In this document: one piece after another, positions 1-32,000 of the stretch
Layout of the letters: the number at the start of each line of letters is the position of its first letter
Numbering within the stretch: the stretch's first letter is position 1
NCBI RefSeq assembly: GCF_000020025.1
Contig: NC_010631.1
Location: 270,001 to 302,000 of the forward strand
Source of the DNA: Nostoc punctiforme PCC 73102
GTDB taxonomy: Bacteria > Cyanobacteriota > Cyanobacteriia > Cyanobacteriales > Nostocaceae
Direction: 5' to 3'
DNA length: 32,000 bases
The notes under the pieces: model-generated
Database searches by the model: none
The model's input: the letters and a program-made list of their open reading frames with translations, nothing else
Told to the model about the DNA's origin: nothing
Translations under genes and position numbers: made by a program

Positions 1-32
1 ACCATCTGTCGCATTCTTTTTTCAAATTGGTA

Positions 33-362
33 TTAGGTAATCCATATCAAATTAACTTTGTCCCCTATCATCCCCATACGTACTATAAATTCATACCCAT
101 CATCAGCAAAACTCAGCTTCCACAAATAGGTCTGAGTTTCTCCTTGTTTGAGATCACCGAAATAAGTGGTTGTATAACCTTCAGACATACGAGGAATTAG
201 TGGAGAGCTAACTTGGTCAAAAATTTCTTTGGTAATATCTGTTCTGTAGTTGGAATCACCAACTGTGAGAAAAAGGTCGTAATTTCCCGTAGCCGTAGCA
301 TCCAAAATAGTTTGCAAACAATTAATCACGTTTTCAGGAGGATTTGTTGAATTCATAATCAT
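33..362 (-). CDS. hypothetical protein (109 aa)
   Basis: Uninterrupted ATG-started ORF with no competing ORF. No motif recognised. Confidence 0.45.
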   Translation of the reverse strand: MIMNSTNPPENVINCLQTILDATATGNYDLFLTVGDSNYRTDITKEIFDQVSSPLIPRMSEGYTTTYFGDLKQGETQTYLWKLSFADDGYEFIVRMGMIGDKVNLIWIT

Positions 363-488
363 GCTCTTATGTTTGGTGTGGCCAGGTATACTAAGCTTTC
401 ATCCAAAGATTCAAATTTTTTGCATAAGTCAAAATTATTACAAAACTTTGCATTATTCGTTTTTAACGCATCACACTTGTTACTCATT

Positions 489-998
489 TTAGTGAACCAA
501 CACCCCATCCACAATCGCAATCCCCCACTGCGGGAACTTCACCAGTAGCTTCTTGATCACAATCTGCAACACCGGATCATCCCAAGACTCTTGCAAATAC
601 TCAAACCCCGGATTCTGCCCCGAATTCGCCGCAACCTTGAGTTTCTGCATCCGCCCTGGCCGCATATTTGATCTCGCTACAATCGCCTCATGCGACCATT
701 TATCAACGACGGGTGCGGCGGAACAAGCACCTTCATGATCTGCTTTGACTTCTACACCCGAAACTGAGTTTTCAACTAACAACGAAGTGGGATTACACTG
801 TTCTACCTGCCCCTGAGTTTGATTAGCGTAGACGTGAAACGGCTTGTCGCTAGACATCGCTGCATTCGCTAACGACTGAACCAACCGCGCACTATAGAAC
901 TCCTGCTGTAAAAGAGACAGAACACTCAGCACACTCAATTCAGACCAATCCCCCAAATCCTCGTTGTGCAGAGATATAAAAGAGGTGTCCAAAAGCAC
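489..998 (-). CDS. short paralog of the 12184-13665 protein (HEGxCSAAPV unit plus C-terminal KFPQWGI module)
   Basis: The C-terminal approx. 100 aa (YANQTQGQVEQ...HEGACSAAPV...NPGFEYLQESWDDPVLQIVIKKLLVKFPQWGIAIVDGVLVH) align with the C-terminus of the 493-aa protein at 12184-13665. The N-terminal half is unrelated, so this may be a truncated gene. Confidence 0.5.
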   Translation of the reverse strand: MLLDTSFISLHNEDLGDWSELSVLSVLSLLQQEFYSARLVQSLANAAMSSDKPFHVYANQTQGQVEQCNPTSLLVENSVSGVEVKADHEGACSAAPVVDKWSHEAIVARSNMRPGRMQKLKVAANSGQNPGFEYLQESWDDPVLQIVIKKLLVKFPQWGIAIVDGVLVH

Positions 999-1181
999 AA
1001 ACTTTAAAGACGGCTAAAAAATTGGTGTTGCGAGATTCGCATAATGGATGATGATACCATGCTAGAAAGAGCGGTGTCAGCCGCAGTCTTTCTTCAAAGG
1101 AGCAGCTAAATTTCTTTGCCCTAACTTAAAGCGATTGTCCAAGCTTTTTCAGAGCATGGAAAACCATAAAGAGAAATCCAA

Positions 1182-1919
1182 ATGAACTACGACATCAAAG
1201 ACAAAACCATTTTGGTTACGGGCGCAAATCGCGGCATCGGCAAGGCGATAGTTGAGTCATTTATTGAACACGGAGCCACCAAAGTCTATGCGGCTGTTCG
1301 TCAGCTCAACAGTGTCTCCTCATTGGTTGAGCAATACGGCTTACGGGTAGTACCAATTCCGGTTGATTTAGGCGATCCCCAATCTATTGTTGCTGCTGCT
1401 CAAACTGCCCCAGATGTGCAAATAGTTATCAATAATGCAGGAGTCTTTCAAGCTGGAACTCCCTTAGCTGAGAATGCGATCGCCGCTCTCGAATTTCAGA
1501 TGAAGATCAATGTATATGGATTGCTCTACATGGCTCAGGCGTTTTCCCCGATACTCAAAGCCAATGGAGGTGGTGTCTTTGTCCAAATCAATTCTGTTGC
1601 TTCGCTCAAGGGTTTCCCTGACTCTGCCACTTACTGTGCCTCAAAAGCTGCTGCCTATTCAATCACCCAGGCATTACGAGAACTATTGAGTGAGCAGGAC
1701 ACGCTTGTGCTAAGTGTTCACCCTGGCCCGATTGCCACGGATATGGGCGATGCGGCAGGAATGAGCCAGGTTGCACAGCCACCTGCACTTGTGGCAGACG
1801 GGATAATAAAAGCTCTCAAAGCTGGGGATTTTCACGTCTTTCCTGACTCGATAGCGAAACAAATGGGCGATGTTTATAAAAGCTTTGCCCAAAATGTCAT
1901 TGAGGTGTCATCAAGTTAG
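1182..1919 (+). CDS. short-chain dehydrogenase/reductase (SDR) family oxidoreductase
   Basis: Contains [10 protein letters not shown] (the TGxxxGIG Rossmann motif), INNAGV, and the catalytic S...YCASKAA (YxxxK). The length of 245 aa is typical of classical SDRs. Confidence 0.9.
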
Positions 1920-2001
1920 CTACATTGCAGGGGAACGCTCTAGACAAGGGTATCTGGGTATTAAACAGCAAGCCCAAACTCTTCTCGATTGTACAGATTC
2001 A

Positions 2002-2272
2002 CTACTCCTCCCAATCCACCAACACGCCATCAACATAAGCAATCCCCCACTGCGGAAACTTCACCAGCAGTTTCTTGATCACTATCACAAGCGCTGGATC
2101 ATCATTCCAACACCAGAGCAAGAACTCAAACCCCGAATTTTGCTCCGAATTCGCCGCAACTTTGATTTTCTGCATAGGTTCCAGTCGCATATTTGACCTC
2201 GTTACAATCGCCTTATGCGATCATTTTTCAGCACTGGTGATAGGTGCGGCGGGACTTTTATCTTCATCACCC
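2002..2272 (-). pseudogene. degenerate fragment of the KFPQWGI-module gene family
   Basis: The minus-strand translation reads GDEDKSPAAPITSAEK*SHKAIVTRSNMRLEPMQKIKVAANSEQNSGFEFLLWCWNDDPALVIVIKKLLVKFPQWGIAYVDGVLVDWEE. A TGA at 2221-2223 sits where the paralog at 489-998 has W (VVDKWSHEAIVARSNM). No N-terminal part is present. Confidence 0.7.
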
Positions 2273-2485
2273 CTGTAACAATTGCATAAAAATATGCTGC
2301 CGCAGTTTCAACAATAGAAGTGATGGTCAGTTTATTCAGTAGAGATACGATGGCAGTTCCGTATGAGCGATCGCAGTAAACTTGACCTGTTGTGTCTCAG
2401 GTTTCTTCCCGTAGCTATAAACAGCAATAAACATGGCTTCCTGTACATTTGATTCCTGAATTCTGGTAGACATCGCACCGAAACT

Positions 2486-3247
2486 TCAGCTTGATTCAAG
2501 GTTCACGTAGACTGTAGAAAAATCCAGTCGCTTCAAGTCTTCTCTATGAATGAGTACTTGCAGGTAGCCAGCATCGCCAAACATCACCTCAACTGCACTG
2601 CTAGAATCGACTTCCAACAAGTTATGCCAGTTCTGGGCGCGAGTCATGTCTAAGGCCTGCCGTTGCTCGTAGTTGTAAAGCCATTCGGGGTTAACCTCCC
2701 TAACTATATAAGCATCCTCCCGTGGATCATGTCCAATGCCCGAAACATGACCGAGCAGCTTACCGACACTGTTTTCACTGAGAGTTCTACCCAAATCATT
2801 TAACTTGAGTTCGTCCAAGTTGAGACGAGCGCACAGCCGCTCAAAATCATTTGTTGCCCAACGCGGGATATCGGGAAACAACTCAAACTCTAGACGGTGA
2901 GCTACTAAATTATCGTAGCAATCCGTAATCAAGCGAGTATCTTGGCTTAAATGTATCGCCTCTAAAGGTTCGCTCCCATCGTAAAATACTAGTTGCTCGG
3001 CACTATTTTCACTTTCATCAGCAAACAGATAAAGCATTCCCCGCTTTGTCAAAGGATTGTCTGGAAAAGTGGGTAATTCAGCAAAGTTAATCTGCAAGAT
3101 AAAGCAAAGGTAGCGGTCTAAAAGACTGTTTTTAGGCCAAGGAACGGACAAGGGTAAATCAGGAACTCCCCCAATACGGCTTTGTCCTTTATGTCCTGGT
3201 TCAGCTTGTCCAAGCTTTAACAAGATAGCCGGACGCACACTTGCCAA
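2486..3247 (-). CDS. DUF1963 (YwqG-like) domain protein
   Basis: The motifs SRIGGVPDLP, CFILQINFAELP, MLYLF and MFGDAGYLQVLI match the DUF1963/YwqG family pattern as I recall it. Confidence 0.7.
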   Translation of the reverse strand: MASVRPAILLKLGQAEPGHKGQSRIGGVPDLPLSVPWPKNSLLDRYLCFILQINFAELPTFPDNPLTKRGMLYLFADESENSAEQLVFYDGSEPLEAIHLSQDTRLITDCYDNLVAHRLEFELFPDIPRWATNDFERLCARLNLDELKLNDLGRTLSENSVGKLLGHVSGIGHDPREDAYIVREVNPEWLYNYEQRQALDMTRAQNWHNLLEVDSSSAVEVMFGDAGYLQVLIHREDLKRLDFSTVYVNLESS

Positions 3248-3397
3248 AATATCATCTTGATACTCTGATAAGTGTGATTTGAAACAAAAAATGAGATTTT
3301 AACTCATGATATGCTTCAGAAATGAGTATCCAGTTTATAGTTCACTTTTAATATTCGAGTTTTTTTACTAATAATGATTATCGTATAAGAGATAAAA

Positions 3398-3447
3398 AGC
3401 GACGTTTGTATCAATTCTTCAGAGCGACGTTTGTATCAATTCTTCAG
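3398..3447. repeat. perfect 25-bp tandem duplication (AGCGACGTTTGTATCAATTCTTCAG x2)
   Basis: Read directly: 3398-3422 is identical to 3423-3447. The pair is flanked by an imperfect inverted repeat, AATAATGATTATC (approx. 3371-3383) and GATTATCATTATT (approx. 3451-3463). Confidence 0.9.
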
Positions 3448-3772
3448 CTTGATTATCATTATTATTCAGCTACAATTTGAGTAGGCGATCGCTTAACAAC
3501 AGAGCGATCGCTTGGACAATGAAATATTTGATTTTTACTCAGATATCTACTAAAACAAAAGTTTTGAACCATAATATGGGTATTTGAACCATATTCTGAA
3601 TTGAAAGTTTAAGTTAGAGCAATTTTGTCAGGGATTTTTTGTGCAAGTTTTGTCCACTTGTGTTTTTTCAACTCATTCTCTAGTTATGATTCAGAATTTC
3701 AACTCTCACTCACAATTTGATTCAAAGTTTTAATTTTTGATTAGCGCGAAAGGCTGAATTTTCGTTAACTTT

Positions 3773-3823
3773 TGTCACTTAAAGGATATTGTGGCCGTTT
3801 TTAAAGCATAAAGTGGCCGCAGT
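3773..3823 (+). repeat. Tn7-like terminal inverted repeat, tniQ-proximal end
   Basis: TGTCACTTAAAGGATATTGTGGCCGTTTTTAAAGCATAAAGTGGCCGCAGT. It contains two GTGGCCG sub-repeats 22 bp apart, which are candidate TnsB-binding sites. Confidence 0.9.
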
Positions 3824-3857
3824 AGTAAAACCTTAGAGAAAGGCGAATAAATAAGAT

Positions 3858-5444
3858 TTACTGTGAAAGATCCAGTCTTATCTGCCTTAAAACATCAATT
3901 ACCTCAGCCTGCCACAGCAAAGAGGGATGAGGCATAAATTTTCTGAGATTTTTAGCAGTAGGGGTAATGCCTTGTGCATGAAGTACTGAAGCGAGTTGGC
4001 GTACTTCTCGACAGCCTTGCTCAATAGCTAGTTTATGGACGAATTTGCGGTAATCTTTATAGCGTAAAGAAATAGCATGGCACACAATAGGGCAATAGTG
4101 GTAGAAAGTAGCCAAACCAATACCAGTTCTCTTAGCTATTTTTCTTAGAGAAGGTGGTGGATACTCGTCGCTAAACAAAGCTAATTCAAGTATGTCTCTG
4201 ATGTGTAAAAATCTTAGCTGCTGTTGATATTCACTATATCTAGTAGCCAAAGATGCTGATAAAGATTTTGAGCAAGCAGTTAAACTACTAGGAGTTTTGA
4301 ATCCTAAACGAACAGCTAATTGAGTTAAAGAAGGAGGTGGTTCTTCTTCTTGAGCTAGTTGCATCGCCTGAATAACTCGTTCGCACTTAGGACTACTATT
4401 TGAAGTAACTAAAGCAGACTGTGATGATAATTTTTTCTGTTTAGGAGCAGGTAGAGAAACTAGCTGCTTAAGAGTAAGAGGTAGTATTTTAAGTTGAAGA
4501 AAATCGACAAGATTAGTTGATAAGGCGTAGCAGATTTTCAAAAGTTTATCTAAATTTGGGATGGCTACACCTGAATACCAATGTAGAATTTCATATCTCG
4601 ATAACCCAAGCCAACGACCAAAAGCGGAAACATTACCTTGAGTATATTGATAGACGTAAGCTTCTAGGATTGTTTTAATAGTCTCTCTTGGAGGTGGACA
4701 AGGAAATTCAGGAGCTTGAGCAATTAAATCTCCTAAAGTCTTAACTATCCAAATCTCTTGCTGTAAATTGGGTATCTCCTCGAACAATCTCTTATCTGGC
4801 AAAGATACTTCATAGTTCATCCCCAACCAACCACCACATTTCAGACAAAATCCAGGTCGTGAGTTATGCCACAGGTGTAAAAATTCAAGGTCACAGTGAG
4901 GACATTTTGATTCTAAAAATCGATAATGGATGGGACAAATGTTAGCTGGTTTCAAAGCCCACAGCAGAGGTGAATAAATGACTTGTTGATTATTTAACCA
5001 GTCTTGATAGCAATAAGGACACCAAGCATGAGAATGCTTGAGCAATCCCAAAACTGGGAAGACTTTTGCCCAAGGTAGCATTGTCAAAAACTGTAAGTCA
5101 GTACGTTTTGTCAATATTTCTAGAGCAAAAACCAGTTGTTTAGCTCCAATTTGTGTTCCGTTTAAAGCTTTTACAGAAGCTTGTCCATACAAACTTACGA
5201 TACTTTTAGAATTCAAGGGATTGGTAGTATGGTTATGCCCAACTATTGGTTTTATCTCTCTAGCCAATAAAGTTCCAGGCAATACGCTATGAGCTGCGGC
5301 TAGACGAGCAACATAGCTAGTCAGACTTTCAACATAACAAGTACCAAGTCCAATCGGTTCCAGATGAAACAACCGGCTAGGACTGGGAGTAAATTCTGGG
5401 TCTTTGAGCCACAATTCATCGTTAACCGCCATGTTAGTCATCAT
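3858..5444 (-). CDS. tniQ: TniQ family target-selection protein, long TnsD-like form (528 aa)
   Basis: The N-terminal TniQ domain has LFHLEPIGLGTCYVESLTSYVARLAAAH and Cys/His clusters (CPYC, CPIH, CPHC, CLKCG). The C-terminal half has three HTH-like units, each introduced by PPP(R/S) (PPPRETIKTILEAY, PPPSLTQLAVRLGF, PPPSLRKIAKRTGI). The start overlaps the tnsC stop by 11 nt. Confidence 0.85.
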   Translation of the reverse strand: MMTNMAVNDELWLKDPEFTPSPSRLFHLEPIGLGTCYVESLTSYVARLAAAHSVLPGTLLAREIKPIVGHNHTTNPLNSKSIVSLYGQASVKALNGTQIGAKQLVFALEILTKRTDLQFLTMLPWAKVFPVLGLLKHSHAWCPYCYQDWLNNQQVIYSPLLWALKPANICPIHYRFLESKCPHCDLEFLHLWHNSRPGFCLKCGGWLGMNYEVSLPDKRLFEEIPNLQQEIWIVKTLGDLIAQAPEFPCPPPRETIKTILEAYVYQYTQGNVSAFGRWLGLSRYEILHWYSGVAIPNLDKLLKICYALSTNLVDFLQLKILPLTLKQLVSLPAPKQKKLSSQSALVTSNSSPKCERVIQAMQLAQEEEPPPSLTQLAVRLGFKTPSSLTACSKSLSASLATRYSEYQQQLRFLHIRDILELALFSDEYPPPSLRKIAKRTGIGLATFYHYCPIVCHAISLRYKDYRKFVHKLAIEQGCREVRQLASVLHAQGITPTAKNLRKFMPHPSLLWQAEVIDVLRQIRLDLSQ

Positions 5445-6573
5445 CTGAATTTACCCCTACATCATCTCTTTTAGGTTTTCTTTGTCCAACACGACCTTTT
5501 TTGAGTAGGGAATTTTTGGCTGGCATTTTTATTCCATGTTCTGTTGAATATTGCCGCTCAAAAAAACTGGATTCTTCTTGAAAGCGTTTAAATCCCTGTT
5601 GTGCTTCTTCCTTAATTTTGTTGATACGAGATGCAGAAAAAGCACCTAATTTAAGATGTTTGCTATTAAGAGTCCGAGCTTCTTCAGAATAGGCAACTCT
5701 CAAAGAACGAGTTAACCAATTCTTCAATAGCCCCACACAACCAACTGAGCCAGAAAAAAGATACTCATAGTGTTGTTCTAATTTTGGTTCTTGTACAAGC
5801 GGAATGTGGCGTTGAAAAGTTCTAATTACTCTAATAAATTCAGCAATATCTTCTGGGTTATCAGCTTGGTAAGGTAACAGGTGAATATCTTCGCTACGCC
5901 GCCCTATTTGCCCATTCAAGGTAGGACAGTTAAGCAGTTCATAAGTTCCAAATAAAATATGTACTGTACCAGTAAGATTAGCAATAGACTTAATCCAGTT
6001 CATTTGCTGTAACATCTGGTGTCCGCCTGCCATCATAAATAAATGCTGTGCCTCGTCTACAGTAAAAGCTTTTACCTGACGATAACGAAATGCTTTTTCC
6101 ATTGCTCGGCGTAATGCGGGCGAATCTTGGCGGTAAGCCCGATTTAGCAACCCCAAATCCTTTACCTCACCGTGAGGAATTTCATAATCAATTTTGTATT
6201 CAATCAAAACTTCCTGAAGGGATTCTAGGGCGCGAGTGTAATAATCTTTATAGCTAAACTTTCCTTGTTCTGTTGGAATAGCTTCAATACCAGCAACAGC
6301 AATTTGACCAGGATTTTGGCGTAATGAGGGGAGAAATTCGTAATTTAGCAGATTTTCCAGACGCAAGCGTAAGGTTGTTTTTCCTACACCAGTCACACCA
6401 AAAACTAAAAATACTAAAGTGTCAGCTGGCTCCAGAATATTAATTAATAAAGTATCTAAGGCTTGTTTGAGCCTTTGATGTGGAATAGTGATACTTTTGA
6501 AATAATCAGTTTTAATTTCGTTCGGCTGTAAGAGAAGTTCTTCTGGAAAAGAGTGCGACTGAATTTTTACCAT
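5434..6573 (-). CDS. tnsC: TnsC/TniB-type AAA+ ATPase
   Basis: Walker A is FGVTGVGKTT and Walker B is FTVDEAQHL. The gene lies between the transposase and tniQ, and its start overlaps the tnsB stop by 7 nt. Confidence 0.85.
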   Translation of the reverse strand: MVKIQSHSFPEELLLQPNEIKTDYFKSITIPHQRLKQALDTLLINILEPADTLVFLVFGVTGVGKTTLRLRLENLLNYEFLPSLRQNPGQIAVAGIEAIPTEQGKFSYKDYYTRALESLQEVLIEYKIDYEIPHGEVKDLGLLNRAYRQDSPALRRAMEKAFRYRQVKAFTVDEAQHLFMMAGGHQMLQQMNWIKSIANLTGTVHILFGTYELLNCPTLNGQIGRRSEDIHLLPYQADNPEDIAEFIRVIRTFQRHIPLVQEPKLEQHYEYLFSGSVGCVGLLKNWLTRSLRVAYSEEARTLNSKHLKLGAFSASRINKIKEEAQQGFKRFQEESSFFERQYSTEHGIKMPAKNSLLKKGRVGQRKPKRDDVGVNSDDD

Positions 6574-9176
6574 AGCTCCTCTGTATTGTAAGCTTCTATT
6601 TTGGTTAAATCTATTAATTTTTTTGCTGATGATTTTGGCTTTTTAATGCTTTCTGAACCTGCCAAAATATTTTTATCTACATCTTGAACATTAGCTGAAT
6701 AATTGTGTTTACTTAATTTACTTTCAATAACTGAGCTTTTTTCAATTAAAACCCAAATATCTTGTTGTGCTAAATCATGTAAGCGTTGTAATAACAAAGT
6801 TTCTTGGGCTTCAGTTCCTTCTAAATATGTAGCTTTTTCTTGGGCAGATAGAGTAATTCTTTGAGCGTGTTTCTGCCTTTTTCGACGTAATTGTGTGCTG
6901 GCTATGTTCACTTCTTTTTCGGAACGATTTTGGAAGGATTTGTAATGTTCAGAAATACAGCGTATCCAACGTCCCTTAACGTAAGCATAAGCAGTCCCCA
7001 TATCAAAAGGGTCGTAACGAATAGGTACATTAGTTCCTTCAATTTCTGGTCTTATGAACGAATCATCAATTGACCAATAGTAGAGATAATTAATTTTCAC
7101 GCCTCTACTTGGTTGAACTTTTGCAGTTCCTTTAGGTGTAGAAGGTAAGGTAAAAATCTTAAAATTATCATCATAAATAATCTGTTTCTGAGGGCGATAA
7201 CCACTTGAATTTAGCCCTGACATAAAAGTTTGACGTGGGCTTTGTCCTAATGTTGGATGTTCTCTGCAATCATAGAATTCGTAACAATATGAACAAAAGT
7301 TTTCGTAGAGTTGATCTAGTGTCCAAACAGCTTGATTTTTGGGATTATTTGATTTCGTGACTTGGCGGACATTCTTAGTAATTTGAGTGTTGCCTCTAAG
7401 ATTATAAAAAAACTCTGTATTTGTAGTTCCAAAAATACGTTCAATAATTGAACCAAATCTGGCTTTCGCAGCTGGTCGCTGCTTTTTGGTACATTCAAAA
7501 GCCGCTAACAAGGTCTCAAAGTATGTACTACTAAATTCTGTCCCACCGTCAACAACTATTGTCTCTGGTAATTTCTCAAATCGCTGTACGCAGATTCTTA
7601 ATACCATCATGCAACTACGGTAGCTTGGCTCGTCAAAAGTTAGGTAAACTGCGAGAATACGTCGGCTGTAAGCATCGATTAACAGAGTTGCCCAAGGTCT
7701 ACCAAGAAGATAACCTGTTCGGGAGCATACTAACTCAATATCCAGTTGCGTATGGTCAATGTGTGCTATCTCAAATGGACGGTCGCCATGACATGGTGTG
7801 GTTAATTTCAACTCCCAATACAATAAAGATTGTTGATAAGCTGCTCTGTTTCCCTTACGTTTTTTTGTTTGCCTATAACCAGAACGATGTTGAATTCTAG
7901 AACAAAATGTAGCGTAGCTAGGCAGCTTATCTGTTAGACCTGCTTTCTCCCATTCTCTTGCTAGAATTCCATAAACAGCTAGTTTGCTTCTTTGTTGAAA
8001 AGTTTCATAATATTCTTCAATTATTTTGTCAATGAAATCTTGAGACGATTGAGAAATTCTGGGTAAGCGATTGCCTCTAGCATTAGAGTTATTTAGCAGC
8101 CCAATATAACCACATTTGTACGCCTTTTGTGCTGCTATAAACTTAGCCTTCCATCTGCGAATAGTACGTTGTGGAACAGTTTCTTTATCTCTATAACTGT
8201 CATTAAGATAAGGTTCAATTACTTCATATCTTCGGTTAGCTTCTGCCAAGTCTTCAGGACTAGCTCTCAAAAAACGCTCCATTGCTTTTGGAGACATTTT
8301 TACTTGATTATGAGTTTTAGGTTCCAGTTGATTGGGTTTAACATCTAAAATATTCAGAATCGTTCCATTATTCGGTTGCGATTTTATCATTTGTACATAA
8401 GCTACCGCGATTTCTTGGTCACGGAAAAGCTGTACTTTTTCTGGCTCTGCTAAGGGTGCGGCACTCAAATTAATGTAAATTTTTTTTGTAGCTATTAAAG
8501 CATTTATGTCATCAGGATTGCTCTGTTGAGTATGAATCATTTCCCAATAACTTATGCCCGGATTTAAGCTAATTAACTTCACCAAATTTTCAGCTATTTC
8601 TGGGTCAATTTGGTAATCTTCAGTAGTATAGGCTTTGAGAAATAGTCGATTTCTGTATTTAATCCAATCAATTTCTGTATCTAACCGAATTCGGTAATAC
8701 AGTCCTAATTTTTCTGCATAAGCAACTGCTGGCAGGTTTAACCACTGCCCATCTTCTGAACGCATATAACGTTGTGATTGTTTAGCTGCTAATTTTTCTA
8801 ATCTTGATTCTGGTTTCCACTCTTCAAAACCTGCACTCCGCTTCCGAATTACGAAAAAGTCTGGTATATGCGAAGCTTTGATTATTTCCCCACTGCTTGA
8901 GGGGAATTCTAGAGTAATTTGATATGCTTGGTCGTAGTATTCGAGTACATCTGCGTCTTCTTCGTACTCCTCTACACCTGGCAATTCAATTTTATGGGAC
9001 TCAAATTGAATAGTTTTTCCCATTTTGCGACTGGCGTAGTCGCCCCGGACATTTATACCACTGCTTTTGACTCGCCGAATTGGTTCAGAGGCACGGATTT
9101 GGGAAATTAATTGCCTAGCCTCTTGTGGTAAATTTACGCCGCGACACCAATCATTAAACTCTTGGTCGCTCAACAT
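6567..9176 (-). CDS. tnsB: TnsB (Mu/retroviral-type DDE transposase) with an N-terminal TnsA-like endonuclease module (869 aa from the ATG)
   Basis: DDE triad candidates are AHIDHTQLD, TIVVDGGTEF and IIERIFGTTNTEF. A Mu-transposase C-terminal motif is present (VKINYLYYWS...VPIRYDPFDMGTAYAYVKGRWIRC). The N-terminal approx. 130 aa carry PD-(D/E)xK-like motifs resembling TnsA: FESHKIE, DADVLEYYDQ, HIPDFFV and FEEWKP. The ATG at 9176 is preferred over the GTG at 9218 used by the ORF track. Confidence 0.85.
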   Translation of the reverse strand: MLSDQEFNDWCRGVNLPQEARQLISQIRASEPIRRVKSSGINVRGDYASRKMGKTIQFESHKIELPGVEEYEEDADVLEYYDQAYQITLEFPSSSGEIIKASHIPDFFVIRKRSAGFEEWKPESRLEKLAAKQSQRYMRSEDGQWLNLPAVAYAEKLGLYYRIRLDTEIDWIKYRNRLFLKAYTTEDYQIDPEIAENLVKLISLNPGISYWEMIHTQQSNPDDINALIATKKIYINLSAAPLAEPEKVQLFRDQEIAVAYVQMIKSQPNNGTILNILDVKPNQLEPKTHNQVKMSPKAMERFLRASPEDLAEANRRYEVIEPYLNDSYRDKETVPQRTIRRWKAKFIAAQKAYKCGYIGLLNNSNARGNRLPRISQSSQDFIDKIIEEYYETFQQRSKLAVYGILAREWEKAGLTDKLPSYATFCSRIQHRSGYRQTKKRKGNRAAYQQSLLYWELKLTTPCHGDRPFEIAHIDHTQLDIELVCSRTGYLLGRPWATLLIDAYSRRILAVYLTFDEPSYRSCMMVLRICVQRFEKLPETIVVDGGTEFSSTYFETLLAAFECTKKQRPAAKARFGSIIERIFGTTNTEFFYNLRGNTQITKNVRQVTKSNNPKNQAVWTLDQLYENFCSYCYEFYDCREHPTLGQSPRQTFMSGLNSSGYRPQKQIIYDDNFKIFTLPSTPKGTAKVQPSRGVKINYLYYWSIDDSFIRPEIEGTNVPIRYDPFDMGTAYAYVKGRWIRCISEHYKSFQNRSEKEVNIASTQLRRKRQKHAQRITLSAQEKATYLEGTEAQETLLLQRLHDLAQQDIWVLIEKSSVIESKLSKHNYSANVQDVDKNILAGSESIKKPKSSAKKLIDLTKIEAYNTEELW

Positions 9177-9286
9177 ATTGGCCCCCAAGCTTTTAAAGCC
9201 GCAACAAGCTCTTACCACAAATCTAGGCTTTCGCCAGTTAAACAGTCTTTTATTGATATAAATATTTATACTTACCAGTTCAGATG

Positions 9287-9337
9287 ACTGCGGCCACTTT
9301 ATGGTTTAAAAACGGCCACAATATCCTTTAAGTGACA
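9287..9337 (-). repeat. Tn7-like terminal inverted repeat, tnsB-proximal end
   Basis: The reverse complement is TGTCACTTAAAGGATATTGTGGCCGTTTTTAAACCATAAAGTGGCCGCAGT, with one mismatch to the other end. Confidence 0.9.
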
Positions 9338-9352
9338 ACTTTTTTCTAATTT

Positions 9353-9559
9353 ATGGATCAAAATTTTTCTCACATTATGATTCAAAGCATACTTAATCCT
9401 TTGCCGCGTAAACGCTGGGAGCAAACTTCAGCCTGGACAATTGACGCAGTACTCAATGGCAAAATGTTAACTTATGAAAGAGCGAGTCTACTAACAGCAG
9501 CACGGGTAATTCCACAAGAGAATATGATTAAGACATGGCAAATGTACACTCACTTATAA
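9353..9559 (+). CDS. hypothetical 68-aa ORF beside the transposon end
   Basis: ATG-started ORF beginning 15 bp from the transposon end and overlapping the next gene by 25 nt. No motif recognised, and it may not be coding. Confidence 0.3.
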   Translation: MDQNFSHIMIQSILNPLPRKRWEQTSAWTIDAVLNGKMLTYERASLLTAARVIPQENMIKTWQMYTHL

Positions 9560-11193
9560 ACCAGCCCAATAAAAGAGACGATTTAACAGCTCGCCGCATT
9601 CGATTTTTTGAAGGACGCTACGGAACTAATGCGCTCTTATTGGCTTGTCATGCTGCTTTTCCCCTTACCCTCACTTCAGATTTACTCTACTGTTTGCGTG
9701 AGAATTTTGTTCTTGATGCCCCTTGGTATGCAGTCGCTGATGTGTTGTTATCAGGGTTATGCCAACCTGTAGGATATGACCTTTATGAAATGGAAGGTGA
9801 AACTAGAGATGGCTTGCTGAGTCGTTTATGTGAGCATTTTGGAGAACAGCGACTTAAGGAACTGGCGAATTTTATGTCTGCGTATATTACCTGTCGCTTG
9901 CAGGTTGAGAATAATGACCGTGCTTTGGTATTTGGACAACGCCCAGACTGGACAGCATTAGCATACTTGAGTTCAGATAAGCAAGAGGTAATTAACGCCA
10001 TAACGCAGGAGTTGCGAAGATTGACAGCTTCCACAGATGCTAAAGAGCGTATCAGATGGGCAGCTTTAATAGAAAATTATGCTGACCTATTATCACAAAA
10101 AGGTTTTGAGCCATTGTTGTTGGAATTGTCACAGCAAGCACTCAATGGCGAACCCATACAGGATGAAGAGGAGAAAGAAATTGCCGCAGCAACGGGAGTT
10201 TCGTTGCAAACTTTTGAATTTGACGTGACAACTATCATCTTAGACGATGAGCCAGGGGAAGAATTGCAAACTTTTGAGTTTGACACCGTAACAGTAGATG
10301 CTCGTGGAAAAGTAATTAACAAAGAACGAAAGCAAGCATTTTATTTTATTGAGTTTTTGGGTGAAGCAGCAGGAAAGCCATCAAAACTCTTGATAGAGAT
10401 GGTAGCTATTCCTGGAGGAACTTTTGAAATGGGGTCGCCACCAGATGAGCCAGAACGTTATGATGATGAGAATCCCCAGTATAGAGTCACTGTGCAGCCG
10501 TTTTTCTTGGCTAAGTATCCAGTCACTCAAGCGCAGTGGCAATTTGTGGCGCAGTTACCCCAGGTAAATCGGGAGCTAGATCGAGATCCATCTGATTTTA
10601 AAGGTGCAAACCGACCTGTCGAAAATGTCTCTTGGTACGATGCGGTTGAATTTTGCGATCGCTTATCTCAGTATACAGGTAGACCATACACCCTCCCTAG
10701 TGAAGCAGAATGGGAATATGCGTGTAGAGCCGGAACAACAACTCCATTCCATTTTGGCGAAACGATAACGTCAGATTTAGCTAACTATGATGCTAGGAGT
10801 AGATTTGACGGCAGTGAAGGACTTTTTGATGATATGCAAGGCAACTTTGATGATGGATCGAAAGGAATTTATCGAAAAGAAACAACAGTTGTAGGCAGCT
10901 TCAAAGTTGCAAACGCCTTTGGATTATACGATATGCACGGAAACGTATTGGAATGGTGTTTTGATGATTGGCACAGCAACTATGAAGGTGCGCCGATAGA
11001 TGGCGGTGCTTGGTTTGATGATAATGATAATATTTACCAAAAACGAGGAGCAGCCGTTCTGCGGGGCGGTTCCTGGATCGGCAATCCTGATTTCTGCCGT
11101 TCCGCATCCCGCGACAGCGGCAGCACGCGCGACTACCACTTCAACTATTTTGGTTTTCGTGTTATGTGCGGAGTTGGGAGAATTCTTCAGTAG
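9535..11193 (+). CDS. two-part protein: N-terminal helical domain of unknown function plus C-terminal FGE-sulfatase (SUMF1/C-type-lectin fold) domain
   Basis: The C-terminal approx. 260 aa have FGE-sulfatase hallmarks: IPGGTFEMGSP, RVTVQPFFLAKYPVTQAQW, PVENVSWYDAVEFCDRLS, YTLPSEAEWEYACRAGT, NAFGLYDMHGNVLEWC, LRGGSW and GFRV. This is preceded by a duplicated LQTFEFD linker that I recall from cyanobacterial members of the family. Confidence 0.85.
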   Translation: MANVHSLINQPNKRDDLTARRIRFFEGRYGTNALLLACHAAFPLTLTSDLLYCLRENFVLDAPWYAVADVLLSGLCQPVGYDLYEMEGETRDGLLSRLCEHFGEQRLKELANFMSAYITCRLQVENNDRALVFGQRPDWTALAYLSSDKQEVINAITQELRRLTASTDAKERIRWAALIENYADLLSQKGFEPLLLELSQQALNGEPIQDEEEKEIAAATGVSLQTFEFDVTTIILDDEPGEELQTFEFDTVTVDARGKVINKERKQAFYFIEFLGEAAGKPSKLLIEMVAIPGGTFEMGSPPDEPERYDDENPQYRVTVQPFFLAKYPVTQAQWQFVAQLPQVNRELDRDPSDFKGANRPVENVSWYDAVEFCDRLSQYTGRPYTLPSEAEWEYACRAGTTTPFHFGETITSDLANYDARSRFDGSEGLFDDMQGNFDDGSKGIYRKETTVVGSFKVANAFGLYDMHGNVLEWCFDDWHSNYEGAPIDGGAWFDDNDNIYQKRGAAVLRGGSWIGNPDFCRSASRDSGSTRDYHFNYFGFRVMCGVGRILQ

Positions 11194-11335
11194 CCCTTTA
11201 GCCCTTTACTCTTCTTTTTTTTGCCCTTTGTTAGCGAAGCGGAGAGTTATCAAATTTTTTTCAAAATTCAAGCTAGGAAAAGAATAAACGCCAATTGAGC
11301 GAGAAAGTTAAGCAAGAAGATACACATAAAAATTA

Positions 11336-12187
11336 ATGGTAAAAATACTCACTAAACGACAAACAGCGCAATGTTTTATCGAAGACTTGGGCAATGGAAT
11401 TAAACTAGAGATGGTGCTGCTGCAACGTGGTAGTTTTCTAATGGGCGCTCCAGAAACAGAAGAAGGAAGCAGTGATGATGAACGTCCTCAGCACGAAGTA
11501 ACTGTTCCAACTTTTTTTATAGGCAAGTATCCACTCACTCAAGCACAGTGGAAAGCAGTAGCAGCACTACCACAGGTTAACAAAGAGCTAAAAGCTAAAC
11601 CATCGCGTTTTAAAGGCGCAGATCGCCCTGTTGAGCAAGTTTCTTGGGAGGATGCGGTTGAATTTTGCGATCGCCTGACTGCCCATACTAAAAGACAATA
11701 CCGCCTGCCTAGCGAAGCCGAATGGGAATATGCCTGTCGTGCTGGAACTACTAGCCCATTTCACTTTGGCGAAACAATTACGACCGATTTAGCTAATTAC
11801 CAAGGTACAGATAACAAAGAATATGAATGGTCGGGTTCTTATGGACGAGGGCCAAAAGGTATCTATCGACAAGAGACTACGCCTGTGGGCAGTTTTGGGG
11901 TAGCTAACGCCTTTGGATTATACGATATGCACGGAAACGTATGGGAATGGTGTCTCGACAATTGGCACGACAACTATGAAGGTGCGCCTATAGATGGCAG
12001 TGCTTGGCTTAATGATAATAATAACTTTTCTCAAAAAAAAGAAAATGCTGTGCTGCGGGGCGGTTCCTGGCTCGGCTATCCTTATGACTGCCGGTCTGCG
12101 TCCCGTGACTACTATTGGGCGGGGCGCGACATCATTCTCTACACTATTGGTTTTCGTGTTGTGTGCGCTGTCGGCAGGATTCTTTAG
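11336..12187 (+). CDS. stand-alone FGE-sulfatase (SUMF1/C-type-lectin fold) domain protein
   Basis: Same motif series as the upstream gene: FLMGAPE, YPLTQAQW, PVEQVSWEDAVEFCDRL, YRLPSEAEWEYACRAGT, NAFGLYDMHGNVWEWC, LRGGSW and GFRVVC. It is clearly a paralog of the 9535-11193 C-terminal domain. Confidence 0.85.
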   Translation: MVKILTKRQTAQCFIEDLGNGIKLEMVLLQRGSFLMGAPETEEGSSDDERPQHEVTVPTFFIGKYPLTQAQWKAVAALPQVNKELKAKPSRFKGADRPVEQVSWEDAVEFCDRLTAHTKRQYRLPSEAEWEYACRAGTTSPFHFGETITTDLANYQGTDNKEYEWSGSYGRGPKGIYRQETTPVGSFGVANAFGLYDMHGNVWEWCLDNWHDNYEGAPIDGSAWLNDNNNFSQKKENAVLRGGSWLGYPYDCRSASRDYYWAGRDIILYTIGFRVVCAVGRIL

Positions 12188-13665
12188 TCGCCACGAATTG
12201 GTAATTGCGAATTGGAGATGACACTGCTTATAAGTGGGGATGGGAGCGAGTCGCAGATTATGCCATCAACACAAGCAATTCCCCACTGCGGAAACTTCGC
12301 TAATAGTTTTTTGATCACGATCTGTAAGGTCGGATCATCATTCCAGCATTTTTGGAGGAAGTCAAAGCCCGGATTTTCCCCAACCAGAGAAGCCATCTTC
12401 AGTTTCTCCATTCGCAATAGTCTAGTCTTGGATCTCATGGCGATGTCTTCAGAGCTAAACAACGCCTCACTAGATTTTTGCACCTGATAATTGACTACAG
12501 ATATATTCCACTGTTTCTCAAACTTGCTGATTGTTGCCCTCATACTGGCGTAATACTTGCTGTCTAGCAAATATTGAATTACCCACAATGGGGGGCATTC
12601 TCCTGCATCTGCTCGATCTAACCATTCAAATATCTCACTTTGAGTTAATGACACCGGCGCGGCGGAACAAGTGCCTTCATGACAGTCCCTCGCCTCAACA
12701 CCACAATCTTGGTTTTCAACTAACAACGGAGCGGAATTACTTTGTTCTGCTTGCCTCTGTGTTTGATTAGCGATCACAGAATTTAAAGATTTTTCATTTT
12801 GGGCGACGGGCGCGGCGGAACAAGTACCTTCATGAGGGGATATCGCTTCAACACCACAATCCTGGCTTTCTCCTATCGACAAAGCAGATTCACCCTGTAC
12901 AGCATCCACAAGCGTCAGTGATGTACAATCCATTGCCGTAGGCAATTCTTCAAGTTCTGACGCGCTTTCGATACGTTGAGGCGACGCGCCCCCCAAGGGC
13001 GCATGAGCCGTTTCTTCAACACGCGGATTTTCAGTTGGCGCGTCAGAACCAACTACCATACCAACAACCTTAGTTGGTTGTTGGTAGGTAGTTAACGGGT
13101 AGTTAGAAACGTTGTTAGGATTTTGGAACCCTTGCAAATCCTCACTTTTTTGACCATTCTTTTGGAATGATTCCAAATCAGACTGAATTTGTTCCACGCC
13201 AGGGTAATTTTCATTCCGTCCGGGCGCATTTGTTTCCTCCCCGGCGTGGACGGCTTTCTCGTCACAAAAATTGGTTTCCTCAGACGTGGATGATTCCCAG
13301 TAAAAACGATTGTAATAACCGCGCAAGTTACGGACACGGTAGCTAATCAATCCTGGTCTACCAGAAGGTAAGCGACCAAATACTTCCTCAAATTGAAACA
13401 ATCCTTGAGCGCTTAACGCCGCCCCTGCTTTTTGCAAAGATTTGTAGGTGAGGTTAGTATCGAGTTTATGAGCAGAACCCCCGAATTGTTCAGCCGCCAC
13501 GCTATCCAACCAAAGCTGCTGCACAGATGGAGGCTGTTGACGAACCCAGTTGATATCCTCAATCGATACCTTGCAATGTGGTCTAATCGATTTATCTGCT
13601 TCAGCAAGTTTCCGCTCGTTTCGTTGTTGGCTACCACCGTTGATTGCTTTTAACGCTGTAGTCAT
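12184..13665 (-). CDS. multi-domain protein: N-terminal wHTH/Rep-like region, two HEGTCSAAPV repeat units, C-terminal KFPQWGI module (493 aa)
   Basis: The ATG at 13665 is preceded by AGGAGG and is preferred over the track start at 13704. An internal 51-aa repeat is present (CGVEAISPHEGTCSAAPV / CGVEARDCHEGTCSAAPV). The C-terminal module is shared with 489-998 and 2002-2272. The Rep-like assignment is inferred only from context and a basic N-terminus. Confidence 0.7.
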   Translation of the reverse strand: MTTALKAINGGSQQRNERKLAEADKSIRPHCKVSIEDINWVRQQPPSVQQLWLDSVAAEQFGGSAHKLDTNLTYKSLQKAGAALSAQGLFQFEEVFGRLPSGRPGLISYRVRNLRGYYNRFYWESSTSEETNFCDEKAVHAGEETNAPGRNENYPGVEQIQSDLESFQKNGQKSEDLQGFQNPNNVSNYPLTTYQQPTKVVGMVVGSDAPTENPRVEETAHAPLGGASPQRIESASELEELPTAMDCTSLTLVDAVQGESALSIGESQDCGVEAISPHEGTCSAAPVAQNEKSLNSVIANQTQRQAEQSNSAPLLVENQDCGVEARDCHEGTCSAAPVSLTQSEIFEWLDRADAGECPPLWVIQYLLDSKYYASMRATISKFEKQWNISVVNYQVQKSSEALFSSEDIAMRSKTRLLRMEKLKMASLVGENPGFDFLQKCWNDDPTLQIVIKKLLAKFPQWGIACVDGIICDSLPSPLISSVISNSQLPIRGD

Positions 13666-13756
13666 ATTTCCTCCTAAATTTTTCCATGACAATGTGAGCG
13701 GCATGGTTGCAATGCCACGTTTAAGTTTTTTGGCTCTTCTCTTAGCGAGTCTTTAT

Positions 13757-15337
13757 CTACTGGTTTTCGCCCTGCCAAAACCGCAACTCTTCCCTGGAAT
13801 AGCTTTGAGTCTTTTTCAACTCATTGCGCCAGTGATCCCAGGCGACAACTACTTTGCCCCCTACCTCCTCTACAACTTCGCCCCTCTGCAAATACAGAGT
13901 CCGGTACGGGTCAGCATGAGCAACAATAGAACCGATGCTAATTGTCTGAGGTTCAGTGGATGAGTTTTTGAGAGTTTTAATTAACTCTGTTTCCTGGGTA
14001 GTAAGTTCTGCCCAGTAATCCGACTTAATTACCTCATACTCTTGCGCCACTGCCCAATAGTCCTGCCACGTACACCCAGGCTTTGCAAGCACTGACCTAA
14101 TATCACTAACCGCCTGGGGTAACATCGACAACTGCTCGGCACGGTAAGCGATCGCAGTTAGTGTAGGTTCGCTCCCCAAAATTATCGCCGCTGCTTCGAG
14201 TGCTTGGGTGTTGTTCATAGCACTGGCGAGATTCTTCAACGCCATGCCCATGAGCCGCAGACATTCTTGGGCATTTTCTTTGGGTGGTTCAATTGCTAGC
14301 GATCGCAAATCAATGGTTTTCTCTAGGGCTTGTTTAACTTGCTTGTTCAACGCTTTAGTTGCTTGCTGGGTCATGGTATTTCCCCACTGTTGAGAAGGAC
14401 GTTCTTCTACGGCGTGTTCTAATTCCTGAATACGAGAAAAGAGTTTTTGATTTTCAATCTCCAGTTTCCTCAGCCCTTGCATCTCGTCCAATTGTTGCTG
14501 CAACTGAATATTCTGCTCTTTCTGTTGCTTGTACAGGTTTTGGAGGGATTGGATTTGCTCTTGCACTTGGGCTTCGGCTCTAGTAGCTGCTTCTGTTTGT
14601 AGTCCAATTCTCAATTCCTGGGAAAGTCGCTCTAACTCTTGCTGATGCTGTTCTTTAATTTGAGCGATCGCTTCCGTATATTCTGGTGGATAGTTCTGTT
14701 CTCTGGGGAATGGGACACTTGCGGCATCTAGATCCCCATTATTGACCAACAACCTCTCACCATCAGCAAAGGTAACAATCTGCTGCCAATGATTTGGTGC
14801 GTCTGCTGAGATCACTCCTGATTCCCCATAACGAGGGTGTTCTGGTGATGAAACTGTGACAGAATTACACAATTGCGTTTGGCTTTGTTCGCTTTTTGTA
14901 GAGCGTTTAACTGTTGGTGCAACCTCTTGCACCGCTTTGGCGAAGTCTGCGGCGGTGGGAAAGGGTTTTTCTTTGGCTGCGATCGCAACAGCTTGCTCTA
15001 ACTTATCGGGAGTTTTGACCAGTCGGAGCAAGGAGCGAGTTTGAGAGGGTTTGGTAATATGCGGCCTCAGTTCTTCTGGTAATGTATCAACTACTCGCTT
15101 GGCCGCAAATAGATCCTTGACCCGGCGATATCCCCCGTGTTTGGTCAACTCACTTTCGCAATAAGCTTCAAAGCTCTTGTGTCCACCATCTTGGTAATAG
15201 CCTTTGTCTCGCATCAGCCGCAGTTCATCAGATGCTTGCCACTCAAAACGGTCGATGGCGGTGAAGGTATCCAGGATACCGTTGTTCAATTTGGTGTAGT
15301 CGAGTGCTGATGTTTGTTCGGCTTCTAGTGTCAGCAT
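13757..15337 (-). CDS. coiled-coil protein with N-terminal DUF3102-like DNA-binding region and C-terminal SH3-like tail (526 aa)
   Basis: The N-terminus (FEAYCESELTKHGGYRRVKDLFAAKRVV) resembles plasmid/phage HTH proteins. A long Q/E/L-rich heptad region follows (QELERLSQEL...QQQLDEMQGLRKLEIENQKLFSRIQELEH). The gene is co-oriented with the 493-aa gene and 91 bp upstream of it. Confidence 0.65.
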   Translation of the reverse strand: MLTLEAEQTSALDYTKLNNGILDTFTAIDRFEWQASDELRLMRDKGYYQDGGHKSFEAYCESELTKHGGYRRVKDLFAAKRVVDTLPEELRPHITKPSQTRSLLRLVKTPDKLEQAVAIAAKEKPFPTAADFAKAVQEVAPTVKRSTKSEQSQTQLCNSVTVSSPEHPRYGESGVISADAPNHWQQIVTFADGERLLVNNGDLDAASVPFPREQNYPPEYTEAIAQIKEQHQQELERLSQELRIGLQTEAATRAEAQVQEQIQSLQNLYKQQKEQNIQLQQQLDEMQGLRKLEIENQKLFSRIQELEHAVEERPSQQWGNTMTQQATKALNKQVKQALEKTIDLRSLAIEPPKENAQECLRLMGMALKNLASAMNNTQALEAAAIILGSEPTLTAIAYRAEQLSMLPQAVSDIRSVLAKPGCTWQDYWAVAQEYEVIKSDYWAELTTQETELIKTLKNSSTEPQTISIGSIVAHADPYRTLYLQRGEVVEEVGGKVVVAWDHWRNELKKTQSYSREELRFWQGENQ

Positions 15338-15459
15338 GGCATTTTACGGTCTACTGATAATAAGGCAAGCAAATGCTTGTCTTGTTTACCTCGCGCTTCA
15401 AGTGCGGATAGCAAGTGTGTGAGCAAATGTTATTCGCGTTTGGGCGATTGCCTAAAAAA

Positions 15460-15491
15460 TTAAGTAGCCACATATTCTAGTGGCTACTTAA
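15460..15491 (-). terminator. rho-independent terminator-like hairpin
   Basis: A 12-bp perfect stem (TTAAGTAGCCAC / GTGGCTACTTAA) with an 8-nt loop, followed on the minus strand by TTTTTT. Confidence 0.6.
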
Positions 15492-15558
15492 AATCTAACA
15501 CCGAGCTAGCTTAAAATCAAGAAAATTATCTAGAATAAAATGGCATACCTTAAAAATG

Positions 15559-15586
15559 CTTCACCCCCTGTCAAGAGGGGGTGAAG
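15559..15586. terminator. bidirectional terminator-like hairpin downstream of the RHH gene
   Basis: An 11-bp GC-rich stem (CTTCACCCCCT / AGGGGGTGAAG) with a 6-nt loop. T-runs follow on both strands (TTTTCATTATTT on plus, CATTTTTAAGG on minus). Confidence 0.7.
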
Positions 15587-15631
15587 TTTTCATTATTTGA
15601 ACCAAGTTGTCGATTTGAGATGACATGGCTT

Positions 15632-15916
15632 TTAACTGACTTTTAAGCTGCTCATTCTCTCTTGCCAGCCCGGTTGTAACTCCCCCAAGACTTTCTTTAA
15701 AACTTCTACATCCTCTACTAGCTTGACTATATCCACTACATTGCTGTGGACAATCATCTCGCCTATATAATTCCTCATGTGGTTTTCGATATCTTCCGTA
15801 ATCGATATACCATCTTCTTTCAATTTTGTTTTGTACTTCTCGTATAACTCGGCATCTATCTTGATACCTAGCTGGGCAATTCGCCCTTGTGTCTCTGGCT
15901 TTTTGTTCGCAGGCAT
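15632..15916 (-). CDS. ribbon-helix-helix (CopG/Arc/MetJ-like) DNA-binding protein
   Basis: QLGIKIDAELYEKYKTKLKEDGISITEDIENHMRNYI fits the strand-helix-helix pattern. The gene is transcribed divergently from the long plus-strand operon across a palindrome-rich spacer. Confidence 0.65.
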   Translation of the reverse strand: MPANKKPETQGRIAQLGIKIDAELYEKYKTKLKEDGISITEDIENHMRNYIGEMIVHSNVVDIVKLVEDVEVLKKVLGELQPGWQERMSSLKVS

Positions 15917-15996
15917 ATTTTTCTGTTGGTCTTTATCAACAATATACTCTTGATCCAGAATAATCTCTGCAAACCTTATTGTAAGCCAACTTAATC

Positions 15997-16049
15997 ATCT
16001 AGATTTTTATCTTGACTAAATCTAGATTGTTTGCTAGATTATATCTAGA
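15997..16049 (+). promoter_or_regulatory. sigma70-type promoter overlapped by a CTAGA operator array
   Basis: TTGACT (16012-16017), a 17-bp spacer, then TAGATT (16035-16040). The palindrome ATCTAGAT occurs at 15997-16004 and 16020-27, with further CTAGAT/TCTAGA half-sites at 16034-39 and 16044-49. Confidence 0.6.
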
Positions 16050-16109
16050 AAGCAAAAAGACGACCGCCCCAAGTCTCGCAAACCGTGCGATCGCCTTTTA
16101 TCCAACTGA

Positions 16110-16691
16110 ATGGAGATCAATATTATGCCTTATACAATACATACACAGCAAGCAATTCCTAGTTCTTCTGTTGATGAGCAAGCCCTAGCCCAAGCAGAAC
16201 TAAACCACCTTCTCGAAACCCAAGCGCAAGCTGTAGCCCTCACCCAAGACCCTCTCACCAGCAGAGATCGCCGCATCATCGGTGAGATTATCGAAGTTGA
16301 ACCCGAAACTGTCCGCACTATCTGGATTGAAGGCGGAATCACCGTATGGGTGCAGTTAGTCAGTGGCGGACGGCTACCTTTCGATAGAGACTGGTTCGCC
16401 AAAAGAGTTGCAGAGGTGAAAGCAACCCTCCCAGAAACACCCCTGGAGCGCAATGAACGTTTAAGCGAGGAATTGGAAGAAGCTTGCGTCAAGTTCAACT
16501 TGTGGCATCCGCAGATTGATTGGTTATCCTTCAGTACTAAACTTTACCGAAATAATCAGCTAGTAGGCTACATCGGTTGCAATCTTGAGGGTTGGTATTC
16601 TAGACCCCGCACATACGGCATGAATAGATTCGCCAACAGTGCAGAAGAGGCGATAACGTTTCTGGGAGTCCGAACGGCAGTAGCGGCGTAA
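16110..16691 (+). CDS. hypothetical protein, first gene of the plus-strand operon (ends ...TAVAA)
   Basis: Long ORF downstream of the promoter. The start could instead be the second ATG (MPYTIHT, 16125). No family recognised. Confidence 0.6.
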   Translation: MEINIMPYTIHTQQAIPSSSVDEQALAQAELNHLLETQAQAVALTQDPLTSRDRRIIGEIIEVEPETVRTIWIEGGITVWVQLVSGGRLPFDRDWFAKRVAEVKATLPETPLERNERLSEELEEACVKFNLWHPQIDWLSFSTKLYRNNQLVGYIGCNLEGWYSRPRTYGMNRFANSAEEAITFLGVRTAVAA

Positions 16692-16816
16692 GTGGCTGTT
16701 GCGAGAAAGGGCGATTGCTCCCCAAGACAAGAGTAATCGCCTCCAAAGCTCAATCGCTGCTTTAGAAATAATAATCATGACATAAAGTACAGCAAGTAAC
16801 CTCTCACTTGAAGTAG

Positions 16817-17398
16817 ATGAGTGTCAAGAAAATATTCTCCTACCTGCTACAGATGCGGATGCAGAGGTGTAAGGAATCCTTAGTACTGCAAGTAAGAAAA
16901 GCGATTACATACCAAGAGAAATGCAATCGCTTCTACAACGAAATTTATGACAATTTAAATCATCATGGCATATCAAATATGATTAGCCCATTTTCTCTTC
17001 AACAAGCCGATTGGGATGAATCCCCAGAGAAAATTCTCCTACCTCCAACCGACCCCAACGCAGAGGTGCAAGAGATTTCTGGCTACAAGCTGGTTTACGC
17101 TGACGGAGCTTGCCCCAGAAACTATCGAGTGTACAAAGCTCACTCAATGATTGGAGTGATATTTCAATACATCACCCACTGGTCAAATGCGGTGGATAAG
17201 ATTCGATACGCCAAGCCGATTGATGCAGCAATTGGGCTTGATGACTTCATGAAGGTGGCAGGCTACTTTACAGCTACTACAGAACAACCGCTCACAGAAG
17301 AAGAGTTGCTAGATAAGGAATTTGATTCGCTCACGAGTGAGGAGTGGGAAAGGTTAAAGAGATACGTGCCAGAAACTAGAAATTTGGTTGCAGCATAA
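16817..17398 (+). CDS. hypothetical protein (ends ...NLVAA)
   Basis: Long ORF. The true start is uncertain because several internal Met codons exist and the 5' region contains a partial duplication. No family recognised. Confidence 0.55.
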   Translation: MSVKKIFSYLLQMRMQRCKESLVLQVRKAITYQEKCNRFYNEIYDNLNHHGISNMISPFSLQQADWDESPEKILLPPTDPNAEVQEISGYKLVYADGACPRNYRVYKAHSMIGVIFQYITHWSNAVDKIRYAKPIDAAIGLDDFMKVAGYFTATTEQPLTEEELLDKEFDSLTSEEWERLKRYVPETRNLVAA

Positions 17399-17496
17399 GG
17401 AAACGGGTGGGCAGGACAGACCCACCTGTGTGGCAAGGAGCAAAACTAAATTATCAGTCTATCTGAATAGAACAACACAACTCATCGGATAAACCA

Positions 17497-17712
17497 ATGT
17501 CACCTATAGAAATCCTACAAGAATTCAACTCGTGCTACTTGAAGATTCAGGCGATCGCCCAGGATGAAAACTGGCTTTTGTTGATTGCTGATAAAAAGAT
17601 TGATTCAGAAGCAGCAACTCATGTAGGCGATGTCCTGCATTATTTGGGTGAAGCGATGGGGTGTTTGGAAGAAGTTGTTGAAGTCAAGTTTAATCAGGAT
17701 GCAGAAGTATGA
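17497..17712 (+). CDS. hypothetical protein (71 aa, acidic)
   Basis: ATG ORF whose stop overlaps the next start (ATGA at 17709-17712), suggesting translational coupling. Confidence 0.55.
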   Translation: MSPIEILQEFNSCYLKIQAIAQDENWLLLIADKKIDSEAATHVGDVLHYLGEAMGCLEEVVEVKFNQDAEV

Positions 17713-17936
17713 GACTCTATGCAACGAGTATTCCTGTAACTTTGCCAGATTGGGCAACCGTTATATCGAATGATGCAGGTTTGATTGAGATTGAAATCAA
17801 TGATGAGTCCCCAAGCTTTCACTCAATTTTAGAAGAATTAGCTACTGAAATTGAGCCAGGAATTATTGGTGTAAAAGCTGGCGATTTATGCCACAGACTC
17901 AGCATTGAAATGGTTGATTTTAACGAAGAAAATTGA
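17709..17936 (+). CDS. hypothetical protein (75 aa, acidic)
   Basis: Overlaps the preceding ORF by 4 nt and is on the same strand within the operon. Confidence 0.55.
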   Translation: MRLYATSIPVTLPDWATVISNDAGLIEIEINDESPSFHSILEELATEIEPGIIGVKAGDLCHRLSIEMVDFNEEN

Positions 17937-17963
17937 CAACCAAAATTTAGTAAATCCCAAAAA

Positions 17964-18224
17964 ATGAAATTCACAACTGTCTCTGTTAGTTACTCTAGAA
18001 AATTCAATCTCGGCGACTATGAATTTCTAGAACTGGGTTGTTCTCTCTGGGCACAAGTCGAAGATGGAGAAGATGCTGATGGAATAACCCAATTCCTCTA
18101 TCATCAAGCCAAAGCTTCAGTAAAGCAAGCAGCAATACCTGTGCTAAAAGCCTCAGAGTTTCAAATTAATAAGGCTAAATCTAGCAAAAAAGTATCTGGT
18201 GATATTAGCGAAAGTGATTGGTAA
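17964..18224 (+). CDS. hypothetical protein (86 aa) immediately upstream of erf
   Basis: ATG ORF tightly packed in the operon. No family recognised. Confidence 0.55.
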   Translation: MKFTTVSVSYSRKFNLGDYEFLELGCSLWAQVEDGEDADGITQFLYHQAKASVKQAAIPVLKASEFQINKAKSSKKVSGDISESDW

Positions 18225-18238
18225 AGAGGAGCCGGACA

Positions 18239-19012
18239 ATGCAAGAATTAATCAAAGCTTTAATTAAAGCAAAGTCAGAGTTTAATCCCATTCAAAAAGA
18301 CGGTACTAATCCTCACTACAAGCGCAAATATGCAACACTAGATGCTGTATTAGATGCTGTCACTCCTGCGCTTGGTAAACATGGATTAGTGATAATTCAA
18401 ACTACTGAAATCTTTGAAGGTAAAACCGTGCTGCGGACTCATATTTTTCATGAATCTGGAGAGAGTATCACCAGCACTTATCCTTTACCTGAAGTTGCTG
18501 ACTCTCAGAAGTTTGGTGCAGCATTAACTTATGCACGACGATATGCAGTTTGTGCAATTTTATCGGTGACGGCAGATGAAGACAATGATGCTGAAGATGC
18601 AACTACTCCTCAAAAGCCTGAACAGCCACAGAATAACATTAGACCCCGCAAAGACAATCAACAGCCAAGAGTTCAGGCACCAAAACAAGCTGTAACTCCA
18701 CCATCAATCAGCCCAAAAGATTTGCGAGTCAAAGAAATTCGCACACTTTTAAATTATCCGTTGGATTTAGTCAAAGAGTGGTTGCATTCTCGAAATGTTA
18801 CGAGTCCAAGTGAGCTTGATTCTCTTCAAATTGATGAACTAGTGAAGACTATGTGTTTGGCTTGGGCTGGTAATAAGTTTGGACATTTGAATCATGCTGT
18901 TAACTCTTATCAGAAACACGTCGTCGACGCTGTGGCACGAGGTGTAGATGAAACAAGAGCAATCAACGACTGGATGGAAGGAGCGCTTGCACAATTGCCT
19001 GAACTGAATTGA
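18239..19012 (+). CDS. erf: ERF-family single-strand annealing recombinase
   Basis: NPHYKRKYATLDAVLDAVTPALGKHGLVIIQ and FGAALTYARRYAVCAILSV match the conserved ERF (essential recombination function) blocks. A low-complexity P/Q linker precedes the C-terminal tail. GAGGAG lies 7 nt upstream of the ATG at 18239 (the track started at the TTG at 18218). Confidence 0.8.
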   Translation: MQELIKALIKAKSEFNPIQKDGTNPHYKRKYATLDAVLDAVTPALGKHGLVIIQTTEIFEGKTVLRTHIFHESGESITSTYPLPEVADSQKFGAALTYARRYAVCAILSVTADEDNDAEDATTPQKPEQPQNNIRPRKDNQQPRVQAPKQAVTPPSISPKDLRVKEIRTLLNYPLDLVKEWLHSRNVTSPSELDSLQIDELVKTMCLAWAGNKFGHLNHAVNSYQKHVVDAVARGVDETRAINDWMEGALAQLPELN

Positions 19013-19052
19013 ATTAATCATATATTCTCATAACACCAATAGGAAAAATATC

Positions 19053-19253
19053 ATGCCGAAAAAGTCTACTTATCCCACTCCTACTGACCAGTCCTCATTG
19101 TGCCTACAGTATCTTCGTCGTTGCGGAGGTAGCGCTCGATTATGTACTATCAAATTTAGCCTGGGAGTGATTCAAAGCTTGGTCAATCAAAGAAAAGTGA
19201 AAATTACCAATACAGGTGCAGGCTTCTATGTCCAGTTGGAGGATGCAAAGTGA
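19053..19253 (+). CDS. hypothetical small protein (66 aa, possibly wHTH)
   Basis: ATG ORF whose stop overlaps the next start (GTGA). Confidence 0.5.
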   Translation: MPKKSTYPTPTDQSSLCLQYLRRCGGSARLCTIKFSLGVIQSLVNQRKVKITNTGAGFYVQLEDAK

Positions 19254-19594
19254 AAATACAGAAAGTAACCTATCAATCATCTTTGCCTTCAAATACTCGT
19301 AGTAAATTAGTTCTACGCCGGACTCGAAAAAGATTCAACCCCAGGATTTTGATTGACCGCACCATAGAAACAACTGCAATTATCTCTCTGCTCTTAACTA
19401 GCTTTTCAGGAGTAGCGGCAATGGGATGTTGGGGTATAGAGATTATCGAAACAAATGCTAATTCCAACATCACCATCTCTGGTTGGCAGCAGCAGAAAAA
19501 CATTTGCTTGGGTGCAATGTTGGTTAGTTGCTCTATATTTTTGGGCAGTTCTTTGGTGGGTGCAAGTTTCAGTATTCAACGAGATAAATTTTAG
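19250..19594 (+). CDS. hypothetical membrane protein (114 aa, two predicted TM segments)
   Basis: Two hydrophobic stretches (TAIISLLLTSFSGVAAMGCWGI and ICLGAMLVSCSIFLGSSLVGA) and a 4-nt overlap with the upstream ORF. Confidence 0.5.
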   Translation: MKIQKVTYQSSLPSNTRSKLVLRRTRKRFNPRILIDRTIETTAIISLLLTSFSGVAAMGCWGIEIIETNANSNITISGWQQQKNICLGAMLVSCSIFLGSSLVGASFSIQRDKF

Positions 19595-19608
19595 ATGAGT
19601 TAACGGCA

Positions 19609-19815
19609 ATGAAAGAGTACAAAACCAAACATGGTGGCTACAAAATCGAAACTACTGAATTACCAGATGGTGCTGTAGATGTTCACGTTGGGAAGCAAAG
19701 CTTTTTGAAAACAACCTGGGCATCTCCTTCAACTAAAACCTTTAACAATCATACACAAGCTGTTAGTCATGCCAAAAATGCTATTGATAACGGCGAAATC
19801 GATTCAGTTTTCTAA
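19609..19815 (+). CDS. hypothetical protein (68 aa)
   Basis: ATG ORF within the operon. No family recognised. Confidence 0.5.
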   Translation: MKEYKTKHGGYKIETTELPDGAVDVHVGKQSFLKTTWASPSTKTFNNHTQAVSHAKNAIDNGEIDSVF

Positions 19816-19869
19816 GGTTAAAACACACCAATTGAAATCAAATTAACTACTTCAGAGATTCGGGCTATC

Positions 19870-20070
19870 TTGCAAGGTTGTCAATATACGTTACGGCTTG
19901 TAGGGAGTAGTCGAGATTATCGTAAAATTCAATCGTTAGAACACTTTTCTACCTCAAATGATGTGGTGCTAAATGATGCGTTCAATATTTTGGGAGAAAT
20001 AGTGGACGCAATCGAGCAGGTAGAGCAATTTTCTCAACAAGGAGAATCCAGTCATGGAACAGGAAATTAA
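19870..20070 (+). CDS. hypothetical protein (about 66 aa, start uncertain)
   Basis: The ORF is open from 19816. The track uses a TTG start, and no in-frame ATG lies upstream. Confidence 0.4.
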   Translation: MQGCQYTLRLVGSSRDYRKIQSLEHFSTSNDVVLNDAFNILGEIVDAIEQVEQFSQQGESSHGTGN

Positions 20071-20209
20071 AAATGCAATTGGTTTAGGCATTCCTGAACT
20101 TGCCATAGAGTCGAAACCAAAACCTGAACCAGAACCAAAACCAACAGTAACGATTTACGACTTCGGCGCTTTGTTATTAAAGCACGAACCACCGAAAAAA
20201 CAGAGGTAA
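20054..20209 (+). CDS. hypothetical small protein (51 aa, PKPEPEPKP linker)
   Basis: ATG ORF below the track's length cutoff. It overlaps the end of the previous ORF and fills a gap that otherwise has only an implausible antisense ORF. Confidence 0.35.
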   Translation: MEQEIKNAIGLGIPELAIESKPKPEPEPKPTVTIYDFGALLLKHEPPKKQR

Positions 20210-20258
20210 AGCCGCCCTTCGCGTTGCTAAAGGACGGGGTTTCAGACCAATTTTTCTG

Positions 20259-20663
20259 ATGAACACAAAACAATTGATTCTTAAATCTGCCATTGGAGTT
20301 TTCGCATTTTTCACTATTTTGAGTGGCTGTGTTATAGTTTTCGGGCAAAAGAAACCGAACTATTTCAATATCACAATACCTGCAAGCGCAGCGAGGTTGG
20401 TTTTCAGTTTCAGCATGATGGGAACTGGATTGACCATGTTTATTGGTAGTCGGATTGAGGCAGCGCAATTTGAAGAATCATTAAAACCCAGACCTGTACC
20501 TCCTCCGTGTCAAGGTTGCAGGCATTTCCACGGGGTTGTCTACAATGGTGTGCTTTTCAATTGCACTGTTCATCCCAAAGGCTGGCAAGGTGACAAATGC
20601 CCCGATTGGCAAACATTTAAAAAATCTTTAGAGGAGCAAGAAAAGGACATTAACTCTAGATAA
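20259..20663 (+). CDS. membrane protein with Cys-rich C-terminal domain (134 aa)
   Basis: Two N-terminal hydrophobic segments, followed by CQGCRHFHG...FNCTVHPKGWQGDKCPDW, a CxxC...C...C putative metal-binding motif. Confidence 0.55.
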   Translation: MNTKQLILKSAIGVFAFFTILSGCVIVFGQKKPNYFNITIPASAARLVFSFSMMGTGLTMFIGSRIEAAQFEESLKPRPVPPPCQGCRHFHGVVYNGVLFNCTVHPKGWQGDKCPDWQTFKKSLEEQEKDINSR

Positions 20664-20739
20664 TCGCTCTCGAAACAAAGAATCGTCCCTGACGCAAGCA
20701 TTACGGCAGATACATCAGCTAAACTCCAAGATTCAGGAG

Positions 20740-20919
20740 TTGGAGCAGCAGCATCAAGATTATGTGCATCAGCAACAGAATTTGATTAGTGCGATAGCTG
20801 AAATCTGTGTTTCTCCAATACAGGAAATAGAGGCGCTGAGGATTCTCATATATCGGGGAGAGGAGGAGTGTCGGCGGTATTTGCGCTCGGTGGTGGTAAA
20901 GCGAAGGAAAATTTTGTAG
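20740..20919 (+). CDS. possible small coiled-coil protein (start codon uncertain)
   Basis: The frame is open from 20632 to the TAG at 20917-20919 and reads ...LTQALRQIHQLNSKIQELEQQHQDYVHQQQNLISAIAEI.... There is no in-frame ATG. The first TTG is at 20740, with CTG at 20689 and ATA at 20710 as alternatives. Confidence 0.3.
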   Translation: MEQQHQDYVHQQQNLISAIAEICVSPIQEIEALRILIYRGEEECRRYLRSVVVKRRKIL

Positions 20920-20922
20920 AGA

Positions 20923-21297
20923 TCAGGCACTCAATGATTCCGGTTCTGTACGTGATATTTCCAAAACTCGCTGTAACCAGTATGAAATTTGAGCAGATGC
21001 AGATTGCTTTTGTTCAGCATCAGTCCAGATATCGTCCCAATGGAATAGCCAACGAGTTAGAAGACGAACTAAATCAACTAACTCACAGGCTCGGTCAATA
21101 TCATCTGCCTTTACCATGTCTGGCACAGTCCACTCAACAAAGTATCTGCTTTCATCAATCAAAGCCAGTATTACATCCGCTGATGAGCCTTGAGTCCACA
21201 AAGATTGAATTTGTGACAAGTGTGTAGCTAGACGACGTAAACGTGTAGTCACATCATCTTGCATAAAAATTTGTTGCTTTGGTGTCACTTCGATCAT
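20923..21297 (-). CDS. hypothetical helical protein (124 aa), partner of the DUF5674 gene
   Basis: Its start overlaps the stop of the upstream minus-strand gene (ATGA at 21294-21297). It is preferred over the antisense ORF at 20868-21227 because of this coupling. Confidence 0.6.
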   Translation of the reverse strand: MIEVTPKQQIFMQDDVTTRLRRLATHLSQIQSLWTQGSSADVILALIDESRYFVEWTVPDMVKADDIDRACELVDLVRLLTRWLFHWDDIWTDAEQKQSASAQISYWLQRVLEISRTEPESLSA

Positions 21298-21626
21298 AAA
21301 TTTACTAGGAACTCGTTAATCAGTTGAGCTACCCTTTCTCTAATATTAGGGTCTAAAAGTTCCATTGAGCGATTTTGCCGGGGACGAAGATTAACCATTG
21401 ACTCATAAATGATTTTTCCAGTTATTGGCATAAAACTGGCAGCCCAAATATCTTGTTGTCTACTGCCGTCATCTAGCAATTTTTCTTCACAATCAACGTG
21501 TAGACCACCACCACCAACCAGCACCCGACGCTCGATATCGACTGCTGTTTTGATGTAGAACTTGTGAGAACGCAGCATAAGTTCAAGTTGCTCCGGGGTA
21601 GCACGTTCGCGTAACAGCAAAATCAT
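21294..21626 (-). CDS. DUF5674-like protein (110 aa)
   Basis: RERATPEQLELML, YIKTAVDIERRVLVGGGGLHVDCEEKLLDDGSRQQDIW and NLRPRQNRSMELLDPNIRERV match my recollection of the DUF5674 family common in cyanobacteria. Confidence 0.65.
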   Translation of the reverse strand: MILLLRERATPEQLELMLRSHKFYIKTAVDIERRVLVGGGGLHVDCEEKLLDDGSRQQDIWAASFMPITGKIIYESMVNLRPRQNRSMELLDPNIRERVAQLINEFLVNL

Positions 21627-21664
21627 TTAAATCATAACCTCTATCAGGGAAAGGCATTCTAATT

Positions 21665-21880
21665 ATGGAACGGAATCAAGCACAAGTAATTACTGTAAGT
21701 CTGATTAGCACATTAGCGGCCATATCTATCGGGTATTTAGGAGTACAAATTTTTGGCAAGAATGCAATGTACATGATTGCGACAGGAATGTTTGGGCTGG
21801 GTACTGGAGGAGCTATCGGTCAGATTTTGGTAGAGAAAAGGCAGCAGCGAGTAGTACAAACACAGTCAAAACAAGGATAG
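21665..21880 (+). CDS. small membrane protein (71 aa, two TM segments)
   Basis: Hydrophobic segments VITVSLISTLAAISIGYLGVQIF and MYMIATGMFGLGTGGAIGQILV. Confidence 0.5.
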   Translation: MERNQAQVITVSLISTLAAISIGYLGVQIFGKNAMYMIATGMFGLGTGGAIGQILVEKRQQRVVQTQSKQG

Positions 21881-21890
21881 GAGTAATCGT

Positions 21891-22202
21891 ATGGAAACTT
21901 CAAAAGTTGTCACCATCCCGAATCACTGGACATTACCCAAATATTCGTTAGGGCAAAGAACCAAGCAGGGGATGATTGTAGGGGTTCAGTATTGTCTATT
22001 TGAAAACCTGGTGGTTCCTGAACGAGACGGTTCATGGCGATATGCGATATTAGTTAGCACCGAAGATGAACAGGTGGAATATATTTCGGAAGCTGGGGTT
22101 CAATTACCACCCGAAAAAGAATTGCGTTTGGAGATAGAAGGCGAGATTGACTTTTGCCAGCGCAAGATTGAGAACCTGACACAGTATTTAGAGGCGGTGT
22201 GA
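21891..22202 (+). CDS. hypothetical protein (103 aa)
   Basis: ATG ORF 10 nt after the previous gene and followed by a terminator-like hairpin. Confidence 0.55.
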   Translation: METSKVVTIPNHWTLPKYSLGQRTKQGMIVGVQYCLFENLVVPERDGSWRYAILVSTEDEQVEYISEAGVQLPPEKELRLEIEGEIDFCQRKIENLTQYLEAV

Positions 22203-22207
22203 AAAAT

Positions 22208-22248
22208 CGGGCTTTAATAAAAAAAGCCCCAAAAGCCCGCTTTTCTCA
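22208..22248 (+). terminator. rho-independent terminator-like hairpin
   Basis: CGGGCTTT (22208-15) pairs with AAAGCCCG (22232-39) and is followed by CTTTTCTC. An alternative shorter hairpin, GGGCTTT/AAAGCCC, is also possible. Confidence 0.55.
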
Positions 22249-22631
22249 AAAATTGACCAAGTGTGCCGCTTTGACTTGTGACATCTCTACTCTTTACCCT
22301 GCAAAGATTTAAGGCATTTTTAACCACTCAAAAATCAAGTTGAAAAAGGAAAGCGGCACGGAAAGCGGCATACTAAATCAATTAAAATCGCTGAAAGTAT
22401 TGCCACTAACGAATTTGAAAGCATGAGTTGTTGTGACACTACCAACACAAGGGTTTTGGAGAAAGCGGCCCAGTGACGCAACGAGATTACAAGGGTTGTG
22501 GGCATTGTTAATTGACACGGCACGGTGAGGTTGTGACATCTTATGCCTTGAAGACAATTCGGAACAGGAATGGATCTTAAATTGTTAAAAGAGTGCATAA
22601 TCAGCCATATCATCCAAAACTGGTAATAACA

Positions 22632-23018
22632 ATGACTACAATAAATGACCCTACTGTTGTAGCTGAAATAACTGATTTGTACCTCTTGTATGAAGAAGCT
22701 CTTTGTAATAACAACTTGGAGGTGATGGATAGCTTGTTTTGGGATGCACCAGAAGTAGTGCGATTTGGGATCGCAGAAAACCTCTATGGTGGTGATGAAA
22801 TTCGCAACTTTCGTCAGAATCGGCCAAATCCAAGAATAGAGCGAGAAATCTCGAATCTTTTAGTTGTAAGCTTTGGAAAAGATGCAGCAACCGTGACTTT
22901 AGAATTTTGTCGGATTGTTAATGGTGTAGAACGCTTTGGGCGACAAAGCCAAACTTGGTACAGATTTACCGAAGGATGGAAAGTAGTTTCAGCGCATGTT
23001 TCATTATTGCCAGTATAG
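22632..23018 (+). CDS. AtzH-like / DUF3225 (SnoaL/NTF2-fold) protein
   Basis: The pattern VAEITDLYLLYEEALCNNNLEVMDSLFWD...VRFG..ENLYG.DEIR.FR...GRQSQTWYRF.EGWKVVSAHVSL matches my recollection of the AtzH-like family. The ATG at 22632 is preferred over the GTG at 22593. Confidence 0.65.
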   Translation: MTTINDPTVVAEITDLYLLYEEALCNNNLEVMDSLFWDAPEVVRFGIAENLYGGDEIRNFRQNRPNPRIEREISNLLVVSFGKDAATVTLEFCRIVNGVERFGRQSQTWYRFTEGWKVVSAHVSLLPV

Positions 23019-23149
23019 GAAAAACCCTAACCTGTGTTAATTGATTGGAATATCAATTTTAAGCGTTAGCATAGCCCCTTTTTTCTTACACAAGCGCCAG
23101 GCTTTGCTCTCATCTTAATAACAGCAGCCCAAGAAAAAGAGGGGTATTT

Positions 23150-24605
23150 GTCAATACCGTTGCCAATTTACGAGGGTTCAACACCTGTGGAAAGGGGATG
23201 AATACGTCCCAAAGAAGTGAGCTTGGCAAAAATTTGGGCTAGTAAAATAGGCTCAGGCTTTTGAGGAAGTATTTTTAACATTTCATGAACATATCGAAAA
23301 CCACGGTAATAAGCTTTCAGGTCAATAATGCCAGAACCAGGATTATGTTTACGGAAATCAGCTAGAAGATGATGGGATAAATTGACCATAAAGAATGCAA
23401 TATTAGCAGCATTAGTCACAGCAGTTTGGCTCAGATTCATAAAATCTTCCAAGCCCCAGAATTGCTTGGCATCCCGAAAATTAAACTCGATTTGGAAACG
23501 AAGCTTGTAATAGTCAATAATTCTGTCAGCCGTCAAATCTAAGTCGCTGGAAAATAAAATTACATGGCTACGTATATTGGCTTTAAGATTAGTTTTGACT
23601 AAAATAACTACATTGAGAGACTGAGCAAATTCTTTGTGAAGAAGAGTAGCTTGATAAATATCAGTTTGAATTCCATCTTCAATATCACTTTTACACAAAT
23701 ATTTCTCAGGTAGATTACGGTAGTCTAGTTTTTCCCCGTATTTACGACGAGAACGTTTATTCGAGTCAGGATTTTCATAAGGGATGTATAATGCTGAATC
23801 ATGGCGCAGCTTGGAAATTATGTGCAAGTTAACTTGTCGTACCATCTGCAAGGCATTGTTGTTACCAAAATGACCATCTACTACCAAGTATGTCAAGGGG
23901 ATAAAGTTAGCTACTAGCTCAAATAGTGAGTTAATCATCTTTTTAATTAACAAGAGTTCAGATGTTAATATCACTTCGGTTTTGTTTTTATTCTTACTGC
24001 CTTTCGGTCGTCCCCGTCCACGTTTCTCTTTAGCTTTTACTTTTTTGATTGGCAAGGTGTTATTTATTTGGGCATCACTTTTAATTACCTGTTCTATTCC
24101 AATCGGAAATGATTGCCTTCCTTCTACGCTTACTAATGACAATACGAAGAAAGATAAACCATTAATTGGTTTACTAGCCAGGCTAGAAAAAAATCTATCT
24201 ACTCCGTAAGTTTGCTTCCCCGATTTACTAACTACAACTTCATCTCCTGCAAGCAAATACACATCATTTTTTCGCCACAAATGTTGACGAAAAAACAGCC
24301 AAAACAATGTTGCCCAAGGTATTACTGTAGAAAAAAATCTCCCCATTGTCCGATAGCTACCGCCATCACCTGCCCAACGGGCAATTCCCAACATCGTGAC
24401 TCGACCACTTAGAGCTAACATTGCCAGGATAATTTGGTTCAATTGCCGCATCGTTGTCGCGTTTATCTGCGGTAGCAGGCATTGCAGGAGTGATAAGATA
24501 TCGGGCATGGGTTGATTGTGGCTTTTGAGTTGTCGTTTGGGAAGACAATAACTCTACTACATCAGCCCTCTCTCTTCACCCTCTGATTTTGGCTAAGGTA
24601 TTGAC
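23150..24605 (-). mobile_element. IS4/IS701-like insertion sequence (1456 bp)
   Basis: A single DDE transposase ORF is bracketed by imperfect terminal inverted repeats: GTCAATACCGTTGCCAATTTACGAGGGT (23150-) versus the reverse complement of the 24605 end, GTCAATACCTTAGCCAAAATCAGAGGGT. No clear target duplication was seen. Confidence 0.7.
23168..24508 (-). CDS. IS4-superfamily (IS701/IS4-like) DDE transposase (446 aa)
   Basis: The N-terminus (LLPQINATTMRQLNQIILAMLALSGRVTMLGIARW) and blocks such as YLLAGDEVVVSKSGK, LVVDGHFGNN and YKLRFQIEFNFRDAKQ are typical of cyanobacterial IS4/IS701-type transposases. Confidence 0.75.
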   Translation of the reverse strand: MPDILSLLQCLLPQINATTMRQLNQIILAMLALSGRVTMLGIARWAGDGGSYRTMGRFFSTVIPWATLFWLFFRQHLWRKNDVYLLAGDEVVVSKSGKQTYGVDRFFSSLASKPINGLSFFVLSLVSVEGRQSFPIGIEQVIKSDAQINNTLPIKKVKAKEKRGRGRPKGSKNKNKTEVILTSELLLIKKMINSLFELVANFIPLTYLVVDGHFGNNNALQMVRQVNLHIISKLRHDSALYIPYENPDSNKRSRRKYGEKLDYRNLPEKYLCKSDIEDGIQTDIYQATLLHKEFAQSLNVVILVKTNLKANIRSHVILFSSDLDLTADRIIDYYKLRFQIEFNFRDAKQFWGLEDFMNLSQTAVTNAANIAFFMVNLSHHLLADFRKHNPGSGIIDLKAYYRGFRYVHEMLKILPQKPEPILLAQIFAKLTSLGRIHPLSTGVEPS

Positions 24606-24607
24606 CT

Positions 24608-24883
24608 AAGCAAGACCATTTAAATAACAGCTTATTAAACCAGATACGTTATCAGGTTGAAATATTAGAAGTTCATAATCCCAAGTTAGCCAGACTGTTA
24701 TGTAAACTAATTCCATCCCATTGTCCTTTTGAAAGAACTGTATCAATTTTAGGGCGGACACTTTTTCACATTCCCCCATTATGTAAAATCAATCCTCTCT
24801 ATGAACAAATAATTGGTCTTCGTTATAAGTGTTTGTTGTATTTAGTAGATGAATGCGGTGAAGACGCGACAAAGTATTGTTGA
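24608..24883 (+). pseudogene. 5'-truncated Mo-dependent-nitrogenase C-terminal-domain family gene, cut by the IS
   Basis: The frame is open from the first base after the IS end to the TGA at 24881-83. It reads ...NPKLARLLCKLIPSHCPFERTVSILGRTLFHIPPLCKINPLYEQIIGLRYKCLLYLVDECGEDATKYC, containing the CPFER and LCK.NPLY motifs. There is no in-frame ATG, GTG or TTG start. Confidence 0.6.
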
Positions 24884-24941
24884 ATGGTGATTCTATTTAG
24901 TAAAAAGAGAGAGGAGCTTGGTTTAAAATCTAGATAATGCT

Positions 24942-26492
24942 TTACTCCTGCAACTCAGTAAGCTTTTGTTGATATTCTTTGTACTCTTTGTCTTTATGCT
25001 GCCAGTATTTATCAACTGTTTCTTTAGCAGCGATCGCACTATCGTATTCATCTCCACCTTGGCTTAATAATCGCTGTTTGGTTTGCTTTCGTAAGTCAGA
25101 GACAATTTTGCCATTAACTTTACGCGTTTTTGACCAATCTAGAATCACTTTAGGATAATTACTAGTTTCAATATATTTCTCTTGTTCAATTTCTAGTAAA
25201 CTGTAGCCGCGCAGTTCTGGTATCCAGTGGTAAATAAATTCTCCTAGTGGGTCTTTTTCGGCAATATTTTTTGATGGATTATAGATCCGAAAAGTATCAC
25301 TAAGTGGATTAGTTACACCAGCTTGCATTTGCCATTGCCAATTATCAATTGCTAAATCTCCATCGACCAAATAGTTCATGTAGTGTTTAGCTCCGTGATG
25401 CCATGAAACCCCACAATTGATAGTTAAAAAAGTGGCGCACATTGCCCTCATGCGAAAATTCATCCAGCCCATTGTTTGAAGTTGCCGCATACTGGCATCA
25501 ACTAAGGGAAAGCCTGTCATTCCTTGTTGCCAAGCTTGGTACAATTCTTGTTTTGCTCCTGACAATGTTTCTGGGGTATATAATTTGTCAAACTCCCTGT
25601 AACGATTAGTGTAAGCAATTTCTGGATGAAAATAGAGTCGCTGTGTAAAACTATCATGCCAGCGCAAACGGTCTCGAAATGCTTTGAGGGAGAATTCTGC
25701 CTTGGGTTGAGTTTTTAATTGTTCTGCTAAGGCTTTAGTGCTTTGGTAAACAGTGCGAGTTGAAATAGTCCCAAAAGTCAGGTGTGGTGATAAATGAGAT
25801 GTTGCCCCAAGCTGTGAGAGCATTGGGCGAGAAAGCTTCCAATGGTATCCGTAATATCTTTTTTTGAGAAATGAGTCCAGTTGAGCTTGTGCTTGTGTTT
25901 CACCCCCTGGGAAATAAACTTTTTCTACTGCCCAAAAGCGATGGTATTTCTGTTTAAGTTCTTCAAATGTTAGCTGTGGTAGATTGAGTGTGATTTGAGG
26001 CGTATTAATAATTGCTGGTGTTTTATACTGGGATTGTCTTTGATAGGTGTAGTATTCGTTAACCCACTCGTCACGTTGCTCTGCTGATTGCAGAAAGTTG
26101 TTTAGTCCAATGTGATAATCAAGATTTAACTGTTTGTAAAAATCAACTATAGTTTTATCCCGGTTGATACCATACTCTACCTGTACATCACGGTTAAAGA
26201 AAAGCTTGGGTTTATATCCTCGCTCGGTTAACTGTCTAGTCAACTCTTGCACGATGCCTGTAGAATTACCTTCAAATAAGTACAGCCGACTACTTAACTT
26301 TTGCAGATTTGAGTTGAGTTTTTCCAAAGACTCAAACAAGAACCGGACTCTAGCAGTCCCGACATCAGCCCAGGTATAAAACCAAGGGTCAATAATGAAG
26401 AATGGCAAAACTCTTGCATCGTTACCAGATGAAGAGGTGACAATTTCGTTATCAGTTAAACGCAAATCTCGACGAAACCATAGAAGGTGCAT
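24942..26492 (-). CDS. cryptochrome/photolyase family FAD-binding protein (516 aa)
   Basis: The N-terminus has HLLWFRRDLRLTDN (photolyase alpha/beta domain). The C-terminus has the FAD-binding block TGFPLVDASMRQL..GWMNFRMRAMCATFL...GAKHYMNYLVDGDLAIDNWQWQ. The subclass was not determined. Confidence 0.85.
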   Translation of the reverse strand: MHLLWFRRDLRLTDNEIVTSSSGNDARVLPFFIIDPWFYTWADVGTARVRFLFESLEKLNSNLQKLSSRLYLFEGNSTGIVQELTRQLTERGYKPKLFFNRDVQVEYGINRDKTIVDFYKQLNLDYHIGLNNFLQSAEQRDEWVNEYYTYQRQSQYKTPAIINTPQITLNLPQLTFEELKQKYHRFWAVEKVYFPGGETQAQAQLDSFLKKRYYGYHWKLSRPMLSQLGATSHLSPHLTFGTISTRTVYQSTKALAEQLKTQPKAEFSLKAFRDRLRWHDSFTQRLYFHPEIAYTNRYREFDKLYTPETLSGAKQELYQAWQQGMTGFPLVDASMRQLQTMGWMNFRMRAMCATFLTINCGVSWHHGAKHYMNYLVDGDLAIDNWQWQMQAGVTNPLSDTFRIYNPSKNIAEKDPLGEFIYHWIPELRGYSLLEIEQEKYIETSNYPKVILDWSKTRKVNGKIVSDLRKQTKQRLLSQGGDEYDSAIAAKETVDKYWQHKDKEYKEYQQKLTELQE

Positions 26493-26965
26493 AAAGGTGC
26501 ATAGTTTAATTTACCACTACTATAATACATTTGTATTAACAGGTGATTTTGCTGTCGAAGTTGAGTATTTATAGCAGATGTAAACTATCCTGACTGCGCT
26601 GACTTTACACAGTGCAACGAACCGAACAAGTAAGTTCTAGTTATAAAACTGCAAGGGTAGCGGATGTAGGGCAATATTTAAAAGTCAAAAGTTTACATCA
26701 GGGCAGATGTGCCCTCATTTTTAAGATGGATATCAGGTAAGTGTGCGTTAGAATTGAATGAGTGGCAACTTGACTAATTTGAAGCTAAATTAAAAAATCG
26801 AGGGTAAAAGTTGCTCACAGGGCAAAGTTTAATAATTGGGTCATTGATAAGTTATTTATACAGGATTCGTGGTAAGCAATAAAAATACTGTCAAAGAAAC
26901 TGTATGCAAACGGTATAACCCAGAACTAGCTATGTACAAGATTAATATTTACAAGCTTTAAAAGT

Positions 26966-27472
26966 ATGGCTAAGGTAACAATTTCAATTGCGCTAACTGA
27001 TACAGAAGTCAAAGCTTTATCGGCAATGCAGATTTCTGAAAATGAGTCATTGAATCATACAGCAACAAGATTGCTCCAGGGAATCCTGGGTCAGACACAA
27101 CCTGGGCTAGCGTTATCTAATGGTGATGAGATTAAGGAAATAGTTAAACAGGAAGTAAATGCTTTAGCTGTGTTTACACCTGATGGGGAAGACATAAAAC
27201 AGGTGATTAAGCAAGAGATGGCAGATGCGATCGCTCAGATAAAGGACTTAATAGAAAAGTGTGATGGTGGAGTTGTCCTACCAAAGCAAGAGGCTATCTC
27301 TGTTGAGCAGCAAGTCTTACCAGATTATTCAGCAATACGCGAAAATATCCTTTCTAAATTGAAAACAGGTAAGCAGTCAGCAGCCAAGGCAATTGATGCT
27401 TTTATTGAGGAACTGGGTGCTGTCAAGGAGCAACAACAGCCAGCAACAATGGAATTAGATGTAGCGAGTTAG
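26966..27472 (+). CDS. hypothetical protein (168 aa)
   Basis: ATG ORF, helical and acidic, containing an internal repeat (GDEIKEIVKQEVNA / GEDIKQVIKQEMAD). No family recognised. Confidence 0.5.
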   Translation: MAKVTISIALTDTEVKALSAMQISENESLNHTATRLLQGILGQTQPGLALSNGDEIKEIVKQEVNALAVFTPDGEDIKQVIKQEMADAIAQIKDLIEKCDGGVVLPKQEAISVEQQVLPDYSAIRENILSKLKTGKQSAAKAIDAFIEELGAVKEQQQPATMELDVAS

Positions 27473-27492
27473 GATTTTTGTACTGGCGACTA

Positions 27493-27681
27493 TTAACCAG
27501 TCAACTTAATCACACCTTGGCTGACTAAATGTTCAAGCTGAGAATGATGCTGTGTTTGCTCCCGTAGCAACTTGAGTTGCTCGTAAGTGAGAATGTGTAA
27601 TCCGGGACGAACAACATAACCTTGAATGGTAATGCTTTGTGGTTGCTGGCTATCGGTGCGGTTGTAGGAAATTGAAGGCAT
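27493..27681 (-). CDS. hypothetical protein (62 aa)
   Basis: ATG ORF convergent with the previous gene. No family recognised. Confidence 0.4.
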   Translation of the reverse strand: MPSISYNRTDSQQPQSITIQGYVVRPGLHILTYEQLKLLREQTQHHSQLEHLVSQGVIKLTG

Positions 27682-27952
27682 ATTTACATTATCTAAGTTA
27701 GAACTGATTAGTAGAAGAAAGTTTAATTCTTCATTCCCTTACAGCTTCACACAAGTTCCTCTTAAAAGGTGATAATAGGATGAATCAATGCCAAAGCATA
27801 CAGAAAATTCCTAATAGAAGCGCTCTATGTTATGCAAGTTTTGTAAAAAAGAGGAGCAAAGAGTTAGATTACGATAATTTTATATAACAAAGCAGTTAAT
27901 AGTCGGCATGGCTAACACTCTATAGATTTGTAATACATGGGAGTCAAAAGTT

Positions 27953-28441
27953 ATCGCAATTCCAAAACAACTAATAAACTCGCAAATCAAGTCACCCCAA
28001 GTTTTCTTGATTGACCATGAGAATAATAATCGTGGTTTAACCGATACCAATGAAGCATTACAGCTAGCCGAAAGCCTAGAGTTAGACCTAGTATTAGTGT
28101 CTGAAGGAAAAGAGGCTCCAGTTGCAAAGATTCTGAATTATGGCAAGCTTCAGTATCAAAAGAAAAAGCGTCAGGCACAAAGTGCTAGACCAGTAGTAAA
28201 AGAAGTTCGGTTTGGTTTGAATATAGGTGTAGCTGATTATAAGTTACGTATTGAACAAGCAGTTGGGTGGTTGAGTAAAGGTGATTCGGTGAAGTTTGCT
28301 GTTCGTTTACGAGGTCGAGAACATCAATATCGTGACCAAGCTGGAGAACTACTAGACCGGGTTGTAAGTGATCTGAAGTCTGTAGGTAAAGTTCAATCAC
28401 TTGATAAGCGTTCACTAATTGCTTTAATCATTCCTGCCTAA
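27953..28441 (+). CDS. infC: divergent translation initiation factor IF-3 paralog, probable non-AUG start
   Basis: INSQIKSPQVFLID....EALQLAESLELDLVLVS....PVAKILNYGKLQYQKKK matches the IF-3 N-domain and linker. VKEVRF......DYKLRIEQAVGWLSKGDSVKFAVRLRGRE.....AGELLDRV matches the IF-3 C-domain. The frame is open from 27926 with no in-frame ATG. Candidate starts are ATT 27926, ATC 27953 (GGGAG lies 9 nt upstream), ATT 27959, ATA 27974 and TTG 28007 (track). Confidence 0.75.
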   Translation: MAIPKQLINSQIKSPQVFLIDHENNNRGLTDTNEALQLAESLELDLVLVSEGKEAPVAKILNYGKLQYQKKKRQAQSARPVVKEVRFGLNIGVADYKLRIEQAVGWLSKGDSVKFAVRLRGREHQYRDQAGELLDRVVSDLKSVGKVQSLDKRSLIALIIPA

Positions 28442-28905
28442 ATTACTTTTTAAGAGATATCTTAACTCTAGAAGTGCGATCGCTCTATTCATCCTTGTGA
28501 AGCGTCGGCGTTAATTAAATTATTGTTGCTGGTTAAACCCAATTTCTGCCGTAAAGGGTAAACTTCGAGCTTTCACACCAAAACCATAGCCAAGAGCTAG
28601 ACCTGTTATAACCAGAATAAACAGCGTCAGCATTAATCCATTATTAACTGTCATTTGCTGGAAAACACTAATTTTTATACCTTTAGTTTAATCCAGCTCA
28701 AACATTCTCCCCGGACTTGGTTGCCAATAACGATGTTTAGCCCACCTGATTGTGATGCTCCCAAAAGGAGTCGCCTTCTTGCGATCGCTGGATCAACTAA
28801 AAGCTGATCATATAAATGGTGGCGCAGCCATCACATAAGTTAAGGCAACATATTTTGTTATCAGTATTAAAGTTTAAGGCTAATTACTTTTTTAACAAAT
28901 TAAGT

Positions 28906-29310
28906 ATGAGTTCAATCACCGGAACAATTACAATTAACGTACAGGCTGACGATAATGGACAGTATGTTTGTGAACTGTTGTCATCTGTTGACCAGCCAAG
29001 AGATGAAATTCGTTGCTGCGGGCAAACCAGAGAACACGCTATAGCTATTGCATTAGAGCAGTTGGCCAGTAAATATCGTCAGATTGCCGAAGAGGGCCAA
29101 AATAAGGATTGGCTTGCAGTGGAGCGTTCTGAGTCTGGAGAAGCAATACAAAAGCATTATCATGTGATTTTGCATTATGAACGCGTTGGCAGAGCAGAGT
29201 CTAAGTTTGAAGCCATGCAGGACACGCTAATGGGAAATACAGTAGTTGAAAATGCCAAAGTTACTTTGATTGAGATTGATGCAAATTTACCAGTCCAGCC
29301 TATAGCTTGA
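28906..29310 (+). CDS. hypothetical protein (134 aa from MSSITG)
   Basis: The ORF track starts at 28816, but the internal ATG at 28906 avoids the low-complexity leader. No family recognised. Confidence 0.5.
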   Translation: MSSITGTITINVQADDNGQYVCELLSSVDQPRDEIRCCGQTREHAIAIALEQLASKYRQIAEEGQNKDWLAVERSESGEAIQKHYHVILHYERVGRAESKFEAMQDTLMGNTVVENAKVTLIEIDANLPVQPIA

Positions 29311-29606
29311 TGGCATTGAGGCGATAGCTCAAATGTTGATTAACCAATAACTCGAAGTCTATGTCGGCGTAATACGAAACCTACTCCAATTGAGCCTATA
29401 CTAAAGATTGCCGCGTGCGTTACTCCTCGGCTCTGGATCGGTTGGTTGTTCATGAGCTTTGCCCGATAAATTCTGAATGCAATCTTTAAGAGACATTTTG
29501 CCATAGTGCGATGTCTACGATGGGCTGCGCCTACGCTCATTTATTGAATTACCGATTTTCCTCAACTAGTTATTGACTAAGGCTTTAACTGAAATACAGT
29601 ATCAGG

Positions 29607-30014
29607 TTAGTTAATCGAGCTTCCCTTCCCGTCATGCACGTTGATTGCATTGTCTACATCAGCTAATGTTTCATATTGTTTGAAAGGCAACCATTTCAAA
29701 GCGCGCAGGACTTTCTCATCAACACCTTTCTCTTCAGCATACTTAACCAAGTCTTTTTTACTGAGTGGATAGTTAACTGCAATCAAGTTTTTCTCTAATT
29801 GTATTGGGCTAATCTTAGTAATGAATATTTCATCAACTAATTTGACCACATCAGCCAGGGTTTCATATTGTTTTGAAGGCAATTTCTTCAAAACTCGCAG
29901 AATTTTTTCGTCAACACCTTTATCTTCAGCATACTTAACCAAGTCTTTCTTGCTAAGGGGGTAGTTAACTTGGTTCAAATTTTTTTGTAGCTGCACTGGA
30001 TTCAGTTTAGCCAT
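29607..30014 (-). CDS. tandem DUF2795-domain protein
   Basis: Two copies of the unit LQKNLNQVNYPLSKKDLVKYAEDKGVDEKILRVLKKLPSKQYETLADVV / LEKNLIAVNYPLSKKDLVKYAEEKGVDEKVLRALKWLPFKQYETLADV. Confidence 0.7.
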   Translation of the reverse strand: MAKLNPVQLQKNLNQVNYPLSKKDLVKYAEDKGVDEKILRVLKKLPSKQYETLADVVKLVDEIFITKISPIQLEKNLIAVNYPLSKKDLVKYAEEKGVDEKVLRALKWLPFKQYETLADVDNAINVHDGKGSSIN

Positions 30015-30191
30015 AATAAACCTCCTTATGCTCTGACACTATGGATTCAGTTAGATATTTTAGATATTTGCAATCAGTTATGTTCATCTTTCTTCAATTA
30101 TTAAACTTCCTCAACGGATCTATGACAAGCAAATAGGGAGCGATCGCACCAAGCTCACTATCTTCATGCGATCCAAGTTATTCGGAGCTTT

Positions 30192-31211
30192 TTATTGTGG
30201 AATGCGTTCAGCCCCGAACTTGCGCTGATGCCAGTAAGGATAGATTGGCGTGATCGCGCTAGCCTCATTGAGTCGATTGACTTCCTCTAATGTTAGCTCC
30301 CACTGAGCAGCACCAAGGTTGTCTCGAAGTTGTTGTTCATTCCGCGCTCCGACAATAACGGATGTAATACCAGACTGACGTAACAGCCAGTTGAGCGCAA
30401 CTTGAGCAACACTGACACCACGGTTATTAGCTACTTCGTGCAGAACTTCCACAATGTCGTATCCCTTTTCCAAGTCACTAACAGTGCCAATATCACCGAT
30501 CTTTGCTCGTCGCGTCCCCTCCGGTTGGGACTGACCACGACGATACTTACCTGAGAGAAAACCAAAAGCAAGCGGACTCCACACTAAGATACCCACACCT
30601 TGATCTAAAGAAAGAGGAATTAGTTCAAATTCCAACTCTCGCGCCACAAGCGAGTAATAAACCTGTTGTGACACATAATGCTCCAAGTTCAAACGCTCTG
30701 ATACGGACAGCGCTTTCATTAAATGCCAAGCTGAATAATTAGAGCAGCCAATGTAGCGAACTTTGCCACTATGTACAAGTGAATCTAAAGCGCGAAGTGT
30801 TTCTTCTAGTGGAGTCAAAGCATCGAAACCATGAACTTGGTAGAGGTCGATGTAATCTGTGTCTAATCGTCTTAGGCTGTCCTCACAGGCTCGAATCAGA
30901 TGATAACGTGATAGTCCGGTATCATTTACTCCTTGTCCCATACGACCATAAGCCTTAGTTGCAATAATTACATCAGAACGACGCTTTCCGAGAGCTTTAC
31001 CAAGAATTTCTTCAGAAAGTCCATTCGAGTAAACATCTGCTGTATCAAAGATGTTGACACCTGCATCAAGGCAAATATCAATCAGATGTTGCGCCTCGTC
31101 TACCTGAGTCGCCCCAATTTCTTGGAAGAAGTCACTACCACCAAAGGTCATTGTACCGAAACTGAGAACCGAAATCTTGAGACCGGACTTTCCTAAAAAT
31201 CGCGTTTCCAT
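30192..31211 (-). CDS. aldo/keto reductase family oxidoreductase
   Basis: FDTADVYSNGLSEEILGKAL, IATK, IDLYQVHGFD, VRYIGCSNYSAWH and SVIVGARNEQQLRDNL are canonical AKR blocks. The 339-aa length fits. Confidence 0.9.
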   Translation of the reverse strand: METRFLGKSGLKISVLSFGTMTFGGSDFFQEIGATQVDEAQHLIDICLDAGVNIFDTADVYSNGLSEEILGKALGKRRSDVIIATKAYGRMGQGVNDTGLSRYHLIRACEDSLRRLDTDYIDLYQVHGFDALTPLEETLRALDSLVHSGKVRYIGCSNYSAWHLMKALSVSERLNLEHYVSQQVYYSLVARELEFELIPLSLDQGVGILVWSPLAFGFLSGKYRRGQSQPEGTRRAKIGDIGTVSDLEKGYDIVEVLHEVANNRGVSVAQVALNWLLRQSGITSVIVGARNEQQLRDNLGAAQWELTLEEVNRLNEASAITPIYPYWHQRKFGAERIPQ

Positions 31212-31300
31212 CGCTGTTACTCCTTGAAGCCGTGCCTATTTGCAGCAGATCAAGTGAGCATTTTCTCACGTAATGGTAAATATGAGGCGAAAAGAAAACT

Positions 31301-31578
31301 ATGTCTTCCAATCAGTTCAATAATTCGATGAGAGTAAAAGTTGTCCCACTTAATCCAACGTGGTCAGTGGACTTTGAGGTGGATCAGAGCAAATTGCATT
31401 GGTGATGGGAGAAAATATTATTTCGATTCACCATATTGGTAGTACTGCAATTTTGGGCATTTATGCTAAACCTGTGATTGATTTTTTGATTGAAGTCAAA
31501 GATATTCACAAAACTGATGTACAAAGTGCAGCAATGGCAGCAATAGGGTATGAACGAATGGCACTAAGACTCATGTGA
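31301..31578 (+). pseudogene. decayed GrpB (UPF0157) family gene
   Basis: Frame 1 reads MSSNQFNNSMRVKVVPLNPTWSVDFE... and then hits a TGA at 31403-05. The GrpB core (GENIISIHHIGSTAILGIYAKPVIDFLIEVKD) continues in another frame and ends prematurely at 31576-78, where the palindromic element begins. Confidence 0.6.
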
Positions 31579-31731
31579 AACCTTGTGAGGGCAGGGTGTT
31601 GGGTGTTGGGTTCCAGACAATTGAATGCGAGTGCATCAAGTAGTTCAACATCTTCTTAATTCCCTACACCCTACACCCCACACCCAAAAGCTAGGAATAC
31701 CAGGGATTTATGCTTTTCTTAGTGCCATTCG
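31555..31731. repeat. imperfect palindromic element carrying inverted heptamer (STRR-like) repeats
   Basis: The 14-bp perfect arms are CGAATGGCACTAAG (31555-68) and CTTAGTGCCATTCG (31718-31). Inside are GGGTGTT repeats (31594-31612) facing CCCTACA/CCCCACA repeats (31662-31685). Confidence 0.7.
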
Positions 31732-31859
31732 GTTGTGTGCTGCTATTACGTCTTTAAGCTTGGATGTAAAATTTGTAAATTTTGTCAAAGTAGATTTTAT
31801 AAATCAAAAACATCCTTCATACTTTAAAACAGTAATCCTACGTAAAAATTGAGGAAGGG

Positions 31860-32000
31860 ATGCCAATGACATCTCTATTACAGCGACTAAGTGCAGAACG
31901 AAATCGCAGATTTGTAGGACGTGGGTGGGAACTGGAGCTATTTCTTGATGCGATCGCCTCAAGAGAATTACCTTTTCACATTTTGCACGTCTTTGGCCCT
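31860..32000 (+). CDS. N-terminus of a STAND/AAA-type NTPase (partial, runs off the window)
   Basis: MPMTSLLQRLSAERNRRFVGRGWELELFLDAIASRELPFHILHVFGP follows the FVGRE.EL...L......HVxGPxGxGKT lead-in pattern of STAND NTPases. The P-loop itself lies beyond the window. Confidence 0.5.
   Translation, partial: MPMTSLLQRLSAERNRRFVGRGWELELFLDAIASRELPFHILHVFGP

Follow-up and report, generated by a model that had tools for sequence, protein, structure and literature searches.

Transposons of the Tn7 family are studied for their tight choice of target, and CRISPR-guided forms are under development as genome-insertion tools. Asymmetric ends that set the orientation of insertion are typical of Tn7 itself but do not define the wider Tn7-like family. 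Among described systems, the closest solved homologues of all three proteins considered here are those of PmcCAST (type I-B2, from Peltigera membranacea cyanobiont 210A; PDB 8V32 and 9BW1), whose TnsD homes downstream of tRNA genes (PMC11915506; tRNA-Val in PMC11837452). A minimal cyanobacterial Tn7-like family that targets CRISPR arrays was described by Chacon Machado and Peters in 2025: its members comprise TnsAB, TnsC and a single TnsD, carry no cargo, are often multi-copy, are said to act like insertion sequences and have their target motif at a fixed 40–50 bp from an end (PMC11837452). Their TnsDs lack the C-terminal HTH of ~60 aa and are 50–90% identical to the TnsD of Allocoleopsis, and members of this family were not functional in E. 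coli (PMC11837452). Tn5469 of Fremyella diplosiphon, a cargo-free TnsAB–TnsC–TniQ/TnsD element, is reported as untargeted (PMC9881144, PMC11406308), and Tn5053 targets res sites through its single TniQ (PMC11406308).

We analysed a stretch of 32,000 nucleotides of Nostoc punctiforme (PCC 73102 type) DNA (hereafter the window), which contains a cargo-free Tn7-family transposon of a kind already known in cyanobacteria. As read from the window sequence, the element spans positions 3773–9337 (5,565 bp) and has TGT...ACA tips; its interior is occupied by three overlapping minus-strand ORFs. Its features, together with the flanking target-site duplication, are as follows.

3768–3772, no strand: left copy of the target-site duplication ACTTT, read directly; once the element and one ACTTT are taken out, what remains matches uninterrupted paralogues without a break
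3773–3823, plus strand: left (TnsD-proximal) end, TGTCACTT tip and two 17-nt TnsB-site-like repeats at 3781–3797 and 3803–3819
3858–5444, minus strand: tnsD, encoding a 528-aa TniQ-family target selector
5434–6573, minus strand: tnsC, encoding a 379-aa AAA+ adaptor with the Walker A motif GVTGVGKT at residues 59–66
6567–9218, minus strand: tnsAB, 883 aa from GTG at 9218, or 869 aa from ATG at 9176, the start used by gene callers
9287–9337, minus strand: right (TnsAB-proximal) end, the same 51-nt module as at the left, with repeats at 9329–9313 and 9307–9291
9338–9342, no strand: right copy of the target-site duplication ACTTT, read directly

The terminal inverted repeats are 51 bp long: positions 3773–3823 match the reverse complement of 9287–9337 at 50 of 51 positions, the similarity breaks off sharply at nucleotide 51, and 0.00 matches of like quality are expected from shuffled sequence. 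Within the 32-kb window there are exactly four occurrences of the pattern AAAGSATAWWGTGGCCG, two in each element end at 22-bp spacing (0.51 expected). With a single-site weight matrix, for which shuffled sequence reaches at most 19 bits, the left-end repeats score 23.0 and 27.0 bits, and the interior of the element holds no additional transposase site above that maximum; mapping of relic sites over the whole window with a short single-site matrix was too noisy and was set aside. End asymmetry, in the sense of TnsB sites that differ in number or spacing between left and right, is absent: both ends carry the identical 51-nt module with two sites. The original prediction had singled out these symmetric two-site ends as an oddity, but they are common to relatives whose TnsD is only 63–68% identical. 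It had also read the lack of HIP1 sites as a mark of recent acquisition. The element does contain none, with 18 outside it (~3.8 expected inside, Poisson P about 0.02); however, HIP1 is missing from the diverged relatives with 63–68% identical TnsD too, and its depletion is therefore a trait of the lineage and not a sign of recent arrival. G+C content is 38.0% in the element and 41.9% in the rest of the 32-kb window.

The three ORFs overlap at their stop and start codons by 7 nt (ATGGTAA) and 11 nt. The product of tnsAB is a TnsA endonuclease fused with a TnsB DDE transposase, which matches PmcCAST TnsAB (PDB 9BW1 chain M; 2.3e-270, aligned residues 19–282 and 302–832) as well as the TnsB chains of several solved systems in the PDB. 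Residues 19–282 match the TnsA part of PmcCAST TnsAB at 229 bits, identical copies of the protein bear precomputed Tn7_TnsA-like_N matches, and Pfam recognizes rve (1.5e-06) and Mu-transpos_C (1.4e-06). Both the TnsA-type motif (E73, D120, E133-x-K135) and the TnsB catalytic motif (D488, D557, E593) are present; the fusion thus includes the TnsA expected of cut-and-paste Tn7-like transposition, with a predicted nuclease activity. TnsC has the Pfam domains AAA_22 (2.6e-14) and TniB (5.8e-07) and matches PmcCAST TnsC in the PDB over residues 5–377 (2.6e-90), while TnsD has the TniQ domain (1.4e-15) and matches the TnsD of 8V32 and 9BW1 (1.1e-79). In TnsD, two zinc-finger motifs (C142/C145/C170/H173 and C181/C184/C200/C203) are accompanied by a C-terminal HTH module in tandem duplicate (about residues 356–414 and 415–473; internal repeat E=2e-6), both copies of which align with one module of a 465-aa homologue. 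The nuclease, DDE, Walker A and zinc-finger motifs of the three proteins are all intact. Neither a cas gene, a resolvase, a CRISPR array, a tRNA nor an Rfam match was found in the element, and the whole 32-kb window is free of tRNA genes and CRISPR arrays.

Most of the original description was thus borne out: near-perfect 51-bp ends, an exact ACTTT duplication, no cargo and intact genes (three full-length ORFs). The assignment to the Tn7 family also stood, supported by the Pfam domains and by the matches to PmcCAST TnsAB, TnsC and TnsD; the possibility that the proteins are not of the Tn7/TniABQ type found no support. The gene order first given as tnsB(+A)-tnsC-tniQ is right in that a genuine TnsA–TnsB fusion, a TnsC and a TniQ-family selector are encoded, but the ‘tniQ’ is properly a TnsD-type selector of 528 aa.

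The element shares with PmcCAST a natural TnsA–TnsB fusion, the gene order and the host group. Unlike PmcCAST, it has no cas genes (cas6, cas8, cas7, cas5), CRISPR array, second TniQ or cargo; with only three ORFs, no repeat array and no Rfam CRISPR match within it, the element is not a type I-B2 CAST. Its TnsD exceeds that of PmcCAST in length (528 and 462 aa), a difference due to the second copy of the C-terminal HTH module. In composition (TnsAB, TnsC, a single TnsD, no cargo), it resembles the array-targeting family. However, its HTH is doubled where that of the array-targeting TnsDs is lost, its TnsD is 36.6% identical to Allocoleopsis TnsD (residues 8–411, 77% of the query), and the recurrent target of its clade is a transposon end rather than a CRISPR repeat or spacer. 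Membership of the array-targeting family is ruled out by the TnsD architecture, the 36.6% identity and the lack of an array in the window. The Tn5469 that Kahn and Schaefer described in 1995 reportedly measures 4.9 kb, with 25-bp repeats, a 272-aa third protein and a 5-bp duplication; compared by description only, the present element is alike in architecture and differs in its dimensions (5.57 kb, 51 bp and 528 aa). Its minimal size and lack of cargo, originally held to be exceptional, are not so, since Tn5469 and the array-targeting family had already been published as cargo-free (PMC9881144, PMC11406308, PMC11837452).

A single N. punctiforme chromosome of 8.23 Mb carries the exact TnsD under at least four accessions (ACC84855, ACC84860, ACC84876 and ACC84998), and identical TnsC is likewise listed there under no fewer than four accessions. 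The copies with ACC84855 and ACC84860 form an inverted pair. Exact TnsD was found in 60 assembly blocks and exact TnsC in 46, never on a contig longer than 10 kb; many of these contigs are about 5,560 bp long, and the ends of the element are where short-read assemblies break. The presence of the exact TnsD at no fewer than four loci, together with these breaks, indicates that the element behaves as an active insertion sequence. The prediction that it is currently active very probably holds, given the same proteins at at least four loci of one chromosome and repeat-broken contigs in dozens of sequencing runs. The suggested search for further copies outside the locus found them; that the element is multi-copy had been overlooked, as had the fact that the DNA at its landing site is itself a transposon end. 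Copies with 94–100% identity occur in other Nostoc and in Hapalosiphon with differing flanks, and the family includes miniature derivatives of ~200 bp.

Degradation is seen among the relatives, where tnsAB is split at locus L023, the right tip is mutated at L084 and an IS5 interrupts the p057_G copy. This would suit a loss of mobility, whether as a decaying relic or as a set of domesticated genes, but the window copy combines three full-length ORFs and intact catalytic motifs with 50/51 ends and an exact duplication, and identical proteins occur at at least four loci; we therefore consider immobility highly improbable. The element is, with high likelihood, autonomous and currently active, an insertion-sequence-like member of the Tn7 family from the cyanobacterial clade with TnsA–TnsB fusions, its nesting in resident ends included.

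The insertion point of the 5,565-bp copy lies 54 bp within one end of a ~549-bp element (the A element), a non-autonomous Tn7-type miniature that is older than the insertion. Its two parts flank the transposon.

9338–9391, minus strand: end 1 of the A element, terminal 54 nt, TATGCTTT tip and two repeats spaced by 22 nt; the transposon follows directly after nucleotide 54
3273–3772, plus strand: remainder of the A element, with end 2 (TGTGATTTGAAACAAAAAATGAG...) from 3273; based on 13.0 bits with the outer-end matrix at 3273 and on the empty-site alignment

Using a weight matrix derived from the outer ends of other loci, with the window excluded (null of 0.03 matches above 10 bits per 32 kb), we found that end 1 scores 19.0 bits and is the best outer-end match in the 32-kb window, exactly 54 nt out. 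It is 96–98% identical to copies on many Nostocales plasmids. The empty site, reconstructed from the window without the element and one of the ACTTT copies, can be aligned unbroken over the junction to copies on plasmids at three loci, L092 (89.9% over 562 nt), L094 (85.4% over 555 nt) and L093 (97.0% over 271 nt). The A element has 5-bp duplications of its own in L092 (ATCAG) and L094 (GCAAG); around the A element of the window, a clean duplication of its own is absent. Most plasmid A elements are uninvaded, the junction being uninterrupted in 27 of 32 records. A 19-mer present on both sides of the transposon (CTCACAWTWTGATTCAAAG) was considered as a host regulatory or CRISPR-like repeat and dropped, as both copies are repeats inside the A element.

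The search for an empty site thus succeeded for paralogous sites on plasmids, but an orthologous one was not found. The left-neighbour protein has no database record, and the right-neighbour protein occurs on four contigs, each of which starts within about 220 bp upstream of its gene. The sole right-neighbour contig that reaches the junction, L020, begins inside the right end of the element, so this strain carries the insertion too.

Relatives and their ~200-bp derivatives sit 52–54 bp inside a resident Tn7-type terminus far above chance. In 22 of 53 non-redundant flanks, the motif TGTNN[CT]T is found 52–54 nt outward from the junction, while all other offsets (about 70) together yield 3; repeat-like sites outside the junction peak at 44–46 nt (27) and at 21–24 nt (17) among 58 non-redundant flanks, with 0.03 expected per offset; the metagenome loci in these sets come from few studies, and independence of flanks was judged by differing outer flanks alone. 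The junction lies just past the two repeats of the resident, and the incoming element is oriented as the resident end. The same A-type end was entered at +51 to +54 on four independent occasions, in which three different elements took part (the window, L006, L085 and L091), and finished plasmids show the same nesting pattern (L088, L089 and L091). The resident tip is faced by the right end in the window and L085 and by the left end in L006, L001 and L084; both orientations are seen against one target type.

Outer ends are absent at L004, at the left flank of the window copy and at the right flank of L025, and at L002 (both sides) and L015 three copies share one position in a different repeat, an ‘X-type’ flank that corresponded to no defined element. 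Ordinary DNA surrounds some copies (L004, and L025 on its right flank), as it does L086, from a related subfamily with a 465-aa TnsD. Tn5469, for its part, came to light when it inactivated a gene by spontaneous insertion, and its insertion is described as untargeted (PMC9881144, PMC11406308). These observations suit essentially untargeted insertion, as assumed for Tn5469, with nesting a matter of harmless insertions surviving in dead mobile DNA. Survivorship cannot, however, give a peak 3 nt wide at 52–54 nt, nor the site peaks at 44–46 and 21–24 nt, and it leaves four invasions of one end at one position unexplained; we regard it as an improbable account. A single fixed attachment site beside a conserved gene or a tRNA gene was ruled out, since flanks differ among copies and the window has no tRNA gene.

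Matching duplications are absent in many relatives. On short-read contigs this may reflect mis-joined flanks, although a finished plasmid (L091) also holds a double nest without duplication. Outer modules directly adjoin the inner ones and run in the same direction, and L043, L056, L037, L084 and L091 have equidistant outer modules on both sides with no duplication at the inner tips, as expected if outer and inner modules formed one long four-repeat end that moves as a unit, without any nesting. Against this, exact 5-bp duplications adjoin the tips of the innermost elements in the window (ACTTT), L038 (GTTCT), L040 (TAGTA) and L048 (ATTGG), uninterrupted A elements run straight across the junction, one outer type occurs with various inner elements, and one inner element occurs with various outer types. 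A unitary four-repeat end is therefore very hard to credit.

Given how often relatives are nested, resident transposon ends look like a favoured landing site for them. By homology with the solved PmcCAST TnsABCD transpososome, TnsAB would bind both 17-nt repeats of each 51-bp end and cleave both strands at the TGT...ACA tips for cut-and-paste movement, a TnsC AAA+ ring set on the target by TnsD would bring in the transposase, and staggered joining would produce the 5-bp ACTTT duplication. The resident end module would serve as the attachment site, and its likeliest reader is TnsD, whose HTH module is duplicated in this clade. Tentatively, we extend this to a more specific proposal, in which the clade uses resident Tn7-type end modules in general and TnsD, with its duplicated HTH matching the two direct repeats, binds the resident tip and directs insertion 52–54 bp inward. 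As the two incoming ends do not differ, insertion could occur in either orientation; orientation control as in Tn7 would be lost for the same reason, the two-site ends being identical, and either end may face the resident terminus. Landing in such sites could amount to a safe-haven strategy, by which host genes would be spared and a genome could carry many copies.

A possible but less than likely alternative is that TnsAB, not TnsD, reads the resident end: bound at its two repeats, TnsAB would recruit or position TnsC, with insertion beside the last occupied repeat, the opposite of Tn7 target immunity. The insertion point lies 0–2 nt beyond the second repeat plus the 5-bp duplication, and a core CATAA..TG in the outer-end consensus is common to the resident repeats and the sites of the incoming element, both of which would suit TnsAB. 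The resident and incoming repeats are nevertheless often distant (GAATCATAATGTGAG versus AAAGGATATTGTGGCCG; about 10 of 15 positions, by eye), and the tip and first repeat of outer ends are more conserved than the second repeat, which fits a tip-bound selector with a TnsC-sized spacer. In a few outer ends with one repeat (the left flank of L023, and L071), the junction is about 32 nt from the tip, as if counted from the last repeat; such cases are scarce and may have arisen by later deletion. In vitro, TnsC rings are not taken apart by PmcCAST TnsAB (PMC11915506); this fits weak or absent target immunity, a permissive background for nesting, and also speaks for TnsAB as the reader. On the side of TnsD, the conserved target motif of related elements, 40–50 bp from the end, is read by that protein (PMC11837452).

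We found no report, in the literature searched, of a Tn7-like element that uses transposon ends as its target. IS30 inserts beside its own inverted repeats. With both IS30 and the ‘res hunters’ of the Tn5053 family, the element would share a preference for functional sites of other mobile elements, entered at a fixed position. It differs from Tn5053, for which that target is a resolution site, and from IS30, which belongs to another enzyme family and has neither TnsC nor TniQ. What appears to be new is the nesting 54 bp inside the end of a ~549-bp miniature element, with uninterrupted plasmid copies as empty sites, and the presence of another transposon terminus 52–54 bp outside the junction in 22 of 53 flanks of relatives. 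The ~200-bp miniature derivatives and a TnsD with a duplicated C-terminal HTH module also appear to be new.

With three core proteins and 51-bp ends, the 5,565-bp element is among the smallest natural test beds of PmcCAST-type machinery, and its identical ends and both orientations constitute a natural experiment on end asymmetry and orientation. If resident ends are indeed the attachment site, they would form a new target class beside glmS, tRNA genes, comM, res sites, CRISPR repeats and telomeres. The Tn7 family would then include a transposon end that attracts insertions, whereas the Tn7 end repels them, the reverse of Tn7 target immunity. This would explain the nested-end stacks, lost resident interiors and high copy number seen in Nostoc genomes, and would give a simple account of how mobile elements pile into harmless stacks there.

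The 883-aa protein of the window element matches chain M of PDB 9BW1 (2.3e-270), the natural TnsA-TnsB fusion of PmcCAST, the type I-B2 CAST of the Peltigera membranacea cyanobiont, over the TnsA (residues 19-282) and TnsB (302-832) portions alike, while the 379-aa and 528-aa proteins match PmcCAST TnsC (2.6e-90) and TnsD (1.1e-79), respectively. Pfam matches (rve, Mu-transpos_C, AAA_22/TniB and TniQ) are consistent with these. As read from the sequence, the TnsA-type E...D...ExK motif (E73, D120, E133, K135), the DDE triad (D488, D557, E593) and the Walker A motif are intact, and TnsD has two intact zinc-finger motifs. On the basis of these matches and motifs, we assign the window element to the Tn7 family, within the cyanobacterial TnsAB-fusion clade, with a predicted homing module of TnsAB-TnsC-TnsD alone.

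In agreement with the original prediction, the 51-bp ends are symmetric, the left one (3773-3823) and the inverted right one (9287-9337) being identical at 50 of 51 positions with an abrupt drop in similarity beyond; ACTTT adjoins each end as a 5-bp duplication, and the tips read TGT...ACA. Each end contains two copies of the repeat AAAGSATAWWGTGGCCG at 22-bp spacing, and these four are the only ones in the 32 kb of the window (0.51 expected); a single-site weight matrix found no additional transposase-type site within the element above the shuffle maximum. The interior likewise consists only of three minus-strand ORFs with overlapping stop and start codons. Searches of the window for tRNA genes, CRISPR arrays and Rfam families found none.

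Other features thought to set the element apart proved to be shared. Its minimal, cargo-free form had been considered exceptional, but such TnsAB-type elements are already published: Hsieh and Peters describe Tn5469 as a TnsAB-fusion element with cargo absent and one TniQ (PMC9881144; PMC11406308), and Chacon Machado and Peters describe a family of cargo-free, insertion-sequence-like TnsAB-TnsC-TnsD elements that target CRISPR repeats (PMC11837452). We rejected membership of this array-targeting family, as the window TnsD shares 36.6% identity with its Allocoleopsis counterpart across 77% of the window protein and keeps the C-terminal HTH that the family lacks, and there is no CRISPR array. 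Near-perfect two-site ends, also regarded as unusual, are common to relatives with 63-68% TnsD identity, which share the whole architecture (loci L025 and L023); the ends of L025 are 48 nt long and 100% complementary. A more distant relative with a 465-aa TnsD (L086) is likewise minimal, with a perfect TTAAG duplication. Separately, in L023 (68% TnsD identity) tnsAB is split at 4129-5313 by a ~1.16-kb insertion with 27-nt inverted repeats, and a solo related end lies at 2811, 143 nt outside the right end. Finally, HIP1 is missing inside the window element (0 versus 18 outside; ~3.8 expected inside, P ~0.02), which had been read as consistent with recent acquisition; diverged relatives lack HIP1 too, making this a trait of the lineage and not an indication of recent arrival.

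Immediately right of the window element, the 54 nt from 9391 down to 9338 resemble a Tn7-type end, having a TATGCTTT tip followed by two repeats at 22-nt spacing. Using a weight matrix built without the window from outer ends at other loci, that is, Tn7-type termini outside the junction of an inserted element, this segment scored 19.0 bits, the best in the window (null, 0.03 hits >10 bits per 32 kb). It is end 1 of a non-autonomous element, named the A element here, which has imperfect terminal repeats of ~24 nt (TATGCTTTGAATCA... and TGTGATTTGAAACA...) and occurs in about 30 Nostocales plasmids, usually in single copy, at 82-97% identity. In two plasmids the A element is flanked by 5-bp duplications of its own (ATCAG, GCAAG), identifying it as a Tn7-type miniature transposon.

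Copies of the A element (~540-550 bp)
3273-3772 and 9338-9391, window copy, ~549 bp, end 1 invaded, end 2 at 3273
L092 7503-8043, copy in another locus
L094 7504-8039, copy in another locus
L093 7499-7769, copy in another locus

We reconstructed the empty site by deleting the 5,565-bp element together with one ACTTT copy from the window and aligning across the junction. The reconstructed site is unbroken in Fremyella diplosiphon NIES-3275 plasmid07 (89.9% over 562 nt), Nostoc sp. HK-01 plasmid4 (85.4% over 555 nt) and Nostoc sp. ATCC 53789 pNsp_c (97.0% over 271 nt), and 27 of 32 plasmid records match a 160-nt query across the junction with no interruption. The empty site therefore exists, in the form of paralogous uninterrupted A elements on plasmids, and the insertion of the window element was precise.

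Within the A element of the window, AGCGACGTTTGTATCAATTCTTCAG is present in two copies as a perfect 25-bp tandem duplication (3398-3447), and a pair of HIP1 sites with 19-bp spacing lies at 3485-3511. In Fremyella diplosiphon NIES-3275 plasmid07 (L092), another cargo-free element with TGTCGGTGGAAGGATAATATTGCC ends (8098-14044; genes annotated at about 910, 389 and 526 aa) starts 61 nt outside A-element end 2; ends of this type are also the invaded outer ends in L037 and L023. Under the same null, further matrix matches in the window at 21283 (+, 15.3 bits) and 31500 (-, 14.7 bits) suggest more relic Tn7-type ends; a match at 10127 (+, 16.3 bits) falls within a coding region and may be spurious. 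A 68-aa ORF at 9353-9559 is probably not a real gene, because it begins in the resident end and runs into the gene that follows (9535-11193). The latter and 11336-12187 are paralogous FGE-sulfatase-domain genes (552 and 283 aa).

The association with resident ends extends across the family. In a metagenome scan with the end pattern (56 loci), 22 of 53 non-redundant flanks of strong ends had TGTNN[CT]T at 52, 53 or 54 nt beyond the junction (~0.45 expected for these offsets together), compared with 3 at all other offsets. Among 58 non-redundant flanks, repeat-like sites peaked 44-46 nt (27 hits) and 21-24 nt (17 hits) outside the junction (0.03 expected per offset). Outer and inner ends always point in the same direction, placing the newcomer just inside the resident's two repeats. 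Loci reached by other routes repeat this pattern, with similar distances between outer tip and junction in a 208-kb Nostoc contig (L084; 52, 52 and 53 nt) and in three finished plasmids (50; 53; and 53 with 53 nt), and a Hapalosiphon locus (L085) carries a triple stack (3995, 4046, 4099). The A-type end was invaded independently four times at +51 to +54, by three different elements. This fixed-distance association is strong. Innermost elements retain their own duplications (window, L038, L040 and L048).

Nested elements in L048 (Nostoc contig NNBU01000189.1)
7154-7771, whole stack, outer end at 7154
7208-7771, element beginning 54 nt further on
7321-7709, innermost element, 389 bp, duplication ATTGG, 62 nt within the right tip of the 7208-7771 element

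The same arrangement could arise if a single four-repeat end moved as a unit; this is excluded by the mixed pairings, as one outer type occurs with different inner elements and one inner element with different outer types. Judged from sequence, the identity of the machinery is established, as is a precise, cut-and-paste-type insertion that hit a defined position in the resident end and produced a 5-bp duplication. In the window and L085 it is the right (TnsAB) end that faces the resident tip, and in L006, L001 and L084 the left (TnsD) end, both orientations being expected from identical two-site ends. In contrast, Tn7 and related TnsD-directed elements insert in a fixed orientation.

At least 11 metagenome loci and several plasmids contain 169-214-bp elements made of two inverted family ends. 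We classify these as miniature derivatives; exact 5-bp duplications flank some of them (L038, GTTCT; L040, TAGTA). Certain of them form double nests, in which outer ends flank the miniature element on both sides and equally far out, with tips 52-53 nt away and no matching duplication.

Miniature elements and double nests
Miniature elements: L030, L037, L038, L040, L043, L056, L065, L071, L079, L081
Miniature elements with coordinates: L084 3421-3612; L088 7001-7200; L089 7001-7212; L091 7001-7202
Double nests: L043 1314-1610; L056 1812-2130; L037; L084 3369-3664; L091 6948-7255

Simple insertion does not explain the double nests. Mis-joined flanks in short-read assemblies can account for only some of them; L091 lies in a finished plasmid, and its two outer ends are of different types. 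Possibly, one invader entered each resident end and recombination between the invaders then deleted the resident interior.

Nostoc punctiforme is the source of the exact TnsD and TnsC sequences, each of which has at least four accession numbers on one 8.23-Mb chromosome (for TnsD, ACC84855, ACC84860, ACC84876 and ACC84998). Judging from the accessions, two copies at ACC84855-ACC84860 are apparently adjacent and inverted (TnsD, TnsC, [TnsAB], [TnsAB], TnsC, TnsD), the arrangement that two insertions, one at each end of a small resident element, would produce. Among assembled public sequencing runs, exact TnsD and TnsC were found in 60 and 46 indexed blocks, respectively, on contigs none of which exceeds 10 kb and many of which are ~5,560 bp, the signature of an assembly-breaking repeat. 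One contig with the window's right-hand neighbour starts within the element's end. Copies 94-100% identical but with differing flanks occur in several Nostoc strains, a Nostoc plasmid and Hapalosiphon. Current activity, as proposed, is very likely given the combination of intact genes, nearly identical ends, the exact duplication and multiple identical copies.

The closest shorter TnsD homologues (~465 aa, 44-50% identity) have a single C-terminal HTH module, whereas the window TnsD carries it twice in tandem (~residues 356-414 and 415-473), accounting for its 63-residue excess. The copies can be aligned to one another (31% over 59 residues, E=2e-6), and the single module of one shorter homologue (P0019) aligns to each. 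Although this kind of element is already known, we did not find reports, in the limited searchable literature, of resident-end targeting, miniature derivatives (including Tn7-family miniature elements in cyanobacteria) or a duplicated HTH, which would be new with respect to it.

Three copies of the window-type element occupy one position of a different repeat (L002 1-108 and 5674-5818; L015 7890-8000). Around the L002 element, this repeat (...CTTAACGAAGTTATAAGTATTYCAGC...) forms an imperfect flanking palindrome of ~100 nt; in L015 its neighbour is tnsA of a degraded Tn7-like element, and the window-type copy there is cut off by IS5.

We infer that the attachment site is provided by the resident end module. 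The main alternative for its recognition is through TnsAB bound to the resident repeats, which better fits a small number of outer ends that have one repeat and a tip ~32 nt away from the junction. PmcCAST TnsAB does not take apart TnsC rings in vitro (PMC11915506), so insertion beside a transposon end would be permitted. We favour TnsD as the reader of the resident end, because its relatives have a conserved target motif 40-50 bp from the element end (PMC11837452) and the tip and first repeat of outer ends are better conserved than the second repeat; the duplicated HTH is also suggestive. In the published array-targeting series, loss of the C-terminal HTH region accompanied a target switch from tRNA genes to CRISPR repeats (PMC11837452), whereas in the window TnsD, which would read the resident end, the same region is duplicated.

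Follow-up and report, generated by a model that had tools for sequence, protein, structure and literature searches.

A cargo-less Tn7-like transposon of Nostoc punctiforme with a predicted single-chain TnsA-TnsB transposase, inserted near the end of another Tn7-like element

The window analysed here, a 32-kb (32,000-nucleotide) stretch of DNA from Nostoc punctiforme PCC 73102, contains a gene for a transposase of 869 residues. A preliminary description of the locus proposed that the N-terminus of this protein is a TnsA-like endonuclease joined to a TnsB-type transposase, and that such a single chain would be capable of cut-and-paste transposition. The locus therefore raises the question of whether the two activities are really combined in one polypeptide and, if so, how the element encoding it moves and where it lands.

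The transposon and its genes

The transposon was found to occupy positions 3773..9337 (5,565 bp), to carry no cargo and to consist of tnsAB, tnsC and tnsD. It is bounded by terminal inverted repeats of 51 bp, one proximal to tniQ (3773..3823, plus strand) and one proximal to tnsAB (9287..9337, minus strand), which agree at 50/51 positions. The tniQ-proximal repeat starts with TGT, followed by two 19-bp repeats resembling TnsAB-binding sites at a spacing of 22 bp; there are two such repeats per end, a third site was not found at either, and the element as a whole has TGT/ACA ends. Homology to five related loci (L001-L004 and L009) breaks off at the tniQ-proximal tip. Directly outside the repeats lie the two copies of a 5-bp target-site duplication (TSD), ACTTT, at 3768..3772 and 9338..9342. 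The reconstructed empty site matches sequence that is unbroken on 33 plasmid records of Nostocales, and the uninterrupted copies of the target have a single ACTCT or ACTTT at the position of insertion. The earlier impression of a clean simple insertion is thus borne out by the repeats, the duplication and the matched empty site.

Only three genes are present in the 5,565 bp, with no cas genes, CRISPR array, second TniQ or resolvase gene among them, and no CRISPR-like repeats or Rfam matches were found. The 32-kb window contains no tRNA gene, so a tRNA is not the attachment site. The element exists in multiple copies: a TnsC identical to its own is found on repeat-collapsed contigs of ~5.5 kb in 46 collection blocks. 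This state is compatible with replicative spread, yet does not require it.

The transposase gene tnsAB (6567..9176, minus strand) is a single open reading frame, identified from the ORF list and a match to PDB 9bw1_M. The ATG at 9176 was taken as its start, giving 869 aa. Starting from a GTG at 9218, the product would be 883 aa long, but homologues begin MLSDQEF, MLSKEDF or MLTDQQF. It is overlapped by 7 nt by tnsC (5434..6573, minus strand), which encodes an AAA+ regulator of 379 aa with AAA_22 and TniB matches and similarity to the PmcCAST TnsC chains 8fcu_Q / 9bw1 (E 2.6e-90). The C-terminal tail of this TnsC contains RKPKRD (aa 365-370), an RxxxRD motif, and in PmcCAST the TnsC tail motif is reported to stabilise the interaction of TnsA with TnsB (PMC13598128). 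The only target selector of the element is encoded by a tnsD-like tniQ gene (3858..5444, minus strand; PF06527 TniQ, E 1.4e-15), whose product of 528 aa matches PmcCAST TnsD (8v32_J / 9bw1, E 1.1e-79) and PmcCAST TniQ (8fcu_P, E 4e-45). These features adjacent to tnsAB, namely a cognate TnsC, a TniQ/TnsD selector, Tn7-like ends and a 5-bp TSD, fit the cyanobacterial "TnsAB" clade of Tn7-like transposons, a group that includes Tn5469, PmcCAST and McCAST (Hsieh & Peters 2022). Judged by sequence, the tnsAB element is itself a member of this clade. It also has near-identical copies in cyanobacterial hosts, namely Nostoc sp. TH1S01, Nostoc sp. ChiQUE01b, Nostoc punctiforme NIES-2108 and Nostoc sp. 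C057.

The TnsA-like module and its fusion to TnsB

The tnsAB product matches the TnsAB protein of PmcCAST (PDB 9bw1_M) over nearly its entire length (E 2.1e-270), residues 5-268 aligning with 3-268 of 9bw1 and residues 288-818 with 335-861. Its TnsB part (residues 288-869; 6570..8315, minus strand) comprises a DNA-binding region, a DDE core (Pfam rve, aa 489-563), a Mu-transposase C-terminal domain (Mu-transpos_C, aa 681-738) and a C-terminal tail, and matches the TnsB chains 9y7b, 7svw, 8rdu and 7pik. Upstream of it lies a TnsA-like module (residues 1-268; 8373..9176, minus strand), delimited by AlphaFold2, Foldseek and phmmer. This is predicted to contain N-terminal helices, a PD-(D/E)xK nuclease domain (residues ~45-165; 8682..9044, minus strand; from PF08722, conservation, hhalign and the model) and a C-terminal helical or winged-helix domain (residues ~171-266; 8379..8666, minus strand; from model secondary structure and Foldseek). 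The preliminary description had placed the module at 8600-9176, which covers residues 1-192 only and stops short of its end at about residue 268 (position 8373). It had also suggested that the helical region following the nuclease part could correspond to the TnsA C-terminal domain, and the helical/winged-helix domain of the model agrees with this.

A Pfam search of the N-terminus and a structural comparison with Tn7 TnsA had been suggested as checks, and both came out in favour of the assignment. The TnsA-like endonuclease N-terminal family PF08722 matched residues 74-163 (E 7.8e-7) when the N-terminal fragment (residues 1-295) was scanned alone, its score of 30.0 bits lying 3.5 bits above the cut-off of 26.5. 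The AlphaFold2 model of the module was confident (pLDDT 91.3, pTM 0.83) and ordered to residue ~270. Searched with Foldseek, it returned 9bw1_M (E 4.5e-28, TM 0.81) and, with a probability of 1.00, the solved structures of Tn7 TnsA (1t0f_A, E 1.3e-6; 1f1z_A, E 4e-6), pointing to a similar fold; the alignments to Tn7 TnsA run over 276-291 columns at 15-17% identity, with a low TM-score of 0.37-0.41. By phmmer, the module matched residues 3-268 of 9bw1 at E 1e-67. PF08721 (TnsA C-terminal) was not matched in the N-terminal fragment, but was in 23/65 homologues.

Could this region instead be a different PD-(D/E)xK nuclease, or a set of chance motifs attached to a Mu/TnsB-like transposase? Sequence profiles leave some room for such a reading. 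The Pfam scan of the whole 869-aa protein did not list PF08722, giving only rve and Mu-transpos_C, and the NCBIfam scan of the same protein gave no TnsA model. A profile built from the family reached only 9BW1 among PDB sequences, and not Tn7 TnsA. Against this stands the PF08722 match to the isolated N-terminus, which recurs in 64/65 family members and is also precomputed as "weak" on an identical 869-aa product. Moreover, close homologues are annotated as "heteromeric transposase endonuclease subunit TnsA", a cognate TnsC and TnsD are encoded alongside, and the Foldseek matches with E <= 0.001 were confined to the TnsAB of PmcCAST and the two entries for Tn7 TnsA, the remainder of the list being MarR/SlyA winged-helix proteins. 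An origin other than TnsA is thus very improbable and, on sequence and model, the N-terminus is a two-domain TnsA module in which the predicted nuclease is followed by a predicted winged-helix domain.

The four TnsA-like motifs noted earlier are all found in the translation of 6567..9176 (minus strand): FESHKIE (aa 58-64; 8985-9005), DADVLEYYDQ (aa 74-83; 8928-8957), HIPDFFV (aa 103-109; 8850-8870) and FEEWKP (aa 117-122; 8811-8828). The predicted catalytic codons are those of E64 (8985-8987), D106 (8859-8861), E119 (8820-8822) and K121 (8814-8816), all on the minus strand. A profile alignment by hhalign to Tn7 TnsA, whose sequence was checked against 1F1Z, paired E64 with E63, D106 with D114 and K121 with K132; it is weak overall (E 0.005, probability 7%) and was used for residue correspondence only. 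In the model, E64 starts a helix (64-73), D106 is at the start of a strand (107-111) and E119 and K121 lie on another (115-121), positions which fit the PD-(D/E)xK fold. The FESHKIE motif had been likened to the sequence around Tn7 TnsA E63 through its ES..E pattern. The motif itself stands, with the counterpart of E63 being most likely its last glutamate, E64, at the start of the helix, rather than E59; D106 and K121 would correspond to D114 and K132. The conservation expected of such positions was also observed. D106, E119 and E59 are invariant in a 65-sequence alignment (A1); E64 is retained by 64/65 of the sequences, as is K121. Across 86 long sequences (>= 800 aa, from distinct 50% clusters), E64 and D106 are each present in 85, and E119 and K121 in all 86. 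Retention at this level implies selection for catalysis.

It remains to ask whether the fusion is real. Separate tnsA and tnsB genes might have been merged in this copy only, by an error of sequencing or assembly or by a recent frameshift. Some relatives do have separate TnsA-like and TnsB-like ORFs (L176, 235 + 633 aa; L005, 400 + 500 aa; and L187 of Tolypothrix), and many database matches to the product are short. However, an unbroken ORF of 863-906 aa exists in independent genomes (L001, L003, L004, L007, L010 and L179-L181), a single ORF is likewise present at L190, and plasmid A of Trichormus variabilis has an uninterrupted TnsAB gene of 905 aa. Among the best 150 cluster representatives (50% identity) matched by the N-terminal module, 85 are >= 800 aa long and carry the TnsA module at residues 1-265. 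Furthermore, the fusion protein of PmcCAST has been purified and solved. An artefact is vanishingly improbable, and the split relatives are best read as decayed copies.

The proposal that a TnsA-type endonuclease and a TnsB-type DDE transposase are joined in one ORF is accordingly upheld by PF08722, by AlphaFold and Foldseek and by the conservation of the catalytic residues. What does not hold is the statement that natural fusions are reported only sporadically. The fusion is common to a whole cyanobacterial clade, comprising the type I-B2 and I-D CASTs, Tn5469 and Tn5541 (PMC9881144; PMC11406308), a relative with ~55-60% identity has been solved (PDB 9BW1), and, as above, 85/150 of the best representatives are of fused length. 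The fusion is correct but ordinary, because it is the hallmark of a cyanobacterial Tn7-like group that has already been described and structurally solved. It adds one member to a documented clade and changes little, as a fusion protein of that clade is already solved and in use for CAST engineering.

Mode of transposition and insertion site

Taken together, these data lead us, with a probability of roughly 85%, to read the locus as a complete, cargo-less transposon of the TnsAB clade which encodes a single-chain TnsA-TnsB transposase and which, we infer, moves by cut-and-paste under the guidance of TnsD and TnsC. TnsD would mark the target and the AAA+ regulator TnsC would recruit TnsAB. The 3′ ends would be cut and joined by the TnsB part and the 5′ ends cut by the TnsA part fused to it, and the element would be excised and inserted by cut-and-paste, with a 5-bp duplication as the result.

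Cut-and-paste has to be weighed against a TnsA module that is folded but poorly coupled or silent, the element then moving mainly by replication through cointegrates that are resolved by host recombination. The simple insertion and its TSD do not discriminate between the two, as a resolved cointegrate would likewise leave both. Several observations may count against the cut-and-paste reading. PmcCAST, the closest solved relative of the 869-aa protein, is described as prone to cointegrates despite an intact TnsA domain, reportedly at about the frequency seen in V-K systems, which lack TnsA (PMC9881144), and the phrase "intrinsically prone to cointegrate formation" has been applied to I-B2 CASTs (PMC13598128). 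In many assemblies the element is present in multiple copies, and a segment of ~46 residues between the TnsA and TnsB parts of PmcCAST is absent from the transposase studied here. However, PmcCAST was assayed in a heterologous host, and in McCAST, a further member of the clade, wild-type TnsAB gave 0/150 cointegrates whereas the D106A mutant gave 149/150 (PMC9881144). A silent module would also sit poorly with the preservation of E64, D106, E119 and K121 in 85-86/86 long representatives, and with an element of 5,565 bp that has no resolvase gene. We thus consider a silent TnsA module unlikely, though deserving of some weight, and favour cut-and-paste for this element. Comprising TnsAB, TnsC and one TnsD, with two sites in each of its perfect ends and with derivatives that are non-autonomous, this compact three-gene system of 5.6 kb could offer a simple model in which to study single-chain heteromeric transposases.

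The location of the insertion is a more unusual point than the fusion. The element lies 49 bp inside the end of a second, non-autonomous Tn7-like mini-element of ~550 bp (hereafter X). The left and inner part of X, delimited by alignment to other copies, occupies 3273..3767 (plus strand) and starts TGTGATTTGAA; the terminal 49 bp of its right end occupy 9343..9391 (plus strand) and end TTCAAAGCATA. On its minus strand, the right end contains two TTTGAAYCATAnnGTGAC-type repeats. Once the 5.5-kb element is taken out, ~550 bp of the window can be aligned, at 88-92% identity, with four other loci (L185, L186, L187 and L189), where the copies of X have perfect 5-bp TSDs. An X-type end also lies directly upstream of the 905-aa TnsAB gene of T. 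variabilis plasmid A.

The flanking repeats were also considered as plasmid iterons or parS, one copy adjoining a par operon. This was rejected because four copies show TGT...ATA termini and perfect 5-bp TSDs at unrelated sites, and because an X-type end is found beside tnsAB genes.

At seven other loci, relatives of the 5.5-kb element are found at the equivalent position. The idea that all of these loci inherited one ancestral nested insertion was rejected, since the TSDs agree within a locus and vary between loci (ACTTT, ACTGC, ACCAG), orientation varies and the host ends are strongly diverged. The flanks of one locus (L001) resemble inverted copies of each other, and were treated as unreliable because the contig, 5.8 kb long and from a MAG, represents a repeated element. 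Scans of metagenomic and viral sequence used an end pattern of 15 specified bases, TGTNACTTAAAGGATA, which was too unspecific: nearly all of the >= 120 stretches returned were chance matches, with ~7 real loci among the matches listed.

We propose, tentatively and at slightly less than even odds, that this cargo-less family of elements with a TnsD-like selector homes to a fixed point 49-54 bp inside the terminus of other Tn7-like elements of the TnsAB family, as a "transposon-end hunter". The landing point may be just inside the two terminal transposase-binding repeats of the host element. No similarity was found between the TnsD C-terminus and the end-binding region of TnsAB. If end hunting is true, other mobile elements, often plasmid-borne mini-elements, would offer landing sites that are both safe and mobile. 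Such behaviour would run opposite to the target immunity normally imposed by Tn7-like ends. This class of target is not described for TnsD proteins in the literature searched. Repeated landing at one position in the ends of a different Tn7-like family would, if directed by TnsD, amount to an attachment site of a new kind and to a case of one transposon parasitising another on the plasmids of cyanobacteria.

Comparison with known systems

The closest known system is PmcCAST (Tn7744), a type I-B2 CAST of the Peltigera membranacea cyanobiont 210A (PDB 9BW1, 8V32, 8FCU). Its TnsAB, TnsC and TnsD are homologous to those of the window over nearly their full length (E 2e-270, 2.6e-90 and 1e-79, respectively), and the two systems share the fused TnsA-TnsB architecture and the RxxxRD in the TnsC tail. 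The element of the window differs in having no cas genes, CRISPR array, second TniQ or cargo, in a TnsAB without the segment of ~46 aa between its TnsA and TnsB parts, and in a TnsD of 528 aa as opposed to 462 aa. More generally, it has none of the cas genes, CRISPR array and Cascade-coupling TniQ of type I-B2 and I-D CASTs, and it sits inside a Tn7-like mini-element, unlike the tRNA-targeting TnsD elements of the TnsAB clade. McCAST (Tn7575, a type I-D CAST) also belongs to the TnsAB clade and its catalytic aspartate is likewise D106 (PMC9881144). Compared by description, McCAST has a type I-D Cascade, two TniQ-family proteins, cargo and a tRNA-gene target; its ends are TAC/GTA, whereas those of the window element are TGT/ACA.

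Tn5469 of Fremyella diplosiphon, which was compared by description, and Tn5541 are, like the element studied here, cargo-less cyanobacterial Tn7-like transposons that have a TnsAB fusion together with TnsC, and Tn5469 also has a single TniQ (PMC9881144; PMC11406308). However, Tn5469 is described as apparently untargeted, whereas the window element, of 5,565 bp, encodes a TnsD-like selector of 528 aa and shows a strong site preference. Tn5469 is reportedly ~4.9 kb long, with a small TniQ of ~272 aa, and a 5-bp duplication is said to have been described for Tn5469 and Tn5541 by Kahn and Schaefer in 1995.

Tn7 itself (TnsA 1F1Z, 1T0F) shares with the window element a 5-bp TSD, TGT/ACA ends and, as predicted here, the two-domain TnsA fold, the arrangement of catalytic E/D/K residues and a nuclease for the 5′ ends combined with a DDE enzyme for the 3′ ends. 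In Tn7, however, TnsA and TnsB are separate polypeptides, identity is 15-17%, and Q130 of TnsA stands where the window TnsAB family has E119. Tn7 has asymmetric ends bearing 3 and 4 TnsB sites; those of the window element form a near-perfect 51-bp inverted repeat with two sites per end.

Finally, the operon order of transposase, AAA+ regulator and TniQ is shared with Tn5053/Tn402 (the "res hunters") and with type V-K CASTs, and Tn5053 illustrates how an element that depends on TniQ can be directed to a feature of other mobile elements (PMC11406308). Those lineages lack TnsA and are replicative, and Tn5053 has a resolvase. The separation from them that was proposed at the outset is retained, as the window element has no resolvase and does carry a TnsA module.

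The N-terminal module of the long transposase

The tnsAB reading frame occupies 6567..9218 on the reverse strand and would encode 883 aa from a GTG start. The ATG at 9176, giving 869 aa, is the likely start because a comparison of relatives shows N-termini of MLSDQEF, MLSKEDF or MLTDQQF. The preliminary description placed a TnsA-like endonuclease at the N-terminus of TnsB, and the four motifs that it named are all present in the translation: FESHKIE (residues 58-64, window 8985-9005), DADVLEYYDQ (74-83, 8928-8957), HIPDFFV (103-109, 8850-8870) and FEEWKP (117-122, 8811-8828). Its extent was underestimated; positions 8600-9176 (reverse strand) span residues 1-192 only, and the module reaches approximately residue 268 (window 8373).

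Scanned whole against Pfam, the protein gave rve and Mu-transpos_C only, and PF08722 (TnsA-like endonuclease N-terminal) was not reported by hmmscan for the full 869 aa, even at E <= 1. When the first 295 residues were scanned alone, PF08722 matched residues 74-163 (E 7.8e-7) with 30.0 bits, above the curated cut-off of 26.5 bits; on the identical product in the assembly collection it is precomputed as 'weak'. As the cut-off is passed only in the isolated N-terminus, routine annotation of such fusions can miss the TnsA part. Residues 1-268 as query recovered 216 relatives, nearly all with PF08722 and several labelled 'heteromeric transposase endonuclease subunit TnsA' in their source records. 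Among 65 aligned relatives, PF08722 was found in 64 and PF08721 (TnsA C-terminal domain) in 23.

A confident AlphaFold2 model of residues 1-290, made from the 65-relative alignment (mean pLDDT 91.3, pTM 0.83), has an alpha/beta domain and, after it, a helical one, with order extending to about residue 270. A Foldseek search of the PDB gave exactly three significant matches: 9bw1_M (E 4.5e-28, TM 0.81) and the Tn7 TnsA structures 1t0f_A (E 1.3e-6) and 1f1z_A (E 4e-6), the latter two each at probability 1.00 with modest TM-scores of 0.37-0.41. The Tn7 TnsA alignments span 276-291 columns and therefore cover both TnsA domains, in line with the suggestion that the helical region could correspond to the TnsA C-terminal domain. 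Sub-threshold matches were MarR/SlyA winged-helix proteins, as expected for that domain.

Alignment of the family profile to Tn7 TnsA with hhalign was weak (E 0.005, probability 7%), yet its residue pairing is informative; the Tn7 sequence used agreed with 1F1Z at 272 of 273 residues and was set to 1F1Z at the one difference. In this alignment E64 pairs with E63, D106 with D114 and K121 with K132 (Tn7 second), whilst E119 falls at the position of Tn7 Q130. In the model, E64 is the first residue of helix 64-73, D106 immediately precedes strand 107-111 and E119-x-K121 lies on strand 115-121, so that all four are predicted to be placed as the PD-(D/E)xK fold requires. Both D106 and E119 are invariant in the family alignment, whilst 64/65 sequences retain E64 and 64/65 retain K121. 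FESHKIE had been matched to the region of Tn7 TnsA E63; E59 is likewise invariant, and the hhalign pairing and model position make E64, its last glutamate, the more likely catalytic residue. Conservation extends to 86 long relatives, each of at least 800 aa and from distinct 50%-identity clusters (E64 85/86, D106 85/86, E119 86/86, K121 86/86). Absence of the fold, or poor conservation of the E/D/K positions, had been named as evidence against the proposal; given this strong conservation and the modelled fold, neither was found. The N-terminal module is almost certainly TnsA.

The closest solved relative, by phmmer against PDB sequences, is 9bw1 chain M ('Integrase', 898 aa; E 2.1e-270), with residues 5-268 aligning to 3-268 and residues 288-818 to 335-861. 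Between the end of the TnsA C-terminal domain and the beginning of TnsB, PmcCAST and the related loci L007 and L010 have a segment of approximately 46 residues (WDGK...GETEV...GKITSL) that is missing from the window protein at residues ~269-287 (window ~8316-8372) and from the rest of its sub-clade (L001, L003, L004).

Gene content, ends and transposition of the 5.5-kb element

The element (5,565 bp) is bounded by TGT...ACA within 51-bp terminal inverted repeats with one mismatch (3773-3823 and 9287-9337), flanked by the 5-bp target-site duplication ACTTT (3768-3772 and 9338-9342). The 19-bp repeats number exactly two at each end, with no third at either, so the ends are nearly symmetric. It contains tnsAB, tnsC, a tniQ-family gene and nothing else. 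The TnsC (5434..6573, 379 aa) matches AAA_22, TniB and PmcCAST TnsC (E 2.6e-90), and the tniQ-family product (3858..5444, 528 aa) matches PF06527 and PmcCAST TnsD (E 1.1e-79). Residues 365-370 in the TnsC tail, RKPKRD, match the RxxxRD motif that in PmcCAST is reported to stabilise the TnsA-TnsB interaction (PMC13598128). No tRNA, Rfam match or CRISPR-like array was found in the 32-kb window, and the element is therefore not a CAST.

Hosts of three-gene copies of 78-98% identity include Nostoc sp. TH1S01, Nostoc sp. ChiQUE01b, Rhizonema sp. PD38 and a Nostocaceae MAG; homology breaks off precisely where the repeats end. In the assembly collection an identical TnsC is found in 46 blocks, on contigs that are always ~5.4-5.6 kb and break at the element tips, a signature of a multi-copy repeat. 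These observations indicate a multi-copy, recently active element. In one Logan assembly (L176) tnsAB is split (235 + 633 aa). A 99%-identical copy in L184 (Nostoc sp. C057 plasmid p057_G, 117586-131884) is cut off inside tnsC by an IS5 element and lies 148 bp upstream of where a decayed TnsA-N gene from yet another Tn7-like element begins; repeats of type TGTCCATTTTCTTCTTCC adjoin this copy.

On the model of Tn7 and of the solved PmcCAST complex, TnsD would bind the target, and TnsC would assemble on the TnsD-marked site and then recruit TnsAB. The TnsB part would cleave and transfer the 3′ ends, with the 5′ ends cleaved by the TnsA part fused to it, giving cut-and-paste. What the analysis shows is the domain make-up, the conservation of the nuclease and DDE portions, the presence of the matching TnsC and TnsD, and an exact insertion marked by a 5-bp duplication. 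When the element and one duplication copy were removed, the resulting empty site matched 33 Nostocales plasmid records without interruption (in 26 of them over at least 80% of the query, at 82-97% identity), which proves the precise simple insertion previously described. A simple insertion can also be a resolved cointegrate. Cut-and-paste has support from experiments on a relative, McCAST, whose fused TnsAB gave 0/150 cointegrates and its D106A mutant 149/150 (PMC9881144); PmcCAST, the nearest solved relative, is described as cointegrate-prone (PMC9881144; PMC13598128). On balance we put the probability that the window TnsAB is an active cut-and-paste transposase at roughly two in three.

The host mini-element and nested insertion

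Wider comparison with plasmid copies showed that the surrounding sequence, 3273..3772 plus 9343..9391, is a discrete unit of ~550 bp, here termed X. Copies occur on plasmids of Fremyella/Microchaete, Nostoc sp. C052, Tolypothrix PCC 7601 and Nostoc sp. HK-01; these four start TGTGATTTGAA, finish TTCAAAGCATA (TGT...ATA termini) and lie at unrelated sites with perfect 5-bp duplications (TTGAG, CGTAC, CTGAT, AATGT). An X-type right end is also found immediately upstream of the gene for a 905-aa TnsAB (43% identity to the window TnsAB) on plasmid A of Trichormus variabilis ATCC 29413, and in Tolypothrix another lies upstream of a tnsA/tnsB pair that is split. From its ends, its duplications and the same end beside other tnsAB genes, X is a mini-element that is non-autonomous and belongs to another TnsAB family than the 5.5-kb element. 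Unlike the four plasmid copies, the window X has no target-site duplication (ATAAG, 3268-3272, versus CTTAA, 9392-9396), which hints that it was rearranged or recombined with another X copy. Within it, 3398-3447 is a perfect 25-bp tandem duplication (AGCGACGTTTGTATCAATTCTTCAG twice), present as one copy in other X.

An ERF-family single-strand annealing protein (18218-19012, forward), a DDE_5/IS4-like transposase (23168-24508, reverse) and the plasmid-borne X relatives suggest a plasmid or mobile-island context in the Nostoc genome. The window also contains two paralogous reverse-strand ORFs lacking Pfam matches (489-998 and 12184-13704), which resemble each other in a conserved C-terminal region (NPGF..LQ..W.D...LQIVIKKLL.KFPQWGIA.VDG) and in a 'HEGTCSAAPV' motif that is repeated, and adjoining forward-strand FGE-sulfatase (SUMF1-like) domain genes (9535-11193 and 11336-12187), the former with a ~280-aa N-terminal extension.

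The 5.5-kb element lies 49 bp (54 with the duplication) inside the right terminus of X, just inside its two terminal repeats. At seven more loci (L175, L003, L004, L009, L002, L017 and L039), a Tn7-like end that begins T(G/A)T and has two repeats is found 52-54 nt outward of the tip of a 5.5-kb family member, making eight junctions with the window (9338-9391). They appear to be separate insertion events at equivalent positions, since the host ends are strongly diverged, the duplications vary between loci yet agree within a locus, and both orientations are seen. Matching duplications are ACTTT (window), ACTGC (L003) and ACCAG (L017); none was seen at L004, and the remaining junctions have one flank only. 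The L017 insertion (3614-3806), on a metagenome contig, is a 193-bp non-autonomous derivative comprising two ends only, with a perfect duplication, in the same position in a host end. A degenerate 213-bp derivative, also two ends only, lies at L036 7961-8173. The tniQ-proximal end faces the host terminus at five loci (L003, L004, L009, L002, L175), and the tnsAB-proximal end does so in the window. This opposite orientation could mean that orientation is weakly controlled, or that recombination between the repeats inverted the element; the near-symmetric ends (51-bp inverted repeat, two sites each) may lie behind loose orientation. Taken together, the junctions suggest that the family inserts site-specifically, immediately inward of the terminal repeats in heterologous Tn7-like ends. 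No similarity was found between the C-terminal half of the 528-aa TnsD and the TnsAB DNA-binding region. The literature searched contained no description of end-targeting of this kind, which is not proof of novelty.

Relation to known TnsAB transposons

Whilst the structural call of the preliminary description was right and soundly reasoned from the sequence, its claim of novelty fails. Natural TnsA-TnsB fusions, said there to be reported only sporadically, are, according to the literature, widespread in this lineage. The 150 best cluster representatives matching the N-terminal module agree, 85 of them having at least 800 aa and their match at residues 1-265. They are a recognised feature in an Annual Review (PMC11406308) and in Faure et al. 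2023 (PMC10293859). The TnsAB-fusion clade includes type I-B2 and I-D CASTs and many tRNA-targeting elements, as well as the cargo-less Tn5469 (one TniQ) and Tn5541 (PMC9881144). Entry 9BW1 is the PmcCAST TnsABC(D) transpososome according to a preprint using it, and a meeting abstract by Wang et al. reports this structure for the Tn7-like transposon of Peltigera membranacea cyanobiont 210A. The fusion itself is of low interest; what merits pursuit is the position-specific nesting within another Tn7-like element's end. The window element adds a member to the cyanobacterial TnsAB clade already known, and is nearest to Tn5469 in lifestyle and to the PmcCAST core in sequence.

Follow-up and report, generated by a model that had tools for sequence, protein, structure and literature searches.

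Two plasmid-borne FGE-sulfatase genes of Nostoc punctiforme with probably orphaned variable regions of a diversity-generating retroelement

Two adjacent genes for FGE-sulfatase proteins lie on a plasmid of Nostoc punctiforme PCC 73102, within a stretch of 32,000 nucleotides (contig NC_010631.1, positions 270,001 to 302,000) that was analyzed as a whole and is called the window here. Paralog 1 (window positions 9535 to 11193, + strand) encodes 552 amino acids and paralog 2 (11336 to 12187, + strand) encodes 283; both were delimited by their open reading frames and Pfam matches, and both frames are intact. The Pfam domain PF03781 spans most of both proteins (E values of 1e-53 and 2e-54). In paralog 1, it corresponds to a C-terminal FGE-sulfatase/C-type-lectin-fold domain at residues 288 to 543 (E 1.3e-53), preceded by an N-terminal extension of about 280 residues that has no Pfam match. 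Paralog 2 comprises the FGE-sulfatase/C-type-lectin (CLec) domain only (residues 25 to 276, E 1.7e-54), and its sequence matches that of TvpA (2y3c), a variable protein of a diversity-generating retroelement (DGR) with a solved structure, at an E value of 2e-15. Among cyanobacteria, DGR targets with the FGE-sulfatase/C-type-lectin fold are a well-documented class, for which N. punctiforme serves as a standard example.

The closest known sequences to the two proteins are SAMD00079811_35710 (paralog 1, 80% identity over the full length) and SAMD00079811_35700 (paralog 2, 80% identity), both of Scytonema sp. HK-05. No relative reaches 90% identity, and each protein forms a singleton cluster at that level among 15 billion proteins. 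In public assemblies, no exact match was found for the 283-residue protein, for a neighbor of 493 residues or for a putative partial product of positions 11720 to 12187. Paralog 1 is probably ACC85069.1 of the N. punctiforme plasmid pNPUN01, with domain architecture and gene order as in Table S3 of a 2020 survey (PMC7517822), and paralog 2 is probably ACC85070.1, a "remote variable protein" in the same table. Targets of DGRs with the FGE-sulfatase fold are considered to be modules for binding (PMC7517822).

A preliminary description of this DNA had proposed that the C-terminal segments of both paralogs look like the variable regions (VRs) of a DGR. These segments take up the last 45 or so codons of each gene, that is, the 3′ end of a lectin-fold gene, and the translations end in ...LRGGSWIGNPDFCRSASRDSGSTRDYHFNYFGFRVMCGVGRILQ and ...LRGGSWLGYPYDCRSASRDYYWAGRDIILYTIGFRVVCAVGRIL, in agreement with the peptides quoted there. 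The core of VR1 (11059 to 11160, + strand, 102 nt) runs from CTGCGGGGCGGTTCCTGG to GGTTTTCGT with its diversified codons at 11077 to 11151, and that of VR2 (12053 to 12157, + strand, 105 nt) has them at 12071 to 12148. Both segments contain the identical 18-mer CTGCGGGGCGGTTCCTGG and their sequences meet again at GGTTTTCGTGTT, so that the lengths from anchor to anchor, 102 and 105 nt, differ by 3 nt. On the plasmid, the VRs are flanked by ...GAGCAGCCGTT or ...AATGCTGTG upstream and by GTTATGTGCGGAG or GTTGTGTGCGCTG downstream.

The segments were also said to be poor in adenine and rich in NNC/NNT-type codons, and the counts bear this out. There are 16 adenines in the 108 nt at 11058 to 11165 and 12 in the 111 nt at 12053 to 12163, compared to 31 and 37 in the 108 nt upstream of each segment and to a mean adenine content of 29.3% for the window (binomial p of 3e-4 for the VR1 segment and 3e-6 for the VR2 segment). 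Ranked against all 108-nt intervals of the + strand, they belong to the lowest 0.9% and 0.08% in adenine content; their GC content rises to 0.62 and 0.60, and a pyrimidine occupies the third position of 23 of 25 codons in the VR1 segment and of 21 of 26 in the VR2 segment. By itself, this composition is only moderately unusual. Decisive support for VR status comes from comparison with real template repeats (TRs) and from the entropy profile of the protein family. The entropy peaks at residues 246–248, 250–251, 258–263 and 266–270 of paralog 2, and the codons reported to differ between the paralogs are exactly these hypervariable columns.

The reverse transcriptase (RT) and TR that a complete DGR would supply are missing from the window, as stated in the preliminary description: there is no RT reading frame, blastn at a word size of 7 detected no third copy of the repeat, and the Scytonema RT and Avd, used as tblastn queries, revealed no trace of a DGR RT or Avd in the 32 kb, nor did blastn. 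The place that avd, RT and TR hold in intact cassettes is filled by a convergent plasmid-backbone reading frame of 506 amino acids (12184 to 13704, − strand) with no Pfam match, and several Nostoc plasmids match positions 12276 to 16000 at about 83% identity. The gene pair directly adjoins a Tn7-like module.

Downstream of the VRs, the two genes differ. VR1 is followed by a 3′ homology or IMH-like segment (11161 to 11193, + strand, GTTATGTGCGGAGTTGGGAGAATTCTTCAGTAG); its GGGAGAATTCTTCAGTAG agrees with the VR-end motif of the clade, GGGAGGATTCTTCAGTAG, at 17 of 18 positions, compared to 15 of 18 for VR2. A remnant of a post-VR non-coding module then extends from 11191 to 11265 (+ strand), with TAGCCCTTTA/GCCCTTTAC, a pyrimidine tract, GCGAAGC and a run of T. 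A visual alignment with the tails of 37 distinct VRs from other cyanobacterial DGR targets indicated a 15-nt internal deletion in this copy, which is most similar to the module behind the first VR of a cassette on plasmid pn2 of Nostoc sp. UHCC 0926. The module measures about 80 nt, is common to several genera and is a candidate cis element; no description of it was found in the DGR literature cited here. Behind VR2 the module is absent, and the tail is unrelated to it when set against the same 37 tails. The 3′ segment of VR2 with the breakpoint occupies 12158 to 12192 (+ strand): the blastn match to the Scytonema cassette ends at 12192, and homology to intact cassettes stops 5 nt past the stop codon of paralog 2. 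GC-rich inverted repeats with a seed of at least 6 were found neither after the two VRs nor after the first Scytonema VR, with none of use in the intact cassettes, and an Rfam scan of positions 9000 to 13000 gave matches at chance level only. In the BPP-1 model, homing requires a downstream structure (PMC3240598).

A contig scan yielded at least 120 loci that share the 18-mer, many of them cassettes, and these loci served for comparison. Among the best 120 relatives of each window protein, the closest belongs to Scytonema sp. HK-05 (AP018194.1), where a 540-residue target, a 284-residue target, Avd, RT and TR follow one another in this order; nucleotide identity is about 80% over positions 10242 to 12192, and the post-VR module is the same. 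Unlike the window pair, which lacks everything past the second target, the Scytonema cassette is intact and canonical, with both VRs 108 nt long, identical 3′ tails, and differences from its own TR at 17 and 16 adenine sites and nowhere else. Plasmid pn2 of Nostoc sp. UHCC 0926 (NZ_CP117770.1) carries a long FGE gene, a short FGE gene, avd (annotated as a DGR Avd) and RT, and the module downstream of its first VR is nearly the same as that behind VR1. The TR of Nostoc desertorum CM1-VF14 equals VR1 in length. These last two are complete cassettes in other organisms, whereas the window holds targets only. Decay and loss of parts, often beside transposases, are also seen in degraded Nostocales cassettes, such as the RT-only remnant of Anabaena sp. 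90 (PMC7517822) and the 69-residue RT fragment of Nostoc sphaeroides CCNUC1, and the window pair likewise lies beside a transposon-like module. In those cases an RT remnant was kept, whereas here the targets were kept and the RT side is gone.

The one published DGR of N. punctiforme PCC 73102 is chromosomal and consists of the targets Npun_F4889/F4890, the Avd Npun_F4891, the RT Npun_F4892 (ACC83238.1) and a TR (PMC7517822, PMC12691664); Doulatov 2004 is an earlier source on it, as cited in PMC3521204. The RT, bAvd and TR were recovered from public Logan assemblies, among them SRR12750584, which shares its run series with two assemblies that contain the window gene. Absence of a DGR RT and TR from the genome had been named as grounds for rejecting the VR proposal, and this objection fails, as the chromosome carries RT, Avd and TR. 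The 108-nt core of the TR is identical to that of the Scytonema TR; no sequence of an N. punctiforme TR or VR is given in the supplements of DiGReF and of Wu et al. Expression and weak activity of the element have been reported, with weak A-specific diversity at its chromosomal targets (PMC12691664). Its two CLec/FGE-sulfatase targets resemble the window pair in their arrangement, the first with an N-terminal extension and the second with the CLec domain only, and its TR has both the 18-nt 5′ anchor and the 3′ anchor GGTTTTCGTGTT of the window VRs. It differs in that the window pair is plasmid-borne, with no avd, RT or TR in the 32 kb around it, and that VR1 falls 6 nt and VR2 3 nt short of its TR. 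Judged by sequence relationships, the window pair did not arise by recent copying of the chromosomal genes, since the 120 best relatives of each protein include none encoded on the N. punctiforme chromosome. One contig (L127) was considered as the chromosomal VR beside avd and was rejected: its gene encodes a 1073-residue Peptidase_C14-CLec protein, whereas the neighbor of avd is listed as CLec-only, and the contig is probably chimeric at the common VR flank.

Compared to the 108-nt TR shared by N. punctiforme and Scytonema, VR1 shows 18 mismatches at adenines, 3 at other bases and a 6-nt gap (Fisher p of 4e-9), and VR2 shows 17 at adenines, 4 at other bases and a 3-nt gap inside an AAC run (Fisher p of 1e-8). 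Identities to the N. punctiforme TR are 76% and 78%. The 5′ anchor of both VRs is identical to the TR at 18 of 18 positions, and VR2 shares 17 nt with it on the 3′ side (ATTGGTTTTCGTGTTGT). The 18-nt tail after the core has 6 mismatches to this TR for VR1 and 4 for VR2, and neither VR matches the known TR of the genome in length and at all non-A positions. VR1 aligns without a gap to the 102-nt TR of N. desertorum, with 16 mismatches at adenines and 2 at other bases, and VR2 fits the 108-nt TR class less one AAC-type codon. The earlier statement that the two segments cannot both be copies of one TR is thereby upheld, and the fit to two TR classes suggests that the VRs come from different templates. 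The four non-A differences of VR2 are all at synonymous third positions and affect 4 of 21 scaffold codons, compared to a third-position divergence of 33% between the gene body and its Scytonema ortholog; they look like drift.

The benchmark for this fit was a set of 18 cognate TR-VR pairs, each within its own locus and all from loci other than the chromosomal Npun_F4889/F4890 VRs. Non-A mismatches number 0 in 13 pairs, 1 in four and 2 in one; gap columns number 0 or 3, and the 18-nt 3′ tail has 0–1 mismatches in cyanobacteria. A one-codon length difference occurs in 4 of the 18 pairs, and on these grounds an indel against the TR was not accepted as proof of inactivity, in agreement with the literature (PMC5758913).

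The homology to the VRs of intact cassettes with the same gene order (Scytonema sp. HK-05 and plasmid pn2) and the adenine-biased mismatches to TRs support the view that both segments are DGR-type VRs by origin. This part of the preliminary proposal stands; that they are variable at present is doubtful. In the reading that we favor, with a probability of roughly 0.6, the segments are products of past DGR homing that have been orphaned and now drift as relic VRs. A template RNA would have been reverse-transcribed with random misincorporation opposite its adenines, and the cDNA would have replaced the last 100 or so nucleotides of each lectin-fold gene, so that about 15 ligand-contacting codons were recoded between invariant scaffold codons (GGSW, P, CRSA, R, RD and GFRV). 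The pair may derive from a target-target-avd-RT-TR cassette like the intact one of Scytonema sp. HK-05, from which avd, RT and TR would have been lost on the plasmid, with the breakpoint immediately 3′ of the stop codon of paralog 2. The last writing would have used two template classes, one of 102 nt for VR1 and one of 108 nt minus one AAC codon for VR2. Both VRs are out of register with the single TR known from the chromosome of PCC 73102 and therefore would be frozen today, evolving as ordinary coding sequence. We infer the present inactivity and the order of these events.

A different view is that the chromosomal DGR (Npun_F4891/F4892 and its TR) still reaches one gene or both in trans across replicons, as live remote targets, with rare homing that overwrites the whole VR, so that the present differences in length and at non-A positions would belong to an old dominant allele. 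We regard this as unlikely, yet it has points in its favor. DGRs are capable of acting in trans, the genome has an expressed RT, an Avd and a TR with weak A-specific diversity at the chromosomal targets, ACC85070.1 was flagged as a remote variable protein, and the VRs retain the identical 5′ anchor, 12–17 nt of 3′ identity to the TR and, in VR1, the IMH-like motif. Like the TvpA paralogs of Treponema denticola and the remote variable proteins of cyanobacteria, these are CLec-fold genes that lie far from an RT and end in a TR-like 3′ segment. Furthermore, many DGRs tolerate non-canonical differences between TR and VR; Wu et al. found non-A substitutions in 23% and length differences in 7% of them, chiefly in non-phage lineages (PMC5758913). 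The numbers of non-A and 3′ tail mismatches nevertheless exceed those of all 18 cognate pairs, another TR class accounts better for VR1, and VR2 lacks the conserved downstream module, whereas BPP-1 homing needs a downstream structure. VR1 is also the same as in the window in four later, independent public assemblies from two run series, a comparison at consensus level that is blind to low-frequency variants. Wu et al. (2018) counted as remote targets only segments with A-to-N differences, minor exceptions allowed, that are not part of another DGR (PMC5758913), and with 3–4 non-A differences, indels and 3′ tail mismatches the window VRs fall outside this definition. The "remote variable protein" label of the 2020 survey, which the window VRs would also receive, asks only for at least 50% nucleotide identity (PMC7517822).

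The almost perfect fit of VR1 to the 102-nt class raises the alternative of a second DGR, with TRs of the 102-nt class, the 105-nt class or both, at another place on the 354-kb plasmid or in the genome. The search covered 32 kb of the replicon, and plasmids of Nostocales do carry DGRs, pn2 among them (PMC7517822). We consider this improbable: surveys in the literature record one DGR for N. punctiforme, the 120 best relatives of the Scytonema RT together with ten inspected clusters include a single N. punctiforme entry, and two different additional TRs would be needed. An origin without any DGR, by paralog divergence under diversifying selection with codon bias producing an adenine-poor patchwork, could appeal to the fact that low adenine content alone places the segments in the lowest 1% or so, where other intervals are as low. 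The mismatches to independently obtained TRs are adenine-specific (p of about 1e-8), the variable codons coincide with the columns in which the family is hypervariable, intact cassettes show synteny with the pair, and VR1 keeps the common post-VR module. This last explanation is effectively refuted by the TR mismatches and the entropy profile, and we give it hardly any weight.

Orphaned VRs thus remain the preferred reading, and beyond it the pair may, rather doubtfully, record template turnover, in which TRs of two length classes wrote neighboring genes and the genome keeps one of them; any rewriting by the chromosomal element would then be cross-replicon homing. VR1 is the likelier candidate for such homing than VR2, as it retains the IMH-like motif and most of the post-VR module. 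If the chromosomal DGR still rewrites one of the genes, this would be documented homing across replicons, with a changed VR length and a need for the post-VR module.

A locus of this kind is already catalogued in the 2020 survey (PMC7517822), and this very locus is probably among the entries. It does not represent a new kind of system but a worked case of what becomes of DGR targets after loss of the retroelement: the adenine scar stays, synonymous drift accumulates where homing would reset it, and the fit to surviving templates declines. Non-adenine mismatches, the 3′ tail match, the post-VR module and the TR length class provide criteria for distinguishing live remote targets from relics, which the loose identity thresholds of surveys do not separate. 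As N. punctiforme is amenable to genetics and has already been deeply resequenced, the reach of its chromosomal DGR to these plasmid genes is directly testable.

The two neighboring genes on the forward strand are paralog 1 (9535–11193, +; 552 aa), which carries the variable region VR1 (11059–11160), and paralog 2 (11336–12187, +; 283 aa), which carries VR2 (12053–12157). Both match the Pfam family FGE-sulfatase over nearly its whole length, with the N-terminal ~280 aa of paralog 1 (9535–10380) lying outside the domain and giving no match in the Pfam search. This extension belongs to a widespread Nostocales family that has no Pfam model; in some longer relatives (e.g., P0384), an EAD9 effector-associated domain (PF19962) is inserted ahead of the FGE domain, which hints at a tie to NTPase-based conflict systems. 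The 283-aa protein has a sequence match to TvpA (2y3c), a solved variable protein of a diversity-generating retroelement (DGR). The window proteins reside on a 354,564-bp contig, and a sister protein named as N. punctiforme lies on one of 254,918 bp; we take these contigs to be pNPUN01 and pNPUN02 of PCC 73102.

A published survey lists eight C-type-lectin (CLec) paralogs in N. punctiforme, including ACC85069.1 (CLec with an unknown N-terminal extension) adjoining ACC85070.1 (CLec only, a "remote variable protein") (Table S3, PMC7517822). From the fit of architecture, order, and accession range, we infer that these are the window pair. The exact 552-aa gene, 100% identical to the window, is found in four Logan assemblies (SRR12750586, SRR12750587, SRR14512086, and SRR14512088). 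All four contigs (L001–L004) stop at exactly 11749, within paralog 2, and the intact 283-aa gene is thus missing from those assemblies; the common end point hints that a second CLec paralog, at another site in the genome, contains the same k-mer.

The preliminary description proposed that the C-terminal segments of both genes are DGR variable regions poor in adenine. Its peptides agree with the translations, and counting confirmed the low adenine content: A makes up 16 of 108 nt in the first segment and 12 of 111 nt in the second, compared to 31 and 37 in the 108-nt stretches just before them and a window average of 29.3%. These values are in the lowest 0.9% and 0.08% of forward-strand windows, and GC reaches 0.60–0.62. 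Such composition is unusual but by itself would not be decisive. The segments share the 18-mer CTGCGGGGCGGTTCCTGG, reconverge at GGTTTTCGTGTT, and differ in length by 3 nt.

Stronger evidence came from intact relatives. Scanning a genome collection with the shared 18-mer yielded at least 120 loci for comparison. The closest among the matches listed, a Scytonema sp. HK-05 cassette (~80% identity over 10242–12192), contains the same gene pair and, behind it, a 114-aa Avd-like gene, a 352-aa reverse transcriptase (RT), and a template repeat (TR); its two VRs depart from their own TR exclusively at adenines, 17 in one and 16 in the other. Plasmid pn2 of Nostoc sp. UHCC 0926 has the same layout, and its avd is annotated as a DGR protein. 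In an alignment of 116 relatives of the 283-aa protein, entropy peaks at residues 246–248, 250–251, 258–263, and 266–270, precisely where the codons of the two window paralogs diverge, flanked by invariant scaffold residues. The cassettes and this coincidence support a DGR origin of both segments, as had been proposed.

The window itself has no RT, Avd, or third repeat copy in repeat, ORF, and tblastn searches; the initial reading likewise saw no RT or template repeat. In the literature, N. punctiforme PCC 73102 is credited with one chromosomal DGR, comprising the targets Npun_F4889/F4890, Avd, the RT Npun_F4892, and a TR, which is reported to be expressed and weakly active on its two chromosomal targets (PMC12691664). 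The RT (ACC83238.1), encoded on the 8,234,322-bp chromosome, is present in 21 Logan contigs, one of them from SRR12750584. The TR was read from contigs L126 and L128 and related contigs; its 108-nt core (L126, 1376–1483) is identical to that of Scytonema HK-05 (L026, about 4405–4515, −), while the two RTs are just 84% identical. In contig L127 (SRR16479526, 152–4903), a 1073-aa Peptidase_C14–CLec gene is joined directly to the N. punctiforme avd-RT. Since the gene adjoining avd is CLec-only in the survey table (PMC7517822), this contig is probably a chimera at a shared VR 3′ flank, or else reflects a rearrangement in that strain.

The probable source genome has a DGR, and mismatches of the window VRs to its TR are not confined to adenines. 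VR1 (102 nt) has 18 mismatches at A, 3 at other bases, a 6-nt gap, and 6 mismatches in the 18-nt 3′ tail; VR2 (105 nt) has 17, 4, a 3-nt gap, and 4, respectively. The mismatches are strongly biased toward adenines (Fisher p, 4e-9 for VR1 and 1e-8 for VR2). In 18 in-locus TR–VR pairs from 13 loci, non-adenine mismatches number 0 in 13 pairs, 1 in four, and 2 in one; gaps are absent from 14 and 3 nt in four, and cyanobacterial pairs have 0–1 tail mismatches. Both window VRs exceed these ranges in non-adenine and tail mismatches.

In Nostocales, TR cores come in lengths of 99, 102, 105, and 108 nt. Of the 19 distinct cores in the retrieved loci, the best fit to VR1 is given by the 102-nt TR (L111, 6850–6951) of Nostoc desertorum CM1-VF14, with equal length, no gap, and 16 adenine and 2 other mismatches; the RT of that strain falls in the 90% cluster of the N. 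punctiforme RT, yet its TR is of the 102-nt class. VR2 best fits the 108-nt class minus one AAC-type codon. The earlier view that a single TR could not explain both segments therefore holds.

An ~80-nt conserved non-coding module follows DGR target stop codons in this clade, across many cyanobacterial genera. Its parts are, in order, TAGCCCTTTATACTTTAG..GCCCTTTAC, a tract of pyrimidines, and a T-run accompanied by either a short GC hairpin or AGCGAAGCGG.... Among the loci listed, it is present in 37 distinct VR tails and after no TR, directly following VR stop codons in the window (11191–11265), L026, L111, L136 (the pn2 locus), L127, and about 30 others. VR1 retains the module, though 15 nt have been deleted between two AGCCCTTTA repeats, and 17 of the 18 positions of its IMH-like motif match. 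Downstream of VR2 there is none of the module, because cassette homology ends at 12192. In the BPP-1 model, efficient homing needs a downstream hairpin (PMC3240598); the cyanobacterial module may be a cis element for homing, may serve as a terminator, or may do both.

A Tn7-like transposition module (3858–9218, −), encoding an 883-aa TnsB-like protein (rve and Mu-transpos_C), a 379-aa AAA/TniB protein, and a 528-aa TniQ, lies directly upstream of paralog 1. Downstream, a convergent 506-aa ORF (12184–13704, −) overlaps the paralog 2 stop codon. The Pfam search gave no family for this ORF, for a 169-aa ORF (489–998, −), or for the ORF at 13757–15337 (−); the 506-aa and 169-aa ORFs share a C-terminal module (..LQIVIKKLL.KFPQWGIA.VDG..), and the former also has an internal repeat (ENQDCGVEA..HEGTCSAAPV). 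Region 12276–16000 is ~83% identical to several Nostoc plasmids. The wider window holds many mobile and accessory genes, including a DDE_5 transposase (23168–24508, −), an ERF-family single-strand annealing protein (18218–19012, +), a DUF1963 protein (2486–3247, −), and an extra short IF-3 copy (IF3_N and IF3_C; 28007–28441, +).

We favor, at a probability of about 0.6, the reading that VR1 and VR2 are relics, written by DGR homing, cut off from avd-RT-TR, and evolving as ordinary genes. Homing would have written both VRs in an ancestral cassette or cassettes, a rearrangement ending directly after paralog 2 would have parted the targets from avd-RT-TR, and both would now undergo ordinary gene evolution on a plasmid rich in mobile elements. 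In VR2, each of the four non-adenine differences is synonymous and falls on a third codon position, affecting 4 of the 21 scaffold codons, and third-position divergence of the gene body from the Scytonema ortholog is 33%; these differences are as might be expected from drift since the last homing event. VR1 has just 1–2 such changes versus 25% in its gene body, which argues that it was written more recently. Live targeting in trans by a DGR seems unlikely given the mismatches beyond the in-locus ranges, even though DGRs act in trans, both ORFs are intact, the 5′ anchor matches the TR without a difference, and non-phage DGR lineages (PMC5758913), like the 18-pair sample, commonly show non-canonical TR–VR differences. 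That a second, unseen DGR serves the pair is very improbable, as it would need extra templates, which published surveys did not find.

Systems of this type are textbook knowledge in cyanobacteria, and this locus seems to be listed already in a published supplementary table (PMC7517822). To this, the present analysis adds three points. VR1, whose paralog is unflagged in that table, bears an adenine scar as strong as that of the flagged paralog; VR1 and VR2 fall into different template length classes; and, by the standards of cognate pairs, neither VR matches the resident TR.
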